DNA of 64,000 nucleotides. Source: Parcubacteria group bacterium Athens0714_16. GTDB lineage: Bacteria > Patescibacteriota > Minisyncoccia > Phycocordibacterales > 21-14-all-36-13. Numbering within the stretch: position 1 is the first letter of the stretch; each line of letters opens with the position of its first letter. The notes beneath the pieces are model-generated. The model saw only the letters and a program-made list of their open reading frames with translations. It made no database searches and was not told where the DNA came from. The position numbers were made by a program, and so were the translations under genes. Positions 1 through 64,000 of the stretch are shown here, one piece after another. The stretch spans positions 47,116 to 111,115 of the forward strand of contig VMGX01000002.1 in the NCBI GenBank assembly GCA_007376805.1. The letters run 5' to 3'.

Positions 1-244
1 TTGTCCGAATCTATTTCGCTGACGGTGTTTTGGGTTGTTGTTTTTGTTTCCGTAGAAACAGGCGTATTCTTTTTTCTGGTAAAAACCAAAATAGCTGTTA
101 TCACTAACAGAACGATAACCAGTAAAATTATGAATTTTTTACTTGGTAAGAATTTCAAGTTTTTAGTATTATTTGTTGAAATAAAAATTTTTACGTTTCA
201 ACACCCAAATTATATCAAAAAAAATATAAAAGTGCTTTAAAATA

Positions 245-1048
245 CTATTCTTTTGTGGACAACTCAAAACATAGTTGCTCCCAATCTTTTAAGGACAGAT
301 TCTCGGCTCTGATTTTTTCTGAAAGCTTGATTTTTTTAAAAATATTTTCTATTTTTTCTCTTGTTCCAAGTCCCCCACTGATCAGGTTTCCCAAAAGCAA
401 TTTTCTTTTATGTAGAAATCCTATTTTCACAATTTCAAAAAATCTTTTTTCATTAATTTTTTTAAAAAAGTCGTTGGATATGTTCTCAATTAGTAGTATT
501 GCTGAATCAACCTTTGGTTGTGGTTTAAAATATTTTTTTGATACGTTTTTTACTACCCTTGGCTTCCCGTATGCTTTTACAGAAATCGACAAAATACTCT
601 CTTTTTTGTCTCTTGCCACAATCCTCTGGGCCACTTCTTTTTGTATCATTAATACCATCAGCTCTGGTTTATATTTTGCTCCCAGAAATTTTCTAAGTAT
701 GGCACCCGTTATGTAATATGGTATGTTCGCTACCACCTTATAGTCAAAATCCTTATAAAAAGAAAGGATATTTGGGTCAAAGTTCAAAATATCTTCCTCG
801 AGTATCTCAAGACGGTTGTGTTTTATTGCTTCAGAGAATTTTTCCTTTAAACCACCAATTAGTGTCCTGTCTTTTTCAACGGCAACCACTTTCCCAGCAA
901 AAATTGTTAAAATTTCTGTAAGAGAACCTTTTCCAGGTCCAATTTCTAAAATAATGTCTTCAGGACAAACATCGGAAGCATCGCGGATTATGTTTAATAT
1001 ACTTTTTGAGTTTAAAAAATGTTGCCCAAGGGATTTTTTGTATTTCAT
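245..1048 (-). CDS. rsmA: 16S rRNA adenine dimethyltransferase RsmA/KsgA
   Basis: 267-aa ORF. N-terminal KSLGQHFL and SAM-binding EIGPGKGSLTE motifs are typical of the KsgA/Erm family. Confidence 0.9.
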   Translation of the reverse strand: MKYKKSLGQHFLNSKSILNIIRDASDVCPEDIILEIGPGKGSLTEILTIFAGKVVAVEKDRTLIGGLKEKFSEAIKHNRLEILEEDILNFDPNILSFYKDFDYKVVANIPYYITGAILRKFLGAKYKPELMVLMIQKEVAQRIVARDKKESILSISVKAYGKPRVVKNVSKKYFKPQPKVDSAILLIENISNDFFKKINEKRFFEIVKIGFLHKRKLLLGNLISGGLGTREKIENIFKKIKLSEKIRAENLSLKDWEQLCFELSTKE

Positions 1049-1180
1049 CTAATAACAATAAAACAAAAAAGCACCAAAAACAAATAAAAACACATTCAAA
1101 ATATTCCAAATTGTTAAGCAATGTATCAATTGAGCAATTGAACAATGAAATTTGTTATCCACAGGTGGGTTTTTTCTAGA

Positions 1181-1209
1181 TTGACTTTTTTGCCCCCAAG
1201 GACTATATT
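1181..1209 (+). promoter_or_regulatory. sigma70-like promoter upstream of the LysM/M23 gene
   Basis: TTGACT (1181-1186), 17-nt spacer, TATATT (1204-1209). This leaves a hairpin-containing leader of about 200 nt before the start at 1413. Confidence 0.5.
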
Positions 1210-1412
1210 CTATCTTGTGACGGCTGATTTATGGGTGATTTGGTAAGAAATGGCTTAGCAGAGCCATATACTGAAAGAAAGAACGATTACACACTAAAAA
1301 AAGGCTTATTTTATCTAAAAATCTAAAACCTGATTCCGCAGGCGGTGTAGCAAGAAACAGGAATCAGGCCCAAAAAGGCGTTATTTTTAGGCTTTTCATT
1401 GAAAAGTCCCTT

Positions 1413-2402
1413 TTGCTTGTAATAACAACACTATTTGTTTACTTCCCCTTGACCGCAAACGCAGGGGTCTTTTCATTTATATATGCAATGTTTAATGGTG
1501 AGCCGGTTCAATCAGAGGTTGTAGAAAGTGGAAATCTACAAAATATGACCCTTTTACAAGCGGCTCTAAACAATGATCCAAATCCAGCAAAAGGAGGTGG
1601 AGATATAACTATAGTTAATGGCGTTGCGCTTCTTTCCGAAGCAGGACCTTCTGGTTCAGTTCTCGAAAGTGTGACTGACAACCCATCAGACCAGATAAGC
1701 GTTTATGTTGTTAGAAAAGGAGACACCCTTTCTCAGATAGCAACAATGTTTGGTGTTTCTATTAATACAATCATTTGGGCAAATGATATAAATAAAGGAA
1801 CACAAATTTCTCCTGGCGACACACTTGTAATATTGCCTATGTCAGGAATTAAATATGAAGTTAAAACAGGAGACACATTAAAAAGTATTGTTGAAAAATA
1901 TAATGGTGATTTGGGCGAAGTAATGAAATATAACGGGTTTGATGAAAATACAACATTGGCAATTGGTGATGTTGTGATGATTCCAGATGGAGAAATAGCA
2001 CAACCTCGTGCAACGACGTCTACGTCGCCTATTAAATCTTCTGGTGGACCTGTATACAAAGGTTATTATATAAATCCACTCCTCGGATCAATAAAAACAC
2101 AAGGAATTCATGGTTATAACGGAGTTGATCTGGCCGCACCAACAGGGACACCAATTGTTGCTTCTGCTGGAGGTCAGGTTGTTATAAGTAAAGATTACGG
2201 ATGGAATGGTGGTTATGGAAATTACATAGTTATAAAACACAGCAATGGAACGCAGACACTTTATAGTCACATGAGTAAAAATATTGTTTTTGCAGGACAG
2301 TGGGTTGTCCAAGGACAAGTAATCGGGTATGTTGGTTCAACAGGAAAATCAACCGGTCCACACCTACACTTTGAAATTCGTGGTGCGACAAATCCTTTTT
2401 AA
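1413..2402 (+). CDS. secreted LysM-repeat / M23 family metallopeptidase (cell-wall hydrolase)
   Basis: Hydrophobic signal-like N-terminus. Two LysM-like repeats (YVVRKGDTLSQIA, YEVKTGDTLKSIV). C-terminal M23 motifs GVDLAAPTGTPI and HLHFEIR. TTG start is uncertain. Confidence 0.85.
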   Translation: MLVITTLFVYFPLTANAGVFSFIYAMFNGEPVQSEVVESGNLQNMTLLQAALNNDPNPAKGGGDITIVNGVALLSEAGPSGSVLESVTDNPSDQISVYVVRKGDTLSQIATMFGVSINTIIWANDINKGTQISPGDTLVILPMSGIKYEVKTGDTLKSIVEKYNGDLGEVMKYNGFDENTTLAIGDVVMIPDGEIAQPRATTSTSPIKSSGGPVYKGYYINPLLGSIKTQGIHGYNGVDLAAPTGTPIVASAGGQVVISKDYGWNGGYGNYIVIKHSNGTQTLYSHMSKNIVFAGQWVVQGQVIGYVGSTGKSTGPHLHFEIRGATNPF

Positions 2403-2533
2403 TTTAAAACCTCTGGGAGAGGTTTTAAATCCATCCCAGTTAAATATACTTCGTATTTAACGGGACGAGTAATATTTTTTATTTTTAACCGGCTTATTTA
2501 AAGCCGTTTTTTTGTTTTTATGATTTAGTGGTT

Positions 2534-4066
2534 TTATGAATACGTTTTCGGTCTATATTGCAACGCCTCAAATATATGAGGTGTTTTTATTTGTTCATCT
2601 CCATTCAAATCTGCAATCGTGCGCGCAAGTTTTATTACTCTATGATATGAGCGAGCAGACATCCCTAATTTTTCAGCAGAATTATTTAATGCCATGCGAG
2701 TTTGTAAATCTAAATCAACTGTGTTTGTAATATCTTTCGCGGACATATCAGAATTTATTTTTACACCTTTAAGTTTTTCTTTTTCAAATCTTTCTTTTTG
2801 AATTTTTCTAGCCTCTTCAACCCGCGAGCGAACCCTTTTTGATTCCCCGCCATTCCCACGCATTGCTAATTTTTCATAATCAATCTTTGAGACCTCAACC
2901 CACATATCAATTCTATCGATTATAGGTCCTGAAATTTTTTTTCTATATCTATCAAGTTCAAGCGGAGAGCAGGTACATTCTTTTTCTGTTCCAAAATTTC
3001 CACACTTGCACGGATTCATCGCAGCAACGAGAATAAAGTTTGCAGGAAACGTGGCAGATCCACGCGAACGAGAAATATTTATAATTCTATCTTCGAGAGG
3101 TTGTCTCATTGCCTCAACAACTCGCCTATCAAATTCTGGAAATTCGTCCATAAATAAAACCCCTTTGTGTGCAAGAGTAATTTCTCCTGGTTTTGGTATT
3201 GTTCCACCGCCAACCATAGAAACATATGACGAAGTGTGATGTGGAGAGCGAAACGGAGGATTTGTTATTAAATCTTCATTTAAAATTCCGGCAACAGAAT
3301 GAATACTTGTGACTTCTAAAATTTCATCAAAATCCAAACGAGGTAAAATACCACAAAAAGCTTTAGCCAACATTGTTTTTCCAGTTCCCGGTGGCCCATA
3401 CATGGCAATATTGTGTCCGCCTGACGCTGCGATTTCCAAACCTCTCTTTGCAGTTTCCTGACCTTTTATATCTGAAAAATCCAAAAGTGAATCCAGCTCT
3501 TTATAAAAAATTTCTGTTTGTTCTTGCGGGTTGATTTCTGTTTTTATTTCCTTGTTCAAGTGGTCAATAACTTCTTTTAAAGAATTCGCACCGAATATTT
3601 TTATTCCATCAATAAGTCCCGCTTCAACGGCGTTGTCTCTTGGAATATAAATTTCTTCAAATCCAAGTTCTTTTGCTTTTAAAACAAGTGGAAGCACACC
3701 ACCTATTTTTCTCAAATCACCATTTAAAGATAATTCACCAAGGAACATTTTCTTTTCAGTATCAAAATTAATTTGTTTTACCGCGAGCAAATACGCAAGA
3801 GCAATTCCTAAATCAAAAATAGGCCCCTCTTTTTTTAATTGAGCCGGCGCGAGCGCGATTACAACTTTTTGATTCTTCTTTTTTGGTGACGGGAAGCCAG
3901 AATTTTTTATTGCAGCGGAAACTCTGTCGCGTGATTCTTCAACTGCCTTGTCAGGAAGACCAACGACTGAAAAAGAATGAAGACCTTTTATTAAATCAAC
4001 CTCGATGTCAATTAAGTGTGCTTTAAGTAGAGATGTTTGTGCAGAATAAACTTTTGAGAAGGACAT
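2534..4066 (-). CDS. comM: YifB/ComM family Mg-chelatase-like AAA+ ATPase
   Basis: Walker A GPPGTGKT and ComM/YifB-like N- and C-terminal regions. Start placed at MSFSKVY; the ORF is open to 4087. Confidence 0.85.
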   Translation of the reverse strand: MSFSKVYSAQTSLLKAHLIDIEVDLIKGLHSFSVVGLPDKAVEESRDRVSAAIKNSGFPSPKKKNQKVVIALAPAQLKKEGPIFDLGIALAYLLAVKQINFDTEKKMFLGELSLNGDLRKIGGVLPLVLKAKELGFEEIYIPRDNAVEAGLIDGIKIFGANSLKEVIDHLNKEIKTEINPQEQTEIFYKELDSLLDFSDIKGQETAKRGLEIAASGGHNIAMYGPPGTGKTMLAKAFCGILPRLDFDEILEVTSIHSVAGILNEDLITNPPFRSPHHTSSYVSMVGGGTIPKPGEITLAHKGVLFMDEFPEFDRRVVEAMRQPLEDRIINISRSRGSATFPANFILVAAMNPCKCGNFGTEKECTCSPLELDRYRKKISGPIIDRIDMWVEVSKIDYEKLAMRGNGGESKRVRSRVEEARKIQKERFEKEKLKGVKINSDMSAKDITNTVDLDLQTRMALNNSAEKLGMSARSYHRVIKLARTIADLNGDEQIKTPHIFEALQYRPKTYS

Positions 4067-4318
4067 GATGTATATACAATAAATCAAGAAAACAAAAAAG
4101 CAAAGAAATAATGTTGAAAAAACCTAACAAAAAATAAATTATTTCAAAAATAGATTTAAAACTACAATGTTTTTAATTTGATATTAAAAAGTTTTTTTTC
4201 ATTCACAATTGTTTCATTGTTTCATTGTTCCATTGTTAAAAACTAAAAATTAAGAACCTAGAAACTAGCCACTAGAACCTAGGCAGTGGCCTTGTTGAGC
4301 CATATTATATTAAAATAC

Positions 4319-4347
4319 TTGACAAGAAAACTCAATTATGCTATCAT
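4319..4347 (+). promoter_or_regulatory. near-consensus sigma70 promoter driving a noncoding locus
   Basis: TTGACA (4319-4324), 17-nt spacer, TATCAT (4342-4347). No ORF of 60 aa or more lies downstream until 5195. Confidence 0.6.
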
Positions 4348-4353
4348 ATAGGA

Positions 4354-4668
4354 AGATAATTAAGAGGTTTGAAATGAGCTTTCTAGGAGAACAGTGGAGA
4401 GACCACAAAATTAATAATAACCAGTGTCTCTCCAGCGTTCTCCCAGAAAGGTTAATATAGAGAGTTTCAGATAACCGAAAATGGTTATCACCAGCTAATT
4501 GGGTTGGTGTGACGCTCTCTGGGAGTCGAATTGATTGTGATTAGTCCAAGAAAAGATTAATCACAGAAACACATCTCAAAAGGAAGTGTACGACAAATAT
4601 CTGCACAAGATATGAAAGAATAAATAATGACGAACATTCCATTCTTTCATGTCGGCACTTCCTTTTTT
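4354..4668 (+). ncRNA. structured RNA of unknown class (series of long hairpins ending in a U-run)
   Basis: Hairpins read directly. 4379-4392 pairs with 4437-4450, with an inner 9-bp helix. Small hairpins lie at about 4470-4560. Nested 10-bp helices: 4579-4588 with 4656-4665, and ATGAAAGAAT with ATTCTTTCAT. These are followed by TTTTTT. I saw no RNase P, tmRNA or SRP core motifs. A 28-codon ORF (4374-4460, AAGAGG RBS) coincides with the first hairpin. Confidence 0.4.
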
Positions 4669-4816
4669 GAAGAGTTCTTTAAATAATAATTCGTAACTTC
4701 ATTCTTAATTAATTTCTCCACGAGAGAATTTGGCACGCACGACTTGTGTTTCGTCCTTACTGATGTTTTTTACACCAGATCAAGACGCAGAACACTAACA
4801 GTATGCCAATTCTCTC

Positions 4817-4872
4817 ATTCTGTCTTGAGATGCGTATCTCAACTGATGAGTCCAAAAGGACGAAACAAAAAA
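4817..4872 (+). ncRNA. hammerhead ribozyme, type III topology
   Basis: GUC(4822-4824) | stem I hairpin UUGAGAU-GCGU-AUCUCAA (4825-4842) | CUGAUGA (4843-4849) | stem II GUCC-AAAA-GGAC (4850-4861) | GAA (4862-4864) | ACA... pairing with UGU (4821-4823). All invariant core positions are present. Confidence 0.8.
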
Positions 4873-4927
4873 GTTTGTCAAACACCCGATGTTTGACAAC
4901 AGAAAAAATAAAAGTTCTTTAAAAAAT

Positions 4928-4979
4928 TTAGTTAGTTCTCTAAAATTACAAACGATTATAATTTTAGAGAACTAACTAA
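4928..4979 (+). other. perfect 20-bp inverted repeat (hairpin) immediately upstream of a small ORF
   Basis: TTAGTTAGTTCTCTAAAATT (4928-4947) and AATTTTAGAGAACTAACTAA (4960-4979), with a 12-nt loop. Confidence 0.7.
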
Positions 4980-4993
4980 TAAAGAGAGTTAAA

Positions 4994-5104
4994 ATGGAAA
5001 ACACAACAAAAAATCAAAAATGCAAAATGCTTGGGAAGGTTTATTTCACAATGCTCATCGTAGCTGTTGTTGCGTGGGCGACAGTTGTTATTTATAGTTT
5101 GTGA
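4994..5104 (+). CDS. 36-aa hydrophobic peptide (MENTTKNQKCKMLGKVYFTMLIVAVVAWATVVIYSL)
   Basis: ATG preceded by a GAGAG Shine-Dalgarno-like sequence. Single predicted TM helix. Followed by hairpin CATCGC-TTAT-GCGGTG plus a T-run. Below the ORF-track size cutoff. Confidence 0.4.
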   Translation: MENTTKNQKCKMLGKVYFTMLIVAVVAWATVVIYSL

Positions 5105-5194
5105 ATATTTTTGTTTTATTTTTAAAAAAACATCGCTTATGCGGTGTTTTTCTTTTTAATTATGGATTTAAAAGCTCTAAACGAGCTTTTAAAT

Positions 5195-5557
5195 TTATTT
5201 TACGTGTTCCAAACAAGTTGTTGCTGATGGGTTTGCGTCTAATCGCGCTTCTGGAATTTCTTTTCCACACACATCACAAATTCCGTATGTTCCATTTTTC
5301 ATTTTTTCTAGCGCCTTTTTTGTTTCGTTATATTTAATTTCAAGCTCTTTTAGTATTGCTGCATTTCCTTCAAATTCTTCAATTTCATCAGCATAATCAG
5401 TTGAATCAGCGGACGGCAAAGCTTCCTCGTCTGGTTCTGCTTCCCAGTCCTTTAGGTTGTCTGGGTTCTTTCTCCCAACACTATTAAGCTCGTTTTCCAA
5501 GAGTTTTAGTTCACTTTCAAGTAAATTTTTATATTTTTCTAATTTATTTTTTTCCAT
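5195..5557 (-). CDS. DksA/TraR family C4-type zinc-finger protein
   Basis: Coiled-coil N-terminus. C-terminal CDVCGKEIPEARLDANPSATTCLEH four-Cys motif. Confidence 0.8.
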   Translation of the reverse strand: MEKNKLEKYKNLLESELKLLENELNSVGRKNPDNLKDWEAEPDEEALPSADSTDYADEIEEFEGNAAILKELEIKYNETKKALEKMKNGTYGICDVCGKEIPEARLDANPSATTCLEHVK

Positions 5558-5745
5558 GTTTTTATAATTATTAAAGTATATTATCTCAAAAATTGCCTAT
5601 GTGCAAACTTGCCCCGTTAAATAATTTGTCCATGACAAATTCCTGCACGAGCAGGATTTAACAGGGCCAAATTTTAAACAACAAAACAATGAAATAATGA
5701 AGCAAAAATATTATGGATTCAAATGCTCATTTAGAGCATTTGAAT

Positions 5746-6705
5746 TTATTGTCCAAATTTTACACGAATGAGACGATCAAGGATTTCTGCGACAGTGTAT
5801 TGATTTGTTGTGATGAGAATCGTTTCTCTGTCTGGGAATAAATACATCAACTTTGAATTTCCTTTTGCATCATTCAATACGCGTGTGTCTTTATTTCTTA
5901 TAACAATATCTTCAAATGTTTTTTTGATATTTACAAACGATTCGCTCGTTGTTGTTCCGCTATCTGCAATTATTTCAGTACTGTTTTTGTTTGTTGTTTT
6001 AGAAGGACCGTCTATAAATATTGGACCAAGATCGTTTTCCATAGTTTTTTCCCACTCCAACATGCCCGTAAATGCATTTTCAAACGAAGATGTTTTAAGA
6101 ATTATAAATGGCTCAATATTTCTGACCGAGTGAATTCCAAACATAAATTCATCACTCAAATATTTAGACAAAGAAACCGGCAATTTTATTTCGAGTAAAT
6201 TTAAAAACTCACTAGGGGTTAATATTTTTATTATCTCAACATCTTCTGTTGTGGCCAATATTTTTGTTATTGACCCCAATTGAGATTTGTTTGTTTTTCT
6301 TTCCTCTAAAACTTTTGATACAAAAGTTTTTTTGTCCACCCCCGTTACGTCGATGTTTTTTGTTTCGTTGCTAAAAATTATTTCTATCTGTGTCGGCAAT
6401 ATTTTTACATCAGCTGTGTTTTCTGTCCCAGTCAAAGATAAAATAATTATTATAATTGCAATAACAAAAAGCAAAATTGAACCACCCGTAATAAGTGTTT
6501 TTTTGTCCAAAAATTTTTGGGAAAAGCTTTCTTTTTTGTTGTCGATAAAATATTCTCCCTCCCCATCCCTTCTTTTTTGTTCGGCAACAGCAATACCAGC
6601 AACGGATGCTTTTTTAAATTTTACGACATCAGAGATGTCGCCTTCATAGGTTCTTATTACACCGTCCCTCTGTTTTTTTTCTTGTTGTGGAGTTTCTTCT
6701 GGCAT
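5746..6705 (-). CDS. hypothetical single-pass membrane protein
   Basis: 319-aa ORF with one strongly hydrophobic helix (ILLFVIAIIIIILSL). No recognisable motifs. Confidence 0.5.
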   Translation of the reverse strand: MPEETPQQEKKQRDGVIRTYEGDISDVVKFKKASVAGIAVAEQKRRDGEGEYFIDNKKESFSQKFLDKKTLITGGSILLFVIAIIIIILSLTGTENTADVKILPTQIEIIFSNETKNIDVTGVDKKTFVSKVLEERKTNKSQLGSITKILATTEDVEIIKILTPSEFLNLLEIKLPVSLSKYLSDEFMFGIHSVRNIEPFIILKTSSFENAFTGMLEWEKTMENDLGPIFIDGPSKTTNKNSTEIIADSGTTTSESFVNIKKTFEDIVIRNKDTRVLNDAKGNSKLMYLFPDRETILITTNQYTVAEILDRLIRVKFGQ

Positions 6706-6715
6706 AAAAGTTTTT

Positions 6716-8863
6716 TTAGAGTCCTTTTTTCTTTGCGAAATTTGGGTTTGCTTGCTTTATAGACAAACTTATTCTATCTTTCTCATCAATCTCTTTTATG
6801 ACAACAGGAACCACATCCCCCTCTTTTATATAATCAGAAACATTTTCTACTCTAAATGGTGCAATTTCAGAAATGTGAACAAGGCCTTCCGCGCTGTATC
6901 CTATTTTAACAAATGCTCCGAAATCCATCACCTTTATTACTGTTCCTTCAAATTTTTCCCCCGCTTTATATTCTCTTGTCATATCACTGATAATTTTTAT
7001 TGCTTTTTCTGCACTGTCTCCAACTCCTGTTACATAAACTAAACCGCTATCTTCTATTGTTATCTCAGCTCCGGTCAAATCTCTTATTTCATTTATTGTT
7101 TTACCACCAGAACCGATAACCATTCCAATTTGGTCGGGTTTTATTTGGACTGTAAGAATTTTTGGTGCATATTTTGAAATTTCTTTTTTTGGAGCAGAAA
7201 TTTCTTTTGTAATAACTTCCAAAATTTTTATTCTTGCTTGTTTTGCTCTTTCGAGTGCTTCTTCGAGGATGGATACTGGAATACCATCAACTTTTATGTC
7301 CATTTGAACTGCGGTTACACCGTCTTTTGTTCCAGCAACTTTGAAGTCCATGTCACCGTGATGGTCTTCTGGTCCTTGTATATCTGTTAATACTTTATAG
7401 TCCAATTTTCCAGTAGAATTTTTTCTGCTCATAAGTCCCATTGCAATTCCTGCAACTGGATTTTTTATTGGAACACCTCCGTCCATAAGCGCGATTGTGC
7501 TTCCACAAACAGACGCCATTGATGTTGAACCATTTGAAGCAAGTGCTTCGGAAACCAATCTAATTGTATAAGGGAAGGTTTCTACCGGTGGGATTACTGC
7601 AGACAAAGCTTTTTCTGCCAACGCACCATGTCCTATCATTCTTCTGTTTGTTCCACCCATTCTTCCTGTTTCACCAACTGAAAATGGTGGAAAATTGTAG
7701 TGATGCATAAATCTTTTCTTTTCGTTTACTTCAATACCATCAAGTAGTTGAGAATCATCAGGGCCGCCGAGTGTGAGAACAGACAAAACGTGTGTTCCTC
7801 CTCTATAAAAAATTCCAGTTCCGTGAAGTGTCTCTGAAACACCACCGGCTTGTGCAAAGAGTGGTCTCAAATCATCCATTCCTCTTCCGTCAGCTCTTTT
7901 ATTTTTTTCTATTGCTCCACCATGAACCATCTCGTTCACTTTTTCATCATAGAAAGCCACTGCGAGAATATAATTTTCTTCAGGTAATTGTGTTTTTACT
8001 AGGTCAGACCATTTTTCTGCACTTTTATGAATTGTTTCTTTTCCGGGAATTCCTGAAAAAATTGCACTTTCTAATTCCGGTTCGATTTCTTTTTTAAATA
8101 GGGCGATTGTTTCTGGTTTTACTTCTTTGATTGTAATTTTTCTTTTTTCTTTCCCAATTTCTTTTACAATCATTTTTTGCCATTCCTGCATTTTTTCAAT
8201 TTCAGCACTTGCTGATTTTAAACCATCAACTACAAGGTTTTCAGGAATTTCCTTTGAGCCAACTTCTATCATATTGATGTTTCCGTCTTTTCCGCATGCC
8301 AACAAATCCATTTCAAATATTCCATTTTTTCTGTGAACATATGTTGGGTTTATTATGATATTTTTATCATCTTTATTTTTTCCTATTCGAACAGCACTAA
8401 CGGGTCCATTCCAAGGAATGTTTGATGTTGCTACAGCAAGAGAAGCTGCGTTTACAGCTAAAACATCTGGGTCGTCTTCGCCGATTGATAAAACAGTTGC
8501 AACAACTTGAACTTCGTTTCTAATTCTTCCATCAAAAAGTGGTCTGATTGTTCTGTCTACAACTCTTCCGCTTAAAGTTGCTTCATCGCTCGGTCTTCCT
8601 TCCCTTCTCATAAATCTACTTCCAAGAATTTTTCCTGCAGCGTAAAATTTTTCTTCGTATTCAACTGTTAGAGGAAAATAATCGCCGTCTTTTTCGTTGT
8701 CTGACATTACAGCGGTTGCTAGAACAGCTGTGTTGCCACTTCTCAAAATAACAGAACCATGTGCTTGGTCTGCCAAATTATTGAATTCAGCCGTTATTGT
8801 TTTTCCGCCGAATTCAAGTGAATATTCTTTTTTCTTCATCCCATTAGAAACTTCTTCTTTCAT
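6716..8863 (-). CDS. pnp: polyribonucleotide nucleotidyltransferase (PNPase)
   Basis: 715 aa. Two RNase PH-like domains, then KH (GSGGKTINEI) and S1 (GTVIKVMDFGAFVKI) domains. The start may be the internal MKKKEY. Confidence 0.95.
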   Translation of the reverse strand: MKEEVSNGMKKKEYSLEFGGKTITAEFNNLADQAHGSVILRSGNTAVLATAVMSDNEKDGDYFPLTVEYEEKFYAAGKILGSRFMRREGRPSDEATLSGRVVDRTIRPLFDGRIRNEVQVVATVLSIGEDDPDVLAVNAASLAVATSNIPWNGPVSAVRIGKNKDDKNIIINPTYVHRKNGIFEMDLLACGKDGNINMIEVGSKEIPENLVVDGLKSASAEIEKMQEWQKMIVKEIGKEKRKITIKEVKPETIALFKKEIEPELESAIFSGIPGKETIHKSAEKWSDLVKTQLPEENYILAVAFYDEKVNEMVHGGAIEKNKRADGRGMDDLRPLFAQAGGVSETLHGTGIFYRGGTHVLSVLTLGGPDDSQLLDGIEVNEKKRFMHHYNFPPFSVGETGRMGGTNRRMIGHGALAEKALSAVIPPVETFPYTIRLVSEALASNGSTSMASVCGSTIALMDGGVPIKNPVAGIAMGLMSRKNSTGKLDYKVLTDIQGPEDHHGDMDFKVAGTKDGVTAVQMDIKVDGIPVSILEEALERAKQARIKILEVITKEISAPKKEISKYAPKILTVQIKPDQIGMVIGSGGKTINEIRDLTGAEITIEDSGLVYVTGVGDSAEKAIKIISDMTREYKAGEKFEGTVIKVMDFGAFVKIGYSAEGLVHISEIAPFRVENVSDYIKEGDVVPVVIKEIDEKDRISLSIKQANPNFAKKKGL

Positions 8864-8966
8864 GTCTTTAATTTAATACAAGCCCCATCAATTTTATTGT
8901 TTTAATTTCTAACGGGACAGGTACTATTTAGACCTGATTTCCAAATGTTAGGACTTGAGCTTTGTT

Positions 8967-9007
8967 ATCTGCGTCTATCTGCGGTTTTTTATCCGCGTAT
9001 ATCTGCG
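8967..9007 (-). repeat. composite CGCAGAT heptad module (four copies, 10/14/10 spacing)
   Basis: ATCTGCG at 8967, 8977 and 9001; variant ATCCGCG at 8991. The reverse complement reads CGCAGAT-ATA-CGCGGAT-AAAAAAC-CGCAGAT-AGA-CGCAGAT. Confidence 0.7.
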
Positions 9008-9178
9008 ATACGTCAAAACCTATGCATTTGAAAACCAAATCGATTAACTAATATGTTGATATTCTAACATATTTTGAGAGAAAATGAAGTTCAAATAAGG
9101 TGGGCGTGCTTTTCTTGACTTGCGTATCGTTTTGTGTTAGTTTTCATTTAGACAAATTAAAAAATAAGGAGGTTATAA

Positions 9179-9517
9179 GTGGCAAATTTTAAACCAAAAG
9201 AAGCAATAAAAGTTTTGCTTAAATCGGTTGGTTATCAAAAAGAACAAGATGTAACATCTTCCAATCTTTGGGATATTGTTGAGGAGAGATCAGTGGGAGA
9301 ATATTCGACAGAAGAAAAACTCAGGGTGTTAGTTTCTAATGTTTTTGGTAGCAACGACGAAGTAACACGCCTTGCTCAGGAGGCCTACGGGCTTGCGATT
9401 TGGGATGAGTCAGGCACAAAATGGAAATTAGTTGCTTCAAAAATTAATCTAAAAGCAATTTCGGCAGTTGAGATATTGTCGGGTTTAAATATCGAGACAG
9501 TTCCTTTAAAAAGGTAA
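9179..9517 (+). CDS. hypothetical protein
   Basis: 112-aa ORF. GTG start 7 nt after AGGAGG. Upstream TTGACT...TAGTTT promoter-like sequence. Followed by a hairpin terminator. Confidence 0.55.
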   Translation: MANFKPKEAIKVLLKSVGYQKEQDVTSSNLWDIVEERSVGEYSTEEKLRVLVSNVFGSNDEVTRLAQEAYGLAIWDESGTKWKLVASKINLKAISAVEILSGLNIETVPLKR

Positions 9518-9640
9518 TTAAAATTTGAAATATTTTTTTAAAACAAAAGGCACGATGCTAATCGTGCCTTTTTTATTTTTCTAAAAACTACTTGTCTGCC
9601 TCAGGCAGAGAACCTAGCCCCTAGAAACTAGAACCTAATC

Positions 9641-10180
9641 CTACTTCCTTCTTATCAACCCAGCAATTTTTCCATGGCCGATTAAATATTTTGAAGGCTC
9701 TTCATCCAAATCAGCAAAGTCGTCAACCGATTCTTTTAATTTTGCAGAAGTTGATTTCCCAAATGAAATTGCTTCAACCTGACATCCAACATGAATTTTT
9801 AAATATTGAACTAATGGAACGAAATCGCCATCGCCAGTTACTAATACAACCGCATCCAATCTTGGTGCATGTGCTAATGCATCAATCGCCATACCAACAT
9901 CCCAATCAGCTTTTTTTGCACCACCCGCGAAGATTTGTAAGTCCTTAACTTTTGTTTCAATCCCAATTTTCTCAAGTGCCTCAAAAAATCCTTTTTCTTC
10001 ACCCGACTCTGTTTTTATTACATATGCAATTGCCCTAATCAAAACTCTCCCAGCAACTGCTTTTTTCAAGACCTCAGCAAAATTAACCTTTGATTGATAA
10101 AGATTTTTTGCACTGTGGTAAATGTTTTGTGTATCTATGTAAACTCCAACTCTTTGCTCTTTGTGTTTTATAACTGACAT
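9641..10180 (-). CDS. NYN/LabA-like (PIN-fold) domain protein
   Basis: GVYIDTQNIYHSA and VLVTGDGDFVPLV motifs are typical of the LabA/DUF88 NYN domain. Confidence 0.75.
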   Translation of the reverse strand: MSVIKHKEQRVGVYIDTQNIYHSAKNLYQSKVNFAEVLKKAVAGRVLIRAIAYVIKTESGEEKGFFEALEKIGIETKVKDLQIFAGGAKKADWDVGMAIDALAHAPRLDAVVLVTGDGDFVPLVQYLKIHVGCQVEAISFGKSTSAKLKESVDDFADLDEEPSKYLIGHGKIAGLIRRK

Positions 10181-10450
10181 GATATAAAAATTTAAAATGC
10201 AAATCTCAAAATGAAAAATGACAATTTAAAATGTTAAAATTATTAAAAAACTTCTTTTAAAAAATTTACAAAAAAATAGTTTATTTGCAAATAGTGAATT
10301 CCACAACTTTAAAATCTCTCGATGAGATTTTAAAGAACCGTGCCAGCTTTTCAGTCAATAACTTTGCACTTTGACTTTTAAACTTTGCACTTCGCTTACA
10401 TATTAACACTAAAGAATTAAAACAAAAATCATCCGGTTGGATGATTTTTG

Positions 10451-10720
10451 TTATTTTATTTTCAGTCCTATTTTTTTAGCTACAGAATTGTATTTTTTGA
10501 GATCTTTTTCTTGCAAGTATTTAACATGCTTTCTTCTGTCGGCAACCATTTGAAGCAATCCTCTTCTTGAGCTATTGTCTTTCTGATGTTTTTTTAGATG
10601 ACCAGCAAGTTCGTCAATTCTTTTTGTGAGCAATGAAATCTGTACTTCTGGAGAACCTGAATCTTTTTCATTTCTCCCCATTTCCTTTATTATTTTTTGC
10701 TTTTTTCTTTTTGTTAACAT
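10451..10720 (-). CDS. rpsO: 30S ribosomal protein S15
   Basis: 89 aa. [14 protein letters not shown]...[19 protein letters not shown] matches the S15 signature. Located near pnp, as is common. Confidence 0.95.
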
Positions 10721-10809
10721 TACCCCAAAAGAATAGCATAAAACGTGAATTTTGCAAATTCTTTCCGATATTGCTATATTTTCATTAGAACAATTGAATA
10801 GGAGGATAG

Positions 10810-10998
10810 GTGTTCAAAAACATATCTAAATTTCGTGGGCCTTTATTTTTTTTGGCCCTTATTACTTTCTTGGCGAGTATTGCTGTAGAAAAGATGAATT
10901 TCAAAGATAATTTTCTATATCAAGTGCTTTGTGTTCTTGCTTTTGTTTTGTTTTTTAGTGCCGTATACATTTGGATAAGATACCAAACCAAAAACTAG
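10810..10998 (+). CDS. hypothetical small membrane protein
   Basis: 62-aa ORF with two hydrophobic helices. GTG start after AGGAGG. Confidence 0.4.
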
Positions 10999-11101
10999 TT
11001 CCGGAAAAGCTCCATGTGGGGCTTTTTTTATACAACAAAATGTTGCAATACCAGTGTCGCAAAATCTTTGAAAGGATAATTTTTTAGTTTATAATATTCA
11101 T

Positions 11102-12034
11102 ATGTCGGAAAATGAATTGTTAAAACTAAAAAGAGAATTTCTCGAATATTTAGAAATTGAAAAAGGAAGAAATATAAAGACAATAAACAACTACGAGAGA
11201 TATTTGTCTCGTTTTCTTGAGTTTGCGAATATACAATCACCAAAAGAAATAACAGACGATATTTTGAGAACATATCGCCTTTGGTTAAATCGACAATTTT
11301 CTGGGACAAGTGTTGGGGGAATAAAAGAAACATTAAAAAAGAAGACGCAAAACTATTATTTAATTGCACTTCGTGGATTTTTAAAATATTTAGCAAGAAG
11401 AGAAATTAGGTCATTGCCCCCAGAAAGAATTGAACTTGCAAAAGTAGCTGAAAGAACAATAGACGTAATTACATACGAAGAACTTGAACGACTCCTTTCT
11501 GCTCCGGACGGAAGTGATATAAAAAGTTTGAGAGACGGCGCTATTTTAGAATTATTATTTTCGACAGGACTTCGTGTTTCAGAACTTTGTTCTCTTCAGA
11601 GAGATATAGATTTAAGTAAAGGAGAACTTTCTGTTAGAGGAAAGGGTGATAAAGTGCGAGTTGTTTTTATTTCTGAAAAAGCAAAGATGACAATAAAAAC
11701 GTATTTAGACAAAAGAAAAGATATGGATGATTCACTTTTTGTTCAATTATCTCCGTCGGGCAAAGACGCAGATAGAGAATCAAATCGACTCACACCTCGT
11801 TCAATTGAAAGAATTATAAAAAAGTATGCAATTAAGGCGGGTATATCAAAAAAGGTTACTCCACACGTTATTCGTCATAGTTTTGCTACGGATTTGCTTG
11901 AAAATGGCGCTGATTTGCGTTCAGTTCAGATTTTACTCGGTCATTCAAATATTTCTACCACACAGATTTATACACACGTAACAGACAAACACCTTCGCGA
12001 GATTCATAAAAATTTCCATGACAAAAGAAGGTAG
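11102..12034 (+). CDS. tyrosine recombinase XerC/XerD family
   Basis: Catalytic region HVIRHSFATDLLENGADLRSVQILLGHSNISTTQIYTHV, with upstream R and K residues of the integrase fold. Confidence 0.9.
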   Translation: MSENELLKLKREFLEYLEIEKGRNIKTINNYERYLSRFLEFANIQSPKEITDDILRTYRLWLNRQFSGTSVGGIKETLKKKTQNYYLIALRGFLKYLARREIRSLPPERIELAKVAERTIDVITYEELERLLSAPDGSDIKSLRDGAILELLFSTGLRVSELCSLQRDIDLSKGELSVRGKGDKVRVVFISEKAKMTIKTYLDKRKDMDDSLFVQLSPSGKDADRESNRLTPRSIERIIKKYAIKAGISKKVTPHVIRHSFATDLLENGADLRSVQILLGHSNISTTQIYTHVTDKHLREIHKNFHDKRR

Positions 12035-12064
12035 TGTTGTAGAACCAAATAGTAAATTACAAAA

Positions 12065-12853
12065 ATGAATGGCACAAAAAATATAAAAATAATTTCTTGG
12101 AACATAAACGGAATCCGTTCTGCACACAAGAATAATAATGTAAACGATATATTAAATTTATCACCTGATATTTTGTGTTTGCAGGAAGTAAAAGCGGACC
12201 CACATCAAATACCAGAAGAAATTCGTGAGCCGAAAGGATATTTTTCCTACTTCTTCCCTTCCGTGGTTAGAAAGGGGTATAGCGGTGTTGCTGTTTATAC
12301 AAAAATAAAACCAGAAAAAGTTGAAAATGGAATTGGTGTAGAGAAATTTGATGAGCAAGGGAGAATGCAAACATTATTTTTTGAGAATTTTGTTTTGGTG
12401 AATGTTTATATACCTAACGGTGGAAGCAAAACAGCAAATCTTGATTTTAAATTTGAATTTTATGATTTATTTTTGAAAAGAATTGATGAATTAAAAAAGA
12501 AATATAAAAATATAATTTTTTGTGGAGATATAAATGTTGCGCATAGAGAAATTGACATTGCGAGACCAAAAGAAAATCAGAATCATATCGGATTTTTACC
12601 AGAAGAAAGAGCTTGGGTTGATAAGGTTTTGGAACATGGATATGTAGACACTTTTAGACATTTTAACCCAAATCAGTTCAACGCTTATACATACTGGGAC
12701 TTAATAACTTATGCAAGAGATAGAAATGTTGGGTGGCGACTTGATTATTTTTTTGTAAATAAAGAGTTTATAAAAAATATAAAAACATCAGAAATTTTAG
12801 GTGATGTTTATGGTTCAGACCACTGCCCGATCCTTCTCGAGATATCCGGTTAG
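12065..12853 (+). CDS. xth: exodeoxyribonuclease III
   Basis: 262 aa. WNINGIR, LCLQEVK and C-terminal GSDHCP motifs of the ExoIII/AP endonuclease family. Confidence 0.9.
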   Translation: MNGTKNIKIISWNINGIRSAHKNNNVNDILNLSPDILCLQEVKADPHQIPEEIREPKGYFSYFFPSVVRKGYSGVAVYTKIKPEKVENGIGVEKFDEQGRMQTLFFENFVLVNVYIPNGGSKTANLDFKFEFYDLFLKRIDELKKKYKNIIFCGDINVAHREIDIARPKENQNHIGFLPEERAWVDKVLEHGYVDTFRHFNPNQFNAYTYWDLITYARDRNVGWRLDYFFVNKEFIKNIKTSEILGDVYGSDHCPILLEISG

Positions 12854-13210
12854 TTTAAAGGACAATTTAGGTATTTTTAAAGGACAAGTTATCCACACTT
12901 TGTCCTTGACACCTTTTTTATTGAGAATAAACTTATTGATAGAGAAGTTTTTTTAATGTCTTCCAGACAGTAAATAACTTTGAGTTGTTCTTTAAAGATG
13001 AGCTCATCTTCTACTAATAGCAATCTCTTCTGGCAAAGTGTGTTTGTAAACAATTACACGAAATCCCAAACATTTAAATTTTTTATTTCGGTTTCTTGTG
13101 TAACAATAATGACACATTTAATGCGCAAAGTTTGCTGGTGGAAGATTTTAATATAGCCACTTGGTAATAAAGAAATTCAATCATTCTACTCATTACCAAG
13201 TGGCTTTTCT

Positions 13211-13362
13211 TTTCCCAAAAAATAAAGAACGAAGTGACTATATTTTTTGAGGACCCAGCCCCACTTTTCTAAAAAGACAGGAAGTATCATAAAACTGAAA
13301 AAGGGTTCCAAAATTTGGGATAATATTTATGGTTTGTTATAAAAAAGTGGGGCTGTGGTGCC
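13211..13362 (+). repeat. dispersed intergenic element with internal inverted repeat CAGCCCCACTTTT / AAAAGTGGGGCTG (copy A)
   Basis: Inverted-repeat arms at 13256-13268 and 13343-13355. Alignable over about 150 nt with the reverse complement of 55966-56117. Confidence 0.75.
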
Positions 13363-13462
13363 AAAACTAAGAGAGTTAAGCGGGTTTGTTTCTTGTGAAA
13401 CATTGCAAAATGAGCATTTTACAGTAGATATTTGTTTTATAATAAAAATGTTATTCGTGAAA

Positions 13463-13497
13463 CACCCCAGAAAACAATGTTTTCTGGGGTGTTTTTG
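13463..13497 (+). terminator. rho-independent terminator
   Basis: CACCCCAGAAAACA-ATG-TTTTCTGGGGTG followed by TTTTT. Confidence 0.7.
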
Positions 13498-13593
13498 ATT
13501 TTTGTGTTATATACACTTCGTAAATAAGATGTTTCACAAATAACCAAATAAAAAATAAAATTAAACAAAATAGGACGTTTCTTGTGAAACGTC

Positions 13594-15075
13594 CTATTTT
13601 ACACCATATTTACCTCTTAATATCTTCTTTTCTTTTTCTTCTTCTGCCCCCATTTTTTCTTTTCCCTTTTCTCCAAGCTCGCGAAGCGTTTGGTTATCAA
13701 ACTTTGATAGCTCCACAGTTCTTTTTTCAAGGTAATCCTTGGTATTTTTTTTGGGATCGCCCAAAACTTCTTCAAGAAGCGCGCTTAATATGTATCCTAT
13801 TTTAGGCCCCGGTGTTTCTTGTGTAACGTTCATTATTCCCGACCCGTCTATTTTAAGCATTTTTACTGAAATTGGGTCTCTTATCACTTCCTCGATCATT
13901 GATTTGTATTTTCTTAATCTATAAGGGTCTTCTTTTGGTCTACCCGTTCCTACGCGATCTGCGATCCTTATGTTCATTAGATCCCAAATGTTTTCTGGTC
14001 CCACATTACTTAACATTCTTCTAACCGCTGACAATGTTATTTGATCTGTGTCTGAAAAAAACATATGCCATCTTGTTAATAAAACAACTTTTTCTATTGT
14101 TTTTGTTGGGAATTTTAGGTTTTTTAGTATTTTTTCTGTAATTTGTGAACCAACAACCTCGTGTCCATGAAACGTCCAGTCCTGTTTTTCTTCAGACCAT
14201 CTTCTTGTTCTTGGTTTCCCTATATCATGAAAAAGTGCGGATAATCTTATTTCGAGGGACCATTTTTTGTTTGAAGTAACCTGAACTGCCCTTAAAGAGT
14301 GTTCCCAGACGTCGTATGAATGTGCCTGGTTTTGTTTTGTTCCCAAACCTTCCTCCAGTTCAGGAATTATATATTCTAAGATATTTAATCTGTTCATCAT
14401 TTCTATTCCGAACATTGGTCTATCTGACATGATAATTTTGATAAATTCATCACGAATTCTTTCTTTTGCTATCAAATCTATCTTTTGTGGCATCTTTTTT
14501 ATTGATTTCTCTGTTTCTGTGTTTATTATAAAACCAAGTTCTGAGGATAACCTTATTGCTCTTAGTATTCTTAAACCATCTTCATTAAATCTCTCATCTG
14601 CTTTCCCAACAGTTTTTATTATGCCATTGTTCAAATCTTTTATTCCCCCAAACAAATCTATCACTGTTTCATATAGAACATTGGTTGTTTCACGTGAAAC
14701 CTTTAATGCAAGTGCATTTATAGTAAAATCACGTCTTTTTAGATCATCTTCCAGTTTTTCACTAAAAACAACACTGTCCGGTCTTCTGCTATCGGAATAG
14801 TTTGCGTCTAGTCTGTATGTTGTGACTTCTACAACTTTTAGTTTCTCATTTTCTGTTTCGTCGTTAACAACACGAACCGTTCCAAAGTCGTTGTCATAAT
14901 GTGAATGTTCAAAAAGGGAAGTGATTTGGTCTGGTCTGGCGCTTGTTGTTATGTCCCAATCTTTCGGCTCTCTGTTCATAAAAATGTCCCTTACACAGCC
15001 ACCAACAAGATACGCCTCAAAACCAGCGCTTTCTAATTTTCCAGTTATTTGGGATATTTCTTTTGGTATTTGCAT
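13594..15075 (-). CDS. cca: CCA-adding enzyme / poly(A) polymerase family nucleotidyltransferase with HD domain
   Basis: N-terminal GGCVRD nucleotidyltransferase motif, central RLSALFHDIGKP HD motif, and a long C-terminal extension. Confidence 0.85.
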   Translation of the reverse strand: MQIPKEISQITGKLESAGFEAYLVGGCVRDIFMNREPKDWDITTSARPDQITSLFEHSHYDNDFGTVRVVNDETENEKLKVVEVTTYRLDANYSDSRRPDSVVFSEKLEDDLKRRDFTINALALKVSRETTNVLYETVIDLFGGIKDLNNGIIKTVGKADERFNEDGLRILRAIRLSSELGFIINTETEKSIKKMPQKIDLIAKERIRDEFIKIIMSDRPMFGIEMMNRLNILEYIIPELEEGLGTKQNQAHSYDVWEHSLRAVQVTSNKKWSLEIRLSALFHDIGKPRTRRWSEEKQDWTFHGHEVVGSQITEKILKNLKFPTKTIEKVVLLTRWHMFFSDTDQITLSAVRRMLSNVGPENIWDLMNIRIADRVGTGRPKEDPYRLRKYKSMIEEVIRDPISVKMLKIDGSGIMNVTQETPGPKIGYILSALLEEVLGDPKKNTKDYLEKRTVELSKFDNQTLRELGEKGKEKMGAEEEKEKKILRGKYGVK

Positions 15076-15097
15076 GATAGATTTTTAATGAGTGAAG

Positions 15098-15360
15098 CGA
15101 ATATAAAAATCATCATCCAGCTCCACTTTTACATAACAATTATCTCATCCAGCACCACTTTTGTAACAGATTTTTGTTTTATCACTAAACTTTAGAAAAT
15201 TTTCTTAGGTTTATAATGTCTTTAAAATCAAAAACAAAAGTGGTGCTGGATATTTTCAATACTCATAAAAATATATAAAATCACTTTGTAAAGAATTGTT
15301 CCGTAAAAGTGGGGCTGGATTCTCAAAAAATATACTCATCCTTTTCGTTATTTTTTGGAA
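15098..15360. repeat. nested copies of the CAGCYCCACTTTT inverted-repeat element (copy C)
   Basis: Outer arms at 15118-15130 and 15305-15317. Inner arms at 15150-15162 and 15236-15248. The right flank matches the conserved flank of copies A and B. Confidence 0.7.
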
Positions 15361-15394
15361 AATAAATTTGTTTCCTTCGCCCGCACATTATATG

Positions 15395-15466
15395 TGCTCC
15401 CGCCAGGACTCGAACCCGGAACAACGGTTCCGAAGACCGTTGTGATATCCATTTCACCACAGGAGC
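15395..15466 (-). tRNA. tRNA-Arg (anticodon UCG)
   Basis: Hand-folded cloverleaf. Acceptor GCTCCTG/CGGGAGC, anticodon loop CTTCGGA, T-loop TTCGAGT. 72 nt, no encoded CCA. Confidence 0.85.
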
Positions 15467-15665
15467 ATGGCTATATTATCCATTAAAATTGGCTAAAAGT
15501 AAAGAAAATATTATTGAGCGTTTTATTTTCTTAATATTTTAGCAGAAATTATTCTGTCATTATTATTACAATATCACAATTACAGATCGCCCGGGATTAC
15601 TTTCTTGTAGTTCGGATTTGTGTTAGCATGTATATTATAATACCTTAGGGGTACGGCACTGATAT

Positions 15666-16352
15666 GTGATAGAAAATAGATTTAACTTAAACATGAAAGA
15701 TAAAAAAGACAGAGCATTTGAATTAAGAAAAAATGGCCATACGTATGCTTATATTAGTGAAATATTGGGCGTGCCAAAAAGTACGCTTTCAGATTGGTTT
15801 GCACACCACCCATGGTCTGAAGAAATTAGGAAAAAAAATTCTATAGTATCTGCAAAAAGAAACATTCAAAATCTTAATGAAAAAACAAAAAATAAATTAA
15901 AAGAAAAATATAAAAAAGCTGAAAAAGAGGCGGAAATGGAATTTAAAAAACATAAAAATAACCCACTTTTTGTTGCGGGTTTAATGTTATATATAGGAGA
16001 AGGAGACAAAAATATTGTTGACGGGATGATAAGAATAAGTAATTTTGACCCAAATGTACTTAAAATTTTTATGTTATTTTTGGACAAGTTTTTCTTTGTT
16101 AAAAAAGAAAAAGTTAAGTTTTGGATATTATTGTATCCAGATTTGAACGAAAAAACATGTAAAGTTTGGTGGAAAAACAAGTTACAAATAGGGGACAGAG
16201 ATTTTTATAAAAACCAGATTATAAAAGGAAAACATAAGAAAAAAAGGTTGCAATATGGCGTCGGAAATATTATTCTTAGTAATAAGTTTTTGAAGAAAAA
16301 GTTGTTAAGGTGGATTGATCTTATTTCAGAACATATTGCGGGTATGGTTTAG
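15666..16352 (+). CDS. HTH + LAGLIDADG-like homing-endonuclease-like protein
   Basis: 228 aa. N-terminal HTH-like segment (ISEILGVPKSTLSDW). Single LAGLIDADG-like motif LFVAGLMLYIGEGDK. Paralog of 22859-23545. The stop codon lies inside tRNA-Gly. The start may be ATG 15693. Confidence 0.55.
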   Translation: MIENRFNLNMKDKKDRAFELRKNGHTYAYISEILGVPKSTLSDWFAHHPWSEEIRKKNSIVSAKRNIQNLNEKTKNKLKEKYKKAEKEAEMEFKKHKNNPLFVAGLMLYIGEGDKNIVDGMIRISNFDPNVLKIFMLFLDKFFFVKKEKVKFWILLYPDLNEKTCKVWWKNKLQIGDRDFYKNQIIKGKHKKKRLQYGVGNIILSNKFLKKKLLRWIDLISEHIAGMV

Positions 16353-16408
16353 TGGTAGAACACGTGCTTGCCAAGCACGAGTCGGGAGTTCGATTCTCCC
16401 TACCCGCA
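16338..16408 (+). tRNA. tRNA-Gly (anticodon GCC)
   Basis: Acceptor GCGGGTA/TACCCGC, anticodon loop TTGCCAA, T-loop TTCGATT. 71 nt. Confidence 0.9.
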
Positions 16409-16544
16409 CAAAACAACGAAGTAATTTTGTGCATGGTAGAAAAAGCAAATTTATTTGCTTTTGTGGAGAATCGAAGGATTTTCTATGTTGAGCTCGAGTA
16501 TTACGAGAACGAAACAAGAAAATCACCAAGCTTTATGTAATAAG

Positions 16545-16567
16545 CGATTCTCCCTACCCGCACAAAA
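16545..16567 (+). repeat. direct duplicate of the tRNA-Gly(GCC) 3' end (att-like)
   Basis: The 23-nt CGATTCTCCCTACCCGCACAAAA is identical to 16391-16413. An inverted 11-nt T-arm fragment lies at 16465-16475. Confidence 0.75.
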
Positions 16568-16799
16568 TAGTAATTTCGTGTGTGGAGAAAAATAATTTTT
16601 TGAACACAATAATTTTAAAAATTGTCTATAAGGACATCGAAAAATTATCCCCAACGTCCTTTTTTAAAGGGCTAGAAACTGTGGATAACTATGTGTGTAT
16701 GTGTATAAAAGACAATTTTAAAAAATGTCTTTAAAAATTGATTTTTTATAAAATATGGCTTTGTGTAGGCATATTTTGTTGAAAAAGCACGCATAATTT

Positions 16800-17192
16800 A
16801 TGAATAGGACACACAAGAGATATATTGGTGATATAGGAGAAAATGTTGCCTGTAATTTTTTAAAAAAGAAGGGGTTTTCTGTTGTGGGCAGGAACTATAA
16901 TAAGAAGTGGGGGGAGATAGATATCATTACAAAAAAGAAAAAAGACATTCACTTTGTTGAAGTCAAAACAATTTCGCGGAATTTGAATGTCTCTAATAGG
17001 GGAGACGATGAATATAGAGCAGAGGAAAACGTGCATCCATGGAAATTAAAACGACTCAACCGTGCGATTGAATCATACCTAGAAGAGAATAATATTTCTG
17101 ACGATGTTGAGTGGGCGCTTGATTTGGTTGTGGTTTATTTAGATTTAGAAAACAAAAAAGCGAAAGTGGAGTATTTGGATAACATATTTTGA
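16800..17192 (+). CDS. YraN family (UPF0102) endonuclease-like protein
   Basis: 130 aa. GEIDIITKKKKDIHFVEVKT is typical of YraN. Confidence 0.8.
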   Translation: MNRTHKRYIGDIGENVACNFLKKKGFSVVGRNYNKKWGEIDIITKKKKDIHFVEVKTISRNLNVSNRGDDEYRAEENVHPWKLKRLNRAIESYLEENNISDDVEWALDLVVVYLDLENKKAKVEYLDNIF

Positions 17193-17206
17193 CTTATTTT
17201 TTAATG

Positions 17207-17245
17207 TCGGGGCGCCGAGACTGTTTGCCAAAGCAAACCCCGGGG
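17207..17245 (-). pseudogene. T-arm-less tRNA-Pro remnant
   Basis: TCGGGGCGCCGAGACTG...CCAAAGCA parallels the 3' acceptor and anticodon region of the adjacent tRNA-Pro but lacks the T-arm. Confidence 0.5.
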
Positions 17246-17335
17246 ATTTTATATTTTGTTTCACAAAATAAATAAAATCCCTTCAAATCCCGACGCGAGC
17301 AAATAAATTTGCTCACTGCTTCCTCCAAAAAATTG

Positions 17336-17406
17336 TCGGGGCGCCGGGATTTGAACCCGGACTGTGTGCTCCCAAAGCACATATGCTACCGTTACACTAC
17401 GCCCCG
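17336..17406 (-). tRNA. tRNA-Pro (anticodon UGG)
   Basis: Acceptor CGGGGCG/CGCCCCG, anticodon loop TTTGGGA, T-loop TTCAAAT. 71 nt. Confidence 0.85.
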
Positions 17407-17544
17407 TTTTTCAACTAAAAGATAATAACATAGACACTACATTTTAAAAAGTTTTATTTAGTTTTTAAATTTTTAAGTTCAAAAAAAGAAGCTTTCCCTG
17501 ACAAATTTATTTGTTGCATTATTTGTTGCATTATGCTAAATTGA

Positions 17545-18609
17545 TTGCAACAAATGATTAAATTAACCGATAGACAAAAAAGAATACTTTCCTTTATATC
17601 AAAAGAAATAGAAGTTGGGGTATCTGATATATTAGATTTCTTAAATAAAAATGAAATAAAAATCAGCCGTTTTTCCATCGTGCGTGATTTAAATGTGCTT
17701 ATTCAGAATAGTTTTATAAATAAAGTTGGTGGGGGAAGGTCTATAAAATATAGAGAAGTACAGAACAGTCCCATACACAAATATGTGGATATTGATGAAT
17801 ATTTTGAAATGCCCCAAGACGACAGAAAACTCGCGTCTCGATATTTTGAATTTGAAATTTTTAAAAAATTAGAAAATATTTTTTCTAAAGAAAATTTAAT
17901 AAAAATAGACAATCTAAATAAAAAATTCAGAAAGAATTTTAGGACAATTTCTAAAACAATCAAAAAATTAGAAATGGAGAGATTTACAATAGAACTCTCA
18001 TGGAAATCTTCTCAAATAGAAGGGAACGCTTATAGTTTGCTTGATACGGAAGATTTAATTAAAAATAAAGTTGAAGCGAGTGGTCACAAAAAAGAAGAAG
18101 CAATAATGATACTCAATCATAAACAAGCACTTGATTTTATGAACAAAAATAGTAGCTACTTTAAAATAATCTCAATAAAGAAGCTGGAAGAACTTCACAA
18201 ATTAATAATGAAGGATTTGGATATTAATTATAATCTTAGAAAATCTCCGGTGGGAATAGTTGGGACGAATTACAAACCACTTGATAATGAATATCAAATA
18301 AAAGAAGCAATACAAAAAATGATAGATTTAATTAACGATACGGAACACCCCATCATAAAAGCTTTTTTTGCTTTGTCTTTGATTTCATATATCCAACCAT
18401 TTGAAGACGGGAATAAAAGAACAGCGCGCTTGCTAGCGAATGCGATTCTCCTAACTTACAATTATTGTCCGTTATCATATAGAAGTGTCAAAGAAAGCGA
18501 ATACAAGAAAGCAATTCTTGTGTTTTATGAATCTCACAATCTTGATCCGCTAAAGAGAATGTTTATAGAGCAATTTGAATTTGCAGTAAATAACTATTTC
18601 AAATCTTAA
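17545..18609 (+). CDS. Fic/DOC family protein with N-terminal winged-helix domain
   Basis: Fic motif variant QPFEDGNKRTARLLANAILL, with an upstream HTH-like region. Confidence 0.8.
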   Translation: MQQMIKLTDRQKRILSFISKEIEVGVSDILDFLNKNEIKISRFSIVRDLNVLIQNSFINKVGGGRSIKYREVQNSPIHKYVDIDEYFEMPQDDRKLASRYFEFEIFKKLENIFSKENLIKIDNLNKKFRKNFRTISKTIKKLEMERFTIELSWKSSQIEGNAYSLLDTEDLIKNKVEASGHKKEEAIMILNHKQALDFMNKNSSYFKIISIKKLEELHKLIMKDLDINYNLRKSPVGIVGTNYKPLDNEYQIKEAIQKMIDLINDTEHPIIKAFFALSLISYIQPFEDGNKRTARLLANAILLTYNYCPLSYRSVKESEYKKAILVFYESHNLDPLKRMFIEQFEFAVNNYFKS

Positions 18610-18815
18610 ACACAATCAAAAATTTTTTTACACTAAAATGTCCTATCGGACATTTTAGTGTAAAAATAAAGAGTAGAAAAATTAAAAAACAAAAATAAAA
18701 AATCCCGAAAAGCGAATGCTTTTCGGGATGAACTTTTGACATAACGAGATAATGTCTTTCCCCGTGCTTTTGTTTCAGTTTCAAGATGAGCAATCACCTT
18801 AACCAGAGGCATCGC

Positions 18816-19505
18816 TTACGCTATGCTTTGTTTGGATTTTTCCGTTAGTTGTTGGAATAGTCGTTCCCATGCGGACTTCCACGAATTCAATTTTTCTTTT
18901 GACATACCGTCTTCCAAATGCTCTCGCTCGCAAAATTGATTAATTGCGCACCTCAAATCTTGACGATGTTTGGTATCATAATCATCAGTTTTAGAGTTGA
19001 GGATCTTTTTACAAGATTCTTTTTCAATAAACGGTATGGTTATAAAAAAATTGGAGTCACCATGATTTGAAAACATTAAACATGGAATTCCTTTTGCCAC
19101 CGCCTGAGCCAGTAAATCATAACCGTTCGCTTCTAACACATATCCATAATCTTCTGAGGGGCAGTTACGATAACTATTGATCGTATCTTCTCTTTGAAAA
19201 GGAAGTGATCGGTCGGTAAGTAATGCATCCACTTCATGTATCAGGCTTTCCGCTTCTTTCCTATTTATGGCGAATAAAAAATCAAAACCATCTACCTGAG
19301 AGAAGAAGTCTTTGGCTGCGGCTATGTTTTCTGGGGTATCTTCAACAACCAGAACTTTTTTATTTATTTTTTTTCCTTTTGATTGTGAAGAGGTGCTTTT
19401 TGTTGCCTGTTGTGCGATGTTTAATAAAACACACACAACTGTTGCTACCACAAGAATAGCAACAAATTTGGTTGTAAACATAACTACCAGTGCTAATGTA
19501 AACAT
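18816..19505 (-). CDS. hypothetical membrane-anchored protein with receiver-like segment
   Basis: N-terminal TM helix. KKVLVVEDTPENI...DALLTD loosely resembles a CheY-like receiver. Private TTGACA/TATACT promoter at about 19545-19575 (minus strand). Confidence 0.4.
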   Translation of the reverse strand: MFTLALVVMFTTKFVAILVVATVVCVLLNIAQQATKSTSSQSKGKKINKKVLVVEDTPENIAAAKDFFSQVDGFDFLFAINRKEAESLIHEVDALLTDRSLPFQREDTINSYRNCPSEDYGYVLEANGYDLLAQAVAKGIPCLMFSNHGDSNFFITIPFIEKESCKKILNSKTDDYDTKHRQDLRCAINQFCEREHLEDGMSKEKLNSWKSAWERLFQQLTEKSKQSIA

Positions 19506-19693
19506 TTAGTACTCCTATAAATTTATTTTTAAATTTTAATGTTCTAACTTTCTATATACAGTATAACAAATTGTATATTGTTTGTCAAGTATTAAAATAA
19601 CTGCACGCGTTTTAGATACATTATATGGCTTAAACTAATAATATTTTAAACCCTACTTTCAAGTGAAGACTTTTGTAGTATGATGGAATTACT

Positions 19694-20953
19694 ATGTCAG
19701 ATCTATTTGATGAAAAATTAAACGAGGAATTAAGTAGAAACGCTCCTTTGGCGGATAGAATGAGACCAAAAAATCTTAATGACTTTGTTGGACAAGAACA
19801 TATTGTTGGGCCAACATCACTTTTAAAAAGGGCAATTCAAAATGATGAAATTCCCTCAATAATTTTTTGGGGTCCTCCCGGAAGTGGAAAAACTACACTT
19901 GCAAAAATAATTGCAGAAATGACTAACTCTTATTTTATTGAAATGTCGGCGGTGACTTCTGGTGTCGCAGATTTGCGATTGATAATAAAAGACGCACAAG
20001 AAAAAAGAAAATTTAATAATAAAAAAACAATTCTTTTTGTTGATGAAATTCACAGATGGAATAAGGCACAACAGGATTCACTTTTGCCACATATTGAAAA
20101 GGGAATAGTTACGCTTATTGGAGCGACAACAGAGAATCCATCGTTTGAGGTTATTTCACCACTGCTTTCTCGTTCACGTGTTTATGTTTTGAAACCACTT
20201 TCGCAAGACGATTTGAAAAAAATTATTGATAGGTCTCTTAAAGATAAAGATTTTGGTTTTGGAAATGAAAAAATTGAAATAGAAAAATCTGCAGAAGAAT
20301 TTTTAATTAAATCAGCGAACGGAGATGCGAGAATAATTTTGAACGCACTTGAAGTTGCGATAAAAAATTTTGGTTATAGTGGGAAGAAAAAAAATATTGT
20401 CACTAAAAATTTAATTGAAGACGCGCTTCAGCACAGGGCACTTCAGTATGATAAAAATGGGGAAGAGCACCATAATGTAATTTCTGCATTTATAAAATCA
20501 CTGCGAGGTTCAAATGTTGACGGTGCTCTCTACTGGCTTGCAAGAATGGTTAAGGCAGGGGAGGATCCAAAATTTATTGCAAGGAGAATGGTTGTGCTTG
20601 CGTCCGAAGATATTGGAAATGCGGATACGAATGCGCTTGTGGTTGCGAATGCGGTTTTCGATGCTGTTGAAAGAATTGGTTTGCCGGAGTGTAGAATTAA
20701 TTTAGCGCAAGGGGCTGTCTATTTAGCGAGTGCAAAAAAATCAAATAAATCTTATGATGCACTTTGCAAAGCAGAGGAGGTTGTTGAAGAAACAATGAAC
20801 CTGCCCGTGCCATTACATTTACGAAATGCACAAACCGGTTTGATGAAAGGTTTGGGTTACGGAAAAAATTATAAATATACTCACACAGAAGATGATTCTA
20901 AACAAACTTATCTACCTGAAGAAATAAAAGATAAAAAATTTTATTCTGAATAA
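19694..20953 (+). CDS. rarA: replication-associated recombination protein A (MgsA/RarA AAA+ ATPase)
   Basis: Walker A GPPGSGKTT, Walker B FVDEIHR, C-terminal MgsA-type helical domain (HYNVISAFIKSLRGS, EDIGNAD). Confidence 0.9.
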   Translation: MSDLFDEKLNEELSRNAPLADRMRPKNLNDFVGQEHIVGPTSLLKRAIQNDEIPSIIFWGPPGSGKTTLAKIIAEMTNSYFIEMSAVTSGVADLRLIIKDAQEKRKFNNKKTILFVDEIHRWNKAQQDSLLPHIEKGIVTLIGATTENPSFEVISPLLSRSRVYVLKPLSQDDLKKIIDRSLKDKDFGFGNEKIEIEKSAEEFLIKSANGDARIILNALEVAIKNFGYSGKKKNIVTKNLIEDALQHRALQYDKNGEEHHNVISAFIKSLRGSNVDGALYWLARMVKAGEDPKFIARRMVVLASEDIGNADTNALVVANAVFDAVERIGLPECRINLAQGAVYLASAKKSNKSYDALCKAEEVVEETMNLPVPLHLRNAQTGLMKGLGYGKNYKYTHTEDDSKQTYLPEEIKDKKFYSE

Positions 20954-21081
20954 ATAAAAAATCATTAACTTGGACACTCGGTGTCCAAGTTAAATATTGT
21001 GGACATTTTTCATTTCTCTAGTGCAGTTATAAGTAAGTTTTTTAAATGAAAAAGCTCTGGGAGAGCTTTTTCATCCCTTTT

Positions 21082-22272
21082 TTATTTCTCCAAAGCTGTT
21101 ATCAACAGATTTTTTAATACAGGAGCTTTTATTTCGTCAAACGATTTTGACGTTGCTAATAAATTGAATGATAAAAAATTTTTGATATCCAAACCGATTT
21201 CTTTTTCTAAATTTCTATTTATATGCGCGAGCGTTATTGCCCTTAGGTCCCGTTCCTGTGTTAATTTTGATTCCGTAGTAGTTACGATGAGTCCTATCAA
21301 TTTGTTTTGGTTATTCACCACCGCTCCACCAGAAGAACCTTTTTGTGCAAGCACGGAACCACCGAGAGAAATTAAATCAAGTGTTTTTTCTGAAAATGTA
21401 TAAAGTTTTTTTATTTGTTCTATTGTTGTTGCGATATTCAAATCTTTTTGTATAGTTATTCCACCTAAAAATCCGGCGGGATATCCTGCAAGTAAAACAT
21501 TTTCTCCAACTCCAACGGTGTTTTCTTCCGTGTCATAATCAACCCACGGAAACTCGTTAGGAAGTTTGTTTTCATTGTTTGTGGTTTCTGTAATCAAAAG
21601 GAACGCATAATCGCTTTCGCCATTTTCTGAATAATCTTTTTGTGTAATGTTTTGATAATTTTTTGTTATCCATTCTCCAGAAATATATAACGGCTCTGCT
21701 TTGTAAATTGATTGAGATGGACTGCCCATGCGAATTGAACACGTGACGAAGTCTTTTTTAATATAATCTCTCAAAAGAAAATATTGTGCTATGTGCGCAT
21801 TGGTTAAAATTACACCCTCTTTATTAATTATTATTCCACTTCCAGATATTGGGTTAAAAGATCCAGAACTTTCTGTTGTGCATAAAATATTTACGATTGC
21901 TCCACGTGTGGATTTATTTATTATGTCAAAGGAAACAGTTTCTTTGGTGGTGGGTTGTTGGTTGATTGGGGGAGTTATTTTTTCTGTCTGCTCTGTGGGT
22001 GTAGACACGGCGGGTAGGTCTGTAGGTGTCGGTGCGGTGGTTGATTCTTGTGTTGGCGTTTCTTTTATTATTTTTGGTTCGCTTGGTTTTAAATCCGTGA
22101 TTTTATTGATGGGAGTATTTTCCTGCGATTTCGCGATTTTTTTAAATGGTGTGTTTTCGTTCGGGTATGTTTGTGTTTCATTTTTTACGTCAGAAATAAT
22201 AATCATAAAAAGAAATATGATTAATAGTAGTGCGTAAATTTTGATAACATTTTCTATCTTTTCTTTGTTCAT
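21082..22272 (-). CDS. membrane-anchored trypsin-like (S1C) serine protease
   Basis: N-terminal TM, Pro/Thr-rich linker, TNAHI (His) and GSSGGAVV (Ser) catalytic motifs. No PDZ domain seen. Confidence 0.75.
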   Translation of the reverse strand: MNKEKIENVIKIYALLLIIFLFMIIISDVKNETQTYPNENTPFKKIAKSQENTPINKITDLKPSEPKIIKETPTQESTTAPTPTDLPAVSTPTEQTEKITPPINQQPTTKETVSFDIINKSTRGAIVNILCTTESSGSFNPISGSGIIINKEGVILTNAHIAQYFLLRDYIKKDFVTCSIRMGSPSQSIYKAEPLYISGEWITKNYQNITQKDYSENGESDYAFLLITETTNNENKLPNEFPWVDYDTEENTVGVGENVLLAGYPAGFLGGITIQKDLNIATTIEQIKKLYTFSEKTLDLISLGGSVLAQKGSSGGAVVNNQNKLIGLIVTTTESKLTQERDLRAITLAHINRNLEKEIGLDIKNFLSFNLLATSKSFDEIKAPVLKNLLITALEK

Positions 22273-22449
22273 ATTTTTATTATATCAAAATTTGTCCAAT
22301 TAATATTTACAAAGTATAAAAATATTGGAGCTTGACAAAAATATCTGTTTGTGATAATATATATGTCAAAAGTTATATTTTAATATAACAAGAAATTCAT
22401 TATAAGCGCGATCTAAAAAAGATCATTTTTATTTATCAAAATAAAAAAT

Positions 22450-22602
22450 ATGAAGAAAAAATTAAATAACGAAGAAGGTGTTCCGTTGGAGGAAAATTCA
22501 GAAGAAACGATTCTTGATCCAGACGCAGAAATAGAAGAAGATGTGGAAGAAATTTCTGACGAGGACGAAGATGATGGTGATAGCATGGATTCAGATTTTT
22601 AA
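22450..22602 (+). CDS. 50-aa highly acidic peptide
   Basis: ATG ORF MKKKLNNEEGVPLEENSEE...DEDDGDSMDSDF. Upstream CTTGACA...TGATAATAT promoter. Downstream hairpin CTCCCACAA-TTT-GTGGGAG plus T-run. Confidence 0.4.
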   Translation: MKKKLNNEEGVPLEENSEETILDPDAEIEEDVEEISDEDEDDGDSMDSDF

Positions 22603-22858
22603 TAGATTATAAAAAATAAAACTCCCACAATTTGTGGGAGTTTTATTTTGTGGGAATATTGTTTAAATTATCGAATCAAACTTTTTTGAAAGAATGAGTT
22701 GTGTTGAGTCGTGTTGATTTTATTTTTTTGCTTTGTTAAAATTTATTAGACCCACGAATACAGTTGCTGGGCTGGTATACTGGTGGAAAAAAATTTGTTG
22801 TGGGCGTGAACGGGTTGATGTCGGTGTTTTTGGGGGGACGTGAAAGTGTGTGTAAAAA

Positions 22859-23545
22859 ATGAAAAATTTAAGTGTAAAAAATCATGCAATAAAATTAAGA
22901 AAAAAAGGATTTTCTTACAGTTTTATAATTAACGAAACCGATGTATCTAAAAGCACATTAAGCTGTTGGTTATCTAAAATTCCATTCAAACCAAACAAAG
23001 AAACAGTAGAAAGAATTGGTAGAGGAAAATTAAAAACAGCAATGATAAAAACATCTCAAAAAATGCAGATGATTGAAAAAACAAAGAAAATTGCAAAAGA
23101 AGATATCACAAATATAAGCGAAAGAGATTTGTTTATGCTGGGTTTAGGATTATATATAGGGGAAGGTTCAAAAAGTGCAAATATTGTTAGGGTTATTAAT
23201 TCAGATCCTGATATAATAAAACTTGCGATAAAATGGTTTGAAAAAACTTGTGGGATAGACAAAAATAATTTTTCCATTACTATACATTTGTACCCAGATA
23301 ACGATATTGAAAAATGTCTAAATTATTGGTCTGGGGTCACGGGGATTAGGAGAAGTAACTTTAACAAAACATACATAGACACAAGGAAAGATAAGAAAGT
23401 ATTCAAGAAGGGTAAATTACCACACGGTACGGCACATCTTACGGTTATAAGTAATGGTAAAAAAGAGCTCGGTGTTTTTTTGTTTAGAAAGATAAACGCA
23501 TGGACGAATGAGGCCTTTAAAAAAATAAATAATAAGCGGGATTAG
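22859..23545 (+). CDS. HTH + LAGLIDADG-like homing-endonuclease-like protein (paralog)
   Basis: 228 aa. HTH-like NETDVSKSTLSCW. LAGLIDADG-like LFMLGLGLYIGEGSK. The stop codon TAG is within tRNA-Gly(UCC). Confidence 0.55.
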   Translation: MKNLSVKNHAIKLRKKGFSYSFIINETDVSKSTLSCWLSKIPFKPNKETVERIGRGKLKTAMIKTSQKMQMIEKTKKIAKEDITNISERDLFMLGLGLYIGEGSKSANIVRVINSDPDIIKLAIKWFEKTCGIDKNNFSITIHLYPDNDIEKCLNYWSGVTGIRRSNFNKTYIDTRKDKKVFKKGKLPHGTAHLTVISNGKKELGVFLFRKINAWTNEAFKKINNKRD

Positions 23546-23606
23546 TTTAGTGGTAAAACGTCTGCCTTCCAAGTAGAGGTCACCGGTTCGATTCCGGTAT
23601 CCCGCA
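23536..23606 (+). tRNA. tRNA-Gly (anticodon UCC)
   Basis: Acceptor GCGGGAT/ATCCCGC, anticodon loop CTTCCAA, T-loop TTCGATT. 71 nt. Confidence 0.9.
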
Positions 23607-23793
23607 CAAATTTTACTCACAATAAAAGAACTGCCACAGCAATTCTTTTATTGTGATTGTAAAACTTAGTGTCCAGCTCAAAATTTTTTTTGTTATTTTT
23701 GTCTGGAGTTTATTCATACTTTATTTATTATTCTTTGGTTAATTTAAATATCAACAAATTTGGGGCTGTGGCACCAAGAGTAAACTTTTCTAT

Positions 23794-23816
23794 AAAAAAA
23801 GCCGCACTTGTGCGGC
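23794..23816 (-). terminator. rho-independent terminator of the 67-aa ORF
   Basis: GCCGCAC-TTG-TGCGGC hairpin, with a U-run on the minus strand. Confidence 0.65.
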
Positions 23817-23824
23817 TGTAGAAA

Positions 23825-24028
23825 TTAATCATACCGAGAAATGGGAAACCCAGAACCGTTGAACATTAAATCAAACCAGACCATTTTTATAATATCTTTT
23901 GTTTGATTTTCTTTTGATTCGGATTCATTTTTTTTAGAATCTTTTAGCGGTGGCCCGCACGGGTCTTTTATCTCTTTTCCGGGAAAAATATCAACGATTT
24001 TTTTGTTTTCTATTTTTGTTAAAGACAT
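23825..24028 (-). CDS. hypothetical protein
   Basis: 67-aa ORF with AAGGAAAGG upstream and its own terminator. Confidence 0.45.
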   Translation of the reverse strand: MSLTKIENKKIVDIFPGKEIKDPCGPPLKDSKKNESESKENQTKDIIKMVWFDLMFNGSGFPISRYD

Positions 24029-24314
24029 ATAATACCTTTCCTTTTGTTTATGGAACTTGATTTATGGAGAGTATATAACAAGAAAGCAAAAAAGCAAGAA
24101 AGCAACAAAACAATAAAATAACAAAACAAGAAATCAAAAAAACAACAAAGCAATAAAATCTCTCGACAAAGCTTGGGGCAAGTAAGAAAGAAGTTTACCC
24201 GTAACCAAATCGAAGGCTTGTGGTACTAGGGCAAAGAAACAAAAAAGTTTTTTATAAAAACAAAACGACCGAGCTTATTTAAATAAGCTCGGTCGTTTTT
24301 GAGTTTGACATTTA

Positions 24315-24587
24315 TTACTTAACAGCGTCTTTCAAAGCCTTAGCAGCTCTGAATTTTGGAACTTTCATTGCGGCAACTTGTATAGATTCTCCTGTTCTAG
24401 GATTTCTTGCTGTTCTAGCAGCTCTTGCTTTAACAGAAAAGATTCCAAGACCAGCTATAGAAACTTCACCACCTTTCTTAAGTGTATCTACAATACTATC
24501 AAGGATTGTATCAACAACTTTTTCTGATTGAACCTTTGTTCCTCCTAAAATTTCGTGTACTTTGTCGACAATAGCTTGTTTGTTCAT
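24315..24587 (-). CDS. hup: HU family DNA-binding protein
   Basis: 90 aa. GFGIF-like GLGIFSVKARAARTARNPRTGE arm motif. TTGCAC/TATAAT promoter on the minus strand at about 24689-24717. Confidence 0.95.
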   Translation of the reverse strand: MNKQAIVDKVHEILGGTKVQSEKVVDTILDSIVDTLKKGGEVSIAGLGIFSVKARAARTARNPRTGESIQVAAMKVPKFRAAKALKDAVK

Positions 24588-25216
24588 ATTCGTAAAAAAT
24601 TATTCTTAAAAATTATGTAACTATGTGTTCGACCTTATTTTGACCCCTGACGATATTTCGCCCATGGAGTCCTTTTGAATTACCAGCATATTATATAGTT
24701 AAGCCATATTTTGTGCAACATAAAGACAAAAAAGCAAAAAAACAAAGAAACAAAAAAATAAAATACAATAAAACAAAATACACAGAGAGCATACACAAAA
24801 TTATTTTGAAAAACAAAAACATGGCTTTAAATAAGGATATTTTTATGAAGTCACAAAAAACATAGAAAACAGGCGGGGGCGTAGATAATTGAACAACATA
24901 ATTTAAATTAGACAAATTCTATAAATTGTTATACTATTAATACATTAAAGGATTAAGCGAGATTTCACTTTTTAGTTTTTTGTTCCGATGTTCTGAATTT
25001 CTAAAATCAAGAATGAATTGAATTGAAAAAATCTATAAATTTAAAACAAGCAACAAAAATTTCTCAAAAATAAAAATTATGTTTCTGTCTTTCGAAGAAA
25101 AAATAAACAGATATTTCCAATTTTTAAAACTCTTTCGAGAGCTTTAAATTTGTAATTAATTTTTTTGAAACTTTTTGTCTAATTGTAAAATCTAAAAATT
25201 GAAGTCATAAAAAATT

Positions 25217-26746
25217 ATGTCATTAAAAATAGTTATGCTTCTGGCGGGCCTTACGGGGCTCATTGGAATTGCATTGGGGTATGTTTTACGATGGATTCTT
25301 ACCATTGGTAAAAGAGGTTCGATGGAGTTGGAAATAAAAAAGATGATGTTAGAGGCAAAGGAGGAGGCGAAAAAGATAACATCTGAAGCAGAAAAAAAAT
25401 CAGTTAAAATGTTGGAAGATTCCAAAAGAGAGGTTTTTGAAAAAGAAAAGGAATTAAAAAAGACAGAAGAGCGTTTTATAAAAAAAGAAGAACTTCTAGA
25501 TAATAGACAAACGGATATCGACAGAGAAGTTGAAGAAATAAAAGGAAAAATAGTTGAGATAAAAAATACAAAAGATAAAATAGAAAAAATAGTTGCTGAA
25601 AAAGAAAAAGAACTTGAAAAAGTTGCTGGGCTATCAAAGGAAGTTGCGAAAGAAGAATTATTTAAAGTAGTAGAAAAACAATACGAAGAAGATCTCAGTA
25701 TAAGAATTCAAAAAGTTGAGATGTCTAATAATGAAAAACTTGAAAGAAAGGCCAAGGATATTCTTGTTAGTACAATACATAGATTGGGAAATTCTGTCGC
25801 TTCAGATGTTATGGCAACAACCGTTTCAATTCCTTCAGATGATTTGAAGGGTAAAATAATAGGCAAGGAAGGAAGAAATATAAAGGCATTTGAAAAAGTT
25901 GCCGGTGTTGAAGTGATAATTGATGACACGCCGGGGACCGTAATAATTTCCTCATTTGATCCTGTTAGAAGACAGATTGCTCGTGTTGCTCTTGAAAATT
26001 TAATCTTAGATGGAAGAATACAGCCTGCAAGAATTGAAGAAATGGTTGAAAATGCAAAAGAAGAAATAAATAAAATTATAAAAGAGAAAGGGGAACAGGC
26101 GGCGTATGAATGTGGTGTTTATAATCTTGATACAAGAATAGTTTCTATTTTAGGTCGTTTATATTTTAGAACAAGTTATGGACAAAATGTTTTGCAACAC
26201 TCTATAGAGATGTCTCACATCGCAGGAATGTTGGCAGAAGAATTGGGCGCGAATGTACAGGTGGCAAGAGCCGGTGCTCTTTTGCATGACATAGGAAAGG
26301 CAGTTGACCATGAAATTCAGGGAACACACGTAGAAATAGGTATAAGAATTTTACAGAAGTTTGGTGCAGACAAAGCTGTTATTGATGCAATGAAGTCGCA
26401 CCACGAAGAACATCCATATGAAACAGTAGAATCAATTATTGTACAGGTTGCCGATGCGATTTCCGGAAGTAGACCAGGTGCAAGAAGAGATTCTGTAGAG
26501 AATTATTTAAAAAGATTGGCGGACCTCGAAGCTATCGCAAATGAAGCATCGGGGGTTGAAAAATCTTATGCTATTCAGGCTGGTAGGGAAATAAGAATTT
26601 TTGTTAAACCAGATAAAGTATCTGATGTTGAAGCAAAAAAAATGGCTCGTGATATTGCATTAAAAATAGAAAAAGAATTGAAATATCCTGGGGAAATAAA
26701 AGTTAATGTGATTCGTGAAACAAGGGTTATAGAGTATGCCCGCTAG
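25217..26746 (+). CDS. rny: ribonuclease Y
   Basis: N-terminal TM, long coiled coil, KH domain (GKIIGKEGRNIKAFE), HD domain (LLHDIGKA). Confidence 0.95.
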   Translation: MSLKIVMLLAGLTGLIGIALGYVLRWILTIGKRGSMELEIKKMMLEAKEEAKKITSEAEKKSVKMLEDSKREVFEKEKELKKTEERFIKKEELLDNRQTDIDREVEEIKGKIVEIKNTKDKIEKIVAEKEKELEKVAGLSKEVAKEELFKVVEKQYEEDLSIRIQKVEMSNNEKLERKAKDILVSTIHRLGNSVASDVMATTVSIPSDDLKGKIIGKEGRNIKAFEKVAGVEVIIDDTPGTVIISSFDPVRRQIARVALENLILDGRIQPARIEEMVENAKEEINKIIKEKGEQAAYECGVYNLDTRIVSILGRLYFRTSYGQNVLQHSIEMSHIAGMLAEELGANVQVARAGALLHDIGKAVDHEIQGTHVEIGIRILQKFGADKAVIDAMKSHHEEHPYETVESIIVQVADAISGSRPGARRDSVENYLKRLADLEAIANEASGVEKSYAIQAGREIRIFVKPDKVSDVEAKKMARDIALKIEKELKYPGEIKVNVIRETRVIEYAR

Positions 26747-26750
26747 GCAT

Positions 26751-26907
26751 CGCAGATTCACCCCGTTAAATAATTTTAAATTGAAAGAAAAATAATATAG
26801 GTATGTTTTTTAAAAACGGAGGAAAACAAAATTTATACTAGTAATGAAAAAATTTAAAATTAAAATTTGAGAGAACTCAAATTTTATTTAATAGGGTAAA
26901 CGCAGAT
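26751..26907 (+). mobile_element. 157-nt MITE-like element (copy 1)
   Basis: CGCAGAT-TCACCCCGTTAAATAA...TTATTTAATAGGGTAAA-CGCAGAT. Near-identical to 42029-42186. Begins 4 nt after the rny stop. Confidence 0.65.
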
Positions 26908-27193
26908 AAAAAACCGCAGATTTTTGCAGATAGAAAAAACAAGAAAACAAAAAACTACCAAGGGTAACTCTTGGTGGTTTTTATTTACTCACACACAATT
27001 TTCATAAATAATCCTTTTGTCGTGCCTTTAAATAACCCCGCCAGTTGGCGGATTTTTGTTAGAAGTAGGATTTAACGCGGTAAATTTTTTGTTATCTGAT
27101 ATAATGTAAATGTTTAGAAAGAGTTATTAATTTAATCTACACAAGGAATGATGTTTTTTTTGGAAAAGCTTTATTTCTTAGAATAAAATAAAA

Positions 27194-27970
27194 ATGAACA
27201 AAAATTATTTAAAAATATTTGGTCCGTGTTTAATATTTAGTATTACGTTTGTCGTATTTTTTGGAATAACATCTAAAAAAGTTTTGGCTGAAGAATCCAC
27301 GATCGTTAATACAACGGTAAGCACAACGACAGCGAGCACACAAAAACCATCACCCTATTCTCTTATAAAAGAAAGAATTCAAGAACTTCAACAAAAAATG
27401 AAAATTACTAATGAACAAAAGAAAGAAAACATTTCAACATCGACAAAAGACAAAGAAGAAAAAAATGGAGAAATAAATTCAAGAAAACAACCACTTGTGA
27501 ATGTTATAAAAAATAATATTTCAACTTCAACAAAAGAAAAAGATGAGAATAAAATCGAAAAACAACAAAAATTAACAGAAAATTCTATAAAAAAAGTACA
27601 GGCTTATTCTAAGAGAATAACAGATAGATTCAACGCTGTTCTTGAAAGATTTATTGTTCTTTCTGACAGAGCAGAGGCAAGAATTAAAAAAATTGAAAAT
27701 GGTGGAATATTGTTAGGTGATTCAAAAACATTACTCCAAAAAACGAGAGACGAAATATCTTTAGCAAAAGTGAAGATTGGAGAAATGTCATTAAAAATAG
27801 AAGAAATAATAGCAAGCGAAAATCCAAAAGAAATGTTTAAGAGTTCAAAAGAAGTATTTAATGCCACAAACGAATCAATAAAAACAGTTCATAAATCATT
27901 GGTCGAATTAATCAAATCTATTAAAAATACAGTTGAAAAAACTGGTGATGAAACAAAACTTGAAGATTAA
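27194..27970 (+). CDS. hypothetical secreted coiled-coil protein
   Basis: Signal-like N-terminus. Lys/Glu-rich repeats (ISTSTKDKEEKN / ISTSTKEKDENK). Confidence 0.5.
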   Translation: MNKNYLKIFGPCLIFSITFVVFFGITSKKVLAEESTIVNTTVSTTTASTQKPSPYSLIKERIQELQQKMKITNEQKKENISTSTKDKEEKNGEINSRKQPLVNVIKNNISTSTKEKDENKIEKQQKLTENSIKKVQAYSKRITDRFNAVLERFIVLSDRAEARIKKIENGGILLGDSKTLLQKTRDEISLAKVKIGEMSLKIEEIIASENPKEMFKSSKEVFNATNESIKTVHKSLVELIKSIKNTVEKTGDETKLED

Positions 27971-27999
27971 TTATTTAATTTTCACTGTAAAATAAAAAT

Positions 28000-28374
28000 A
28001 TGGAAAACGAACAAAATAAAAACAAAATAACAGAAATTTTCATCCCCAGAGAAACCACCACTACAAACGGACCACTACCAGAAATAGAGGCACCACAGAC
28101 TAAATCGACGGGTGCAATTATTGGGTCAATAATTATCATTATAGTATTGATAATTGGTGGTTTATATTTGTGGGGTAAACAAATTATTCAAACAGAAACA
28201 CAGATTTCTCTTACACCAGAACAAATTCTTTCTGAAACGGATCCCGCGCTGGACTCTTTAAATACACAGGGGACATCAACAAAAATTACTAACATAGAAG
28301 CAGATTTAAATACTACCGACTTAAACAATTTGGACAAGGAATTAAAAAACATTGATACGGAATTAGGTTTGTAA
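28000..28374 (+). CDS. hypothetical single-pass membrane protein
   Basis: 124-aa ORF with a central TM helix (GAIIGSIIIIIVLIIGGLYLW). Confidence 0.5.
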   Translation: MENEQNKNKITEIFIPRETTTTNGPLPEIEAPQTKSTGAIIGSIIIIIVLIIGGLYLWGKQIIQTETQISLTPEQILSETDPALDSLNTQGTSTKITNIEADLNTTDLNNLDKELKNIDTELGL

Positions 28375-28451
28375 AACTTTCATAATCAAAAACACCTCGT
28401 ATAACGGGGTGTTTTTTGATTTTTATTCTATTTATAGTAATATTCTCCGAT

Positions 28452-29570
28452 ATGGCAAATGAAAAATACAATATAAAAACAAAGGATTTGGAAAAATCTC
28501 AAATGGAAATCGAGGTAGAGATACCGTGGAAGGAGGTTGATAAATATAGAAAACCTGTAATTTCTGAATTTTCTGAAAAAATTACTGTTCCTGGATTTAG
28601 AAAAGGACGTGTTCCAGAAGATATTATCGTTAAAAAAATTGGGCATGTAGAATTGTTAAATGAAATGGTGGAAAGGGCCATACAAGAAATATATCCTGAA
28701 ATAATTTTGAACGGCAATATTAATGCGATTGGCAGACCATCTATCTCAATAACAAAATTGGCAGAAAATAATGCACTTTGTTTTAAAGCAATAACATCGG
28801 TTGTTCCTAAAATAGAATTGCCTGACTATAAAGAAAAAGCAAAAAAGGTGATGGCAAAAAAGGAAGAAGAGCCGGTTGTAACTGACAAAGAGTTTGACGA
28901 AGCAATTTTAGGAATTAGAAAGCAATGGGCACTTTATGATAGTTTTGAAAAAGATCATGCGGGTGGTTCACACGAACATAAAAAAGGAGAGAAGACTAAA
29001 TCCAGCGAAGCTGGATCGCCCGACGTTTCTAAAGAAACGTTTAGGGAAGATTTGCCTGAATTTAATGATGAGTTTGTTAAAAAACTTGGTAAATTTGAAA
29101 ACGTTGAGGACTTCAGTAAAAAATTAAGAGAAAATATTTTATATGAAAAACAATTAAAAAATAAAGATAAAAAGAGGGGAGAAATAATAGAAGGCATACT
29201 AAAAGAAACAAAAGCAGAAATTCCAGAAATACTAACCGAATCAGAATTAGAAAAAATGCTTTCACAACTAAAAACCGATGTTGAAAATGCAAGAATAGAT
29301 TTTAAAACATATCTCATAAAGCTAGGAAAAACAGAAGAAGAATTACGCAAAGAATGGAAACCGCAGGCAGAGAAAAAAGCAAAAACACAATTAATATTAA
29401 ATGAGGTGGCACTGAAAGAAAATCTTTTCCCAGACAAAGAGGAGTTACAAAAAGAGACAGACCATTTATTGGAGCATTACAAAAGCGCTGACCCAGAAAG
29501 AGTTAGAATATATGTGGAGACTGTTTTGGCGAATGAAAAGGTGATGACATTTTTAGAAAATGCAAAATGA
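28452..29570 (+). CDS. tig: trigger factor
   Basis: N-terminal ribosome-binding signature VPGFRKGRVP. Located upstream of clpP, as in many bacteria. Start set at MANEKYN; the ORF is open from 28416. Confidence 0.85.
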   Translation: MANEKYNIKTKDLEKSQMEIEVEIPWKEVDKYRKPVISEFSEKITVPGFRKGRVPEDIIVKKIGHVELLNEMVERAIQEIYPEIILNGNINAIGRPSISITKLAENNALCFKAITSVVPKIELPDYKEKAKKVMAKKEEEPVVTDKEFDEAILGIRKQWALYDSFEKDHAGGSHEHKKGEKTKSSEAGSPDVSKETFREDLPEFNDEFVKKLGKFENVEDFSKKLRENILYEKQLKNKDKKRGEIIEGILKETKAEIPEILTESELEKMLSQLKTDVENARIDFKTYLIKLGKTEEELRKEWKPQAEKKAKTQLILNEVALKENLFPDKEELQKETDHLLEHYKSADPERVRIYVETVLANEKVMTFLENAK

Positions 29571-29748
29571 AAATCTCAAAGTGAAAAATGACAGTTCAAA
29601 ATATAAAAATGTTTCATTTTATAACTTTACATTGTCATTTTTAATTTTGATTTTTAAATTTTAAACTAGAATTATAAAATATTAATTACCCTTGAAAAAG
29701 GAACCGGAAACTGGTAATGTTTATTTGTAATAAATTAAACAAAATACT

Positions 29749-30327
29749 ATGTTAATTCCAACAGTGATTGAAAAAAGCCAATTTGGCGAAAGAGCATATG
29801 ATATATATTCTCGTCTGTTAAAAGATCGAATAGTATTTCTTGGTGGTGCCATTGATGAACATCTTGCAAATATTGTTATTGCGCAATTGTTGTTTCTTGA
29901 ATCAGAAGATCCAAAAAAAGATATAAAACTTTATGTTAATTCTCCCGGAGGCGACGTTGCAGCAACGCTGGCGATGGTTGATACGATGAATCATATCAAA
30001 CCAGATGTTTCCACTGTTTGTGTTGGGATGGCGGCTTCGGGTGCGGCGATAATACTTTCTGCTGGAGCAAAAGGAAAAAGATTTTGTCTTCCAAATTCAG
30101 AAATTATGATTCATCAACCTTGGGGTGGTGCGCAGGGGCAGGCAACGGATATAGAAATAACAGCAAAGCATATAATAAAATTGAGAGAGAGATTAAATAA
30201 AATTTTATCAAAAAATACTGGCCAGCCGATGGATAAGGTTGAGAAAGATGTTGAACGTGATTTCTTTATGGACTCAGATGAAGCTAAAAAGTATGGAATA
30301 ATTGATGATGTTTTGAAGAAAAAATAA
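29749..30327 (+). CDS. clpP: ATP-dependent Clp protease proteolytic subunit
   Basis: 192 aa. Catalytic Ser (GMAASGAA) and His (IMIHQP) motifs. Confidence 0.95.
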
Positions 30328-30412
30328 ATGAAAAATGTCTTAACGACATTTTTCGTCCATAATAAAAAACCCGCTTTAATTTTTGTTAAAGCGGGTTTTT
30401 CTTTTCGTGTTT

Positions 30413-31546
30413 TTATTTTTCAATGGTTTCTTTTTCTTCCGTTTTTTCTTTTTCAACCGCCGTCGACTGTATATCAATTTTCCACCCAGTAAGTTTTGCG
30501 GCCAACCTAGCATTTTGTCCACCTTTCCCGATTGCCAACGATTGTTGATCTGGTGAAACGTTAACAATTGCTTTATGTTCTTTTTCGTCTATTTTTACAT
30601 TTAAGATTTGGGCAGGAGATAATGCATCTTCAATAAATTCTTCCGGATTTTCAGACCATTCTATTATGTCTATTTTTTCACCACCCAATTCACTCATAAC
30701 CGTGGAAACGCGAACTCCTCTTTGTCCAACACATGAACCAACGGGATCAATATATTCGTCGTGAGACAATACAGCAATTTTTGAACGAGCTCCGGGCTCT
30801 CTTGCGATTACTTTTATTTCGACAACACCACTCGCTATTTCGGGTGCTTCTATTTCAAAAAGTTTTTTCAAAAATTCAGGTCTTGATCTTGATAGGCGCA
30901 AAAATATACCTTTTGGAGTTTCTTCAACTGAATATAAATAAGCCCTAATTCTTTCTCCCTGTTTAAATCTTTCACCGACAATTTGTTCTTCATACGGAAG
31001 TATTCCTGTTATTCTTCCTAAATCAACAAATATATTTCCTCTTTCCACTCTTTGAACGGTTCCGTTTATTATACTTCCTTCTTTTTCTTCAAATTCTCCA
31101 TAAACAGAAACCTTTTCCGCTTCGCGGATTTTTTGAATTATTGTTTGCTTTGCTGTTTGGGCAGAAATACGGCCATATTCGCTCTTGTTTTCTAATGGAA
31201 ATATTATTTCTTCGTCGAGTTTTGCATTGCCTTTAATTTTTTTTGCATCGTTTAAAAGAATATGATGTTCTGGATTAAAACGAATTCTTTTATCTTCGTC
31301 GTCATCTTTTTCTTCTTCGTCCATTCTCACAACACTTTCATCAACAACTATTTTTATTTGGTTGAATTCCGTTTCACCTGTCACTGGATCAAATTTTGCT
31401 TTTACAATTTGACCTCTCTTCCCGTATTCTTTTTTATAGGCAGTAGCCAAGGCATCTTCTATTGCTTCTATAACTTTTTGTTTTGGTATTCCTCTTTCTT
31501 GTTCGAGTTGTTCAAGAATTGAATTTATAACTTTTAGATCAAACAT
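30413..31546 (-). CDS. nusA: transcription termination/antitermination factor NusA
   Basis: N-terminal domain, S1 domain and two KH domains (GVRVSTVMSELGGEKIDI, GKGGQNARLAAKLTGWKIDI). Confidence 0.95.
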   Translation of the reverse strand: MFDLKVINSILEQLEQERGIPKQKVIEAIEDALATAYKKEYGKRGQIVKAKFDPVTGETEFNQIKIVVDESVVRMDEEEKDDDEDKRIRFNPEHHILLNDAKKIKGNAKLDEEIIFPLENKSEYGRISAQTAKQTIIQKIREAEKVSVYGEFEEKEGSIINGTVQRVERGNIFVDLGRITGILPYEEQIVGERFKQGERIRAYLYSVEETPKGIFLRLSRSRPEFLKKLFEIEAPEIASGVVEIKVIAREPGARSKIAVLSHDEYIDPVGSCVGQRGVRVSTVMSELGGEKIDIIEWSENPEEFIEDALSPAQILNVKIDEKEHKAIVNVSPDQQSLAIGKGGQNARLAAKLTGWKIDIQSTAVEKEKTEEKETIEK

Positions 31547-31554
31547 ATTTTAAA

Positions 31555-31592
31555 CGCAGATTTGCGCAGATTGTACGCAGATAAACGCAGAT
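31555..31592 (+). repeat. four phased CGCAGAT heptads immediately upstream of the nusA start
   Basis: CGCAGAT at 31555, 31565, 31576 and 31586 (10/11/10 spacing). Confidence 0.7.
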
Positions 31593-31782
31593 TAAAATCT
31601 AATAAAAAAGTCCGTTTTGTGAACGGACAGACATCTAAACTATTCAGATTTACAAGATAAGTATATAGGAATTAAAAATAAATGTCAACCGAGCTCCGTT
31701 TTTTGTTTTTAAAACAGAAGATACAACCCGGTTATCAACACATTCTTTTGCATAACTAAGTATATGGAATATAATTTAGATA

Positions 31783-32109
31783 ATGGATTATAAAGGCCCA
31801 ATACCAAACAACTCTCAAACAAGTGGAGAAACAAAATCAAAAAACACAAACGTGATTTTTTTGGTTGTGCTTTTGGTTGTGATAATTGTTTCTTTATTTT
31901 TAGGAACCTCTTATAAAAAACAGGGGACATCTCTTAGTGAAAAAGAAAAGATGACAATACTTGATGAGTTGATAAAAAATAGTGACGCAAATAAGTATAC
32001 ATATGAAGAAAAATTAGATATTTTAAAAAAACTATCTGAAACAGGAAAAACTGATAAAGAAATAACGGAAGAAAAAAAACTAGAGATATTAAATTCAATA
32101 ACAAAATAA
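31783..32109 (+). CDS. hypothetical single-pass membrane protein
   Basis: 108-aa ORF with a TM helix (VIFLVVLLVVIIVSLFL), at the head of the pilus-type cluster. Confidence 0.45.
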   Translation: MDYKGPIPNNSQTSGETKSKNTNVIFLVVLLVVIIVSLFLGTSYKKQGTSLSEKEKMTILDELIKNSDANKYTYEEKLDILKKLSETGKTDKEITEEKKLEILNSITK

Positions 32110-32124
32110 TTTATTTTTATAAAA

Positions 32125-33297
32125 ATGTTTGAATCAATTAAAAAATTTTATATCCCAACGATACTGATAGTGTTTTTGGTTGTGTTTGGGTTTTTTTATT
32201 CTGGTCCAAAAGAAGGCAGTGGTACTGTGAATGCAGCATCCGAAGGTTTTAATCTAGCTGGTTGGGCTTGGTCAGATAATATTGGGTGGATAAGTTTTAG
32301 TTGTTCAAATACAAATTCTTGCAACAGCGTTAATTATCGTGTCGTGGTTGCTGATAATGGAGACATTTCTGGTTATGCGTGGAGTGATAATATTGGATGG
32401 ATAAGTTTTAATCAGGGAGATTTAAGTAGTTGTCCATCTGGGGCTTGTAAGGCAAAATTGAGTGGAAATAATTTAAATGGTTGGGCAAAGGCTATTTCTG
32501 CTGACTATTTTGGTTGGGATGGTTTTATAGACCTCGGACAAAACGGCTCTACTTATGGCGTTTCTTATAACTCGGGGACCAAAAGTTTTTCAGGATATGC
32601 GTGGGGGTCTGATGTTGTTGGTTGGGTAAAATTTTCTGGATTTAGTGGAACAGACGGAGTTGGTGTAGACGAAAACAATCAAAATGGAAATTCAATTACT
32701 GTTGCCCTGGACGCATTTCCAACAGCAGTTACTCTTGGCGGAACAACAAAATTATTTTGGACAAACGAAAACATAAGCACATGTAATGCATCGAGTGGTT
32801 TGTGGACTGGTTCATGGACAGGAAATGAAGCTCTAAACGGTTTCAAAGAAAATGTTGGTCCAATACTAACCGACACAACATATACAATTAAGTGTTCAAA
32901 TGTTTTGGGTGAAGAAAAAGAAGACAGTGTTTTGGTAACAGTAATACCCCCAGATTTTAGTCTACAAAAATCTGGTAATGTTGAAATAGGTGGAGTAAGA
33001 GGAACGTCTACTCCAACAACATTGTCCATACTCCCACAAAATAGTTTCTCATCGGCTGTTAATTTGTCAGTATCTTATTTACCACCACAATTATCTGGAG
33101 CGAAGATTGTTTTGTCTAAGAGCTCACTTTCAAGTTCAGTGTTTGGTTCTGGTTCAGAATTTAGAATTATTGCGAACAATCCTATTGCAACTGGTAGTTA
33201 TTTAATAACGATACAAGGCCAAAGCGGTGGTTTAACTCGCACCATAAATGTAGTTTTAAATGTTGATAATAAAAAAATAAAAGTAGAGGAGTTTTAG
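32125..33297 (+). CDS. secreted protein with four GW-rich repeats (G[WY]AWSDNIGWISF)
   Basis: Signal/TM N-terminus. Repeats AGWAWSDNIGWISFS, SGYAWSDNIGWISFN, NGWAKAIS...FGWDGFIDL, SGYAWGSDVVGWVKFS. C-terminal beta-rich region. Confidence 0.6.
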   Translation: MFESIKKFYIPTILIVFLVVFGFFYSGPKEGSGTVNAASEGFNLAGWAWSDNIGWISFSCSNTNSCNSVNYRVVVADNGDISGYAWSDNIGWISFNQGDLSSCPSGACKAKLSGNNLNGWAKAISADYFGWDGFIDLGQNGSTYGVSYNSGTKSFSGYAWGSDVVGWVKFSGFSGTDGVGVDENNQNGNSITVALDAFPTAVTLGGTTKLFWTNENISTCNASSGLWTGSWTGNEALNGFKENVGPILTDTTYTIKCSNVLGEEKEDSVLVTVIPPDFSLQKSGNVEIGGVRGTSTPTTLSILPQNSFSSAVNLSVSYLPPQLSGAKIVLSKSSLSSSVFGSGSEFRIIANNPIATGSYLITIQGQSGGLTRTINVVLNVDNKKIKVEEF

Positions 33298-33334
33298 TCG
33301 AGTTTATTATAATAATGTTTAAATAATTAAAATT

Positions 33335-33637
33335 ATGTTCACAAAAAAACAAATCACAAATGCAATAAAAATAACTGTTCTGTCAGCAATACTTATTGTT
33401 GGTTTAAATTATGCTAATGCAGCATGGAGTGGACCAACAGGAACAGCTCCAGACGGAAATACACCAGCACCAGTAAACATCGGAACAGCAAGCCAGATAA
33501 AAAACGGAGGATTGGGTGTAAACGCACTTTCTGTTTTTGGTAACGGACTTTTTACAGGTAAGGCAACGGCAGACAGACTTTGTTTGGGTGGGTGCTGTAT
33601 ATCATCGTGGTCTGATAAAACATGTAGGACACAGTAA
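33335..33637 (+). CDS. small secreted protein, short paralog of 33739-34902
   Basis: 100 aa. Signal sequence ...NYANA|AWSGPT. Conserved QIKNGxLGVNALSVFG and CLxGCCISSWSDKTC motifs are shared with the next gene. Confidence 0.6.
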   Translation: MFTKKQITNAIKITVLSAILIVGLNYANAAWSGPTGTAPDGNTPAPVNIGTASQIKNGGLGVNALSVFGNGLFTGKATADRLCLGGCCISSWSDKTCRTQ

Positions 33638-33738
33638 TCACCCCCGGCTTCAATTTAGGAATTGATAAAAGTTAATTCATCCCAGTGAAATAGTTTTCAA
33701 ATTCCACAGGACAGGTAATATTTTTTAAATTCAAAAAC

Positions 33739-34902
33739 ATGTTTACAAAAAATCAAATAATAAGCGCGATTAAAATAACGACCATGTCGGCAATTCTGAT
33801 TGTCGGTTTGAATTATGCTAACGCGGCATGGAGCGGACCTACTGCAAGCGCGCCGAGCGGTGGTATTCCCACTCCAGTTAACTTAAGTTCAATAAATCAA
33901 ATTAAGAATGGTAGCTTAGGAGTAAATGCACTTTCTGTTTTTGGTGACGGATTATTTAATAGAGATATGACGGCAGAACAATTTTGTTTAAATGGGTGCT
34001 GTATATCATCATGGTCTGATAAAACATGCGGAACCCCGGTATTCACACCGCCTTCTACTCCAGTAGTTTCTCTTTCAGCGTCACCAACAAGTGTTGCATA
34101 TAACGATTCATCTGTTCTTACATGGACTTCAACGAACACAACAAGTTGTTCGGCAAACTGGACGTCTTCTACAGCAACAAGTGGAAGTACAACAAAGTCA
34201 AATCTAACATCTACAACGGCATACGCTATTACATGTACGGGAACTGGTGGTTCACAAAGTGCTAGTGTGACGGTGGACGTTGATGAAGCACCAGTAGTTT
34301 CACCCGTGCCAGTTGCACTAACATTGATTATGACCGCAACGGGCGGAGGAAGTACCATATCAACAAATGCTTGGGACTATCCGACTTTATATATAGATTA
34401 CTGGGATTCAGCAGATATTTCTTGGAGCTCTACGGGTGCCAGTGAATGTAGTAAAGGTGGAAGTTTGATAGACAAAAATGGAAATACGACACTTAAAGGC
34501 ACAGACATACTTGAAAAAGAATTATTTACTATTTTATGTAGGAATTCTTCTGGAAAAAGTGTATCAAAAAATATATGGATTTATATAAAAGGACCTGGCA
34601 TTAGTTTCGATGTTCAACCACATTTGGTTAATATTGGTGATACGGTTACTTTCACCTGGAGTTCTGGTAGTACCGCGACATATTGTGGAGGAAATGAAGC
34701 GTGGTCTAATGCTAAAACAACATGGTGGTTTGGTCCATATAATGGGGATACCAGTGGAAGTAAAAGTGCAGAAATAACACAAGCTGTGGTTGATGCAAAT
34801 AAACTTTATGGTAGTAACCCGTGGTATCTTGCGGTTGGTTTAAAGTGTTGTAATAATTATGGTGGTTGTAGCTTTGATTCTACGTGGATAAGACCCAAAT
34901 AA
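33739..34902 (+). CDS. secreted protein, long paralog with C-terminal Ser/Thr-rich beta domains
   Basis: The first ~100 aa are highly similar to 33335-33637. Followed by repeats resembling SASPTSV..LTWTSTNTTSC. Confidence 0.6.
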   Translation: MFTKNQIISAIKITTMSAILIVGLNYANAAWSGPTASAPSGGIPTPVNLSSINQIKNGSLGVNALSVFGDGLFNRDMTAEQFCLNGCCISSWSDKTCGTPVFTPPSTPVVSLSASPTSVAYNDSSVLTWTSTNTTSCSANWTSSTATSGSTTKSNLTSTTAYAITCTGTGGSQSASVTVDVDEAPVVSPVPVALTLIMTATGGGSTISTNAWDYPTLYIDYWDSADISWSSTGASECSKGGSLIDKNGNTTLKGTDILEKELFTILCRNSSGKSVSKNIWIYIKGPGISFDVQPHLVNIGDTVTFTWSSGSTATYCGGNEAWSNAKTTWWFGPYNGDTSGSKSAEITQAVVDANKLYGSNPWYLAVGLKCCNNYGGCSFDSTWIRPK

Positions 34903-35224
34903 ATGAAAAAGCCCTAACTTTAAAATCTCTAACTTTAAAAGCTCTAAATGAGCTTTTAAAGAATTGTGTCAGTTTTTTATTATTCTCCGAGATTTTAAAG
35001 AGTCGTGTTAGATTTTAATCCTATTTTGGGCTTTTTCATCCACCCCAGTGAAATAGTTTTTAAATTTCACGGGGCAAGTAATATTTTTGTTTTTTTTAAA
35101 ATCCACCCTGACCATATATCGGGGTGGTTTTTTATTCACTGCTTTACAGAAAATAAAAAATAAATTTGATATAATTTACATTATAAAATAAAAACATTTA
35201 TGTTTTTTGTAATTTTATAAATCT

Positions 35225-36979
35225 ATGAAAATAGAAGAAGAAAAATTAAAAGAATTTATTTTAGACTCTGGATTAATTTCTAAAAAAGATCTTGTAGAGG
35301 CTCAGACCGAGGGGGCTAAAAGAAGTATCAGTACAGGCGAAATACTTGTAAACAAGGGTCTTTTAAACGAGGATGATTTAAGGAGAATACATGCTCATAT
35401 TCTTGGAATACCATTTGTGAGTTTAAAAAATAAAAAAATTGATTTTGGAATACTTTCTATGATTCCTGAACCAATCGCCAGAAATCATAACATTGTTGCT
35501 TTCGGCAAGGACGCAAAAAATTTGGAAGTTGCCATGCTTGACGTGGATGATCTTGCAGCGGTTGATTTTGTTGGGAAAAAAGTTGGATTAAAAATTTTAT
35601 CTAGATTAACGGACAGCGAATCAATCAAAAGTGTCTTACTTCAATATCAAAAAACATTAAAAGCGGAATTCGGAGATATTATTAAAAAAGAAGGAGCAGC
35701 AATAAGAAATATAAAAGAAGGGAAAGAAGAAGAAATTTCAGAAAAAGATTTGAAAAAAATGGCAGAGGACTTACCCGTTATAAGAATTGTTGATACGCTT
35801 TTGAAACATGCGGTTTTGCAAAGTGCTTCCGATATTCACATTGAGCCAATGGAAAGAGATCTTTTGGTTAGGTATAGAATAGACGGAATATTGAGAGACG
35901 CAATGATATTACCAAAAAATGCAGCACCGAGTATTTCCGCAAGAATAAAAGTTTTATCTAATTTAAAACTTGATGAAAAAAGATTACCACAGGACGGTAG
36001 ATTTAAAATTGAGATGGAAGGACAAAAGGTTTCTTTGAGAGTTTCGATTTTGCCAATATACTATGGAGAAAAAGTTGTTATGAGGTTATTGAGGGAAGGG
36101 GCTTCTGGTTTTACTCTTGAAGGATTAGGTTTTCACGGAGAAGCTCTTGAGAGAATACATAACGCAACAAAACAAACAACCGGAATGATTTTGACCACAG
36201 GACCAACCGGCTGTGGTAAAACAACAACACTTTATACAATTTTAGATATTTTAAATACTCCGGAAGTTAATATATCAACAATTGAAGATCCCATTGAATA
36301 TCAAATGCCAAGAGTAAATCAAACGCAAGTAAAAGCAGATATTGGGTTTACATTCGGCAACGGACTTCGTTCTCTTGTCAGACAAGACCCGGATATAATA
36401 ATGGTTGGTGAAATAAGAGACACGGAGACAGCATCTCTTGCTGTGAATGCATCCCTAACCGGACACTTAGTTCTATCAACTCTACACACGAACTCTGCCG
36501 CTGGGGCAATGCCGAGATTAATTGATATGAAAATAGAGCCGTTTCTAATTGTTTCAACAATAAAAGTTATTGTTGGACAAAGATTGGTAAGAAAATTAGA
36601 TGCTCAAAAGGAAAAATATCTTTTAACTCCCGCAGAAATGAAATCACTTGGGAAATCGGTTGACTTGGATAGAATATTTAAAATTTTGAAAGAAGAAAAC
36701 ATTATAGATTCTAAAATTTCTAGCTTTGAGGAGATTCCATTTTATCGTCCAAAATCATCAACGGAAAATCCAGAAGGATATAAGAGCAGAATTGGAATTC
36801 ACGAAGTTCTCAAGATGTCTCCCGCTATAAAAGATTTAATAATTGAAAATGCCGACAGTGCAAAAATTGAAGAACAGGCAAAAAAAGAAGGCATGATGAC
36901 CATGATTGAAGATGGAATTTTTAAAGCAGTTCAGGGTACTACCAGTATAGAAGAAATTTTGAGGGTTATTTCGGAGTAG
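35225..36979 (+). CDS. pilB: type II/IV secretion system ATPase (GspE/PilB family)
   Basis: 584 aa. Walker A GPTGCGKTTT, Asp box, Walker B IIMVGEIRD, His box LVLSTLHTN. Confidence 0.9.
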   Translation: MKIEEEKLKEFILDSGLISKKDLVEAQTEGAKRSISTGEILVNKGLLNEDDLRRIHAHILGIPFVSLKNKKIDFGILSMIPEPIARNHNIVAFGKDAKNLEVAMLDVDDLAAVDFVGKKVGLKILSRLTDSESIKSVLLQYQKTLKAEFGDIIKKEGAAIRNIKEGKEEEISEKDLKKMAEDLPVIRIVDTLLKHAVLQSASDIHIEPMERDLLVRYRIDGILRDAMILPKNAAPSISARIKVLSNLKLDEKRLPQDGRFKIEMEGQKVSLRVSILPIYYGEKVVMRLLREGASGFTLEGLGFHGEALERIHNATKQTTGMILTTGPTGCGKTTTLYTILDILNTPEVNISTIEDPIEYQMPRVNQTQVKADIGFTFGNGLRSLVRQDPDIIMVGEIRDTETASLAVNASLTGHLVLSTLHTNSAAGAMPRLIDMKIEPFLIVSTIKVIVGQRLVRKLDAQKEKYLLTPAEMKSLGKSVDLDRIFKILKEENIIDSKISSFEEIPFYRPKSSTENPEGYKSRIGIHEVLKMSPAIKDLIIENADSAKIEEQAKKEGMMTMIEDGIFKAVQGTTSIEEILRVISE

Positions 36980-37095
36980 GGGTATAAAAAAGTTTACCGA
37001 GTGGTTTTTATGGAATTAAAAAGTAATATTAATAAAATTGTTCAATTGTCACATTGTTTCATTGTTAATTTTTTAATTTTTAACTTACTAACGGG

Positions 37096-38310
37096 ATGAA
37101 ATTTAAATTTAAAGCAATAAAAAAAGACGGAGAAATCTTTGAAGATACAACAGAGACAAAAGATAAGTCTTCTTTGTTTTCTTATCTTAGGGATGAAGAA
37201 CTGACATTAATTTCTAGCGAAGAAGTTAAAGAAGGTAGTTCGTTTTTTAATAAAAAAAATCTTAATTTTTTTGGAAAAATAAAAATAGAGGAAAAAATAA
37301 TGTTTGCAAGAAATCTCGGAGCGATGATAAAGGCCGGACTTTCTTTAACAAGAGCAATTTCGGTTATAGGAAGACAAACAAAAAATGTAAAAATGAAGAA
37401 TATTCTTCGAAGCATTGAAAGTGATTTGGGTGGGGGTAATACTCTTGGAAGCGCTCTGTCAAAATTTCCGGAAGTATTCTCACCGCTCTTTGTATCAATG
37501 GTTGGTGCTGGAGAAGAAAGCGGGGATTTGTCTGGTTCTTTGAGAAATATATCCGAACAAATGGAGAGATCAAACAATCTTAGAAAAAAAATAAAAGGAG
37601 CTATGATATACCCATCTATTATTACTGTGGCGATGATAATAATAGGTATTTTGATGTTAATTTTTGTTGTGCCAACGTTAACCTCAACGTTTAAAGAGCT
37701 TGGTGCAGAATTACCGTTCAGTACGCAACTTATCATTACGATAAGTGAACTTTTCAAACAAAATACACTCGTGATGATTTTTGTATTGATTTTAATTTCT
37801 TTTTCTAGTTATAGTTTATCTAGAACTAAAAAAGGAAAACGTTTTTTTGATTTCATTATTCTAAAAATGCCACTAATTAATGGTTTAATAAAAGAAGTAA
37901 ATTCTGCCAGAACGGCCAGTACTCTTTCTACCCTACTTTCTTCTGGGGTTGATGTTGTTAGGTCTTTAGAAATAACAAAAAACGTGGTTCAGAATTCATT
38001 TTATAAAGAAATTATAGATAAGGCCCAAAAATCTATTCAAAAAGGTGCACCCATCTCACAAACTTTTAGGGATAATGAAAATTTTTACCCAGCATTTGTT
38101 GGAGAAATGATTTCTGTTGGTGAAGAAACAGGGCAATTACCAGATTTATTGATGCAAGTGGCAAATTTTTATGAGGATGAAGTGGAAAGAAAAACAAAAA
38201 ATATGTCTACAATAATTGAACCGCTATTGATGGTTTTTGTTGGTGCGGCGTTAGGTTTTTTTGCAATCTCAATGATAACCCCAATGTATTCTTTAACAAA
38301 TAGTATATAA
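37096..38310 (+). CDS. pilC: type IV pilus / T2SS platform protein (PilC/GspF family)
   Basis: 404 aa. Duplicated GspF-type domains and three TM segments. Adjacent to the ATPase. Confidence 0.85.
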   Translation: MKFKFKAIKKDGEIFEDTTETKDKSSLFSYLRDEELTLISSEEVKEGSSFFNKKNLNFFGKIKIEEKIMFARNLGAMIKAGLSLTRAISVIGRQTKNVKMKNILRSIESDLGGGNTLGSALSKFPEVFSPLFVSMVGAGEESGDLSGSLRNISEQMERSNNLRKKIKGAMIYPSIITVAMIIIGILMLIFVVPTLTSTFKELGAELPFSTQLIITISELFKQNTLVMIFVLILISFSSYSLSRTKKGKRFFDFIILKMPLINGLIKEVNSARTASTLSTLLSSGVDVVRSLEITKNVVQNSFYKEIIDKAQKSIQKGAPISQTFRDNENFYPAFVGEMISVGEETGQLPDLLMQVANFYEDEVERKTKNMSTIIEPLLMVFVGAALGFFAISMITPMYSLTNSI

Positions 38311-38452
38311 AATATTTTTTATGCATCCCGTAGTAGAAAATGGCATAAATATAAAATATTAAAAATGAGAAAATCAAAAAATAAAAATTTTATCAATATT
38401 AAAAACAAAAATGACCACGCTCTTTTAGAGCGATGCCATTTTTCACTACAGG

Positions 38453-38914
38453 ATGCAAACTAAAAAAGGATTCTCATTGTTTGAAATGCTTTTATCAATT
38501 GCAATTATTGTTGCGGTTTTGTTTGTTGTTATAAGTTTGTTTTCAAATTATAACAAAAAACAAGTTTTAGATAATTCCTCAGAAAAAATATCTTCATTAT
38601 TAAAAGAGGCTAGAAGTTTGACCATTTCTTCTAAGGGAGATAGTTCATATGGTGTTCATTTTGAACAAGGAGTAGCTGTTCTTTTTAAGGGAACGACATA
38701 TGTTTCTGGAGATTCAAATAATAAAATAAATCAAATAGACCAAAAAGCCTTAATATCATCCATAAATTTAAATGGTAATGGAAACAACGTTGTTTTTCAG
38801 AGACTAACCGGGAAAACAGATCATTACGGAACGATAAAAATATCTTTAGTTTCGAATCCTCTAAATTTTAAAATCGTATCAATTTATCAAACCGGCGTTG
38901 TAGAAAAGAATTAA
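38453..38914 (+). CDS. prepilin-type N-terminal cleavage/methylation domain protein
   Basis: MQTKKG|FSLFEMLLSIAIIVAVLFVV is a classic short leader with G-1 and E+5. Confidence 0.8.
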   Translation: MQTKKGFSLFEMLLSIAIIVAVLFVVISLFSNYNKKQVLDNSSEKISSLLKEARSLTISSKGDSSYGVHFEQGVAVLFKGTTYVSGDSNNKINQIDQKALISSINLNGNGNNVVFQRLTGKTDHYGTIKISLVSNPLNFKIVSIYQTGVVEKN

Positions 38915-39006
38915 CCCTGTTAAATAATTCTAAAGTTTTATAAAAAACTTTAGAATTAAAAATTGTAAATAAAGGATAAAATAAAATTAGTAAGATATAA
39001 AAAGTT

Positions 39007-39528
39007 ATGATGAAAAAATACCCATTTAATAAAAGCCCACAATTTTTATTTAACAGGGCAAGTAAAAAAGGAATTGGACTAGTTGAGATGATAGTTGGGC
39101 TCTCTGTTTTTGTTCTTATTGTTTTGAGTTTTATTATTTCTCTAAATTATTTCATAAAAAACTCTATTTTGGGCACAAAAACAGTTCAGTCATATTTTTT
39201 GGCAGAAGAAGGCATTGAAGCAATAAAATCTATGAGAAATAATAGTTGGACGACAAATATTAATCAACTTATTTCAGGACAAGAATATTATTTTTATTTC
39301 AACGAAAGTAAGTGGGAAAGTACCACTACTCCAAGTAAGATTGATAATTTTTTTACAAGAAAATTCAGTTTGGAAAATATATACAGAGATACAAATGGAG
39401 ATATTTCTTTGGCTGGTGTTTTTGACCCGGGTTCTAAAAAGGTCAACGTGTCAATTTCTTATTCCTTAAAAGAAAATATTGTGACAAAAAATCTTTCTAT
39501 GATTATAACGAATATCTTTGGTAATTAA
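39007..39528 (+). CDS. prepilin-like protein with long leader
   Basis: ...NRASKKG|IGLVEMIVGLSVFVLIV. The leader (22 aa from ATG 39007) is encoded inside a repeat-family inverted repeat. Confidence 0.7.
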   Translation: MMKKYPFNKSPQFLFNRASKKGIGLVEMIVGLSVFVLIVLSFIISLNYFIKNSILGTKTVQSYFLAEEGIEAIKSMRNNSWTTNINQLISGQEYYFYFNESKWESTTTPSKIDNFFTRKFSLENIYRDTNGDISLAGVFDPGSKKVNVSISYSLKENIVTKNLSMIITNIFGN

Positions 39529-39654
39529 CTTTAAAAGCTCTAAATGAGCTTTTAAAGAACCATGTTAATTTTTTATTTTGAAAGATCATTTTAATCCACC
39601 CCATTAGAGATGAAATTATTAACAAAATTTGCAATAAATATTTAATATAAATTT

Positions 39655-40212
39655 ATGAAAGTGAATAAAATATTACCAATTTATCTACGGAAATGTTTAA
39701 AAACATTTCCTATCTCTAACGGGGCGAGTAAAGGAATTTCACTAATAGAAACATTGATATATATGGCTATAACCACGATGGTGTTAATTTTTGTTGTTAA
39801 CATGATGATGTTTACATCCAAAACATTTAATAATTTTAAAACCTCAAGAGATATAAAAAATTCAGCGACCATATCGATGGACAGAATGATAAATGAAATC
39901 AGAAAGGCAAAAAATGCAGACCAGACATTAAGTTTGTTTAATAACCCAAACGGAAAGTTGGCCCTTAATATGGCGAACGGCGACAAAACGACTTTTTTTC
40001 TTGATTCGGGGATTTTAAAAATAGAAAACAATGGGGTAATAGAAGGTAGTTTAAGTTTGTCTAATACTTTTATAGGCAATTTGGTATTTAGAATGATTAA
40101 TAACCAAAAAGGACAAGCCATAAAAATAGAGATGAATATAAAAGACAAAGAGAGTGGTTTTACAAAGTCAGAAAATTTTTATATGACGACGGTTCTTAGT
40201 GGGTCATACTAA
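39655..40212 (+). CDS. prepilin-like protein with long leader
   Basis: ...SNGASKG|ISLIETLIYMAITTMVLIFVV. The 28-aa leader overlaps repeat-family sequence. Confidence 0.7.
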   Translation: MKVNKILPIYLRKCLKTFPISNGASKGISLIETLIYMAITTMVLIFVVNMMMFTSKTFNNFKTSRDIKNSATISMDRMINEIRKAKNADQTLSLFNNPNGKLALNMANGDKTTFFLDSGILKIENNGVIEGSLSLSNTFIGNLVFRMINNQKGQAIKIEMNIKDKESGFTKSENFYMTTVLSGSY

Positions 40213-40255
40213 CTAAAAATCTGAGAGATTTTTAAGAAACATAAATGAACAAAAA

Positions 40256-42028
40256 ATGAAACAAATGAATTATAAAAAAGGACAAGTGATGTTGGGTATA
40301 GTTATTATGTTTGTTGTTATTTCACTATCAGTTGTTTCTGGTGTTGCTTGGAATGTCCAAAAAGAAGTTGCGACAGAATCGAATTTATCTTCCTCTGCCA
40401 AAAGTTATTATTCTGCTGAATCAATTACCGAGGATGTTGTTTATAGAATCAAAAATGGGATTCAGGTATCTCCAACAGAAACAATAAATATTAATGATGC
40501 AATAGGAACGGCAGTTGTTTCAGATAGTTCCGGTATAAAAACAATAAGTAGTTCGGGAGATTCAAGAGGGGCAATAAGGAAAGTTTCTGTTTCTTTGACA
40601 GAAGGAAGCGGAGTGGCTTTTAATTATGGTATCCAAACCGGAGTTGGTGGGTTTGTAATGTCTGGAGGTGCACGAATAAATGGCAACGTGTATTCAAACG
40701 GGGATATTATTGCAACAAATGGAGTTGTAATTACCGGTTCAGCTGTTGCGGCAAATAGTTCGGCAATATCTGCAGACCAAATAAATGATACTCCTTCTAC
40801 TCCACCAAGTTCAATAACATTTGCGAACGTCAGTGCTACACAGGACACAGCACAAAGTTTCCAAGTTTCTTCCACTGGTCAAATTAATAATGTTCAGTTT
40901 TATTTAAAAAGAGTTGGAACATCTCTTCCTGCAAATATTACTGTAAAAATTGTCACTGATAATGCAGGTTCTCCAAGCACAAACATATTGGACACTGCAA
41001 CAATTACTGCTGGGATGGTCACAACAAGTTACGGATGGATTACTGCTACATTTACAGAAAACAGGGAACTCGTTTCTGGTGTTACATACTGGGTAGTTCT
41101 TGATGGTGGGACGAGTAGCAATAAATATTATATTCTTGGTGCGAACAATACATACGTAAATGGTGTGGCTAAAATATATAATGGTTCAAGTTGGGTTGCT
41201 ACCAGTCCATCTGGTTTGGATAGTTATTTTAAATTATACATGGGAGGTCTTAATTCAATTTTGGGTGGCGGGACATATGTTGGGAGTGTTTATATTGGTT
41301 CTGCGGGGGTTGGTGATGCGTGGGCACACACCGTGACTGGTGCGAGTGTTGCCGGGAATCTATATTGTCAGGTTGGTGATGATAATAACAAGGTGTGTAA
41401 TACATCTAAAGGCGATCCTTCACCACAAGGATTTCCTATTTCTGACGCAAACATAGATGTGTGGAAAGAAGAAGCAGAAGCGGGCGGTGTTATAAATGGT
41501 AATTATTCTGTTGGTTGGCAGGGAGCCACTTTGGGGCCTAAAAAAATAACAGGAAACTTAACGGTAACTGGCGGAGGTATATTTACAGTCTCTGGTACAT
41601 TGTGGGTTCAAGGAACAATAAGTCTTTCTGGGGGTGGTTCAATTAAACTGGCGGCATCTTACGGAGCAAAAAGCGGTGTTCTTATTTCGGACAATAGAAT
41701 TACACTTGCTGGTGGTGGGGACGTATCCGGTTCAGGAACAAGTGGAAGTTATATTCTTATTCTAACAACAAGTGATTGTCCAACAAGTTTATCCTGTGGT
41801 GGGAGTAATGCCATTGAGGTTGGTGGCGGAGCTGGAGCAATGATACTTAATGCACAGAAAGGAACAATACATCTTGGTGGTGGAGTTTCACTCAAAGAAG
41901 CTACCGCATATAAAATTACAGCCGACGGAGGTGCTGTTATTACCTATGAATCAGGTCTGGCTAATCCAAATTTTTCGAGTGGCCCGGGAGGAGGTTATAA
42001 CATAAGCGGTTGGGCTGAAGTAGAATGA
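40256..42028 (+). CDS. large pilus-associated / PilX-like protein with Gly-rich beta-helix-like C-terminus
   Basis: 590 aa. N-terminal hydrophobic helix KKGQVMLGIVIMFVVISLSV without E+5. Gly/Ser/Thr-rich repeats. Last gene of the cluster. Confidence 0.5.
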   Translation: MKQMNYKKGQVMLGIVIMFVVISLSVVSGVAWNVQKEVATESNLSSSAKSYYSAESITEDVVYRIKNGIQVSPTETININDAIGTAVVSDSSGIKTISSSGDSRGAIRKVSVSLTEGSGVAFNYGIQTGVGGFVMSGGARINGNVYSNGDIIATNGVVITGSAVAANSSAISADQINDTPSTPPSSITFANVSATQDTAQSFQVSSTGQINNVQFYLKRVGTSLPANITVKIVTDNAGSPSTNILDTATITAGMVTTSYGWITATFTENRELVSGVTYWVVLDGGTSSNKYYILGANNTYVNGVAKIYNGSSWVATSPSGLDSYFKLYMGGLNSILGGGTYVGSVYIGSAGVGDAWAHTVTGASVAGNLYCQVGDDNNKVCNTSKGDPSPQGFPISDANIDVWKEEAEAGGVINGNYSVGWQGATLGPKKITGNLTVTGGGIFTVSGTLWVQGTISLSGGGSIKLAASYGAKSGVLISDNRITLAGGGDVSGSGTSGSYILILTTSDCPTSLSCGGSNAIEVGGGAGAMILNAQKGTIHLGGGVSLKEATAYKITADGGAVITYESGLANPNFSSGPGGGYNISGWAEVE

Positions 42029-42186
42029 CGCAGATTCACCCCGTTAAATAATTTTAAATCGAAAGAAAAATAATATAGGTATGTTTTTAAAAAAAAGAGG
42101 AAAACAAAATCCTATATTAGTAATGAAAAAATTTAAAATTAAAATTTGAGTTCTCTCAAATTTTATTTAACAGGGTAAACGCAGAT
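42029..42186 (+). mobile_element. 158-nt MITE-like element (copy 2)
   Basis: Starts at the base after the stop codon. Same CGCAGAT flanks and CCCCGTTAAATAA / TTATTTAACAGGG terminal inverted repeats as 26751-26907. Confidence 0.65.
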
Positions 42187-42366
42187 GAATGAATGAAAAA
42201 ACAATCTAAATTGCTTTTTCATTCACAATATTTTTCATCCATCCCAGTTAAATATGCTTTGCATTTAACGGGACAGGTAATATCTTTTTAAATCTCCCCA
42301 AAAAGCTTATTTATAGCCATATTTTAAAAAATATAAGAATACTATGCTATAATTAAGATGTAAAAT

Positions 42367-43149
42367 ATGGCTAAAGATTCACAAAATAAAAAAATAGTAG
42401 TTGCAAATTGGAAAATGTCTCCAGAAACAATTGACGAGGCATTTGAAATTTTGAAAAAAGTAAAAGAAACTGCAAAAACTCTCAAAAATACAAAACTTGT
42501 AATTTGCCCCCCATCTTTATACGCAAATGAACTGAAAGAAAGTTTAGGAAAGAGCAAGAAAATTTTATTTGGGGCCCAAAATGTTTTTTATGAAGAAAAA
42601 GGTGCCCATACAGGAGAGATTTCAATAGATATGATAAAAAATTTGGGTATGGGATATGTGATAGTCGGTCATTCGGAAAGACGAATACTTGGGGAAGATG
42701 ATAATATTGTTTCAAAAAAAATAAATTTGGTTTTAAATTCAAAATTGAATGCAATTTTATGTATTGGGGAAAAAGAAAGAAGTGAAGAAGGAGATTTTCT
42801 TTTGTTTATTTCAGAACAAATAAAAAATTCTTTACATGGTGTCGAAAAAAAATATTTAAAAAATTTAATAATCGCATACGAACCAATTTGGGCGATAGGA
42901 AAAACAGCCGAAGACGCCATGGACTCTCGCGGTGTTCATCAAATGCATTTATTTATAAAAAAAGTTTTGAAAGATTTATTTGATGAAAAATCATCTGAAA
43001 AAGTTGCGATAATTTATGGTGGCTCTGTTGAATTAGAAAACACTGAGGAATTGATAGAAAATGGGAACATAAATGGTTTTCTTATTGGTCATGAATCACT
43101 GAACGCTGATAAGTTTTGTAAAATTTTAAAAATTGTTGATAAAAGTTAG
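42367..43149 (+). CDS. tpiA: triosephosphate isomerase
   Basis: VANWKM, VGHSERR and AYEPIWAIG motifs. Confidence 0.95.
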   Translation: MAKDSQNKKIVVANWKMSPETIDEAFEILKKVKETAKTLKNTKLVICPPSLYANELKESLGKSKKILFGAQNVFYEEKGAHTGEISIDMIKNLGMGYVIVGHSERRILGEDDNIVSKKINLVLNSKLNAILCIGEKERSEEGDFLLFISEQIKNSLHGVEKKYLKNLIIAYEPIWAIGKTAEDAMDSRGVHQMHLFIKKVLKDLFDEKSSEKVAIIYGGSVELENTEELIENGNINGFLIGHESLNADKFCKILKIVDKS

Positions 43150-43226
43150 TAAAATCACTAAATCATAAAACAGAAACACTACGGAGGTGTTGCCTCCGTA
43201 GTGTTTTTAAATATAAGTTTCATCTT

Positions 43227-43679
43227 TTATAATTCTTTCTTTATTTTTTCTGCAACCTTGTTTAATTCTTCTGTTGATTTTTGAGGTCCTAATTGTGTTG
43301 AAATGTATCCGATATATTTATCAAAGTAAATTTTATCTTCTGCCCACATTTCTTTAAATTTCTCATCCAATCCGTGGATTGGATATAATTTTATATGGAC
43401 ATGATTGACTCCAAGACCCTCCATAACAATTGCAACTCTTTTTACCACAAGTTTTTTTTCAAGTAGTTTTGCGACTTTTTTTGTAGCAACCATTAGATTC
43501 TTATAGGGATTGTCAGGCATATCTGTTGCATCGCTATCATAATGATCTTTTGTTAGTATCAAGGTCATTCCCTCTGTGTTCGGATTTATATCCAATATCG
43601 CAAGATGTTTCTTGTCTTCCCAAATTTTAACACAAGGAATATCACCTTTTATTATTTTACAAAATATACAATCTTTCAT
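43227..43679 (-). CDS. HIT family protein
   Basis: N-terminal CIFCKII and C-terminal GVNHVHIKLYP histidine-triad-like motif. Confidence 0.7.
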   Translation of the reverse strand: MKDCIFCKIIKGDIPCVKIWEDKKHLAILDINPNTEGMTLILTKDHYDSDATDMPDNPYKNLMVATKKVAKLLEKKLVVKRVAIVMEGLGVNHVHIKLYPIHGLDEKFKEMWAEDKIYFDKYIGYISTQLGPQKSTEELNKVAEKIKKEL

Positions 43680-43760
43680 TGTAGAATATTATATCAATTT
43701 TCTATTTAACAATGAAACAATTGAGCAATTGGACAATGAAACTGTGTTATAATCACGAAT

Positions 43761-45491
43761 ATGAAATATAAAATTTCTGAAAAGTTGGACGAAAAGACAG
43801 AAAAAGAGTTACAAAGTTACCCAGAATTAACTCGCATACTTTTATCGAATAGGGGAATAAAAACCGCGATTGACGCGGAAAGTTTTTTGAATTTAAATTA
43901 TGAAAATAATATACATGATCCATTTTTGATGAAAGATATGAGCAAGGCGGTTAAGAGAATTTTTTTTGCGATTAAAAATAAAGAAAAAATTGTGATTTTT
44001 AGTGATTATGATATGGACGGAATTCCCGGAGCGGTTGCATTACATGATTTTTTCAAAAAAATAGAATACAAAAATTTTATAAATTATATTCCACACAGAA
44101 ACAAAGAGGGGTATGGTTTAAACAAAGACGCAATAAAACAATTTGCAGAAGAAAAGACAAAATTACTTATAACCATTGATTGTGGGATAACAAATGTAAA
44201 AGAAGTTGATTCGGCCAATGAACTCGGTATTGATGTAATAGTTACAGACCACCACTTGCCAAACGGGCATGTTTTAAATGCATGTGCGGTTTTAAATCCA
44301 AAACAAAAAGATGACAAATATCCTTTTGAAAATCTTTGTGGTGCCGGTGTTATTTTTAAAATGATTCAGGCGCTAATAAAAAAGGGGAACGAAGAAAAAT
44401 TATTTGAAATCAAAGAAGGTTGGGAGAAATGGCTTCTCGATATGGTTGGCATGGCTACAATCGCGGATATGGTTCCTCTAATGGGTGAAAACCGGGCACT
44501 CGCTTATTATGGCTTGAAAGTATTGAGAAAATCTCCCAAGGCTGGCCTGGTGAAACTTCTTAAAAAAATTAAAGTTGACCAAGATAAATTAACAGAAGAT
44601 GACATTGGTTTTATGATAGGCCCGAGAATAAATGCAGCATCAAGAATGGATGTTCCCATGGAGGCATTTAAACTTTTAACAACAGATAATGAAGTGGAGG
44701 CGGATTTATTATCGACACACTTAGACAAAATAAATAATGAAAGAAAGGGTGTAGTTGCTTCAATAATTAAAGAGATAAAGAAAACTTATAAGCATCGAGA
44801 AGATAAACCAATAATTGTTATAGGTGACCCAAGGTGGAATCCCGGACTCGTTGGGCTTGCTTGCAATAGTTTGGTTGATGATTACAAAAAGCCCGTATTT
44901 TTGTGGGGCAGGGATGAAAATTCGGTTATAAAGGGCTCTTGCAGATCTGACGGAACGATTGATCTTGTTGAATTAATGTCGGAAATGAAAAATGAAGTTT
45001 TTATTGAATATGGCGGACATTCTTTGTCTGGTGGTTTTTCTGTTCATAATGAAAAAATACATTTTCTCGAAGAGGAATTAATAAAGGCGATTGAAACATT
45101 GAAGCTGAAAAATAATTTGTCTACCATGGCTGTGTCGGCAGGAGAAATTTTTTTGGATGGAGAATTATCTATTGATGATATAAATTTAAATACTTATTCG
45201 CAAATAGAAAAAATGTCTCCATTTGGAGAGGGGAATTCAAAACCACTTTTTATTTTTAACAAAATAAAAATAGACGAAGTTTTAGCTTTTGGAAAAAACA
45301 AAGAACATTTGAAATTAGAATTTAGAAATTCAAAAGGGAATAGAATAGAAGCCATTAGTTTTTTTTCATCAATGGAGGATTATGAGACAAACATAAAAAA
45401 AGATGAAAAAATAAATTTGGTTGCGAATATAGAAAAATCTGACTTTAGAAATTTTCCACAGCTGAGATTGAGAATTGTTGACATTTTTTAG
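43761..45491 (+). CDS. recJ: single-stranded-DNA-specific exonuclease RecJ
   Basis: DHH motifs (FSDYDMDGI, VTDHH) and the DHHA1 region. Confidence 0.9.
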   Translation: MKYKISEKLDEKTEKELQSYPELTRILLSNRGIKTAIDAESFLNLNYENNIHDPFLMKDMSKAVKRIFFAIKNKEKIVIFSDYDMDGIPGAVALHDFFKKIEYKNFINYIPHRNKEGYGLNKDAIKQFAEEKTKLLITIDCGITNVKEVDSANELGIDVIVTDHHLPNGHVLNACAVLNPKQKDDKYPFENLCGAGVIFKMIQALIKKGNEEKLFEIKEGWEKWLLDMVGMATIADMVPLMGENRALAYYGLKVLRKSPKAGLVKLLKKIKVDQDKLTEDDIGFMIGPRINAASRMDVPMEAFKLLTTDNEVEADLLSTHLDKINNERKGVVASIIKEIKKTYKHREDKPIIVIGDPRWNPGLVGLACNSLVDDYKKPVFLWGRDENSVIKGSCRSDGTIDLVELMSEMKNEVFIEYGGHSLSGGFSVHNEKIHFLEEELIKAIETLKLKNNLSTMAVSAGEIFLDGELSIDDINLNTYSQIEKMSPFGEGNSKPLFIFNKIKIDEVLAFGKNKEHLKLEFRNSKGNRIEAISFFSSMEDYETNIKKDEKINLVANIEKSDFRNFPQLRLRIVDIF

Positions 45492-45554
45492 TGTTGGTGG
45501 TATTATTAATTCGAAAATATGTTCATTTTATTCATTTTTTTTGCAGGAGGTTTT

Positions 45555-45815
45555 GTGAAGAAGTTTAAAAAAAGGATTTGTGGGGTTTGTGGAAATACTG
45601 TTTTATCTCATAATGATGGAACGGCGATTACGCACTCAAGAATCGATGGTGCGGGAGTTGTTTATCACGACGACACAACATGTGCAGGGGGTGGCAAGAA
45701 AACTCATCTACGCATGGCAAAATGGGTTTTTATTGCAACATCCATCATCGGCTCGGCTCTGATTGTTGGTGTGAAATACAACCACGACAAAGCAAAAGTT
45801 TTAAAAATAAGCTAA
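45555..45815 (+). CDS. hypothetical Cys-rich membrane-anchored protein
   Basis: GTG start 4 nt after AGGAGG, in frame with ORF 45519-45815. CGVCGN...TCAGGG motif and a C-terminal TM helix. Confidence 0.45.
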   Translation: MKKFKKRICGVCGNTVLSHNDGTAITHSRIDGAGVVYHDDTTCAGGGKKTHLRMAKWVFIATSIIGSALIVGVKYNHDKAKVLKIS

Positions 45816-45877
45816 GAACCTTGGAAGCGGATTAACATCCGCTTTTTATTTTGTTTGTGTAATGTTAAAATTTTCAA

Positions 45878-46573
45878 ATGCATAATAATATAATTATTTT
45901 TACAGATGGTTCAGCACTTGGAAACCCGGGTAAAGCAGGGTGGGGGGCGGTTATTATTTCAAACAAAAAAGAAATTTTGGAAATGGGGGGCTTTGAAAAG
46001 AAATCTACAAATAACAGAATGGAAATGACTGCAGTAATAGAGTCTATTAAACGTGTAAACGAAGAATTTCCCGATTCTCATATTACAATTTATACAGATT
46101 CAAGTTATGTTGTAAATGGAATAACAAAATGGATTCATGGCTGGATTTTAAAGGGATGGGTTGGAGTTAACAAACAACCTATTTTAAACAAGGATTTGTG
46201 GGAAGAACTTAAAGAAGTCAGTGGTTCTAATATTAAGTGGAGTTTATTGCCGGGGCACAGCGGAATATTTGGAAATGAGAAAGCCGATGAAATAGCGACA
46301 ACATTTGCGAGTGAAAATAGACCTATTTTATACAAAGGAACAATTGATAAATATAATAAAAATATTCTTGATCTCAGCACAAATGGTATAAGTAAGAGTA
46401 GTAAAAAAAATGTAATAGCATATTCATATTTAAGTATGGTTAATGGGAAAATAGAAAAACACAAAACATGGAAGGAATGTGAAAGCGTGGTGAAGGGGAA
46501 AAAAGATGTAAAGTTTAAAAAATCAATTAGTAGGGAGGATGAAGAAAAAATTATAGATGAGTGGACAAGTTAA
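45878..46573 (+). CDS. rnhA: ribonuclease HI with C-terminal extension
   Basis: IFTDGSALGNPGKAGWGAVI, NNRMEMTAVIESI and IYTDSSYVVNGI catalytic DEDD motifs. About 80 additional C-terminal residues. Confidence 0.85.
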   Translation: MHNNIIIFTDGSALGNPGKAGWGAVIISNKKEILEMGGFEKKSTNNRMEMTAVIESIKRVNEEFPDSHITIYTDSSYVVNGITKWIHGWILKGWVGVNKQPILNKDLWEELKEVSGSNIKWSLLPGHSGIFGNEKADEIATTFASENRPILYKGTIDKYNKNILDLSTNGISKSSKKNVIAYSYLSMVNGKIEKHKTWKECESVVKGKKDVKFKKSISREDEEKIIDEWTS

Positions 46574-46653
46574 ATTCAAAACCGATGAATGAGGTTTTGA
46601 ATCCACAATTTCATCTTTTTGTTCTTAAAATTTTTGAAACTGATTAGTATTTA

Positions 46654-48177
46654 ATGATTTATACTCAATTGAAAATTCATTCGGTTTTCTATGTTTTAAT
46701 AATAAGCTTTGTTTTAGGAGTGTTTTTCCGCTCCTTTTTTAATTTTGGTTTATTTTTTTTGTTGTTTTTAATTTTAATGTCCATTTTGGTTTCTTTGTTC
46801 TATATTTTGTTTTGCAAACAAAATATTAATATTCTTTTTGTTGCAATATTTATCTTGTTTTTTGGTTTTGGTGTATTTAGGTTTAGTTTATATGATGAAT
46901 ATAAGGGTAGTGAAATTACGGACTCATTAGTTGAGCAAAAAATTACAGCCGAAGGAATAATCACTGATGAACCAATAGAAAAAGAAAAAAGTATAAAATT
47001 TATAGTTAAATTAGACAAAGTTATTTCATTTGATGGAGAAACAAAAGTAAAAGACAGGGTTTTAATAATTACAGATCTTCCGTCTCTATTTAAATATGGT
47101 GACGAAGTTGTTTTAAGAGGCATTCTCATTAAACCAAAAAATTTTTCAAGTAACGATAGAGAATTTGATTATGTTTCCTATCTTTCTAAAGATAAAATAT
47201 TTTATCAAATGTTTCGTCCGGAAATAAAACTAAAATCAGAAGGTGGGGGTAATTATATAAAAGAAGTTTTATTTAGTGTAAAAAATTCTTTTTTAAAAAG
47301 TATTAAAAAAATAATTCCTGAACCACACGCATCTTTACTCGGTGGTTTGACAGTTGGTGCTCAGGAATCTTTGGGAGAGGAATTACAAAATAATTTTAGA
47401 AAAACAGGGATTGCGCACATAGTTGTTTTGTCTGGTTATAACGTGACAATTGTTTCCGAAGCCATAATGCGTGTTTTCGGTTTTCTCCCGATGGTTTTTA
47501 AATTTTCTTTAGGTGCCTTAGCAATAATATTTTTTGTTTTGATGACCGGAGCTTCTGCAACGGCCGTTAGAGCTGGGATAATGGCCGTTCTGGTTATTAT
47601 TGCTCGTGTTACGGGAAGAGAATACGATGCGCTTCGCGCACTTTTAATCGCTGGTGTTGTTATGATAATACAAAATCCTAAGATTTTGGCATTTGATTCT
47701 TCTTTCCAACTTTCTTTTATGGCGACCCTAGGACTATTGTATGTTTCACCACGAATTTACAAATATTTTAAATTTATAACTACAAAATTTCAATTTCGTG
47801 AGCTTGTTGTTTCGGCGATAGCGACACAGCTTTTTGTTTTGCCCCTGATTTTATATAAAATGGGGAACCTTTCCATTTTGGCTCTACCTGTAAATTTACT
47901 TATTCTCCCATTTATTCCGATAACGATGTTTTTCGGTTTTGTTTCTGGGGTTATTGGCTTTTTGGGTTCAGCAATAGCTTTTCCATTTTCTTTTATAACA
48001 TTTCTATTTTTAGATTATGAGTTAAAGATAGTGAATTTTTTTGCAAACATACCTTTTTCTTCGATCCAAATAAACAATTTTCCGGTAGTTTTTATGGTTT
48101 TAATATATATAATTTATGGAGTGATTTTATTTTTAATTAATAAAAATAAGAAAAATGTTCCAAAAATAAATTTATGA
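46654..48177 (+). CDS. comEC: ComEC/Rec2 competence channel protein (N-terminal and Competence-domain part only)
   Basis: 507 aa, polytopic. OB-like region followed by the ComEC-type TM core (GIAHIVVLSGYNVTIV). No metallo-beta-lactamase domain in this ORF. Confidence 0.8.
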   Translation: MIYTQLKIHSVFYVLIISFVLGVFFRSFFNFGLFFLLFLILMSILVSLFYILFCKQNINILFVAIFILFFGFGVFRFSLYDEYKGSEITDSLVEQKITAEGIITDEPIEKEKSIKFIVKLDKVISFDGETKVKDRVLIITDLPSLFKYGDEVVLRGILIKPKNFSSNDREFDYVSYLSKDKIFYQMFRPEIKLKSEGGGNYIKEVLFSVKNSFLKSIKKIIPEPHASLLGGLTVGAQESLGEELQNNFRKTGIAHIVVLSGYNVTIVSEAIMRVFGFLPMVFKFSLGALAIIFFVLMTGASATAVRAGIMAVLVIIARVTGREYDALRALLIAGVVMIIQNPKILAFDSSFQLSFMATLGLLYVSPRIYKYFKFITTKFQFRELVVSAIATQLFVLPLILYKMGNLSILALPVNLLILPFIPITMFFGFVSGVIGFLGSAIAFPFSFITFLFLDYELKIVNFFANIPFSSIQINNFPVVFMVLIYIIYGVILFLINKNKKNVPKINL

Positions 48178-48223
48178 TTGGTATCGACCTTTTTATGGAA
48201 TAATAATTTAATCACCAGCTACT

Positions 48224-48261
48224 AAACCATTCCAATATTCCTAGGAATATTGGAATGGTTT
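48224..48261. promoter_or_regulatory. perfect 38-bp palindrome, candidate operator / bidirectional terminator
   Basis: AAACCATTCCAATATTCCT|AGGAATATTGGAATGGTTT, 40 nt upstream of the HTH gene. A partial copy (GGTATTCCTAGGAACATTGGAATAGGTTT) lies at about 48555-48584, before the MBL gene. Confidence 0.6.
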
Positions 48262-48300
48262 ATGGTATAATTCATAATTATATTATTTTTAAAATTATTT

Positions 48301-48579
48301 ATGAAAAAAAGAAAAAACTATAAAGAATTAGAAAAAATTGTTAAGGGTTTTTCTAATCACAGAAGAATTGAAATAATGGAAATTCTGCATAAAAAACCTG
48401 GACTGTCGTTGTTTGAAATCGCAGAATATTTGGATGTAAATTTTAGAACGATTTCTGAACACACAAGGAGATTGGTTGTGGCTGGGTTGATTTTCAAAAG
48501 AGCAGATATAAATTTTGTGAGACACGAATTAACTAGGCGCGGGAAAGCCGTTCTGGTATTCCTAGGAACATTGGAATAG
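48301..48579 (+). CDS. ArsR/SmtB-like winged-helix transcriptional regulator
   Basis: 92 aa. HRRIEIMEILHKKPGLSLFEIAEYLDVNFRTISEHTRRL is an ArsR-type wHTH. Confidence 0.7.
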   Translation: MKKRKNYKELEKIVKGFSNHRRIEIMEILHKKPGLSLFEIAEYLDVNFRTISEHTRRLVVAGLIFKRADINFVRHELTRRGKAVLVFLGTLE

Positions 48580-48585
48580 GTTTCG

Positions 48586-49503
48586 ATGGTTTTTTATTTG
48601 TTTTTTGTTTTTCTCTTTTTTTTATTTTGTTTTATGAAAACATTAAAATCTATTCAAAAATATTTAAAATTTATTATTTTACTTTTTCTGACCCTCACCG
48701 TTCTCTTTATTTGGTCTGGGGTTTTTGCTCAGCAACAAGGCGATATTTTGAAGATTGCGTTTTTGGACGTTGGACAGGGTGATGCAATATTTATAGAAAC
48801 ACCAAGTGGCAACCAAGTTCTTATTGATGGTGGTCCCGACAAAAAAGTTTTGAGAGAATTATCAAAAATTATGCCTTTTTTTGATAGGACAATTGATGTT
48901 GTTATTGAAACACACCCAGATCAAGATCATATAGGTGGATTACCTGCGATCTTTGAAGGATATGAAATTTCTAAATTTATTGAATCGGGGGTGGTTTCTG
49001 ATACGGACACATATAATTTTTTAAGAGATTTAGTTAAAGAAGAAAAATCCGAACAAATTTTAGCGAGAAGAGGAATGATTTTAAATTTAGATAATGGTAT
49101 TTATTTAAAAATTTTATTTCCAGACAGAGATGTGTCTGGAATAGATACAAATGATGCGTCGGTTGTTGCTCAACTTGTTTATGGAAACACAAAATTTTTA
49201 TTTACAGGCGATTCGCCTCAAAAAATTGAAAATTATATAACCTCACTTAATAGCAAGGAATTAAAAAGTGATGTTTTAAAGGTTGGCCACCATGGTTCAA
49301 AAACCTCCTCGTCAAAATCTTTTTTGGGATTTATTTCTCCCGAATACGCGGTTATATCTGTTGGGGCAGATAATAAATATGGGCATCCAAACCAAGAGGT
49401 AATTGATTTGTTAAATGAATTCGATGTTGGAATTTTAAAAACTTCTGAAAACGGAACAATAATTTTTGAAACAGACGGAGAGGTTTTAAATTTAATCCAA
49501 TAA
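48586..49503 (+). CDS. membrane-anchored metallo-beta-lactamase fold hydrolase (ComEC C-terminal-domain-like)
   Basis: N-terminal TM. FLDVGQGDAIFIE, ETHPDQDHIGG and VGHHGS motifs match the ComEC lactamase_B domain. Confidence 0.8.
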   Translation: MVFYLFFVFLFFLFCFMKTLKSIQKYLKFIILLFLTLTVLFIWSGVFAQQQGDILKIAFLDVGQGDAIFIETPSGNQVLIDGGPDKKVLRELSKIMPFFDRTIDVVIETHPDQDHIGGLPAIFEGYEISKFIESGVVSDTDTYNFLRDLVKEEKSEQILARRGMILNLDNGIYLKILFPDRDVSGIDTNDASVVAQLVYGNTKFLFTGDSPQKIENYITSLNSKELKSDVLKVGHHGSKTSSSKSFLGFISPEYAVISVGADNKYGHPNQEVIDLLNEFDVGILKTSENGTIIFETDGEVLNLIQ

Positions 49504-49674
49504 CTTCTAAATTTATTTGTTATGTCAAAAATTATAATCTATTCTCTTATTCTTACGAATAAGAGAATAGATTATAGGTTTTTACAAAAATAAAAGCCGG
49601 ATTAAATCCGACTTTTATTTTTATAAAACACAAAAAACATTATAAATTAAAAAGCTCATTAAGAGCTTTTTAAT

Positions 49675-49917
49675 TTATATAACCCCAGCTTTCTTAAGAA
49701 CGGCGTAGGCGCCATGTTTTTGTATAGTTTTGATTGCCTTTGTTGAAAGTATTACATTTACTGTCTTATTTATTTCAGGAACAAAAACCCTTTTGTTTTT
49801 AAGGTTTGCTTTTCTTCTTTTTACTCCCACAGGATTAAACTGTGTAGCACGAGTTCTGTTGCTGTATCCACCAGCCATTTTTGAACTCTTACCATTTACT
49901 GCGCATTTTCTTGCCAT
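49675..49917 (-). CDS. rpmB: 50S ribosomal protein L28
   Basis: 80 aa. MARKCAVNGK...SNRTRATQ...RRKANL pattern is L28-like. Confidence 0.8.
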   Translation of the reverse strand: MARKCAVNGKSSKMAGGYSNRTRATQFNPVGVKRRKANLKNKRVFVPEINKTVNVILSTKAIKTIQKHGAYAVLKKAGVI

Positions 49918-50067
49918 ATTTTTCTTATTAAGTGTGATTATGTTATCATAATATCAAATTTATTCAAGTATTATGTCCCAGTAGCAAAATATTTTTCAAT
50001 ATTATAAGTTGCATTCAAAACACAGCGGATGAATTAAAATTTCTTTTAAATATTTTAAATTCTGATT

Positions 50068-50697
50068 TTGCTACGGGATAAACAAGGAATGGAAACAATT
50101 TTTTCAATAATAATATTAATTTTTTCTGTTGTCATACACGAGTTTTCTCATGGATATGCCGCAGATAAATTAGGCGACCCAACTGCTCGGTTGGCTGGTC
50201 GTCTGACCTTAAACCCATTTGCACACCTTTCTTTATTTGGTTCTTTCATTTTTCCTCTAATAACATATTCGCTCGGTGGTTTTATTTTTGGTTGGGCAAA
50301 ACCAGTTCCCTATAATCCATACAACATAAGACATAAATATGGAGATGCAATTGTTGCGGTCGCTGGCCCGGGCTCAAATTTTTTACTTGCAGTAATTTTT
50401 GGTGTTTTGATTCGTCTCAATGTCGCATATGGTCTTTTCCCGTCGCCATTTATTGATGTTTTTGCTCTGATTGTTGTTATAAATATAATTTTAGGAATTT
50501 TTAATCTGATCCCGATTCCACCATTGGATGGTTCAAAAATTCTTTTTAACTTTTTGCCGGTCAGATATTTATTTATAAAAGATTTTCTTGAAAAATATTG
50601 GCCAGTTTTCGCATTTATACTCGTTTTCTTTTTGTGGAAATTTATACTACCACTCGTTCATTTAATTTTTTCTCTCATAACAGGAATAGCCGTTTAA
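50068..50697 (+). CDS. M50 family (site-2 protease-like) zinc metalloprotease
   Basis: HEFSHGYAA (HExxH) and [14 protein letters not shown] (NxxPxxxLDG) motifs, polytopic. The start may be METIFS at 50089. Confidence 0.8.
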
Positions 50698-50791
50698 TAG
50701 GGAATTTTTCCAAAACCCTTGCTTTTTATTGTTAAAAATATTACATTATATGTCGTTCGGTGTATTAACCGAACGGTGTTTTTTATTAAAA

Positions 50792-51208
50792 ATGTCCACA
50801 ATAAATCAATTAATTAAGAGCGGAAGAAAAAAACAGGTTAAAAAGCCAAGGGCTGTGGCTCTTTTGCGTGGTTTTAATACTAAGAAAAATGCACCAGTAT
50901 TTTATCCGTCTCCCTTTAAAAGAGGTGTTTGTATAAAAGTAACGACAAAAACTCCTAAAAAACCAAACTCTGCTATAAGAAAGATTGCTAGGGTAAGATT
51001 AACAAACGGATTGGAAGTAACAGCATATATTCCGGGGATAGGACACACAATTCAGGAACACTCAGTCGTTTTGTTAAGATCTGGGAAAGTAAAAGATATC
51101 GGTGTTAGATACACGATTGTAAGAGGAAAATTAGACGCTTCCGGAGTTGATAAAAGAGAAAACGCAAGAAGTCGTTACGGAGTTAAAAAACCTAAGGTTA
51201 AAAAGTAG
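50792..51208 (+). CDS. rpsL: 30S ribosomal protein S12
   Basis: [14 protein letters not shown]...[18 protein letters not shown]. Start set at the conserved MSTINQL; the ORF is open from 50729. Confidence 0.95.
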
Positions 51209-51309
51209 AAAGCAACAAAACAACAAAACAACAAAACAACAAAGCAACAAAGCAACAAAGCAAGAAAACAAGAAAACAAAGCACAAAAAATATTTTATAA
51301 TTTATTAAT

Positions 51310-51780
51310 ATGAGAAGAGCAATTAAAAGAAGAGACCCTGTCTCACCAGACCGAATATATAATTCAACAAAAGTTGAGAAGTTTCTTGGTTATATAATGG
51401 AGAGTGGTAAAAAAGAAATAGCAATGAAAATTGTTTATGATGCTTTTGATTATATAAAGGAAAAAGAAAAAGGAGCAAATCCTCTTGATGTTTTTGAAAA
51501 TGCTATAAAAAATTCATCTCCACTTATGGAAGTTCGTTCAAGAAGAATTGGTGGTGCAAACTATCAGGTTCCTCGTGAAGTTAGACCAGAAAGAAGATTA
51601 TCTTTGTCTATGAGATGGATAATTGATGCAGCAAAATCAAAGAAAGGAGCTAAAATGTTTAAAAAATTAGGAGATGAAATAATTCTCGCAAGTAAGGGAG
51701 AGGGTGAGGCAGTAAAGAAAAGAGAAAATACCCACAAGATGGCGGAATCAAACAAGGCGTTCGCTCATTTTTCGTGGTAA
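51310..51780 (+). CDS. rpsG: 30S ribosomal protein S7
   Basis: 156 aa. EVRSRRIGGANYQVPREV and KAFAHFSW are S7 signatures. Confidence 0.95.
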   Translation: MRRAIKRRDPVSPDRIYNSTKVEKFLGYIMESGKKEIAMKIVYDAFDYIKEKEKGANPLDVFENAIKNSSPLMEVRSRRIGGANYQVPREVRPERRLSLSMRWIIDAAKSKKGAKMFKKLGDEIILASKGEGEAVKKRENTHKMAESNKAFAHFSW

Positions 51781-51858
51781 TTTATTGGTTTTATTTTATA
51801 AATTTATACTTTTAAGTTGTAGTTTTGACTTTTGAGTTTTAAGTTTTGAGTTAATTTT

Positions 51859-52755
51859 ATGCGTGATTACCCATTAGAAAAAGTTAGAAACATAGGAATT
51901 ATTGCACACATAGACGCGGGGAAAACAACAGTTTCCGAGCGCGTTCTTTTTTATACAGGAGTTTCTCACAAAATAGGTGAAGTCCACGAAGGAAAGGCGG
52001 TTATGGATTGGATGGAACAGGAAAGAGAAAGAGGAATTACCATTACATCCGCTGCAACGACTTGTTTTTGGACTCCAACATATCAAACAATGCAGATAAA
52101 CGCAGATAAAAAATCGCAGATTGACGCAGATGAAACAAAAAAAGAATTTGAACACAGAATAAATATTATAGATACACCAGGACACGTGGACTTTACAGTT
52201 GAGGTTGAGAGATCTCTGAAGGTTCTTGACGGTGGTGTTGTTGTTTTTGACGGAGTCGCAGGAGTTGAACCACAGTCAGAAACAGTTTGGAGACAGGCAG
52301 ATAAATATCATGTTCCAAGAATTTGTTTTATAAACAAACTCGATAGAACAGGAGGAAATTTTGAAAGGTCATACAAAACAATTTTAGATAGATTAACAAA
52401 AAATGCAGTTAGAATGCAGATACCGATCGGTGAAGAAGAAAAACACATGGGAGTTGTTGATCTTTTGAAAATGAAAGCATTTTATTTTGAAGGAGATTTA
52501 GGGAGCACAATAAGAGAAGCTGAAATCCCAGACGAATTAAAGGCTGATGCACAGAAATACAGAAATGAACTTGTAGAAAAAATTGTTGAGAACGACGAAG
52601 AAATGATGACCAAATATCTTGGCGGTGAAGAGATTGGAGTTGATATTTTGAAAAAACTTTTAAGAAAATCAGTAATTGCTGGGTTGGTTGTTCCTGTTTT
52701 TACTGGTTCCGCATTAAAAAATAAAGGAGTTCAACTTGGATGTTCCGCCAATTAA
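51859..52755 (+). CDS. fusA: elongation factor G, N-terminal (G domain) ORF
   Basis: [14 protein letters not shown] and NKLD GTPase motifs. Ends ...[14 protein letters not shown] after a frame break. Contains a 27-aa insertion before [11 protein letters not shown]. Confidence 0.85.
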
Positions 52756-54007
52756 AGGAATAGACCCAAACACTGACGGAGAAATAGAAAGAAAATCAGA
52801 TGATAACGAGCCGTTTGCTGCGCTTGCTTTTAAATTACAAACGGACCCATTCGTTGGTCAGTTAACATATTTTAGAGTTTATTCAGGAACACTTGAATCT
52901 GGTTCTTATGTGTACAATTCTACAACAGGAGAAAAAGAAAGAATCGGAAGAATTTTAAGAATGCATGCAAACCTAAGAGAAGATGTAAAAAAAGTTTATG
53001 CAGGAGAAATTGCAGCAGCTGTTGGTCTTAAAAACACAAGAACATCAGATACTCTTTGTGACGAAGTCCATCCAATAATTCTTGAAAGAATTGTGTTCCC
53101 AGAACCGGTTGTATCTTTGAGAATTGAACCAAAAACAAAAGCAGACCAAGAAAAAATGGGTATTGCACTTAAAAAACTTTCTGACGAAGATCCAACATTC
53201 AGAATTAAATCAGATCAAGAAACACTGGAGACAATTATTTCTGGTATGGGAGAATTACACCTCGATATTATTGTGGACAGAATGAAAAGAGAATTTAATG
53301 TTGAAGCAAATATAGGCAAACCACAGGTTGCATACAGAGAAACAATAACAGGCGAGGCAGAAGCAGAATATAAATACATAAGACAAACAGGTGGTCGCGG
53401 ACAATACGGTCACGTAAAAATTAGAGTCAAACCAATGCCGTTAGAAGAAGAAAAAAATAAAAAACTTGCAAGAAATATAAAGAGGTCTGAGGGACTTGAA
53501 TTTATAAATAATATTAAAGGGGGCGTTATTCCACAAGAATATATTCCAGCAGTTGAAAAAGGGGTTCGTGAAGCGATGGACAGAGGTATTCAGGCTGGTT
53601 ATAAAATTGTAAATGTGTCAGTGGATTTGTTTGACGGTTCATTCCACGACGTTGACTCTTCTGAAATTGCATTCAAAATTGCAGCATCACAAGCATTTCA
53701 AGATGCAACAAAAAGAGCAAAACCAGTTATTCTTGAGCCTGTTATGAAATTAGAAGTTGTTACACCAGATAAATTTATGGGAGACATAACAGGAAATCTT
53801 GCTTCAAAGAGAGGACAAATTGAAGGCTCTGAAGAAAGAATTGGTTTGAAAGTAATTCATGCGAAAGTTCCTCTTTCAGAAATGTTTGGATATACGACAT
53901 CATTACGTTCAATGACAGAAGGCCGTGCATCTTCAACAATGGAATTTGATCATTATGCGATTGTACCGGAGAATGTTGCTAAAGAAATTATAGAAGCGAG
54001 AAAGTAG
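52736..54007 (+). CDS. fusA: elongation factor G, domains II-V ORF
   Basis: (L)DVPPIKG...PFAALAFK...ISGMGELHL...[11 protein letters not shown]. In the +1 frame relative to the upstream ORF. TTG at 52736 lies 6 nt after AAGGAG. Confidence 0.85.
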
Positions 54008-54151
54008 AATCACTAAATCACCAAATCACCAAATCACCAAATCACTAAATCATAAAACCAAAAAAAATCAAAAAAACAAAAATAATAAGCTCGTTTGAAT
54101 AAAATTCAAACGAGCTTATTTTTTAATTCCCTTCCAAGCAGATTTTTATAA

Positions 54152-54406
54152 TCATTGGTTTTTAAGAAGTTCTCTCCTTTCCAGCGTCATTTCCAACAAT
54201 TCTTTTGTGTCAAACATTTTCGACATCTCGTCGGATAAAGGTTTCCCACCTACAAAAGAAACAATTTGTTCATTCGGATTTTCGGGGGCAATAATAAGTA
54301 AAGAACTCATCCCGCCGCTTTCCATTTCCAATCTCTCTAGCTCCTTAATTAGATTAATAATTGCTTCATTACATTTTTCATCGATATGAAATTTTGGCGA
54401 TGGCAT
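54152..54406 (-). CDS. hypothetical protein
   Basis: 84-aa ORF. AGGAGG RBS, private TTGACA promoter and a terminator. Confidence 0.5.
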   Translation of the reverse strand: MPSPKFHIDEKCNEAIINLIKELERLEMESGGMSSLLIIAPENPNEQIVSFVGGKPLSDEMSKMFDTKELLEMTLERRELLKNQ

Positions 54407-54532
54407 CTCTGCTCCTCCTATTTGTTATTGAAATATACTACTTATCTAAATTCAAATTACTCTTATAAAAAACTTTGTCAACGTAAAATAAAAAAATCGT
54501 TTGCCCTTATTACGGGGACAAACGATTTTTTG

Positions 54533-54982
54533 TTAATCTTCTAACTTGAAAATTTTTTCCACTTCATCTGTAAGTTTTGGTTTTAATTCTAGTATCCAAC
54601 TGATTCTTTCTGGGAAAGCTTTTATAACTTCCAAAGTTATGTGATCGGGGAGTTTTGGTATGATGAAATTAAAATGAATTCTTAGCGCAGTTTCATTAAT
54701 TACACCACTTTTTTCTACCAAAGTTTTTATAATTTCAACTGTTTCCCCCGGGAACTTTGTAACAAAAAAATATGAAGAATCAGGTTCTGCTTTCACAACT
54801 TCTAGAATCTTTTCAAGAGGTATAACTTTCAAAACACTAGGACGTTCTCCTGGACGGCAAAATTTTAATATTTTTATTATTAAATTAGGATGTTGTTCTG
54901 CCACTTTTGCGGCCCATCCGTCATATTGGTTAATCTTCATTACGATTTCAATGTTGTCTTCATTTACTTCTGAAATTTTCAT
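54533..54982 (-). CDS. hypothetical protein
   Basis: 149-aa ORF with a private promoter/5'UTR module homologous to that of 54152-54406. Confidence 0.5.
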   Translation of the reverse strand: MKISEVNEDNIEIVMKINQYDGWAAKVAEQHPNLIIKILKFCRPGERPSVLKVIPLEKILEVVKAEPDSSYFFVTKFPGETVEIIKTLVEKSGVINETALRIHFNFIIPKLPDHITLEVIKAFPERISWILELKPKLTDEVEKIFKLED

Positions 54983-55125
54983 TTAAAACCTCACTTCGTT
55001 TGTTATTTAAATGTACTACTTTCCTAAATTCAAAATACTCCCATTCAAAATTTTTGTCAATATAAAATAAAAACCACGTTCAAACGTTAAATTTGAGCGT
55101 GGTTGCTTAAATAAAGAAAAGATTT

Positions 55126-55833
55126 TTAAATTTTTTTTCTTAATAAAATATAATGATTTTCATCAAAATATTCCGGCATTATTGTTATAGAAGAACATTT
55201 GTTTATGACGTCACAAGATATCATAACGTTTTCGCAAGGAGACAAGGAGTATAATTCGTTCGCATTTTCTAGCTCTATCAAAATAGGAGACCTAAGCGGG
55301 TCAACACAAATTATTTTCCCCCAGATTCCACGAGATTTTAATGCCAAAGGATTAATTTGATTGATAAAACAATAAAAATATTCTGCACTTGCAAAAGAAT
55401 ATCCGTAAAACCTTACTTTATTCTTGAGAAATCCAAATTGGTTTTTTCCTTTTACATTCATCAAAAATAATTCAGATTCCTGTCTCTTTTGGAATTTTTT
55501 TCCAATTGTTTCAAGAAGTTTTTCTAATGGTTCAATATATTCTCCGTGCCACGATGATAGTGGAAAAGATGTTTCTGCCATTCTACGAATTGTCTTTATA
55601 TTTAAATCTTGTCCGTTGTATTTTGACAACGTTCCAATTTTAAAAATTTTAACATCCGTAAAATTTCTGATCATTTTGTTAAAAGATTCACCAAACTCTG
55701 TCTTTTTTTGAGAAATGTAGAGTATGTCTTGTGGTGTTATTCCATTCCATTTAATTTGGGAAACCATGGTTTGGATTAATTCGCCAACCGTGTCGGGTTG
55801 TATGGGGACTGTCTCATTTTTTAGATTTTCCAT
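55126..55833 (-). CDS. hypothetical protein
   Basis: 235-aa ORF. AGGAGG RBS. Private promoter TTGACAAAAATTTTGTTAGGAGTATTTTGA. Confidence 0.5.
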   Translation of the reverse strand: MENLKNETVPIQPDTVGELIQTMVSQIKWNGITPQDILYISQKKTEFGESFNKMIRNFTDVKIFKIGTLSKYNGQDLNIKTIRRMAETSFPLSSWHGEYIEPLEKLLETIGKKFQKRQESELFLMNVKGKNQFGFLKNKVRFYGYSFASAEYFYCFINQINPLALKSRGIWGKIICVDPLRSPILIELENANELYSLSPCENVMISCDVINKCSSITIMPEYFDENHYILLRKKI

Positions 55834-55965
55834 GAGCTGTTCCTCCTTTATTTTTTAAATAACGATGACACTTATTGTGTCTCTGGTTCTCAAAATACTC
55901 CTAACAAAATTTTTGTCAAATGAAAAAGCAATTTAGATTGTTTTTTCATCCATAATTTTTTAATT

Positions 55966-56117
55966 CACCACAGCCCCACTTTTTTATAACAAACCATAAA
56001 TATTATTTTTTAATTTCATAACTCTTTTTTAGTTTTGTAATACTTTATTTTTTCTAGCAAAGTGGAGCTGGATCCTCAAAAAATATAGTCGCTTCGCTCC
56101 TTATTTTTTGGGAAATG
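55966..56117 (-). repeat. CAGCCCCACTTTT inverted-repeat element (copy B)
   Basis: The reverse complement aligns along its full length with 13211-13362. Inverted-repeat arms at 55971-55983 and about 56058-56071. Confidence 0.75.
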
Positions 56118-56459
56118 AAAAACCCCCTAATTCAAAAGACAATCCGTTAAGCTTGGCGAATTTCCCGTCTATAGGGAATTCTTGATTGTCTTTGAATTAA
56201 GGGTCAAACCATACTCATGCGCAGAATATGATTTAATTGATTATGCTATAACACAATGGATCTGTTTCAGAAATTGTCTTCTGAACATAAAAACGATTGT
56301 GGGGTTCCTAGGTTCCACATCGTTCCCGCGCCGATGCCTTTTTCGCAGATCGATGTAACAACTACATCTATTTGTCATTATAAACACAGTAAGAAAAAAC
56401 ACAAGTTTAATGGCCTTTTTCTATCCACAGAATGTCCACTTTTTGGATATGTGAATTAT

Positions 56460-56487
56460 TTGACATTAAATTTGTTTCCTATATACT
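56460..56487 (+). promoter_or_regulatory. candidate 23S rRNA promoter
   Basis: TTGACA (56460-56465), 16-nt spacer, TATACT (56482-56487). The leader contains hairpins, including CCGCTT-ATTA-AAGCGG plus T7. Confidence 0.4.
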
Positions 56488-57296
56488 CTAACCTTGTGTT
56501 AAGAAATATGAACGAATACAAAAAATCACTAAAAAAGCGGAGGTAATAATCTTGTTTTTGAAGGATTATCGCCCGCTTATTAAAGCGGTTTTTTTATTAA
56601 AGAAATTGGCGGAATGACTGGACGAATGAACATTGAAAAATGAATATTAGTTAAGTTTAAAAGCAGAATCCAAGTGTCTTTTTCGTGGCACTGGATTTTA
56701 AAGTATTTTTCATCTAGCGGAATAGAAATATTCCATAGAAAATAAGTTTTATTAAGTCCCGCGTGATTTAATAAAAAAATTGTGGTTTATGTAGTTCCTA
56801 ACAGGAAATACATAAGGGCGTATGGTGGATGCCTTGACTCTAAGAGGCGATGAAGGACGTGGCATGGCTGCGATAAACTTCGGGGAGGTGCCTAGCAACC
56901 TTTGATCCGAAGGTTTCCGAATGGGGTAACCCATTGTGACAAACTCACAATACTGAATTTATTCAGTGCATACCTGGGGAAGTAAAACATTTCAGTACCC
57001 AGAGGAAAATAGAACAATAGTTATTCCCTTAGTAGCGGCGAGCGAAAAGGGAAAAGCCCAAACCGAACTCTTTTATTAGGGCTCGGGGTTGTAGGACGTT
57101 AATATCATATTTATATGAAAGAAGTTACAAATGTGTTAGATAGTTGAACAAGCTGGAAAGCTTGGCCCCAGAGGGTGATAGCCCCTTAAACGAAATTTTA
57201 CACACTTCTTTGTTAATGTTCCTGAGTATCTCAAGACACGAATGGCTTGAGAGAATCTGCCGGAACTAACCGGTAAGGCTAAATACTCTTAGAGAT

Positions 57297-57339
<43 letters not shown>

Positions 57340-58679
57340 GGAGAGGGGAGTGAAATAGACCTGAAACCATATGTCTACAAGGAGTCGGAGCAGAACTCTA
57401 CTGAGTTCTTTAAATATGTTTTTTAAAATTTATAATTTATGGATTTTAAAATTAGAGAATTGAGTAGAGTTTCTGCGACGGCGTGCCTATTGAAGAATGA
57501 GCCAACGAGTTTACATGTACTGCTTGACTAAGTCCCGAAAGGACGGAGTCTAAGGGAAACCGAGTGTTAAAAGCGCGTTCCGCTTTATTGCGGGTGTAGT
57601 ATATGTAAGACCCGAAGCCAGGTGAGCTACCCATGATCAGGGTGAACTTTGTCGAAAGACAAAGGGAGGCCCGAACCGTTTAGCCGTGCAAAACTATCGG
57701 ATGAATTGTGGGTAGGAGTGAAAAGCTAATCGAACTTGGTAATAGCTGGTTCTCTCCGAAATAGCTTTAGGGCTAGCGTTTAGTTTATCTTTTGGGGGTA
57801 GAGCACTGGATGGTCTGGATAGGAGGCAACTTCACTAGACCAATCAAACTCCGAATACCAGAAGCCACTACTAAACAGTCAGACTACGGGGGCTAAGCTC
57901 CGTCGGTCAAAAGGGAAACAGCCCAGATCTCAAGTTAAGGTCCCTAAATTTACATTAAGTGCAAATAAGGAGGTGGAATTTCTCCGACAGCGAGGAGGTT
58001 GGCTTAGAAGCAGCCATCCTTTAAAGAAAGCGTAACAGCTCACTCGTTAAGAGATTTTGCGCCACAAATAATCGGGGCTAAATGTGATACCGAAACTGAG
58101 GATGTCATCACTTTATTGTGATGGCGTGGTAGGAGAGCATTCCGTTCTACTGTGAAGCCAAAGGGGTGACCCATGGTGGAGTGTACGGAAGAGATAATGT
58201 TGGCACGAGTAACCACAATTCCACTAAGAAAGTGGAACGCCGAAAGATCAAGGTTTCCTTGGCAATGTAAATCATCCAAGGGTTAGTCGGTCCTAAGGTT
58301 ATGACGAAAGTCGGAGCCGATGGACACACGGTTAATATTCCGTGACTTTCATTTATTTCGATGGGGTGACGAAGTTTAGTATGTTTGGCGCATTATTGGA
58401 TTTGCGTCTACTTTGTGAGGAAGGTGCTTAGGCAAATCCGGGCACCTGACTTTAATGTCAATTCCAAGCGAGGCGGAGAACCTGAGATTCGTCAAAGGGA
58501 ATCAAACAAAGCAAGCTTCCAAGAAAAACCTCTAAGGTTAAATAAATGAAAACCGTACCGAAAACCGACACAGGTGATCAGGTCGAGAAGACTAAGGCGA
58601 ATGAGTGAGTGTTCCCCAAGGAACTCGGCAAAAAAGCAGCCGTAACTTTGGAATAAGGCTTTCCAGCTCCAATTTTGGG

Positions 58680-58950
58680 AGTAAAATTAAATTATGAATT
58701 ATGTTTATCTTATTCAAAATGATTTTGATGGAGAAATATATATTGGACAAACTTCTGATATAAAAAGAAGGTTGGCTGAACATAATAATAAATGTCAAAA
58801 AGTTTACCACTAAAAAACGGTAAGTGGATAATTATTTATCTTGAAATATTCAGAAATAAAAAAGATGCACAAGAAAGAGAAAATAAATTAAAACAACATG
58901 GTGGTGGTAAAAAAGAATTACTTAAGCGACTAAGATATAGTTTGCTTGAG
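58680..58950 (+). other. 271-nt insertion in the terminal loop of a helix-63-equivalent hairpin
   Basis: Closed by the 17-bp helix CCAGCTCCAATTTTGGG (58663-58679) with CCCAAAATTGGAGCTGG (58951-58967). Lacks the AUAUAGUC group I signature. Confidence 0.6.
58694..58935 (+). pseudogene. frameshifted GIY-YIG nuclease gene inside the 23S insertion
   Basis: Frame 1 reads MNYVYLIQNDFDGEIYIGQTSDIKRRLAEHNNK (GIY-YIG N-half, stop at 58813). The C-half KWIIIYLEIFRNKKDAQERENKLKQ continues in another frame from about 58792, with no stop until 59028 in rRNA sequence. The shift lies near an A-run. Confidence 0.65.
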
Positions 58951-59124
58951 CCCAAAATTGGAGCTGGACGCAGCGAAAGTACCCCTGGCGACTGTTTACC
59001 AAAAACACAGCTCCCTGCGAACTCGTAAGAGGATGTATAGGGGGTGACGCCTGACCAATGCCAGAAGGTTAAACATGAGGGGTCCAAGAAGTTTTACTTT
59101 TTGGGCTGGATTATGTAAGCCCTG

Positions 59125-59159
<35 letters not shown>

Positions 59160-59611
59160 TCTCGGTTTAATTTTTAAATTGAATCGAGAAAGACTAGGAC
59201 TGTTATAATAAAAAATTGGTAACAAAAGATTGCTGCCTATTTCACGTAAAGTGAAATGTCTATAAAATTTGACCATATGCTGGGAAACCCGCGATGTATC
59301 CTTAAGTACTCGTTTAATTTTTTAAACAGTAACAAACTTTAAGGTGATGCGGAAAATCAGCAGGAAAGTTTGAATTCTTTTTAATTAAATCTAGAATTCA
59401 AAATCCTCAGAGACTAAAAGTCAGACTAAGTTGTCTACAAAAACAATTTAGAAAATATAGTCCGAACTTTGTGGCGACACAGAGAGTGAGACAGAAATGT
59501 TCTTACCTTGTATCTGCGTTCATCTGCGCCTGCCCCGTAGCTAGAGCATAGCTCTATGGTACTGGGGTATAATTTGCGTAGATCTGCGTTTGTTACAAAG
59601 TAACAAAGTTG
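59160..59611 (+). mobile_element. group I intron (ORF-less) at the E. coli 1917-equivalent position
   Basis: Interrupts CCTAAGGT|...G|AGCGTAATTCC. The 5' exon ends in U and the intron ends in G. Contains AGACTAAAAGTC and GAAAATATAGTCC core-like motifs. Confidence 0.75.
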
Positions 59612-60105
59612 AGCGTAATTCCTTGTGTGGTAAGTTCACACGTGCACGAATGGCGTAACGACTGGGGGACTGTCTCGGGGAACAGCTCGGTGAAAATACA
59701 GTATCGGTGAAGATGCCGATTACCTGCAACGGGACGAAAAGACCCCGGGAGCTTTACTGCAACTTCGTATTGAATATACGTTTCATCTGCGTAGCATAGA
59801 TGGGAGACTTTGAAGTTTGTTTTTCGGAACAGATGGAGTCAACAGTGAAATACCATTCTTATGTGATGTATATTCTAACCTCAACGGCAAAAACGGTGAG
59901 GGACATTGCGTGGTGGGCAGTTTTAGTGGGGCGCTATCCTCCTAAAGAGTAACGGAGGAGTTTATCAAGGTCAGCTAGGCGCGAATGGAAACCGTGCCGA
60001 TAGTGTAATGGCACAAGCTGGCTTAACTGCGAGACGGACATGTCGAGCAGATGCGAAAGCAGAACATAATGAACCGACGATTCGAATTAGACACGGTCGG
60101 AGATT

Positions 60106-60138
<33 letters not shown>

Positions 60139-60181
60139 GGTTCCGCCTAAGCGTTCAGAGCGACGGCGGAGTTCGGCACCT

Positions 60182-60503
60182 TAAAGTAAATTTACAAATT
60201 TAAATCGGGGTGCGACGTGAGAGATTGCGTAGCCTGGAATCAAAAACATATTTGTAGGAGAATATGTTCAGATTAAAAATATTGGCTTATAACGGTGGAC
60301 TCCATCATAAAAATTTTTATTATGGACAATACCGTGGGAAGTCTTCGTTTTCAAAAACGAATGACCCCGTAGAGACTGATGCGAAAGCAGAGAGTATTTC
60401 ATAAACGAAATGCTAATACGCCAACTCCTAACCACAATAAATTAATTGTGGAAGGAAGAAGATATAGTCCGATCCTTCTGGTAACAGAAGAAAAATGACA
60501 TTG
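60182..60503 (+). mobile_element. group I intron (ORF-less) at the E. coli ~2500-equivalent position
   Basis: Interrupts GGCACCT|...G|CGATGTCGG. Contains GAAGATATAGTCC. Shares blocks with the next intron. Confidence 0.75.
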
Positions 60504-60659
60504 CGATGTCGGCTCGACTTATCCTGGGACTGGAGAAGGCCCCAAGGGTTTGGCTGTTCGCCAATTAAAAAGTCACGTGAGCTGGGTTCAGACCGTCGTG
60601 AGACAGGTTGGTCTCCTATCTGTTGCAGGCGTCGATTTTTGAGGAGATTTGCTTCTAGT

Positions 60660-61486
60660 AAGTAATTGCTACTTCTCATAGTAATATGGGATGACAATTT
60701 GGCTAATAACGGTGAAATCTTCATAGGTTATCTGGCAGTGGAAAAACAATTAGCGCGGTCCGTTAATTGTGATAAAATTACTTGAGGACCAGATAATTTT
60801 TAAGACAATACCGTGGGAAGTCGATCTAAAATTAATTTAGCATATATCGCTGGTTTTCTTGATGGAGATGGAAGTTTAATGCTCCAAATAAAGAAAAGAA
60901 GTGATAACAAAAGAGGGATTCGTTTTATGGCGACAATATGTTTCTATCAAGATAGTCGTCACGATGAACCTTTATATTGGATAAGAAAAGAATTAAACAT
61001 AGGGTATGTTTCAAAAAGAAAAGATGGAATTACTGAATTGAGGATCAATGGATTTGAGAGAATTGAAGAAATTCTTAAAAATCTTATTCCTTATATAAAA
61101 TTCAAAAAGATACAAGCAAAAGCATTATATGATTGTTGTAAAATTTTACAAAAACCAATGAATGCTTTAAAAGAAAGTGATTTCAGAAAACTTGTAGATT
61201 TGATTCTTACAATTCAAAAAGAAAACTATGTTTCAAAGAAAAAGAAAGACAAAGAAGAATTGCTAAAACTATTAGATTTGACCCCGTAACGACTTGTTTT
61301 GTTCAATCTAATTTGAACAAACGGACTTGTATAATTTCGGAAGGTTCTGAAATATTTTAGGACAGATTTATACTTGTAATACGCCGACACCCTAATCAAC
61401 ACAAGGTTGGTGGGTGAAGATATAGTCTACACTCCTAGAAATAGGGGATAAATTCTAAATCAATTAAAAAGATTAAGAAATATGTG
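60660..61486 (+). mobile_element. group I intron with LAGLIDADG ORF in the sarcin-ricin loop region
   Basis: Interrupts CTAGT|...G|ACGAGAGGACC. Contains GAAGATATAGTCT. The ORF is inserted between the blocks CAATACCGTGGGAAGTC and TGACCCCGTA. Confidence 0.75.
60813..61289 (+). CDS. single-motif LAGLIDADG homing endonuclease (I-CreI-like)
   Basis: 158 aa. LAYIAGFLDGDGSLMLQIKKR motif and overall I-CreI-like layout. GTG start within a conserved intron block. Confidence 0.85.
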   Translation: MGSRSKINLAYIAGFLDGDGSLMLQIKKRSDNKRGIRFMATICFYQDSRHDEPLYWIRKELNIGYVSKRKDGITELRINGFERIEEILKNLIPYIKFKKIQAKALYDCCKILQKPMNALKESDFRKLVDLILTIQKENYVSKKKKDKEELLKLLDLTP

Positions 61487-61565
61487 ACGAGAGGACCGAA
61501 GTGAACTGACCTCTGGTGTACCTGCTGTCGTGCCAACGGCACCGCAGGGTAGCTATGTCGGGAAA

Positions 61566-61598
<33 letters not shown>

Positions 61599-61874
61599 AA
61601 CTCCAAGATAAGAAATCATTTAAGATTCCTGAGAGATGATCAGGTTGATAGGCCTTAGGTGTAAGCACAGCAATGTGTTCAGCCGAGAGGTACTAATTTA
61701 ATCAAAATTACTTCCTGTTGGGAGCTATGTGAGCTACAATATTTTATTTTTGTGGATTCTTTATTCCGCTAGGTGAAAAATACTTTATCTGTTTTTATAT
61801 ACTTAACTATTATTTTTTTTCTGAACTAAATTTTTTGAATTTAGTGCTTTTTTGTTCTTTTTAAATATTTAATT

Positions 61875-61983
61875 GGCGGTATAGTTTAATCTGCTCTGGG
61901 CAGACTGACCAGTGGTTTTTGGTTAGGGTTAAAACGTCGCCCTTTTAAGGCGAAGAGTATTGGTTCGAGTCCGATTATCGTCA
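61875..61983 (+). tRNA. tRNA-Lys (anticodon UUU) with a 36-nt D-loop insertion
   Basis: Acceptor GGCGGTA/TATCGTC, D-stem GTTT/AAAC, anticodon arm TCGCC-CTTTTAA-GGCGA, T-arm ATTGG-TTCGAGT-CCGAT. The insert at 61891-61926 lies between AAT and GGTTA of the D-loop. Confidence 0.6.
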
Positions 61984-61989
61984 CAAAAG

Positions 61990-62064
61990 GCGGGGGTAGT
62001 TCAGTTGGTTAGAACATTCGTTTCGCAAAACGAAAGGTCGGTGGTTCGAGTCCACCCCTCTGCT
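61990..62064 (+). tRNA. tRNA-Ala-like (G3:U70; CGC-containing 8-nt anticodon loop)
   Basis: Acceptor GCGGGGG/CCTCTGC with G3:U70, D-arm GTTC-AGTTGGTTA-GAAC, anticodon stem TTCGT/ACGAA enclosing TTCGCAAA (8 nt), variable AGGTC, T-arm GGTGG-TTCGAGT-CCACC. Confidence 0.6.
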
Positions 62065-62205
62065 CGAAGTTTTTTTTGAGTTCTTTTATATGGGCCGTTG
62101 AATTAACAGACCGAGGTCTTTAGTGACTGGCGTAACAGCGCGGGCTCAACGGAACGGGAGAGCTTGGTTGGGGTAATCGGTAAATCACCCACGGTCTATC
62201 ATTTT

Positions 62206-62679
62206 TTAGATAAGTTTTTTGTTTGCTCGCACAGTTTGTGCGAGCTTTTTGTTTGTTTTTTCAAAACTCTCGATGTTTCCTTTAATAATTTTAAAAAGTG
62301 GATGTATTTTTATCTTTTCAATCTTTTTTAATTCAGAATATTTTATTTTGTCTCTATTTTTTAGTTTATTTTTTAAATGTTTAAATTCATATTCTAACTG
62401 TCCACTTGTTACATTAATACAAATTTTTTTGTAATTTTTTTCAATTTTATTTTTATCAAATTTATATTTTCTTTCAGATGCTTCTTTTTCGATGTGATGG
62501 AGATATGTATTTATTGAATTCAACGAATTTTTTGTATTTTTAAAACGCAAAAGCTGTGGATGATTTTTATAACCCACAGTTTTTCCTTCAAGAACTTTTT
62601 TTGCAAGAAGGCCTTCTCGCCAAACAGCTAAAAGTCCCATCCGGTCTAAATATTTTGGATGTATACTCCATAAACGCAT
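62206..62679 (-). CDS. pyrimidine dimer DNA glycosylase (T4 endonuclease V / DenV-like family)
   Basis: MRLWSIHPKYLDRMGLLAVWREGLLAKKVLEGKTVGYKNHPQLLRF is the family signature. Start set at MRLW; the ORF is open to 62733. Confidence 0.75.
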   Translation of the reverse strand: MRLWSIHPKYLDRMGLLAVWREGLLAKKVLEGKTVGYKNHPQLLRFKNTKNSLNSINTYLHHIEKEASERKYKFDKNKIEKNYKKICINVTSGQLEYEFKHLKNKLKNRDKIKYSELKKIEKIKIHPLFKIIKGNIESFEKTNKKLAQTVRANKKLI

Positions 62680-62842
62680 ATTAGATAATTGATGAAATTT
62701 GAATTCCGATTTGATGCGGTGTGTATTAAACAAAGTTCGAATGTATTTTGCTGATAATCCTGATGCCGACTAATCGCACGCGCGGAGCGCGTGGTGGCTC
62801 TAAACCTCTCTGTACGCTCGTATCGTTCCGCCACCTGCCTGA

Positions 62843-63442
62843 ATACTTGAAAGTCCTTTTTACTACGGGGTATTTGAAAAACCAATAGGAAGCGGAAATT
62901 GGTATCAAGGAAAACATATACCGTTGATAACGCAGGAATTATTTGAAAAAGTAAAAACACAATTAAAGAGAGATAATATAGTTCGCCAATCAAAAGAATT
63001 TACTTTCACAAAACTAATGACCTGTGGACTTTGTGGTTCAGGGATATCTGCCGAAGAAAAATATAAGCAACTCAAAGACGGGACAACAGCTACATATAGA
63101 TATTATGGATGTAGTAGAGCAAAGGATAGATATTGTAAAAACCAATACCTACAAGAGAAAGATTTAACCGATCAGTTTATTAAATTAATAGATTCTGTAG
63201 ATTTAAATGAAGCGGGAGTAAAAATAAAATTTGAAGAGGAGTTAAGGAGATATAATAAATTTAATCTTGGAGTTTTGGGAGTTCAAAAGAAAAAAACAAA
63301 ACATGAAGATATTGATTTAAAAACATATGTGAAATATATTCTCCGAGATGGTACAAGTCAGGAGAAAAGAGAATTGATGGGATGTTTTAAATCAAAGATT
63401 AAAATTACGAAGAAAGTAGTGACGATCTCAGAATGTCGGTAA
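62843..63442 (+). pseudogene. 5'-truncated large serine recombinase (recombinase and zinc-ribbon domains only)
   Basis: Open frame ...FYYGVFEKPIGSGNWYQGKHIPLITQELFEKV then CGLCGSGISAEEKY...YRYYGCS zinc-ribbon and coiled coil. The N-terminal resolvase catalytic domain is absent, and an upstream in-frame TGA lies at 62840. Confidence 0.65.
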
Positions 63443-63937
63443 ACACTCAAAGTTAAGGGTTTTACTTAAATCAATACGATCATCTTGGTTATCTAAAGTT
63501 GCTTTTAGATTACTCATTCTGGCACGACATAAAACATTAAAATTAACAGTATCTATAAATTCCCCTTTGTTGTTATAAATTCCTATTTTGTAAGGAATTG
63601 TGATTCCGTAGGTATCAGCTATATTTATTTGAGCTGTTTCTATTTTTTTACCTTTATCATTATAAAATTCAATATCTTGTTTTTCTCCAGAAGAAACTAA
63701 CGACATTGGATGTATTCTTGTAAATGGGGTTATATTTATAGCAAAGATAAAACCTGAATCGCCATTAGCGGGAATTGAATATTTTTTACTAAAAAAATCT
63801 CCATCTTCCTTTACTACAAAAGGTATTTGAAAAATTTCATCATAGTTTTCAATTTTTGAAAATAACTGAAAATCACTAGAATTTCTAAGTTTTATGCTTA
63901 CAAACATTTTATCGATATTTCTATTATCTGCTTCCAA
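63428..63937 (-). CDS. hypothetical protein
   Basis: 169-aa ORF (TTG start uncertain, close to the window edge). No recognisable motifs. Confidence 0.4.
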   Translation of the reverse strand: MEADNRNIDKMFVSIKLRNSSDFQLFSKIENYDEIFQIPFVVKEDGDFFSKKYSIPANGDSGFIFAINITPFTRIHPMSLVSSGEKQDIEFYNDKGKKIETAQINIADTYGITIPYKIGIYNNKGEFIDTVNFNVLCRARMSNLKATLDNQDDRIDLSKTLNFECLPTF

Positions 63938-64000
63938 AATTAAGTTATCTTGCCAACTTTTTCTATGAATTATAGATTCGTTTTCATCTTGAAGTTCATA

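Follow-up and report, generated by a model that had tools for sequence, protein, structure and literature searches.

A dispersed, phased heptad repeat probably copied in frame into a G-domain loop of elongation factor G in Paceibacteria

Insertions of repeats in frame into bacterial genes have been described for the Rickettsia palindromic elements (RPE-1, RPE-4 and RPE-6) of Ogata, Claverie and colleagues (PMC3733652). As cited there, RPEs are dispersed elements that lie in intergenic DNA as well as in frame inside housekeeping genes, that have no known transposase, and that add approximately 15–50 residues at tolerated positions, residues that are missing from the orthologues of relatives. 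The CGCAGAT heptad module described below resembles them in these respects. RPEs are palindromes of 100–150 bp scattered over many genes, whereas the heptad module measures 41 nt, is direct and phased, forms no hairpin, and has repeatedly hit one and the same loop, in both EF-G and LepA, across different lineages. Intragenic copies are also described for the REPs of the GTAG and CGTC super-families, small repeats (20–40 bp) that mostly lie just 3′ of coding regions, occasionally encode 20–30 residues within genes and, in the CGTC class, have no dedicated transposase (Di Nocera et al. 2013, PMC3733652). The Paceibacteria module is similar in size and habit but carries neither the GTAG or CGTC tag nor a stem-loop. 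By this comparison the RPEs and intragenic REPs would be the precedents, and what is new here would be a non-palindromic, far shorter module with repeated hits on one loop. REPINs, attributed to Bertels and Rainey in 2011, are reportedly inverted doublets that form hairpins. Some heptad triplets from other phyla and from viral contigs form comparable inverted pairs with loops of 10–100 nt, as in REPINs and MITEs, whereas the modules treated here are solo direct arrays. A different kind of likeness is offered by the Pho boxes recognized by PhoB and by MraZ boxes, which are direct repeats of 6–7 bp that come two to four together, 10–11 bp from centre to centre. Tandem direct repeats of this kind are bound once per helical turn by MraZ and by winged-helix regulators of the OmpR/PhoB type. 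The heptads are phased in the same manner, at 10 bp within pairs and 11–14 bp between them. However, Pho and MraZ arrays have other sequences and occupy particular promoters that belong to a defined regulon, whereas heptad arrays are dispersed, occur in either orientation and are also found inside a gene and an intron.

We analysed a stretch of 64,000 nt of a Paceibacteria genome, referred to in its entirety as the window, in which a four-heptad module lies inside fusA, the gene for EF-G (Table 1). The preliminary description of this DNA had read the module and its peptide in the EF-G loop that follows TTCFW and had noted the same 10/14/10 layout in an intergenic copy; both readings were confirmed when the sequence was re-read. 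The heptads of the fusA copy are read in two alternating frames, as M-Q-I, N-A-D, S-Q-I and D-A-D, and the frame is kept across the 42-nt insert, with no stop codon and with the flanking residues intact on both sides. The heptad, the 10/14/10 spacing and an A6Y central spacer are common to the fusA segment and the intergenic copies and place them in one repeat family. A similarity within the range of chance would have spoken against the preliminary description; pair counts and Markov simulations put it far above chance. CGCAGAT occurs 24 times in the window, where 2.66 occurrences are expected and at most seven were found in 100 shuffles; nine pairs of heptads lie 10 nt apart when as many as two mismatches are allowed, against 0.05 expected; and four arrays of at least three heptads compare with none in 200 first-order Markov simulations. 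A separate repeat finder matched 26897–26942 to 52097–52142 at 83% identity over 46 nt (family D13), and an independent assembly (L164), identical to the window at 100% over 41310–52736, carries the same fusA module. The heptads are direct repeats, RNA folding of the fusA segment was no better than that of shuffles (z = +0.75), the fusA module forms neither palindrome nor hairpin, and inverted heptad pairs are absent from the window.

Table 1 Coordinates of fusA, its insert and the heptad repeats and associated elements in the window
Feature	Position	Strand	Remarks
fusA (EF-G)	51859..54007	+	Two ORFs, 51859-52755 (N-terminal part of EF-G) and 52736-54007
EF-G loop after TTCFW	52072-52152		Encodes 27 aa
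Putative insert, 42 nt = 14 codons	52084..52125	+	Approximate; from loop DNA of L002, L124 and L125 and from loop lengths
Four-heptad module in fusA	52091..52131	+	TGCAGAT-aaa-CGCAGAT-aaaaaat-CGCAGAT-tga-CGCAGAT, spacing 10/14/10; TGCAGAT at 52091-97, CGCAGAT at 52101-07, 52115-21 and 52125-31
Intergenic four-heptad module	8967..9007	-	CGCAGAT-ata-CGCGGAT-aaaaaac-CGCAGAT-aga-CGCAGAT, 10/14/10; lies between divergent genes, 104 nt ahead of the pnp (PNPase) start
Four-heptad module directly after the rny stop codon	26751..26931	+	Split after heptad 1 by a MITE; remaining heptads at 26901-26931
MITE in the rny module	26758-26897		~140 bp
Four exact heptads, 10/11/10	31555..31592	+	End 8 nt from the start codon of nusA (- strand)
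Second MITE copy	42029..42186	+	CGCAGAT on either side (42029-35, 42180-86); begins right behind the stop codon of ORF 40256-42028
Two heptad pairs around a 35-nt hairpin	59512..59588 (59512-28, 59572-88)	-	3′ peripheral tail of a group I intron
Group I intron in the 23S rRNA gene	~59158-59605		Rfam core 59214-59484; 455 nt inserted near E. coli position 1917-1923; 3′ tail 120 nt

Heptads cluster at six locations in the window, fusA included. Apart from the fusA copy, arrays lie only in intergenic DNA and in the peripheral tail of the group I intron, and no Rfam family overlaps a heptad array in the window. Isolated heptads within other genes, four in coding sequences and one in the 23S exon, are about as numerous as expected by chance. 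The module behind rny is interrupted by the MITE, and excision of the MITE in silico yields CGCAGAT-aaa-CGCAGAT-aaaaaac-CGCAGAT-ttt-TGCAGAT, again with 10/14/10 spacing. A 157-nt unit common to 26751–26907 and 42029–42186 corresponds to this MITE (~140 bp), whose terminal inverted repeats are CACCCCGTTAAATA and TATTTAAYAGGGT. The nested MITE, a CCCYGTTAAAT element, has terminal inverted repeats, unlike the heptad module, and in this lineage the small element with these repeats lies directly 3′ of a heptad in three of five copies. The 3′ tail of the 23S intron folds stably (z = −4.9), with the heptads forming part of the stem.

To place the fusA insert among its relatives, we compared the EF-G sequence with 120 homologues, all Paceibacteria-like. 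Loop length in this clade ranges from 2 to approximately 35 residues and mostly lies between 12 and 27; the commonest loop among the 120 homologues has 12–13 residues (TPTYxxxDKxKK). An exact look-up of the N-terminal EF-G ORF of the window found it not on record. The nearest available relatives, at 78–82% identity outside the loop, all have loops of 12–13 residues, e.g., TPTYADKDDDSKK. These Paceibacteria loops replace the baseline of the preliminary description, which had measured the insertion against Thermus (2 residues) and E. coli (~10 residues). In the nearest relative with loop DNA (L002), the insertion point reads ACA-TAT-GCA-GAT-AAG. Judging from these sequences, the native loop of the window probably read TPTY followed by ADETKKEFE, and the insert would amount to approximately 42 nt or 14 residues. 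Where exactly it begins and ends is ambiguous, since the last heptad runs into what appears to be native coding sequence for Y-A-D.

Within the fold, the insert lies between β2 and β3 of the G domain, shortly ahead of the DTPGH motif. In the alignment to solved EF-G chains, the gap falls after the strand that ends in FW and ahead of the HRINxIDTPGH strand, a position at which solved EF-G structures have a short turn. An AlphaFold (AF2) model built from 44 sequences (mean pLDDT 77) likewise places the insert between strands 66–71 and 99–106 and predicts it as two short helices, residues 74–82 and 87–96, with a pLDDT of ~75–80. The earlier assignment of the insert to a surface loop is thus borne out by the model, by the alignment to solved chains and by the variable loop length among the 120 homologues.

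The insertion is absent from all nearest available relatives. It is not a unique event, since it recurs elsewhere and in lepA. An EF-G that is 72% identical to that of the window (P0005, locus L001) carries the loop VPTYRLAQTNADGNADSRGQKNQEYK, encoded by CGCAGAC-taa-CGCAGAC-gggaa-CGCAGAT-tca-CGCGGAC, and in both genes the array starts 7 nt past the same Tyr codon. Relatives of P0005 at 93–94% identity have 12-residue loops and no array; alignment with one of them (P0071, 94% identity) leaves a clean gap of 14 residues. Metagenomes were scanned for two heptads followed 20–45 nt downstream by codons for IDTPGH, a pattern by which only this site could be found. The scan returned five loci, four of them distinct, comprising three EF-G genes (L129, L131 and L128, the last identical to L132; spacing 10/12/10) and one lepA (L130; TIGR01393, 714 bits), whose homologous loop has four heptads spaced 11/11/10. 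All four distinct arrays are in frame and open, neither of which was demanded by the pattern. Judging from these loci, the event took place separately in further EF-G genes of Paceibacteria and also in lepA, and four-heptad arrays at the same loop in these EF-G genes and one lepA are a further new feature of the system. The array-bearing EF-Gs share a pairwise identity of only 65–80%, and closer relatives without the array exist for at least two of the carriers, P0005 (P0071, 94%) and L129 (P0080, 89%); this distribution therefore points to several independent gains or to repeated losses. Insertion carriers that lack the repeat family outside the gene would have spoken against the preliminary description; both carriers that could be checked have extragenic arrays, 12 nt past the lepA stop in L130 and downstream of tuf and of rpsJ in L132. 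A peptide search with the translated arrays for other host proteins gave nothing within the E-value limit.

Across the array-bearing genes, the heptads match their consensus at 23–27 of 28 positions. Codons are fixed synonymously within the heptads (GCG, CAG, GCA and CGC), and the flanking codons are scrambled. Heptad 3 is read as S-Q-I in the window and as N-A-D in L001, because the central spacing is 14 nt in the former and 12 nt in the latter. By these comparisons it is the DNA heptad, not the peptide, that is conserved. Spread by recombination between fusA alleles was considered and rejected: identical-codon use at conserved flanking residues is ~0.25–0.65, and synonymous identity is not raised next to the loop. 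An intein, an intron or translational bypass was likewise dismissed for an insert of 42 nt that is in frame and open in all four DNA matches, shows no RNA structure and overlaps no Rfam family.

The region around nusA illustrates how the repeat family behaves between lineages. The NusA sequence of the window matches that of Parcubacteria group bacterium Athens0714_16 at 100% identity. A relative with 94% identity in NusA and only 86% identity in the DNA of the nusA region (L166/L168) has the same four heptads upstream of nusA, all of them exact, and its array is split mid-way by a 64-nt member of the TIR element family to which the MITE belongs. Taken over the window and L166, all eight heptads upstream of nusA are exact, and the spacers vary. 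In another relative (L171; NusA 85% identical), 21 kb contain no CGCAGAT, and the nusA site holds only a degenerate remnant, ATTGCG-tat-GTTTGCG. As read from these genomes, some lineages maintain the heptad family and their sister lineages have lost or lack it, as is the habit of REP-like families. Exact heptads across diverged genomes leave room for a functional reading: those at nusA look like the outcome of purifying selection or homogenisation, which is unexpected of a purely neutral passenger.

Arrays of this kind are widespread. A scan for three heptads in one genome per species found at least 120 loci, and at least 91 loci with phased heptad triplets remained after removal of trivial microsatellites. 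The usual triplet among the matches listed is TTAAC-CGCAGAT-gaa-CGCAGAT-rra-CGCAGAT. Hosts as labelled in these matches belong to the Cyanobacteria, Planctomycetota, Verrucomicrobiota, Acidobacteriota, Nitrospirota, Chloroflexota, Bacteroidota, Omnitrophota, Desulfobacterota and Patescibacteria and to methanogenic or Methanoperedens archaea; some host labels of MAGs are probably wrong, and isolates are nonetheless among the matches listed. Viral contigs bear heptad triplets in 31 cases, several of them in multiple copies. The reverse complement follows 10–100 nt downstream in 43 of 131 triplets among the matches listed and precedes in only two, and such inverted triplet pairs form a hairpin like that of a MITE or REPIN. 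Long-range inverted array pairs enclose ordinary ORFs only, with no transposase gene in the ORF listing, and no target-site duplication was found at them. Neighbouring genes at the 91 array loci include no conserved family, the largest shared family occurring at just four; one array (L109) adjoins a surface protein with TSP3 repeats. Annotated collections yielded seven plasmid matches (six Nostocales and one Bacteroides), all unannotated, and zero array matches among phage records. Rfam families were absent from the arrays in 18 array-bearing loci, and a literature search found the 17-mer array strings in no paper. To our knowledge, DnaA boxes, uptake sequences and Rho sites differ from the heptad arrays in sequence or distribution. 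Coding status across phyla was left out of the account, as long stop-to-stop ORFs are unreliable in GC-rich genomes.

The explanation that we favour, and hold with moderate confidence, is that a small dispersed repeat has been copied repeatedly into a permissive loop of EF-G and that the copy was kept where it was tolerated. The repeat would be a non-autonomous module of four CGCAGAT heptads in two pairs, spaced 10 bp within and 11–14 bp between pairs, with noncoding DNA as its usual home in this genome. Approximately 42 nt of this module would have been copied into the β2–β3 turn of the EF-G G domain. Three properties may have let the copy survive: its length is divisible by three; no stop codon occurs on the CGCAGAT strand in the frame used, and this strand would supply hydrophilic residues (Q-I-N-A-D-K); and loop length already varies in the clade. 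Selection would then act as a filter, in that the loop tolerates an insert that most other coding sites would not. We would guess that copying proceeded via template switching or illegitimate recombination rather than via a dedicated transposase, and that a native near-heptad such as the TAT-GCA-GAT of L002 served as the seed. Of the preliminary claim that a noncoding module was inserted in frame into the gene, the presence of an additional, in-frame member of the family stands; that the copying ran from noncoding DNA into fusA we infer, and the insert is presumably translated and presumably neutral.

Sense CGCAGAT encodes the hydrophilic Q-I, N-A-D or R-R/G, and antisense CGCAGAT would encode I-C-V and L-R-S-A. 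The insertions found by protein homology, the only orientation-unbiased set, all have CGCAGAT on the sense strand, maybe because of this difference between sense and antisense residues. The recurrence at one loop of two paralogous GTPases could also stem from function or from a preference for the site, and not just from tolerance. Regarding mobilisation, neither a mobilising enzyme nor a terminal inverted repeat nor a clear target-site duplication was found for the heptad module itself, and a Pfam scan of 47 window ORFs found no Y1 transposase. A RAYT was rejected as the mobiliser: the RAYT-like gene of a relative (77 bits, cut-off 80) has a different flanking palindrome, GGGTCAGGTACCC, which is absent from the window. 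The module was also rejected as a MITE in its own right, as it has no terminal inverted repeats and its repeated heptads blur the boundaries.

One alternative is that the arrays are binding sites of a protein that works as a dimer of dimers and contacts DNA once in each helical turn, and that the copies in fusA and lepA are regulatory sites or roadblocks under selection. Direct repeats phased at 10–11 bp in two pairs would suit such a protein, as would heptads that stay conserved between genes and genomes while spacers vary (all eight at nusA are exact), the position of arrays at gene edges (by the start codon of nusA, ahead of pnp, and behind the rny, lepA, tuf and rpsJ stop codons) and the fact that the same site was hit in two GTPase genes. 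Orientation, however, is inconsistent, being sense in fusA and antisense in the 23S intron and before nusA, and no candidate regulator was found. Among the 91 loci listed there is no conserved neighbouring protein family, and the neighbours are heterogeneous, as the TSP3-repeat surface protein shows. Moreover, the 21 kb of L171 that lack heptads imply that the sites are dispensable, and close relatives of the array-bearing fusA genes manage without the array. On balance we regard selected binding sites as possible but unlikely. It is decidedly doubtful, in our estimation, that the arrays constitute an undescribed class of DNA module in bacteria, archaea and phages, either recognition arrays of a widespread protein or the target and footprint of a heptad-specific mobile element, so that the recurrence in EF-G and LepA would be homing-like or selected.

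The array could also have been born in place through slippage or duplication of a native GCAGAT decamer, in which case its likeness to intergenic copies would merely reflect the same mutational process. The relative L002 has TAT-GCA-GAT-AAG, a single TGCAGAT with an A-rich triplet, at the exact spot, and the genome is rich in short-period arrays, e.g., with a period of 8 nt, (CAACAAAG)n. The spacers aaa, aaaaaat and tga nevertheless differ, which does not agree with simple tandem duplication, and four-heptad arrays occur in unrelated loops (L131 and lepA) without an evident seed. Since the irregular 10/14/10 spacing with its A6Y centre is common to fusA and two other loci of the genome, copying is favoured over independent slippage, and we consider birth in place highly unlikely. 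Least credible of all, to the point of being extremely improbable, is selection of the peptide as an acidic helical protrusion through which the G domain would contact a partner or the ribosome, with the DNA repeat as a by-product of convergent coding. The insert is predicted as two short helices (pLDDT ~75–80) rather than as disorder, and the loop varies in length within the clade. Yet the peptides differ while the DNA heptads are shared, one and the same heptad is read in different frames between genes, and synonymous positions of the heptads are fixed amid scrambled flanking codons.

If a dispersed repeat was indeed copied into the EF-G loop, bacteria of the candidate phyla radiation, with their very small genomes, would join a small set of examples of core proteins that have taken up selfish or neutral repeats. 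Repeated uptake of the same repeat into one loop of two paralogous GTPases would amount to a natural experiment on loop growth. A heptad repeat that is common to many phyla and to viral contigs has so far neither an Rfam family nor a plasmid annotation or literature match, and if its arrays are protein-binding or transposition-target sites, they would represent a widespread, unstudied genome feature. In-frame repeats inflate apparent divergence in EF-G, a standard phylogenetic marker, and may add to contig breaks around fusA.

The description of the host gene as encoding an essential GTPase calls for caution: EF-G it is, but fusA is split in the window by 38 missing nucleotides, most likely at an assembly join. 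Compared with all relatives, these 38 nt are missing at 52736/52737 and would encode VLDAVVDYLPSP. Because the contig of the independent assembly L164 ends exactly at 52736 and two more contigs break near rpsG, the gap is most likely an artefact of contig joining and not pseudogenisation. It is unrelated to the heptad insert. Exact look-ups of the S7 and S12 sequences of the window returned only contigs of the same population.

Phased triplets of the CGCAGAT heptad, of the form TTAAC-CGCAGAT-gaa-CGCAGAT-rra-CGCAGAT, occur in many bacterial phyla and some archaea among the matches listed (genome contigs L004-L123), and also on viral contigs (L133-L163). They are frequently arranged as inverted pairs, forming hairpins of 80-110 nt, and the loci that carry them also hold the sibling motifs CACAGAT, CACGGAT and CGCGGAT. 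No Rfam family overlapped the arrays in the 18 array-bearing loci scanned, no neighbouring gene was conserved across the 91 loci compared, and a literature search with 17-mer array strings returned no match to the triplets.

Arrays of short period characterise the spacers of the Athens0714_16 genome in general. Arrays of 8-nt period lie between genes of the window, with the units CAACAAAG, AATCACCA and CATTGTTT; one (CAACAAAG)n array occupies the rpsL-rpsG spacer, (AATCACCA)n lies directly 3' of the fusA stop, and (CATTGTTT)n is likewise intergenic.

The EF-G loop itself appears, from comparison of homologues, to be a general hotspot for small insertions. Unrelated additional segments occupy the same loop in other lineages (loci L129 and L127, proteins P0009, P0091, P0041 and P0017), for instance TEALANTNAK in P0017 and PAEVLTKAGAK in P0009, and in the metagenomic gene L129 a GC-rich CTGCGCTCCGCAGGAGGCTTCGGCGAGGCGAGC piece (about 4470-4515) precedes the heptad array on its 5' side.

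A second repeat family, of MITE or hairpin type, has the terminal inverted repeats CCCYGTTAAAT / ATTTAACRGGG. In the 140-bp version there is a Shine-Dalgarno sequence together with an ORF of 8 codons (MKKFKIKI), as well as a terminator-like hairpin, the loop of which is in opposite orientation between the two copies. Of the five copies of long or medium length, three lie directly 3' of a CGCAGAT heptad, a placement which suggests that the element may target heptads. One breakpoint of an inversion coincides with the heptad module close to rny and the MITE of that module: a block comprising a 258-aa gene, a 124-aa gene, tig and clpP (within 26750-31550) is inverted relative to nusA compared with the relatives L166 and L171. 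Relatives also encode a RAYT-like Y1 transposase (77 bits vs a cut-off of 80), flanked in L166 by GAAGAGGGTCAGGTACCCTTTTTAG palindromes; the window contains neither this gene nor the palindrome. ComEC (46654-49503) is apparently split; gene calls on the independent assembly contig L164 place between its two ORFs a small ORF whose MarR/HTH matches are weak.

Sequence comparison shows that fusA lacks, at 52736/52737, 38 nt encoding VLDAVVDYLPSP that all relatives possess, and it is therefore read as two ORFs. Since L164 is identical to the window as far as 52736 and terminates exactly there, the gap is probably a contig-join artefact.

The 23S rRNA gene measures 3855 nt vs 2925 nt for the model and contains a group I intron at about E. 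coli position 1917-1923. As the intron accounts for only about 450 nt, the gene must hold further insertions.

Coordinates of repeats, genes and RNA features in the window and in relatives
Feature	Location	Remark
Intergenic 8-nt-period arrays	window 24070-24160, 24715-24790, 51200-51290, 54005-54060, 4206-4247, 37035-37076	
MITE/hairpin copy	window 26758-26897	
MITE/hairpin copy	window 42036-42176	
MITE/hairpin copy	window 38915-39058	
MITE/hairpin copy	window 5612-5666	
MITE/hairpin family, short hairpins	window 2435 and 42243	
MITE/hairpin copy in relative	L166 9919-9972	
RAYT-like Y1 transposase gene	L166 14722-15396 (also L167, L168); L124 6816-7496	NF047646
ComEC, Competence/DUF4131 ORF	window 46654-48177	
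ComEC, metallo-beta-lactamase ORF	window 48586-49503	
23S rRNA gene	window 56802-60656	
LAGLIDADG endonuclease ORF	window 60813-61289	just beyond annotated 23S rRNA 3' end
tRNA-like match, second, partial	window 61920-61975	Rfam
tRNA with four-base anticodon (cgca)	window 61990-62065	ARAGORN call

Follow-up and report, generated by a model that had tools for sequence, protein, structure and literature searches.

The insertions found in CPR 23S rRNA genes were catalogued in a survey of 348 such genes, in which 14 frequent insertion sites were defined (Tsurumaki, Sato, Saito, Kanai, J Bacteriol 2024, PMC11270868). LAGLIDADG_1 was predominant in the insertions at 23S positions 1917, 1931, 1952, 2593, 2604 and 2657, which correspond to sites 23IS6-8 and 23IS12-14. 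The group I introns of 23IS14, among others, were unreported in other bacteria until then. The '2657' label of this site rests on alignment with E. coli rather than on the mapping of splice sites (PMC11270868). I-ShaI, the CPR enzyme of site 1931, cleaves its own insertion site and dimerises. It was proposed in the same study that homing endonucleases may also act as maturases, and an ancient acquisition by a CPR ancestor was suggested. RNase III-processed intervening sequences occur in bacterial 23S genes, those of CPR included, and a single rRNA operon is usual in CPR genomes (PMC11270868).

In the window, meaning the whole stretch of 64,000 nucleotides that was analysed, there is a single 23S rRNA gene (+), which extends from 56802 to about 61700. 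This gene is interrupted at 60660-61486 (+) by an intron of 827 nt. Read from the sequence, the junctions are ...TTGCTTCTAGT(60659) / AAGTAATTGC...ATATGTG(61486) / ACGAGAGGACCGAAGTG(61487...). The initial annotation had given exactly these coordinates for the intron, and its exon sequences matched those read here. The element is very probably a mobile group I intron, one of the class that is known from 23S 2656/2657 (23IS14) in Patescibacteria/CPR.

The insertion site was located by BLASTN against E. coli 23S rRNA, numbered so that AGTACGAGAGGACC starts at 2654. The break fell between the equivalents of U2656 and A2657. Window position 61487 was paired with E. coli 2657 and CTAGT with 2652-2656. 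The gap between the last two colinear exon blocks runs from ...CTTCTAGT (T60659) to ACGAGAGGACC (A61487). T60659, the U2656 equivalent, is thus the last base of the 5' exon, whose end (CTTCTAGT) occupies 60652-60659 (+). The start of the 3' exon (ACGAGAGGACCGAA, 61487-61500, +) opens with A61487, the A2657 equivalent, and includes the sarcin-ricin GAGA tetraloop. The break lies inside the bulged-G motif of the sarcin-ricin loop. An insertion after the U2656 equivalent and within the sarcin-ricin loop had been proposed from the sequence, and the BLASTN pairing bore this out. The sarcin-ricin loop is universally conserved and is contacted by EF-G and EF-Tu.

Neighbouring genes in the window encode PNPase, a type IV pilus ATPase, ComEC, RecJ, RNase Y, the CCA-adding enzyme and EF-G. 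Because of this gene content the DNA was classed as a bacterial chromosome and not an organelle genome. The content around the 23S gene is compatible with a bacterial genome of small size. For the ORF as well as the flanking rRNA, the nearest relatives were found in genomes with labels such as Patescibacteria, Parcubacteria, Paceibacteria, Moranbacteria and Saccharibacteria. By these sequence relationships the window is from a CPR/Patescibacteria genome. One MAG contig (JBBTPZ010000030.1) had identical flanking exons and an ORF that was 96% identical. Other insertions were seen in the same 23S gene. A probable RNase III-type intervening sequence lies at 58660-58958. Two ORF-less introns scored 62 and 48 bits against the Rfam group I model. 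Insertions of the gene that are listed in the published catalogue (PMC11270868) include one at position 1931 and a GIY-YIG-bearing non-intron insertion.

A literature search on site 2656 or L2656 group I introns gave nothing relevant beyond the CPR catalogue, which writes '2657' (PMC11270868). The '2657' of that catalogue is the U2656/A2657 site. At 60660-61486 (+) the BLASTN result, the junctions and the comparison of helices define a group I intron at L2656, which is the position called 23IS14 or '2657' in PMC11270868. The intron here is at E. coli 23S position ~2657 in a CPR genome, is group-I-like and encodes LAGLIDADG_1, as the 23IS14 introns do. It is an element of a known type, and the same intron class at this site was published for CPR in 2024. 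The initial annotation did not count the site among the commonly listed LSU positions. This holds for the classical organelle and eukaryote lists but not for CPR, where the site is catalogued as 23IS14. The novelty that had been implied was therefore lost on comparison with the sites catalogued in 2024 (PMC11270868).

Rfam model RF00028 matched only the 3' half of the intron, at 61270-61448, with 27.5 bits and E=7.4e-5 in a search of 871 nt. The gathering score of 50 was not reached by the 827-nt intron. Confident alignment to the model was limited to the J8/7-P7-P9 part. The alignment is broken because a 477-nt ORF in L6 and IA-type extra hairpins intervene. As this match was weak and covered only the 3' part, a comparative test was built instead. 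Eighty genomic loci encoding relatives of the ORF were fetched, the introns were extracted by their exon junctions and the ORF interior was removed. Seventy-two of these ORF-deleted 'mini-introns' were aligned using MAFFT with no structural information. Over 12 helices 95.9% of the sequence-pair cells were canonical in the 72 homologues. In slid controls, with the 3' partners moved by 1-3 columns, 36-50% were canonical. The 12 helices contained 85 pair types in addition to the first. Two-sided changes were abundant in P2, P3, P5, P8, P9.0 and P9. P4, P6 and P7 were invariant or nearly so across the 72 homologues. As parts of the catalytic core, these three helices are expected to be invariant.

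The splice-site U·G pair was present in 69 of 70 homologues and all 73 extracted introns ended in G, which here is the omega G at 61486 (+). The comparison across homologues identifies the element as a genuine group I intron and is strong evidence for a functional ribozyme. A group I intron had been proposed by rule, with a 5' exon ending in U and an intron ending in G. Both ends are kept in the family, and the identity is further upheld by the covariation-supported P1-P9 core. The anticipated match to group I models was found for the fold, from P1 to P9, but not for the RF00028 gathering score.

All structural elements are given on the + strand. P1 (60656-61 / 60666-71) pairs TAGTAA with TTGCTA under a GUAA tetraloop and places U60659·G60668 at the splice site. 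It was 97% canonical compared to 2-34% when slid. The P2 hairpin (60674-79 / 60686-91, TCTCAT/ATGGGA) was 96% canonical with 24 extra pair types and at most 6 per position. P3 (60699-703 / 61383-87, TTGGC/GCCGA) was 95% canonical, and its outer pairs alternate between TA, GC, CG and AT. The P4-P5 domain spans 60710-60813 and is made up of P4, J4/5, P5 and a variable P5 extension. P4 (60710-14 / 60809-13, CGGTG/TACCG) was 100% canonical and nearly invariant. J4/5, between P4 and P5, is an AA/AA internal loop. P5 (60717-21 / 60802-06) was 86% canonical, with an isosteric exchange of A·C and G·U at its first pair and of TA and CG at its second. The variable extension helix of P5 (60757-61 / 60786-90) includes GGTCC/GGACC. 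P6 (60815-17 and 60820-22 / 61280-85, GGG-AA-GTC/GACCCC) was invariant in 72/72 except for one TA pair type.

P7 (61291-94 / 61424-27, GACT/AGTC) has its 5' strand within the R-like element CCGTAACGACTTG and was invariant in 72/72. Two extra hairpins, P7.1 at about 61296-61320 and P7.2 at about 61323-61377, were predicted between P7 and P3' by a constrained MFE fold. Hairpins at this position are reportedly a feature of subgroup IA. Most homologues have hairpins of differing sequence here. The two predicted hairpins suggest that the intron probably belongs to subgroup IA, with the qualification that some homologues have only one. The P8 hairpin (61388-61416, CACCC...GGGTG) was 89% canonical with 11 extra pair types. 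J8/7 (61417-61423, AAGATAT) had high posterior probability against RF00028 and was kept in all homologues. The J8/7-like motif GAAGATATAGTC of the initial annotation is indeed present, at 61416-61427, one base away from the 61417-61428 that had been given. P9.0 (61429-30 / 61484-85, AC/GT) was 100% canonical, with alternation of GU, GC and AU and of CG and UA. The P9 hairpin (61432-47) has a GAAA loop; its pairs were 100% canonical, and 17 extra pair types were counted. The constrained MFE fold also predicted P9.1, an additional, lineage-specific hairpin at about 61453-79.

The assignment of P4 and P6 was settled by two blocks that do not vary among the homologues; AATACCGTGGGAAGTC flanks the ORF 5' and GACCCCGTAACGACT flanks it 3'. 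As these blocks flank the ORF, P4 was taken as CGGTG/TACCG and P6 as GGGAAGTC/GACCCC. An earlier core model had P4 as ACGGTG/CCCCGT, the ORF in L5 and a second GGACTT (61323-28) as P7. It was rejected by the 72-sequence alignment. The second GACT copy was missing from several homologues. No complement to the 3' exon that could form a canonical P10 was found in L1 of the intron. A canonical P10 is not possible because L1 is a 4-nt GNRA tetraloop. The pairing CUUCUC/GAGAGG was considered as P10 and dropped, as it is on the wrong side of P1 and unconserved.

The LAGLIDADG homing endonuclease ORF occupies 60813-61289 (+), encodes 158 amino acids from a GTG start to a TAA stop and fills L6. The ORF of I-CreI is likewise located in L6 of its own intron. 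At the P4'/P6 junction lies the GTG start, whose first base is also the last base of P4'. Codons 2-4 (G2-S3-R4) form the 5' strand of P6 and the last codons (L-T-P) form the 3' strand, with the TAA stop in J6/7. In keeping with this double role in P6, both ends of the protein (GSRS..., ...LTP) are conserved within the family. No earlier start is available in this copy because of an in-frame TAA at 60801-60803; an ATG start six codons upstream was seen in some Saccharimonadia-type relatives. No Shine-Dalgarno sequence was found upstream of the GTG start. The candidate GAGGACC was rejected, being ~25 nt from the start codon and paired with GGTCC in the P5-extension helix.

The protein matched Pfam LAGLIDADG_1 once, over residues 12-101, with 45.2 bits against a cut-off of 23.1. 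A single-motif LAGLIDADG ORF of 158 amino acids had been annotated at this locus, and the one domain hit agrees with it. Using phmmer against PDB sequences the matches were I-CvuI (3e-13), the native I-MsoI chain (3.4e-12) and I-CreI (about 5e-9). Identity to I-CreI, I-MsoI and I-CvuI was 25-31%. These are the nearest solved relatives, which sustains the I-CreI-like type that had been assigned. The AlphaFold model, built from a 30-sequence family alignment, had a mean pLDDT of 91. Foldseek aligned this predicted model to I-CvuI and I-CreI with TM 0.84-0.86 and an rmsd of 2.1-2.5 Å, and the TM range over the I-CreI / I-MsoI / I-CvuI type was 0.81-0.86. In the AlphaFold model the fold is alpha-beta-beta-alpha-beta-beta-alpha and can be superposed on I-CreI.

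The GFLDGDGS motif with the catalytic Asp (D19), Q46 and K98 were invariant in the 30 family members. These three residues align with what we take to be D20, Q47 and K98 of I-CreI. Judged on its sequence and predicted structure, the protein is an I-CreI-like single-motif LAGLIDADG homing endonuclease. The ORF was intact in 72/72 homologues of the codon analysis; in one further locus it was truncated at the N-terminus. In ten pairwise comparisons dN/dS was 0.06-0.19, so purifying selection at the protein level maintains the ORF. By analogy with its relatives, the 158-aa protein is expected to form a homodimer and to cleave DNA. In the joined exons dyad symmetry peaks exactly at the insertion site within ±18 bp, with 6/11 matches overall. 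The inner 12 bp, TCTAGT/ACGAGA, have a 5/6 dyad match around a palindromic GTAC. This dyad fits the target of a homodimer; the signal is modest and the target itself is predicted. For I-CreI, dyad and insertion site lie 3 bp apart.

The ORF lay between ...TAGT and ACGAGAGGACC... in 72/72 of the related loci that had both junctions in the fetched DNA, out of the 80 fetched. Nearly all of these 72 same-site loci were labelled Patescibacteria. With a limit of E<=1e-5, the protein search gave 2,845 clusters. The best 120 of the 2,845 clusters were 63-96% identical and about 159 amino acids long, and almost all were from metagenomes or Patescibacteria MAGs. A few loci were labelled Proteobacteria, Elusimicrobiota or Nanoarchaeota while the flanking rRNA was CPR-like, and from that rRNA these are probably mis-binned contigs. 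Host-exon identity and endonuclease identity were weakly correlated (Spearman rho 0.34) with no clear-cut outliers. A rho of 0.34 is compatible with a mixture of vertical descent and transfer and proves neither.

Under the preferred reading, a mobile 23IS14-class intron, the primary 23S transcript would contain the 827-nt intron, which interrupts the sarcin-ricin loop at its bulged-G motif. This precursor would then fold as a group I ribozyme with P1-P9, the two P7-P3' hairpins and the U·G pair at the 5' splice site. Self-excision is expected to proceed by two guanosine-initiated transesterifications, with U2656 religated to A2657. The ligated exon junction would read CTTCTAGT-ACGAGAGG without the intron. 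Splicing, possibly aided by the protein, would restore the loop that EF-G and EF-Tu need. It must be efficient and essentially complete, because the insert would destroy the sarcin-ricin loop and CPR usually have a single rRNA operon. By analogy with characterised enzymes, the 158-aa enzyme would act as a homodimer, cut intron-less rDNA near ...TCTAGT/ACGAGA... and leave 4-nt 3' overhangs. Repair from an intron-bearing allele would then copy the intron in, a process known as homing.

The alternative that survives best accepts splicing and concerns the protein, which would be mainly a maturase, or a maturase and an endonuclease together, in an intron that is inherited mostly vertically and not by active homing. 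As a full account this is rather unlikely. The ORF fills L6; it starts at the P4'/P6 junction and stops in J6/7, both of which are parts of the core, so protein and ribozyme are tightly co-constrained. This placement, the conserved N- and C-termini of the protein and the intact ORFs in 72/72, which are more uniform than a cycle of gain, decay and loss predicts, would all suit a maturase. Dual activity and an ancient acquisition in CPR have also been raised in print (PMC11270868). The invariance of D19, Q46 and K98 argues the other way, as a pure maturase would not need these residues. The weak correlation of host exons and endonuclease suggests some horizontal movement, and nuclease activity is established for I-ShaI, which is of the same type and also from CPR. 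Maturase activity with vertical inheritance is possible as a partial truth.

It is very improbable that the true junction is one base downstream, after A2657. The sequence around the junctions, ...TAGT A AGTAA...GTG A CGAG, is such that a shift of one base gives the same ligated product, as intron and 3' exon both open with A, and the site is labelled '2657' in PMC11270868. However, only the U2656/A2657 placement provides both the U·G pair and the terminal G that group I chemistry requires, both of which are conserved in the homologues, and the published label stems from an E. coli alignment (PMC11270868).

The idea that the insertion is unspliced, either cut out without ligation to leave a fragmented 23S rRNA or retained as an expansion segment, is the least probable and can hardly be entertained: RNase III-processed intervening sequences are known in bacterial and CPR 23S genes and one is probable at 58660-58958 of this gene, but the break here is in the bulged-G motif of the sarcin-ricin loop instead of the tip of a helix, a long inverted repeat that would close the insert for RNase III is absent, and the covariation-supported group I core, the U·G pair and the terminal G all stand against it.

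The intron belongs to an element class whose site and host range are already published, and near-identical copies are present in public databases. What is added here is a covariation-supported secondary structure of the site-2656 intron, which places the ORF in L6 and both ends of the reading frame in the core and includes IA-like hairpins. To our knowledge, the sarcin-ricin loop is the one rRNA element needed for translational GTPase activation, and its sequence is the most universally conserved rDNA known. A far-reaching view, which we consider improbable, builds on the split in this loop and on the interlocking of the ORF with the catalytic core. The intron would then be no mere selfish element: its splicing would be an obligatory late checkpoint, possibly protein-aided, holding the new 50S subunit GTPase-incompetent until the rRNA has folded, and the enzyme would be a natural meganuclease for the most conserved rDNA. 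Such a checkpoint role, if true, would explain the intact copies across very divergent Patescibacteria. Nearly all forms of life conserve the predicted target ...TCTAGT/ACGAGAGGACC..., a point that may interest meganuclease engineers.

The locus was compared to four known systems. The group I introns of rRNA genes in bacteria other than CPR (for example Coxiella, Simkania, Thermotoga and cyanobacteria; PMC3984707) resemble it in their location in conserved 23S domains IV/V and in often encoding LAGLIDADG proteins. They differ in that none is reported at the sarcin-ricin loop; site 23IS14 was unreported in other bacteria (PMC11270868). I-CreI, I-MsoI and I-CvuI, from L2593 of green-algal chloroplast 23S genes, share with the protein here a single motif, a length of about 160 amino acids, the fold and an LSU group I intron. 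Their site is 2593 and not 2656, hence the target differs, the host is a chloroplast and not a bacterium, and identity is low. I-ShaI, from site 1931 of the 23S gene of Ca. Shapirobacteria, is also a CPR single-domain LAGLIDADG_1 enzyme of a 23S group I intron. It belongs to another site and another clade and is closer to I-CeuI (PMC11270868). I-ShaI is a dimeric site-specific endonuclease by experiment. The 23IS14 introns are treated as a catalogue entry only in PMC11270868, with no mention of the sarcin-ricin loop and no secondary structure, and the enzyme assayed there was that of site 1931. They are the closest match to the locus described here, with the same CPR host, rRNA position, group-I-like RNA and single-domain LAGLIDADG_1 ORF of about 160-180 amino acids (PMC11270868), and nothing essential sets the two apart.

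The single 23S rRNA gene was found to carry two group I introns besides the LAGLIDADG-encoding intron in the sarcin-ricin loop (L2656 intron). Both are ORF-less. The first is 452 nt in length (window positions 59160-59611, L1931 equivalent) and the second 322 nt (60182-60503, L2500 equivalent), with Rfam scores of 62 and 47.9 bits, respectively. Each is preceded by U and ends in G. A further insertion of approximately 300 nt is located at 58660-58958, between the equivalents of E. coli positions 1704 and 1736. A perfect 17-bp inverted repeat (CCAGCTCCAATTTTGGG, 58663-58679, and CCCAAAATTGGAGCTGG, 58951-58967) closes the insertion, within which lies a GIY-YIG nuclease gene whose reading is disrupted by a frameshift near 58790, leaving ORF fragments at 58695-58814 and 58792-59028. 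The N-terminal half, MNYVYLIQNDFDGEIYIGQTSDIKRRLAEHN, is in one frame and the C-terminal half is in another. This insertion looks like a non-intron intervening sequence, a type described as a carrier of GIY-YIG ORFs (PMC11270868). Together, these four insertions make up approximately 1.9 kb of the gene's 4.9 kb.

tRNA-like genes were found 3' of the 23S gene in place of a 5S rRNA gene, which was not detected in the region 61700-62200 even at E<=1. The first (61875-61982, 108 nt) combines a good acceptor stem (GGCGGTA/TATCGTC) with a normal T arm and a Lys(UUU)-like anticodon loop, and has approximately 30 additional nt in the D-arm region. It was not called by ARAGORN and its Rfam match was limited to model positions 8-63 (37 bits). 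The second (61990-62065) has an 8-nt anticodon loop, UUCGCAAA, and was reported by ARAGORN as 'tRNA-??? anticodon cgca'. It looks like a tRNA-Cys(GCA) with a single additional C 3' of U33. This additional base could reflect a sequencing error, or the anticodon loop may be genuinely expanded.

The fusA gene, encoding EF-G, is present as two overlapping ORFs (51859-52755 and 52736-54007, together spanning 51859-54007). They meet out of frame at ...KNKGVQ / LDVPPIKG..., and the junction lacks a conserved 13-aa segment, LLDAVVDYLPSP, present there in other EF-Gs. The split may reflect an assembly error or a pseudogene, or have some other, unusual cause. The sarcin-ricin loop is the docking place of EF-G, but no connection to the split fusA was found.

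Among the fetched loci encoding relatives of the L2656 endonuclease, four intron-bearing contigs (L046, L053, L058 and L076) had been assigned by binning to Proteobacteria, Elusimicrobiota or Nanoarchaeota. The 23S sequences that flank the intron in these contigs are similar to those of Patescibacteria, and therefore mis-binning is probable rather than cross-phylum spread. The L2656 intron with an intact endonuclease was also present in nine loci labelled Saccharibacteria or Saccharimonadales (L017, L019, L020, L023, L029, L032, L034, L062 and L067). In these the flanking rRNA forms a separate sequence type, and the endonuclease ORF begins six codons further upstream, at an ATG within the 3' strand of P5, a paired element of the intron core. 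Introns and homing endonucleases have been described as almost absent from Saccharibacteria rRNA genes (PMC11270868).

Follow-up and report, generated by a model that had tools for sequence, protein, structure and literature searches.

A tRNA-Lys(UUU) gene with a 36-nucleotide D-loop insertion behind the 23S rRNA gene of a Parcubacteria group bacterium

Genes behind the 23S rRNA gene and their counterparts in relatives

The window, that is, the whole 64-kb stretch of DNA analyzed here, carries near its 3' end a 23S rRNA gene followed by two tRNA genes, a G+C-rich element, and a terminator-like hairpin (Table 1). The first of the two tRNA genes, at 61875-61983 on the plus strand, encodes a tRNA-Lys(UUU) whose D-loop is enlarged by 36 nt.

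Table 1. Features of the locus and their positions in the window
Feature	Position	Strand	Description	Evidence
23S rRNA gene	56802-61720	+	Three or more group I introns; one LAGLIDADG ORF	Rfam, Pfam, 3'-end sequence
tRNA-Lys, 5' part	61875-61890	+	Acceptor 5' strand, U8, A9, D-stem 5' strand, A14, A15, U16	Sequence; ARAGORN after removal of the insert
tRNA-Lys, D-loop insert	61891-61926	+	36 nt at position 16/17	Folding; identical in contigs L002 and L110
tRNA-Lys, 3' part	61927-61983	+		Rfam tRNA match, ARAGORN
Neighboring tRNA	61990-62065	+	6 nt 3' of tRNA-Lys	ARAGORN "cgca" (Ala/Cys), Rfam 58.8 bits
G+C-rich element	62090-62202	+	~113 nt, between the tRNAs and the terminator	Folding, alignment
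Intrinsic-terminator-like hairpin with T-run	62225-62255 (hairpin 62225-62245)	+	GCTCGCACAGTTTGTGCGAGC plus T-run	Kept in relative L066

Rfam places the group I introns of the 23S rRNA gene at 59214-59484, 60242-60491, and 61270-61448, and the LAGLIDADG ORF spans 60813-61289. The Rfam LSU alignment stops at 60656, and the actual 3' end of the gene lies at ~61720, ~155 nt upstream of tRNA-Lys. Because a promoter scan found no promoter-like site between the 23S rRNA and the tRNAs, cotranscription with the 23S rRNA is the simplest reading, which suggests that tRNA-Lys is transcribed together with the rRNA at a high level. The terminator-like hairpin would plausibly close this 23S-tRNA transcription unit.

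The tRNA next to tRNA-Lys has an 8-nt anticodon loop, UUCGCAAA, together with a G3:U70 pair and a discriminator U. G3:U70 is the alanine identity pair, and an enlarged anticodon loop is a typical trait of frameshift-suppressor or recoding tRNAs. The 113-nt element behind it is predicted to form a three-way junction with a 9-bp closing helix (-37.4 kcal/mol, z = -1.8) and has no Rfam match. It was also considered as a singly interrupted tRNA and rejected, as a deletion scan found no single deletion that restores a tRNA.

Two further contigs carry the locus: a Logan contig (L002, from SRR8863440) is 100% identical over 61584-62210, and an ENA contig (L110, from ERZ27284377) is identical over 57045-62097, with 0 mismatches over 5,053 nt. 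The window and these two contigs represent three assemblies, which may share reads, with L002 and L110 coming from separate collections. ERZ27284377 shows a contig break at 62088-62097, where L110 ends at 62097 and a second contig (L001) starts at 62088. The break falls on the border of the tRNA pair and the 113-nt element, L002 is continuous across it, and it hints at strain variation at this junction.

Contigs of relatives that carry the 23S rRNA gene were retrieved via the homing-endonuclease ORF of the 23S intron. The close relative is represented by contigs from Hainich groundwater (L066 to L069 and L111). Between L066 and the window, the EF-G DNA is 89.5% identical and the 23S exons are 99 to 100% identical, roughly a genus-level similarity, and the order EF-G, small ORF, 23S rRNA is common to the window and the Hainich contigs. 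The 23S rRNA gene of L066 (L066:3005-10900) carries four LAGLIDADG ORFs. Behind the 23S rRNA gene, the Hainich contigs keep the spacer and the terminator with a single tRNA, Val(AAC), between them, and tRNA-Lys is absent at this locus from L066 to L069 and from L111. In the alignment, the tRNA next to tRNA-Lys takes the place of the quite different tRNA-Val(AAC) of L066, and the 113-nt element is missing from the Hainich contigs. This tRNA-Val(AAC), which has A34, lies directly after the 23S rRNA (L066:11141-11215, and also in L067, L068, L069, and L111); A34 is unusual in bacterial tRNAs except in tRNA-Arg(ACG).

The same stretch differs again in other relatives. Contigs L076 and L077 keep the spacer and have the slot behind it filled by unrelated non-tRNA sequence; a MAFFT alignment of the L076 slot to tRNA-Lys was tried and scored 20 versus a shuffle mean of 20.3, which is not significant. 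In the more distant L079, L082, and L086, the slot holds a 5S rRNA, which is absent after the 23S rRNA both in the window and in its clade. Since the content differs among L066, L076/L077, and L079/L082/L086, the stretch from spacer to terminator is a variable slot, and tRNA-Lys appears, from these comparisons, to be a lineage-specific occupant of it. Since this gene is missing from the locus in the close relative, the genus is likelier to encode its essential tRNA-Lys(UUU) elsewhere, and the gene described here is probably an accessory copy, not the sole tRNA-Lys(UUU) of the cell.

The 44 ORFs of the window that were scanned include genes for KsgA, PNPase, a CCA-adding enzyme, RNase Y, trigger factor, ClpP, NusA, and type IV pilus components, and further bacterial core genes are those for TIM, RecJ, ComEC, and EF-G. 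A 235-amino-acid protein encoded upstream is an orphan. EF-G is split into two ORFs (51859-52755 and 52736-54007) by a 38-nt frameshifting deletion at ~52735 relative to L066, which takes out part of the conserved ...QLVLDGVVDYLPSPLD... segment; a look-up of the N-terminal fragment returned no record. The split is either a real fusA pseudogene, implying a second copy elsewhere, or an assembly error. Either a decayed gene or an error comparable in size to the insert is thus present on this contig. Past the terminator, the region looks horizontally acquired, since synteny with L066 ends there. A pyrimidine-dimer glycosylase gene (Pyr_excise) follows the terminator directly, in a region that spans 62206-63442 and beyond, and a fragment that contains a recombinase zinc-ribbon domain lies at 62924-63442. 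The closest homologs of Pyr_excise are scattered over DPANN archaea and unrelated bacteria. They were considered as a synteny handle and set aside, being spread across phyla, with the contig of an 82%-identical match stopping short of the tRNAs.

The tRNA-Lys body and its insert

An earlier note, written from the letters of the window, had described a tRNA-Lys(UUU) gene with a 36-nt D-loop insertion and every canonical tRNA-Lys element in place. The sequence bears this out in both respects. The gene reads GGCGGTA-TA-GTTT-AAT-[CTGCTCTGGGCAGACTGACCAGTGGTTTTTGGTTAG]-GGTTA-AAAC-G-TCGCC-CTTTTAA-GGCGA-AGAGT-ATTGG-TTCGAGT-CCGAT-TATCGTC-A. The acceptor stem pairs GGCGGTA (61875-61881) with TATCGTC (61976-61982) over 7 bp, including 2 G-U pairs, and is followed by the discriminator A (61983), that is, the Lys-type A73. 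The D-stem pairs GTTT (61884-61887) with AAAC (61932-61935) over 4 bp. The anticodon arm, TCGCC-CTTTTAA-GGCGA, presents UUU at 61944-61946, and a 5-nt variable loop, AGAGT, precedes the T-arm ATTGG-TTCGAGT-CCGAT. All 21 stem pairs of the insert-free cloverleaf are standard, and the stems, the 7-nt anticodon loop (U33, UUU, A37), the T-loop, and A73 are those of a canonical bacterial tRNA-Lys(UUU). The core bases are complete as well: U8, A9, A14, A15/U48, G18, G19, A21, G26/A44, U33, A37, U54-U55-C56, A58, and A73. Stem pairing and conserved bases are thus undamaged, and the lost pairs or bases of a pseudogene are not seen. The D-loop is the exception, with 44 nt (8 + 36) against a canonical length of ~7 to 11 nt; it reads AAT-[36 nt, 61891-61926]-GGTTA, with G18 G19 U U A21 at 61927-61931. 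No CCA is encoded, as in every tRNA gene of the window. The note had also likened the D-arm without its insert to a D-arm GTTT-AGTGGTA-AAAC in both tRNA-Gly genes of the window, which is right for tRNA-Gly(TCC), whereas tRNA-Gly(GCC) reads GTTT-AGTGGTA-GAAC.

ARAGORN made no call on the intact gene by default, and the intron modes (-i; -i0,60), which the note had put forward as a check, left it uncalled as well. When the insert was deleted in silico, the default run called tRNA-Lys(ttt), and the minimum-energy fold of the insert-free tRNA is the exact cloverleaf (-16.8 kcal/mol). On the intact gene, the Rfam tRNA model matches 61920-61975 only (model positions 8-63; 37.4 bits versus a gathering score of 29). 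The note had held that a cloverleaf failing under covariance-model scoring would speak against the gene, and the outcome is divided: the full-length model fails to span the gene, and the 3' three-quarters exceeds the gathering threshold. A 13-mer with the 7-nt acceptor and 4-nt D-stem complements within 150 nt upstream is supplied by only 191 of 200,000 shuffles, so the 5' strand arrangement is not due to chance. An alternative tRNA at 61912-61985, which ARAGORN offered with relaxed thresholds and which starts inside the insert, was rejected for its mismatched acceptor stem and shifted T-arm. No other tRNA-Lys or partial tRNA match was found in the 64-kb window, and the loci of three relatives held no further partial tRNA matches.

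The insert lies exactly between U16 and G18. Its boundaries are not fixed by ARAGORN, because deletions of 30 to 44 nt with any start in 61880-61908 are all accepted. We chose 61890/61891 and 61926/61927, which leave the D-loop AAU-GGUUA, in agreement with the uninterrupted tRNA-Lys D-loops AATGGCTA (L025) and AACGGTTA (L017). In a cloverleaf-constrained fold, the two small hairpins that the note had seen in the insert are confirmed, and both are longer than it stated. Hairpin 1, UCUGCU-CUG-GGCAGA (61890-61904), has 6 bp and the loop CUG and includes U16, and hairpin 2, CUGACCAG-UGGUUU-UUGGUUAG (61905-61926), has 8 bp and the loop UGGUUU; the two abut with zero linker. Folded in this way, the whole gene reaches -31.8 kcal/mol versus -33.5 kcal/mol without constraint, a gap of 1.7 kcal/mol. 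The insert alone reaches -13.6 kcal/mol versus -7.1 ± 2.3 kcal/mol for its shuffles, 14 of 1,000 of which fold equally well. In the predicted cloverleaf-plus-hairpins fold, A14, A15, G18, G19, U20, U20a, and A21 stay unpaired, and no tRNA core base is sequestered, since the boundaries of the insert are also those of the hairpins.

Signals of removal or origin were sought in and around the insert. An exhaustive scan over all pairs of cut sites found no bulge-helix-bulge (BHB) motif that would also give a D-loop with G18 and G19, and the best candidate depends on A-U and G-U pairing in competition with the D-stem. Neither EndA nor an RtcB-type ligase was found among the 44 window ORFs scanned against Pfam. 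The likeness to archaeal noncanonical introns that the note had drawn is not upheld by these two negative results. A search of Rfam over 61850-62260 (E ≤ 10) placed no family on the insert, whether group I, group II, small ribozyme, or any other, and the hammerhead, twister, pistol, hatchet, and HDV-like models had no match over it. No second copy of the insert was found in the 64-kb window (≤3 mismatches; short-word BLAST), and its core had 0 matches in IMG/VR. There is no target-site duplication at its junctions and no meaningful ORF on either strand, and predicted duplexes of the insert with the neighboring tRNA or the 113-nt element were no better than those for shuffles.

Further examples and comparison with known systems

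The exact anticodon-arm pattern had 0 matches in 185,579 GTDB species genomes. A generic pattern for an expanded D-loop (GTTT-N30-60-AAAC-anticodon-T-loop) had 9 matches in these genomes and 0 in IMG/VR, and all 9 were rejected, being either normal tRNAs that happen to have a GTTT upstream or 3' tRNA-Lys halves beside unrelated DNA. A relaxed anticodon-arm pattern found 53 loci in JGI metagenomes, all of them normal tRNA-Lys genes or 3' tRNA halves; none has the insert, and none is from this organism. A viral anticodon-arm scan yielded 23 phage tRNA-Lys genes, all with normal D-loops, and the insert-free tRNA, compared with phage genomes by BLAST, matched only other tRNAs, weakly, at ~78% identity. 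No member of a D-loop-expanded tRNA family with the same insertion site was found in GTDB, IMG/VR, or the 53 metagenome loci with these restrictive patterns, and absence elsewhere is not proven, because D-stem, loop spacing, and T-loop are all fixed in them.

About 40 of the 53 loci (L013-L065), from soil and freshwater, hold an orphan tRNA-Lys-like 3' half (...TA-AAAC-NNNGCCCTTTTAAGGCGTTGGTTCCGGGTTCGAGTCCCGGCCGACCCA) with no 5' half, for instance at L019:864-904, preceded by a duplicated motif, AGCAAYAAAATAGCAAC. Comparable orphan 3' halves occur in GTDB loci L003, L005, L007, L010, and L011. Integrative elements may use them as attachment sites, or they may represent a tRNA-like element.

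In the literature, we found no bacterial tRNA reported with a short insertion in its D-loop, and a review of noncanonical tRNAs lists no natural tRNA with an enlarged D-loop (PMC7609411). Patescibacteria are unusually intron rich in their rRNA and tRNA genes, and group I introns are known to interrupt the tRNA genes at position 35/36 of the anticodon loop; in a Bacillota genome, a D-loop was found to harbor one group II intron (Nakagawa et al. 2026, PMC13011429). The D-loop insert described here is unusual, with no bacterial description found, and is unreplicated. [quoted passage not shown] These introns are catalytic RNAs that match the 253-position Rfam group I model, like the introns of this operon, and sit in the anticodon loop, e.g., at 35/36, whereas the insert has 36 nt, sits in the D-loop, and matches no ribozyme.

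Other systems share single traits with the insert. The noncanonical introns of archaea and Cyanidioschyzon merolae include D-loop sites and are cut by a BHB-specific splicing endonuclease. Like the insert, they are short insertions outside the anticodon loop whose removal restores a canonical tRNA; unlike the archaeal introns, the insert has junctions without a BHB, no splicing endonuclease or RNA ligase was seen among the 44 window ORFs scanned, and the host is bacterial, as judged from 23S rRNA, EF-G, RecJ, ComEC, and NusA. Intervening sequences in bacterial rRNA, which RNase III cuts without religation, likewise add a structured segment to the gene of a stable RNA, occur in some close relatives and not in others, and are tolerated because they lie in surface-exposed loops. 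Their helices are long and extended, and they occur in rRNA; the insert, in a tRNA, has two hairpins, both short. Class II tRNAs (Leu, Ser, and Tyr) and tRNA-Sec with its altered D-arm also have an extra helical arm off the core and an intact L-shape. Because the extra arm leaves the L-shape undisturbed, class II tRNAs are a precedent for a tolerated expansion, although their arm lies in the variable region (44-48), is universal, and acts as an identity element, and the arm of the insert lies in the D-loop. tRNA pseudogenes, finally, are similarly uncalled by finders, lineage specific, and found in variable regions, but they usually have broken stems or lost bases, and the insert is the sole lesion of this tRNA-Lys.

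Fate of the insert

What becomes of the 36 nt once the gene is transcribed? With no known removal signal, and weighing the evidence for and against function, we rank retention of the insert first, a disabled copy second, excision third, and an artifact last. Our preference, a tentative one, is that the insert may be kept as an extra, fifth arm of a transcribed, probably accessory tRNA-Lys(UUU). Transcription would run on from the 23S rRNA through tRNA-Lys to the terminator. The ends of the tRNA, which has its neighbor only 6 nt downstream, would be released by RNase P and a 3' endonuclease, and the CCA-adding enzyme encoded at 13594-15075 would supply the CCA. The insert would fold autonomously into its two abutting hairpins, which could stack coaxially. 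Because A14, A15, G18, G19, and A21 stay unpaired, the elbow contacts U8-A14, A15-U48, G18-U55, and G19-C56 and the L-shape would remain possible. At the outer corner of the elbow, where tRNA residues 16 and 17 normally face the solvent, the insert would stand out as an additional rod.

Retention is favored by the flawless tRNA body, the core-compatible fold of the insert, and the want of a known removal signal; RNase III substrates are far longer than hairpins of 6 and 8 bp. An undamaged body with an autonomously folding insert at a solvent-facing site is what one expects of a tolerated expansion or an intervening sequence, not of a random lesion. Against retention stands the single case, with 0 related examples in the pattern searches of GTDB, IMG/VR, and JGI metagenomes, so that neither covariation nor conservation supports it. 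Against function stand the variable slot, the odd neighboring RNAs, the absence of the gene from L066, and the frameshifted EF-G, and a bulky arm at the elbow could disturb contacts with RNase P or the ribosome.

The same observations can be read as those of a redundant tRNA-Lys disabled recently, an accessory gene in the variable slot that was hit by a 36-nt insertion while an intact copy elsewhere does the decoding. We consider this quite possible, though it takes second place. It would fit a slot that in L066 holds only Val(AAC) between the kept spacer and terminator and in L076 and L077 no tRNA at all, and neighbors as odd as the unclassified 113-nt element and the tRNA whose anticodon loop has 8 nt. 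The lack of a second example in the pattern searches, the rejection of the gene by standard finders, and the 38-nt frameshifting deletion in EF-G on the same contig point the same way. Yet the insert aside, no stem pair or tertiary base is damaged, the insert occupies the most permissive site of the D-loop, and it folds neatly on itself (14 of 1,000 shuffles) without invading the core, which is unexpected for a random disabling insertion; it is also identical in three assemblies. This identity, together with the collinearity of the upstream spacer and downstream terminator with L066, makes an assembly error unlikely, and a chimeric join in a tRNA gene would not yield 36 novel self-complementary bases. 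An assembly or sequencing artifact, the refutation that the earlier note had foreseen, is therefore very improbable, even though the contig belongs to a metagenome-assembled genome, EF-G on the same contig has a 38-nt indel, and the ENA contig breaks close by, at 62088-62097.

A further alternative is that the insert is an intervening sequence excised after transcription by an undescribed route, leaving a religated tRNA or a nicked one in two pieces. Without religation, the two pieces, of 16 and 57 nt, would stay joined through the acceptor and D stems, like fragmented rRNAs. The compact, structured insert, bounded exactly by AAU and GGUUA as compared with the uninterrupted D-loops of L025 and L017, would suit this account, as would the abundance of introns in rRNA and tRNA genes of Patescibacteria (PMC13011429) and the three or more group I introns of this very operon. 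[quoted passage not shown] Its helices fall short of what RNase III needs, EndA and RtcB are absent among the 44 window ORFs scanned, and the insert has no guide-like complementarity to neighboring RNAs above the shuffle background. We regard excision as improbable.

A working tRNA-Lys with a two-hairpin fifth arm at 16/17, or one from which the arm is removed without a BHB endonuclease or self-splicing, would represent a new structural or processing class of tRNA, from a CPR bacterium, and we put the chance that either applies at a little short of even. If the RNA is made and used with its arm, the tRNA elbow can bear a large expansion at position 16/17, with consequences for tRNA engineering and for the recognition of tRNA shape by RNase P, aminoacyl-tRNA synthetases, and the ribosome. 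As pure speculation, an accessory tRNA-Lys of this form might escape nucleases that target tRNA-Lys. Should the gene be dead, its interest would shrink to that of a minor oddity in a variable tRNA slot after a 23S rRNA gene. Genes of this kind can escape the standard tRNA finders in CPR genomes, and this affects counts of "missing tRNAs," on which inferences about genome quality and the genetic code draw.

One more candidate RNA element lies in the window, apart from this locus. An intergenic stretch at 4817-4871 (+) resembles a type III hammerhead ribozyme, scoring 41.3 bits versus a gathering score of 48.5 (local E = 7e-8), and it has a complete catalytic core, consisting of CUGAUGAG, CGAAAC, and a GUC cleavage site.

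Follow-up and report, generated by a model that had tools for sequence, protein, structure and literature searches.

A cloverleaf gene with an 8-nt anticodon loop may be one allele of an exchangeable tRNA slot behind a Parcubacterial 23S rRNA gene

A tRNA-shaped gene with an 8-nt anticodon loop (here tRNA X; 61990-62065, + strand) follows the 23S rRNA gene in the 64,000-nt stretch of Parcubacterial DNA that we analyzed as a whole (the window; G+C ~33%). Our best explanation, which has in our judgment roughly an even chance of being correct, treats tRNA X as an allele of a distal tRNA slot that closes a stand-alone 23S unit rich in introns; within this one Parcubacterial genus the slot would be dispensable and its occupants rapidly exchanged. 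Selection at this slot would preserve the tRNA fold irrespective of which codon is read. Neither a dedicated frameshift suppressor nor a sequencing error is likely. The arrangement is unusual in that a tRNA slot just 3′ of a 23S gene laden with introns combines a perfect cloverleaf with anticodon loops of 6, 7 or 8 nt among hosts whose EF-G proteins are 94–98% identical.

tRNA X is a genuine tRNA-shaped gene, a 76-nt cloverleaf supported by ARAGORN, Rfam, the MFE fold and covariation. ARAGORN reports a tRNA-??? at 61990-62065(+) with the 4-base anticodon 'cgca' (verbose label tRNA-?(Ala|Cys)(cgca)), the odd one among five tRNAs in the window, the other four being canonical. A local search with Rfam RF00005 gives 58.8 bits over 61990-62064 (E = 4e-12; gathering score 29), and the alignment shows one base inserted in the anticodon loop. 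Direct reading agrees. The acceptor stem GCGGGGG (61990-61996)/CCTCTGC (62057-62063) contains two wobble pairs, G3 (61992):U70 (62061) and G5:U68, and is followed by TA and the D arm GTTC-AGTTGGTTA-GAAC; after a single A, the anticodon stem TTCGT (62017-62021)/ACGAA (62030-62034) encloses the 8-nt loop UUCGCAAA (gene letters TTCGCAAA; 62022-62029, + strand, from the sequence and the ARAGORN drawing), which holds CGC, GCA and the quadruplet CGCA. A variable loop AGGTC and the T arm GGTGG-TTCGAGT-CCACC complete the gene. All 21 stem pairs are intact in stems of 7, 4, 5 and 5 bp, and U8, A14, G18G19, the T-loop GTTCRA and C61 are in place, while the anticodon loop has 8 nt instead of 7. The discriminator is T (62064), followed by C (62065), and CCA is not encoded; the four canonical tRNAs of the window likewise have a discriminator, then C, without CCA, and their discriminator is A73. 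The ORF at 13594-15075 presumably encodes a CCA-adding-enzyme-like protein, judged by eye from its translation. The original prediction had described both an 8-nt anticodon loop in a real tRNA and a G3:U70 acceptor pair, and both stand.

Sequence signals place tRNA X behind the 23S rRNA gene with no break in between. The 23S gene (56802-61720, +) contains at least three group I introns (Rfam; 3′ exon by alignment to relatives), one of which carries a LAGLIDADG ORF (60813-61289; Pfam LAGLIDADG_1). Alignment to relatives sets the true end of the 3′ exon at ~61720; the Rfam end at 60656 is an intron artefact. Two tRNAs (61875-62065) come right after it. The first is a tRNA-Lys(UUU)-like gene (slot 1; 61875-61984, +; Rfam and sequence) 5 nt upstream of tRNA X, which occupies slot 2. 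The slot-1 tRNA has a normal 7-nt loop, CUUUUAA, and a D-loop that carries a ~36-nt two-hairpin insertion; Rfam covers only 61920-61975 (37.4 bits), and the acceptor GGCGGTA/TATCGTC was assigned by reading. An Rfam match to YrlA (Y RNA-like) across both tRNAs (19.8 bits, E = 0.18) was set aside as chance, two tRNA halves strung together. Consensus scans found no sigma-70-like promoter or terminator between the 23S gene and the tRNAs, and downstream of the 23S-tRNA unit the first hairpin that resembles an intrinsic terminator, GCTCGCACAGTTTGTGCGAGC plus a T-run, lies at 62225-62245 (+; terminator scan), with a homologous hairpin also 3′ of the tRNA in L166, one of the relatives described below. 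By these signals the slot would be transcriptionally contiguous with the 23S gene, and tRNA X appears to be co-transcribed with it.

A GC-rich insert of ~110 nt with a multibranch fold (62090-62200, +; fold z=-2.65) lies between tRNA X and the terminator and may or may not be part of the 23S-tRNA unit. It is found in none of the relatives, only in contigs of the same organism (L001/L002), and matches no Rfam family even at E<=10, which removed a diverged 5S rRNA as a candidate. No 5S gene lies beside the 23S gene at the loci examined in this genus; in L181, a Parcubacterium less closely related, the 23S gene is followed by an ordinary 5S rRNA and by no tRNA. We also considered that a ribosomal tRNA takes the place of 5S rRNA, which happens in mammalian mitoribosomes, and dropped this as a main reading because one lineage has neither at the site.

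Close relatives hold different tRNAs in the slot, or none. We chose relatives by EF-G (94–98% identical to that of the window); they share the gene order RecJ-RNaseH-ComEC-...-rpsL-rpsG-fusA-small ORFs-23S with LAGLIDADG introns. Four assemblies from Hainich groundwater (L158/L166/L167/L168; EF-G 98%) contain one tRNA, 100% identical in all four, with the loop CUAACGA (AAC), A:U at 3:70 and A73. In L155 (JGI; EF-G 96%) the slot-2 tRNA has the loop CUGCUAG (GCU), without a long variable arm, A:U at 3:70 and U73, and the slot-1 tRNA has a 6-nt loop, UAUCGC. L177 (EF-G 94%) carries a canonical Val loop, CUUACAA (UAC), with A•C at 3:70 and C73, and its 3′ flank CGAATTTTTTGAGTTCTTTT matches CGAAGTTTTTTTTGAGTTCTTTT of the window. 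One close lineage (L162/L163/L164/L179; EF-G 95%) has only terminator hairpins at this position and no tRNA. The comparison with orthologous tRNA-Ala genes for which the original prediction had called thus gave AAC, GCU and UAC loops or no tRNA at all, and no tRNA-Ala(CGC). In all four slot-2 alleles the discriminator is followed by C-GAA.

The 8-nt loop was found neither in these relatives nor in the JGI metagenome and IMG/VR contigs that match a body-plus-loop pattern. A metagenome scan for Asp-type bodies whose loop, 7-9 nt long, contains YTCGCA returned 27 matches and no ortholog, the matches being tRNA-Ala(CGC) and eukaryote SINE-like tRNAs. The product of the downstream Pyr_excise gene is 100% identical to a protein from Parcubacteria group bacterium Athens0714_16. 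Synteny through this gene was uninformative: the gene is patchily distributed, and its sole close homolog lies on a contig of 1 kb that stops short of the tRNA. Among the six slot tRNAs, one has an 8-nt loop, one a 6-nt loop and one a D-loop insertion, features absent from the other four tRNAs of the window, and four of the six keep a canonical Y32-U33-NNN-R37 loop of 7 nt. Such a cluster of non-decoding features at the post-23S locus counts in favor of the distal-slot reading.

The 8-nt loop is itself probably real. The original prediction had named as the trivial alternative an extra A from sequencing error in an AAAA run, which it put at 62003-62006 and which actually lies at 62027-62030; the true loop would then be UUCGCAA with the anticodon CGC, a read-level or consensus error that we find scarcely credible, the least probable of the readings considered here, even though the split fusA gene (below) shows that this MAG is not flawless. 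A second assembly, made by an independent assembler (Logan, SRR8863440; contig L002), is 100% identical over 61584-62210 (627 nt), including the AAAA; it probably derives from the same reads and so excludes an assembler artefact, not a read-level error. Homopolymers of only four bases are not prone to error in Illumina sequencing. Independent data sets show a 6-nt loop and other 7-nt loops at the same locus, and a 7-nt loop in tRNA X would still leave U73, C2:G71, a non-Ala body and relatives with different anticodons.

The fold of the slot tRNAs is maintained while their decoding features vary. Covariation was assessed on the four slot-2 alleles (alignment A2; four alleles only). Standard pairs occupy 98.8% of pair cells, and in 12 of the 21 pairs both partners have changed, among them four of the five pairs of the anticodon stem; no shuffle of 500 reached the observed pairing, and controls with slid partners were 41-58% paired. 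U8, A14, G18G19, the GTTC T-loop start and C56 are invariant. Slot 1 behaves similarly, in that the tRNA of the window and its L155 ortholog (6-nt loop) differ by compensatory stem changes. Loop sequence, loop length and discriminator nevertheless vary. With four different anticodon loops on one fold, the alignment indicates selection on the fold but no conservation of the anticodon loop, the discriminator or the 3:70 pair.

This pattern bears on a rather unlikely alternative, in which tRNA X is a decaying copy, without function, of a distal tRNA that was formerly normal and probably tRNA-Val-like, with the 8-nt loop among its lesions. The slot is wholly lost in one lineage, and lesions do accumulate at the locus, among them the 6-nt and 8-nt loops, the D-loop insertion and the A3•C70 mismatch of L177. 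However, a neutral pseudogene at 25–35% divergence would show broken stems; tRNA X retains all of its pairs, the alleles differ by 12 compensatory double changes, and the tertiary nucleotides listed above are invariant.

The slot tRNAs have diverged far more than their surroundings. They are only 65–75% identical across hosts in which the 242-nt 23S 3′ exon is 93.0–99.2% identical, and the allele closest to tRNA X is that of the most distant host, L177, so that allele similarity does not track host similarity. The window and L166 share a conserved spacer to the left and a conserved terminator hairpin to the right, and the divergent piece is therefore essentially the tRNA cassette. Relaxed constraint alone does not account for this divergence, a point against the distal-slot reading, which has to call on replacement of the cassette or on diversifying selection as well.

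One form of this idea is that the slot loop is under diversifying selection or cassette exchange as a decoy or target of an anticodon nuclease or toxin, or as cargo of a variable island, which we regard as improbable. The contrast between cassette and flanks fits it, as does gene content to the right of the slot: it changes from relative to relative, with a recombinase fragment, Fic, SNase, AAA_14 and a methylase among the genes present. Against it, the slot has no consistent link to a nuclease, toxin or integrase, and the alleles differ across the whole tRNA and not in the loop alone. Two scans of viral contigs gave nothing, and BLAST searches of phages and plasmids brought up nothing beyond generic tRNA similarity (~80%). 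The window holds no second copy of the tRNA X 3′ half as an att-like repeat, which also speaks against a separate idea, that the tRNA serves as an integration site with its 3′ half duplicated as att. Sequence beyond position 64000 was covered to ~64544 by contig L001.

The amino acid identity of tRNA X is ambiguous. The original prediction had assigned alanine from G3:U70, but this pair is the sole Ala feature of a tRNA that has U73 and not A73, C:G at 2:71, an Asp/Val-type body and orthologs without G3:U70. tRNA-Ala is recognized by A73, G1-C72/G2-C71 and an Ala-type body, and tRNA-Ala(CGC) genes in metagenomes start with GGGG and have A73, the D arm GCTCAG..AGAGC and the 7-nt loop UUCGCAA (e.g., L131, L136, L147). 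U73 is a Cys-type discriminator, and tRNA X carries it (T62064); its GCA, however, is not at positions 34-36 of a 7-nt loop and is shifted by an extra C after U33. tRNA-Cys genes have a GGCG acceptor start, the D arm GCCAAG...AAGGC and the loop UUGCAAA or CUGCAAA. The loop of tRNA X is thus one inserted base away from that of either canonical bacterial tRNA, Ala UUCGCAA plus A or equally Cys UUGCAAA plus C. Since the loop fits tRNA-Ala(CGC) or tRNA-Cys(GCA), the Ala-like G3:U70 stands against the Cys-like U73, and the body is that of neither, the signals do not converge. The D arm, variable loop and T loop are instead of the Asp/His/Val type, as in tRNAs of many phyla. A contig scan with the D-arm/T-arm pattern GTTCAGTTGGTTAGAAC...AGGTCNNNGGTTCGAGTCC gave at least 120 matches, those listed being ordinary tRNA-Asp/His/Val genes, and shows the body of tRNA X to be of a generic Asp/Val type.

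The alleles also suggest how G3:U70 arose. Position 3:70 is A:U in two of the four, G:U in the window only and A•C in one. Because the orthologs have A3:U70, A3:U70 and A3•C70, the G:U pair is a lineage-specific state in a fast-evolving stem and not a conserved determinant. We infer that it is an incidental single step from the A:U of relatives, a transitional state that could allow some charging by AlaRS and make tRNA X an incidentally possible, suboptimal substrate. In this way one transition is enough to give a non-Ala tRNA an Ala determinant, which bears on the origin of mistranslating tRNAs.

How far tRNA X can decode depends on its anticodon arm. In RNAfold the MFE structure is the cloverleaf, and both the MFE and the centroid structure give the anticodon arm a 7-bp stem and a 4-nt CGCA tetraloop, as U32 and U33 pair with the last two A's of the loop. 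The arm here, UUCGU-UUCGCAAA-ACGAA, is predicted to zip into this closed hairpin, and such a hairpin would make tRNA X probably a poor decoder or a non-decoder. The MFE fold of the L155 slot-2 tRNA likewise has a 7-bp anticodon stem, with a GCU triloop, so a closed loop is possible in two of the four alleles. In the distal-slot reading, the fold may serve as a substrate for RNase P, RNase Z and the CCA-adding enzyme, thereby delimiting and shielding the 23S precursor on its 3′ side; alternatively, it may be used as a generic tRNA body. Compensation in the anticodon stem (4/5 pairs) and canonical loops (4/6 slot tRNAs) would not be expected of a pure processing signal and count against this reading, so at least some alleles, such as UAC and AAC, may be real decoders of Val. 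The empty slot of one relative suggests that canonical tRNA-Ala, -Cys or -Val genes may make the slot tRNA redundant.

The main rival, possible though on balance unlikely, is that tRNA X is a working triplet decoder with an 8-nt loop, charged with Ala (G3:U70) or Cys (U73 and GCA) and reading GCG or UGC/UGU. The slot would then hold accessory tRNAs whose specificity is remoulded lineage by lineage. Selection on the whole cloverleaf, including the anticodon stem, is consistent with this, as are U33, the purines after the anticodon, the canonical 7-nt loops of other alleles and a gene end like that of functional tRNAs, and there is a precedent in which a one-base insertion gave an 8-nt-loop tRNA that reads triplets (PMC3113583). 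The predicted closure of the loop as a tetraloop hairpin argues against it, together with the lack of an 8-nt loop in any relative or in any JGI metagenome or IMG/VR body-plus-loop match, the clash of identity signals (G3:U70 against U73 with C2:G71) and the dispensability of the slot in a relative with 95% identical EF-G.

Frameshift suppression, for which 8-nt loops are known, fits the genomic setting poorly. The original prediction had raised it and had mentioned a nearby fusA gene in need of a +1 shift, while seeing no direct link between the two. The lack of a link is borne out, but for another reason. The split fusA (51859-54007) lies not nearby but ~8-10 kb upstream, and alignment to five relatives, whose EF-G has 713 aa, reveals a 38-nt deletion (GTTTTGGACGGCGTTGTAGATTATTTGCCGTCTCCTTT in L158) at CTT|GGA, between two TTTGGA repeats, with the loss of 13 conserved residues (VLDGVVDYLPSPL); solved EF-G structures show the same 13-residue gap against the fusA of the window. 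A loss of 38 nt is not repairable by a +1 shift. fusA is the only split gene found in the 64 kb, none other being evident in a non-systematic look at the ORF lists of the window, and no gene there is restored by a shift at a cognate site.

The codon usage of the window points the same way. In 47 likely genes, GCG makes up 161 of 14,379 codons (11.2 per 1000) and 20% of the codons for Ala; UGC-G is found in frame five times. With GCG at ~1 codon in 90 and expression in step with the 23S gene, an efficient GCG/+1 shifter would be harmful. Induction of an Ala quadruplet tRNA stopped growth in E. coli (PMC9094753).

We therefore weigh as very improbable a dedicated +1 suppressor or quadruplet tRNA, charged with Ala, in which CGCA reads UGCG or CGC+1 reads GCG-N. 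Its loop geometry would be suitable (2+4+2; U32 U33/CGCA/A A), with the extra base beside the anticodon as in frameshift suppressors, G3:U70 is present, and AlaRS, as is well established, does not read the anticodon (PMC9094753). Yet nothing encoded in the window calls for such a tRNA, its candidate codons are as frequent as given above, it sits in what appears to be an rRNA transcription unit, an Ala quadruplet tRNA was severely toxic in E. coli (PMC9094753), relatives lack both G3:U70 and the loop, and the hairpin is predicted to be closed. We give the same very low weight to the broader proposal of an Ala- or Cys-accepting tRNA with a true quadruplet anticodon CGCA in the 23S unit and programmed +1 decoding at UGCG or GCG-N. 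A frameshift suppressor here would be remarkable if true, and the evidence points away from it; if quadruplet reading did occur, the hypervariable slot would be a natural test-bed for remoulding of the anticodon loop between 6, 7 and 8 nt.

If the distal-slot reading is confirmed on more genomes, the locus would represent either a tRNA-shaped RNA kept for a non-decoding use or unusually fast identity remoulding or cassette exchange. It also carries a caution for annotation: a 'tRNA-???' beside rRNA in CPR MAGs needs comparison with orthologs before claims of recoding are made.

Among natural 8-nt-loop tRNAs, a tRNA-Ala(UAG) derivative of Ashbya mitochondria is reportedly one example. Another is yeast mitochondrial tRNA-Thr1(UAG), which derives from tRNA-His and, like tRNA X, combines an insertion in the loop with a change of identity (PMC3113583). 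The loop of tRNA-Thr1 is found throughout a clade (~10 species) and is tied to codon reassignment and loss of the competing tRNA (PMC3113583), whereas that of tRNA X occurs in one genome whose relatives have 7-nt loops or no tRNA. sufD tRNA-Gly, sufA6/SufB2 tRNA-Pro and engineered quadruplet tRNAs also share with tRNA X an extra loop nucleotide by the anticodon (10.1101/2020.12.31.424971; PMC9094753). The suf-type suppressors, however, are mutants of canonical tRNAs selected against a specific frameshift mutation; tRNA X has no frameshifted target in the 64 kb, a mixed identity and a self-complementary loop that is not conserved.

The closer likeness is to rRNA-linked elements: the distal tRNAs of bacterial rRNA operons, the 'tRNA punctuation' of mitochondria and the t-elements of plant mitochondria. 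Ordinary distal tRNAs are canonical, conserved decoders, whereas the slot described here varies in anticodon, discriminator and loop size or is empty. In t-elements the anticodon is irrelevant; here the anticodon stem is maintained as well, and any role in processing would be putative. Shared with all three is a tRNA shape directly 3′ of rRNA, kept as a fold, and here too no promoter or terminator was detected in between.

The genes directly to the right of the slot, the position following the 23S rRNA gene that holds tRNA X (the tRNA with the 8-nt anticodon loop) in the window, differ in each relative compared. The window carries Pyr_excise and a serine-recombinase Zn-ribbon fragment here (62206–63442 and beyond), whereas the relatives' contigs have SNase, Fic, and AAA_14 (L162), a LexA-methylase fusion (L166), a ferric reductase (L155), or a VTT-domain protein with a tRNA-Ser (L177). 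Because right-hand gene content varies in every relative, the end of the 23S unit appears to be a hot-spot for recombination or islands, as these comparisons suggest. Before the shared terminator is reached, tRNA X is followed by a GC-rich insert of ~110 nt (62090–62200, + strand), which is not present in the relatives, forms a closed multibranch fold (z = −2.65), and has no match in Rfam or to phages or plasmids.

The 23S rRNA gene itself (56802–61720, + strand) extends over ~4.9 kb and contains at least three group I introns (59214–59484, 60242–60491, and 61270–61448), the last of which carries a LAGLIDADG ORF (60813–61289). The Rfam match places the LSU end at 60656, while the actual 3′ exon lies at ~61460–61720. 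Upstream of the gene, 16S is absent and fusA and two small ORFs are found instead. No 5S rRNA gene was found in the whole 64-kb window, nor adjoining 23S in any of the close relatives (contigs L151, L155, L158, L162, L177, and L179); in L181, a contig of a more distant Parcubacterium, a normal 5S lies immediately 3′ of 23S (L181:4870–4987). The usual 5S site in the window's genus is occupied by the variable tRNA slot or is empty.

Slot tRNAs of two relatives have features of their own. The L155 occupant (L155:21298–21373) has anticodon GCU and U73 and is a class-I tRNA with a short variable arm, which rules out a bacterial tRNA-Ser. In L166 the same position (L166:5141–5215) holds a tRNA with anticodon AAC (A34), an anticodon unusual among bacteria. 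In the 23S–tRNA spacer of L177 (L177:11580–11800), a ~52-nt unit carrying the hairpin ATGCTCC(G/A)G(G/T)GGAGCAT is repeated in tandem about four times; L166 has the hairpin once.

Preceding tRNA X is a tRNA-Lys(UUU)-like gene (61875–61984, + strand) whose acceptor and T arms are intact, as is its anticodon arm (CUUUUAA), and whose D-loop has a ~36-nt insertion that folds into two small hairpins. It is not called by ARAGORN, and its Rfam match is limited to 61920–61975. The L155 ortholog (21220–21292) is without the D-loop insertion and has a 6-nt anticodon loop, UAUCGC.

The fusA gene (51859–54007, + strand), which encodes EF-G, had been thought to require a +1 shift. We reject a programmed +1 site, as the lesion is instead a 38-nt deletion (52730–52740) between TTTGGA direct repeats, with loss of the conserved VLDGVVDYLPSPL segment of EF-G and a shift of frame. 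Either the break is an artefact of assembly or population, or an essential gene has truly become a pseudogene here.

Elsewhere in the window, two 228-aa ORFs (15666–16352 and 22859–23545, both + strand) overlap tRNA-Gly genes at their 3′ ends (16338–16409 and 23536–23607, respectively), each terminating within the opening bases of the tRNA gene. Their products are paralogs (31% identity) with an N-terminal HTH and a LYIGEG motif, and may represent tRNA-gene-associated, free-standing homing-endonuclease-like genes; the LYIGEG motif recalls LAGLIDADG enzymes.
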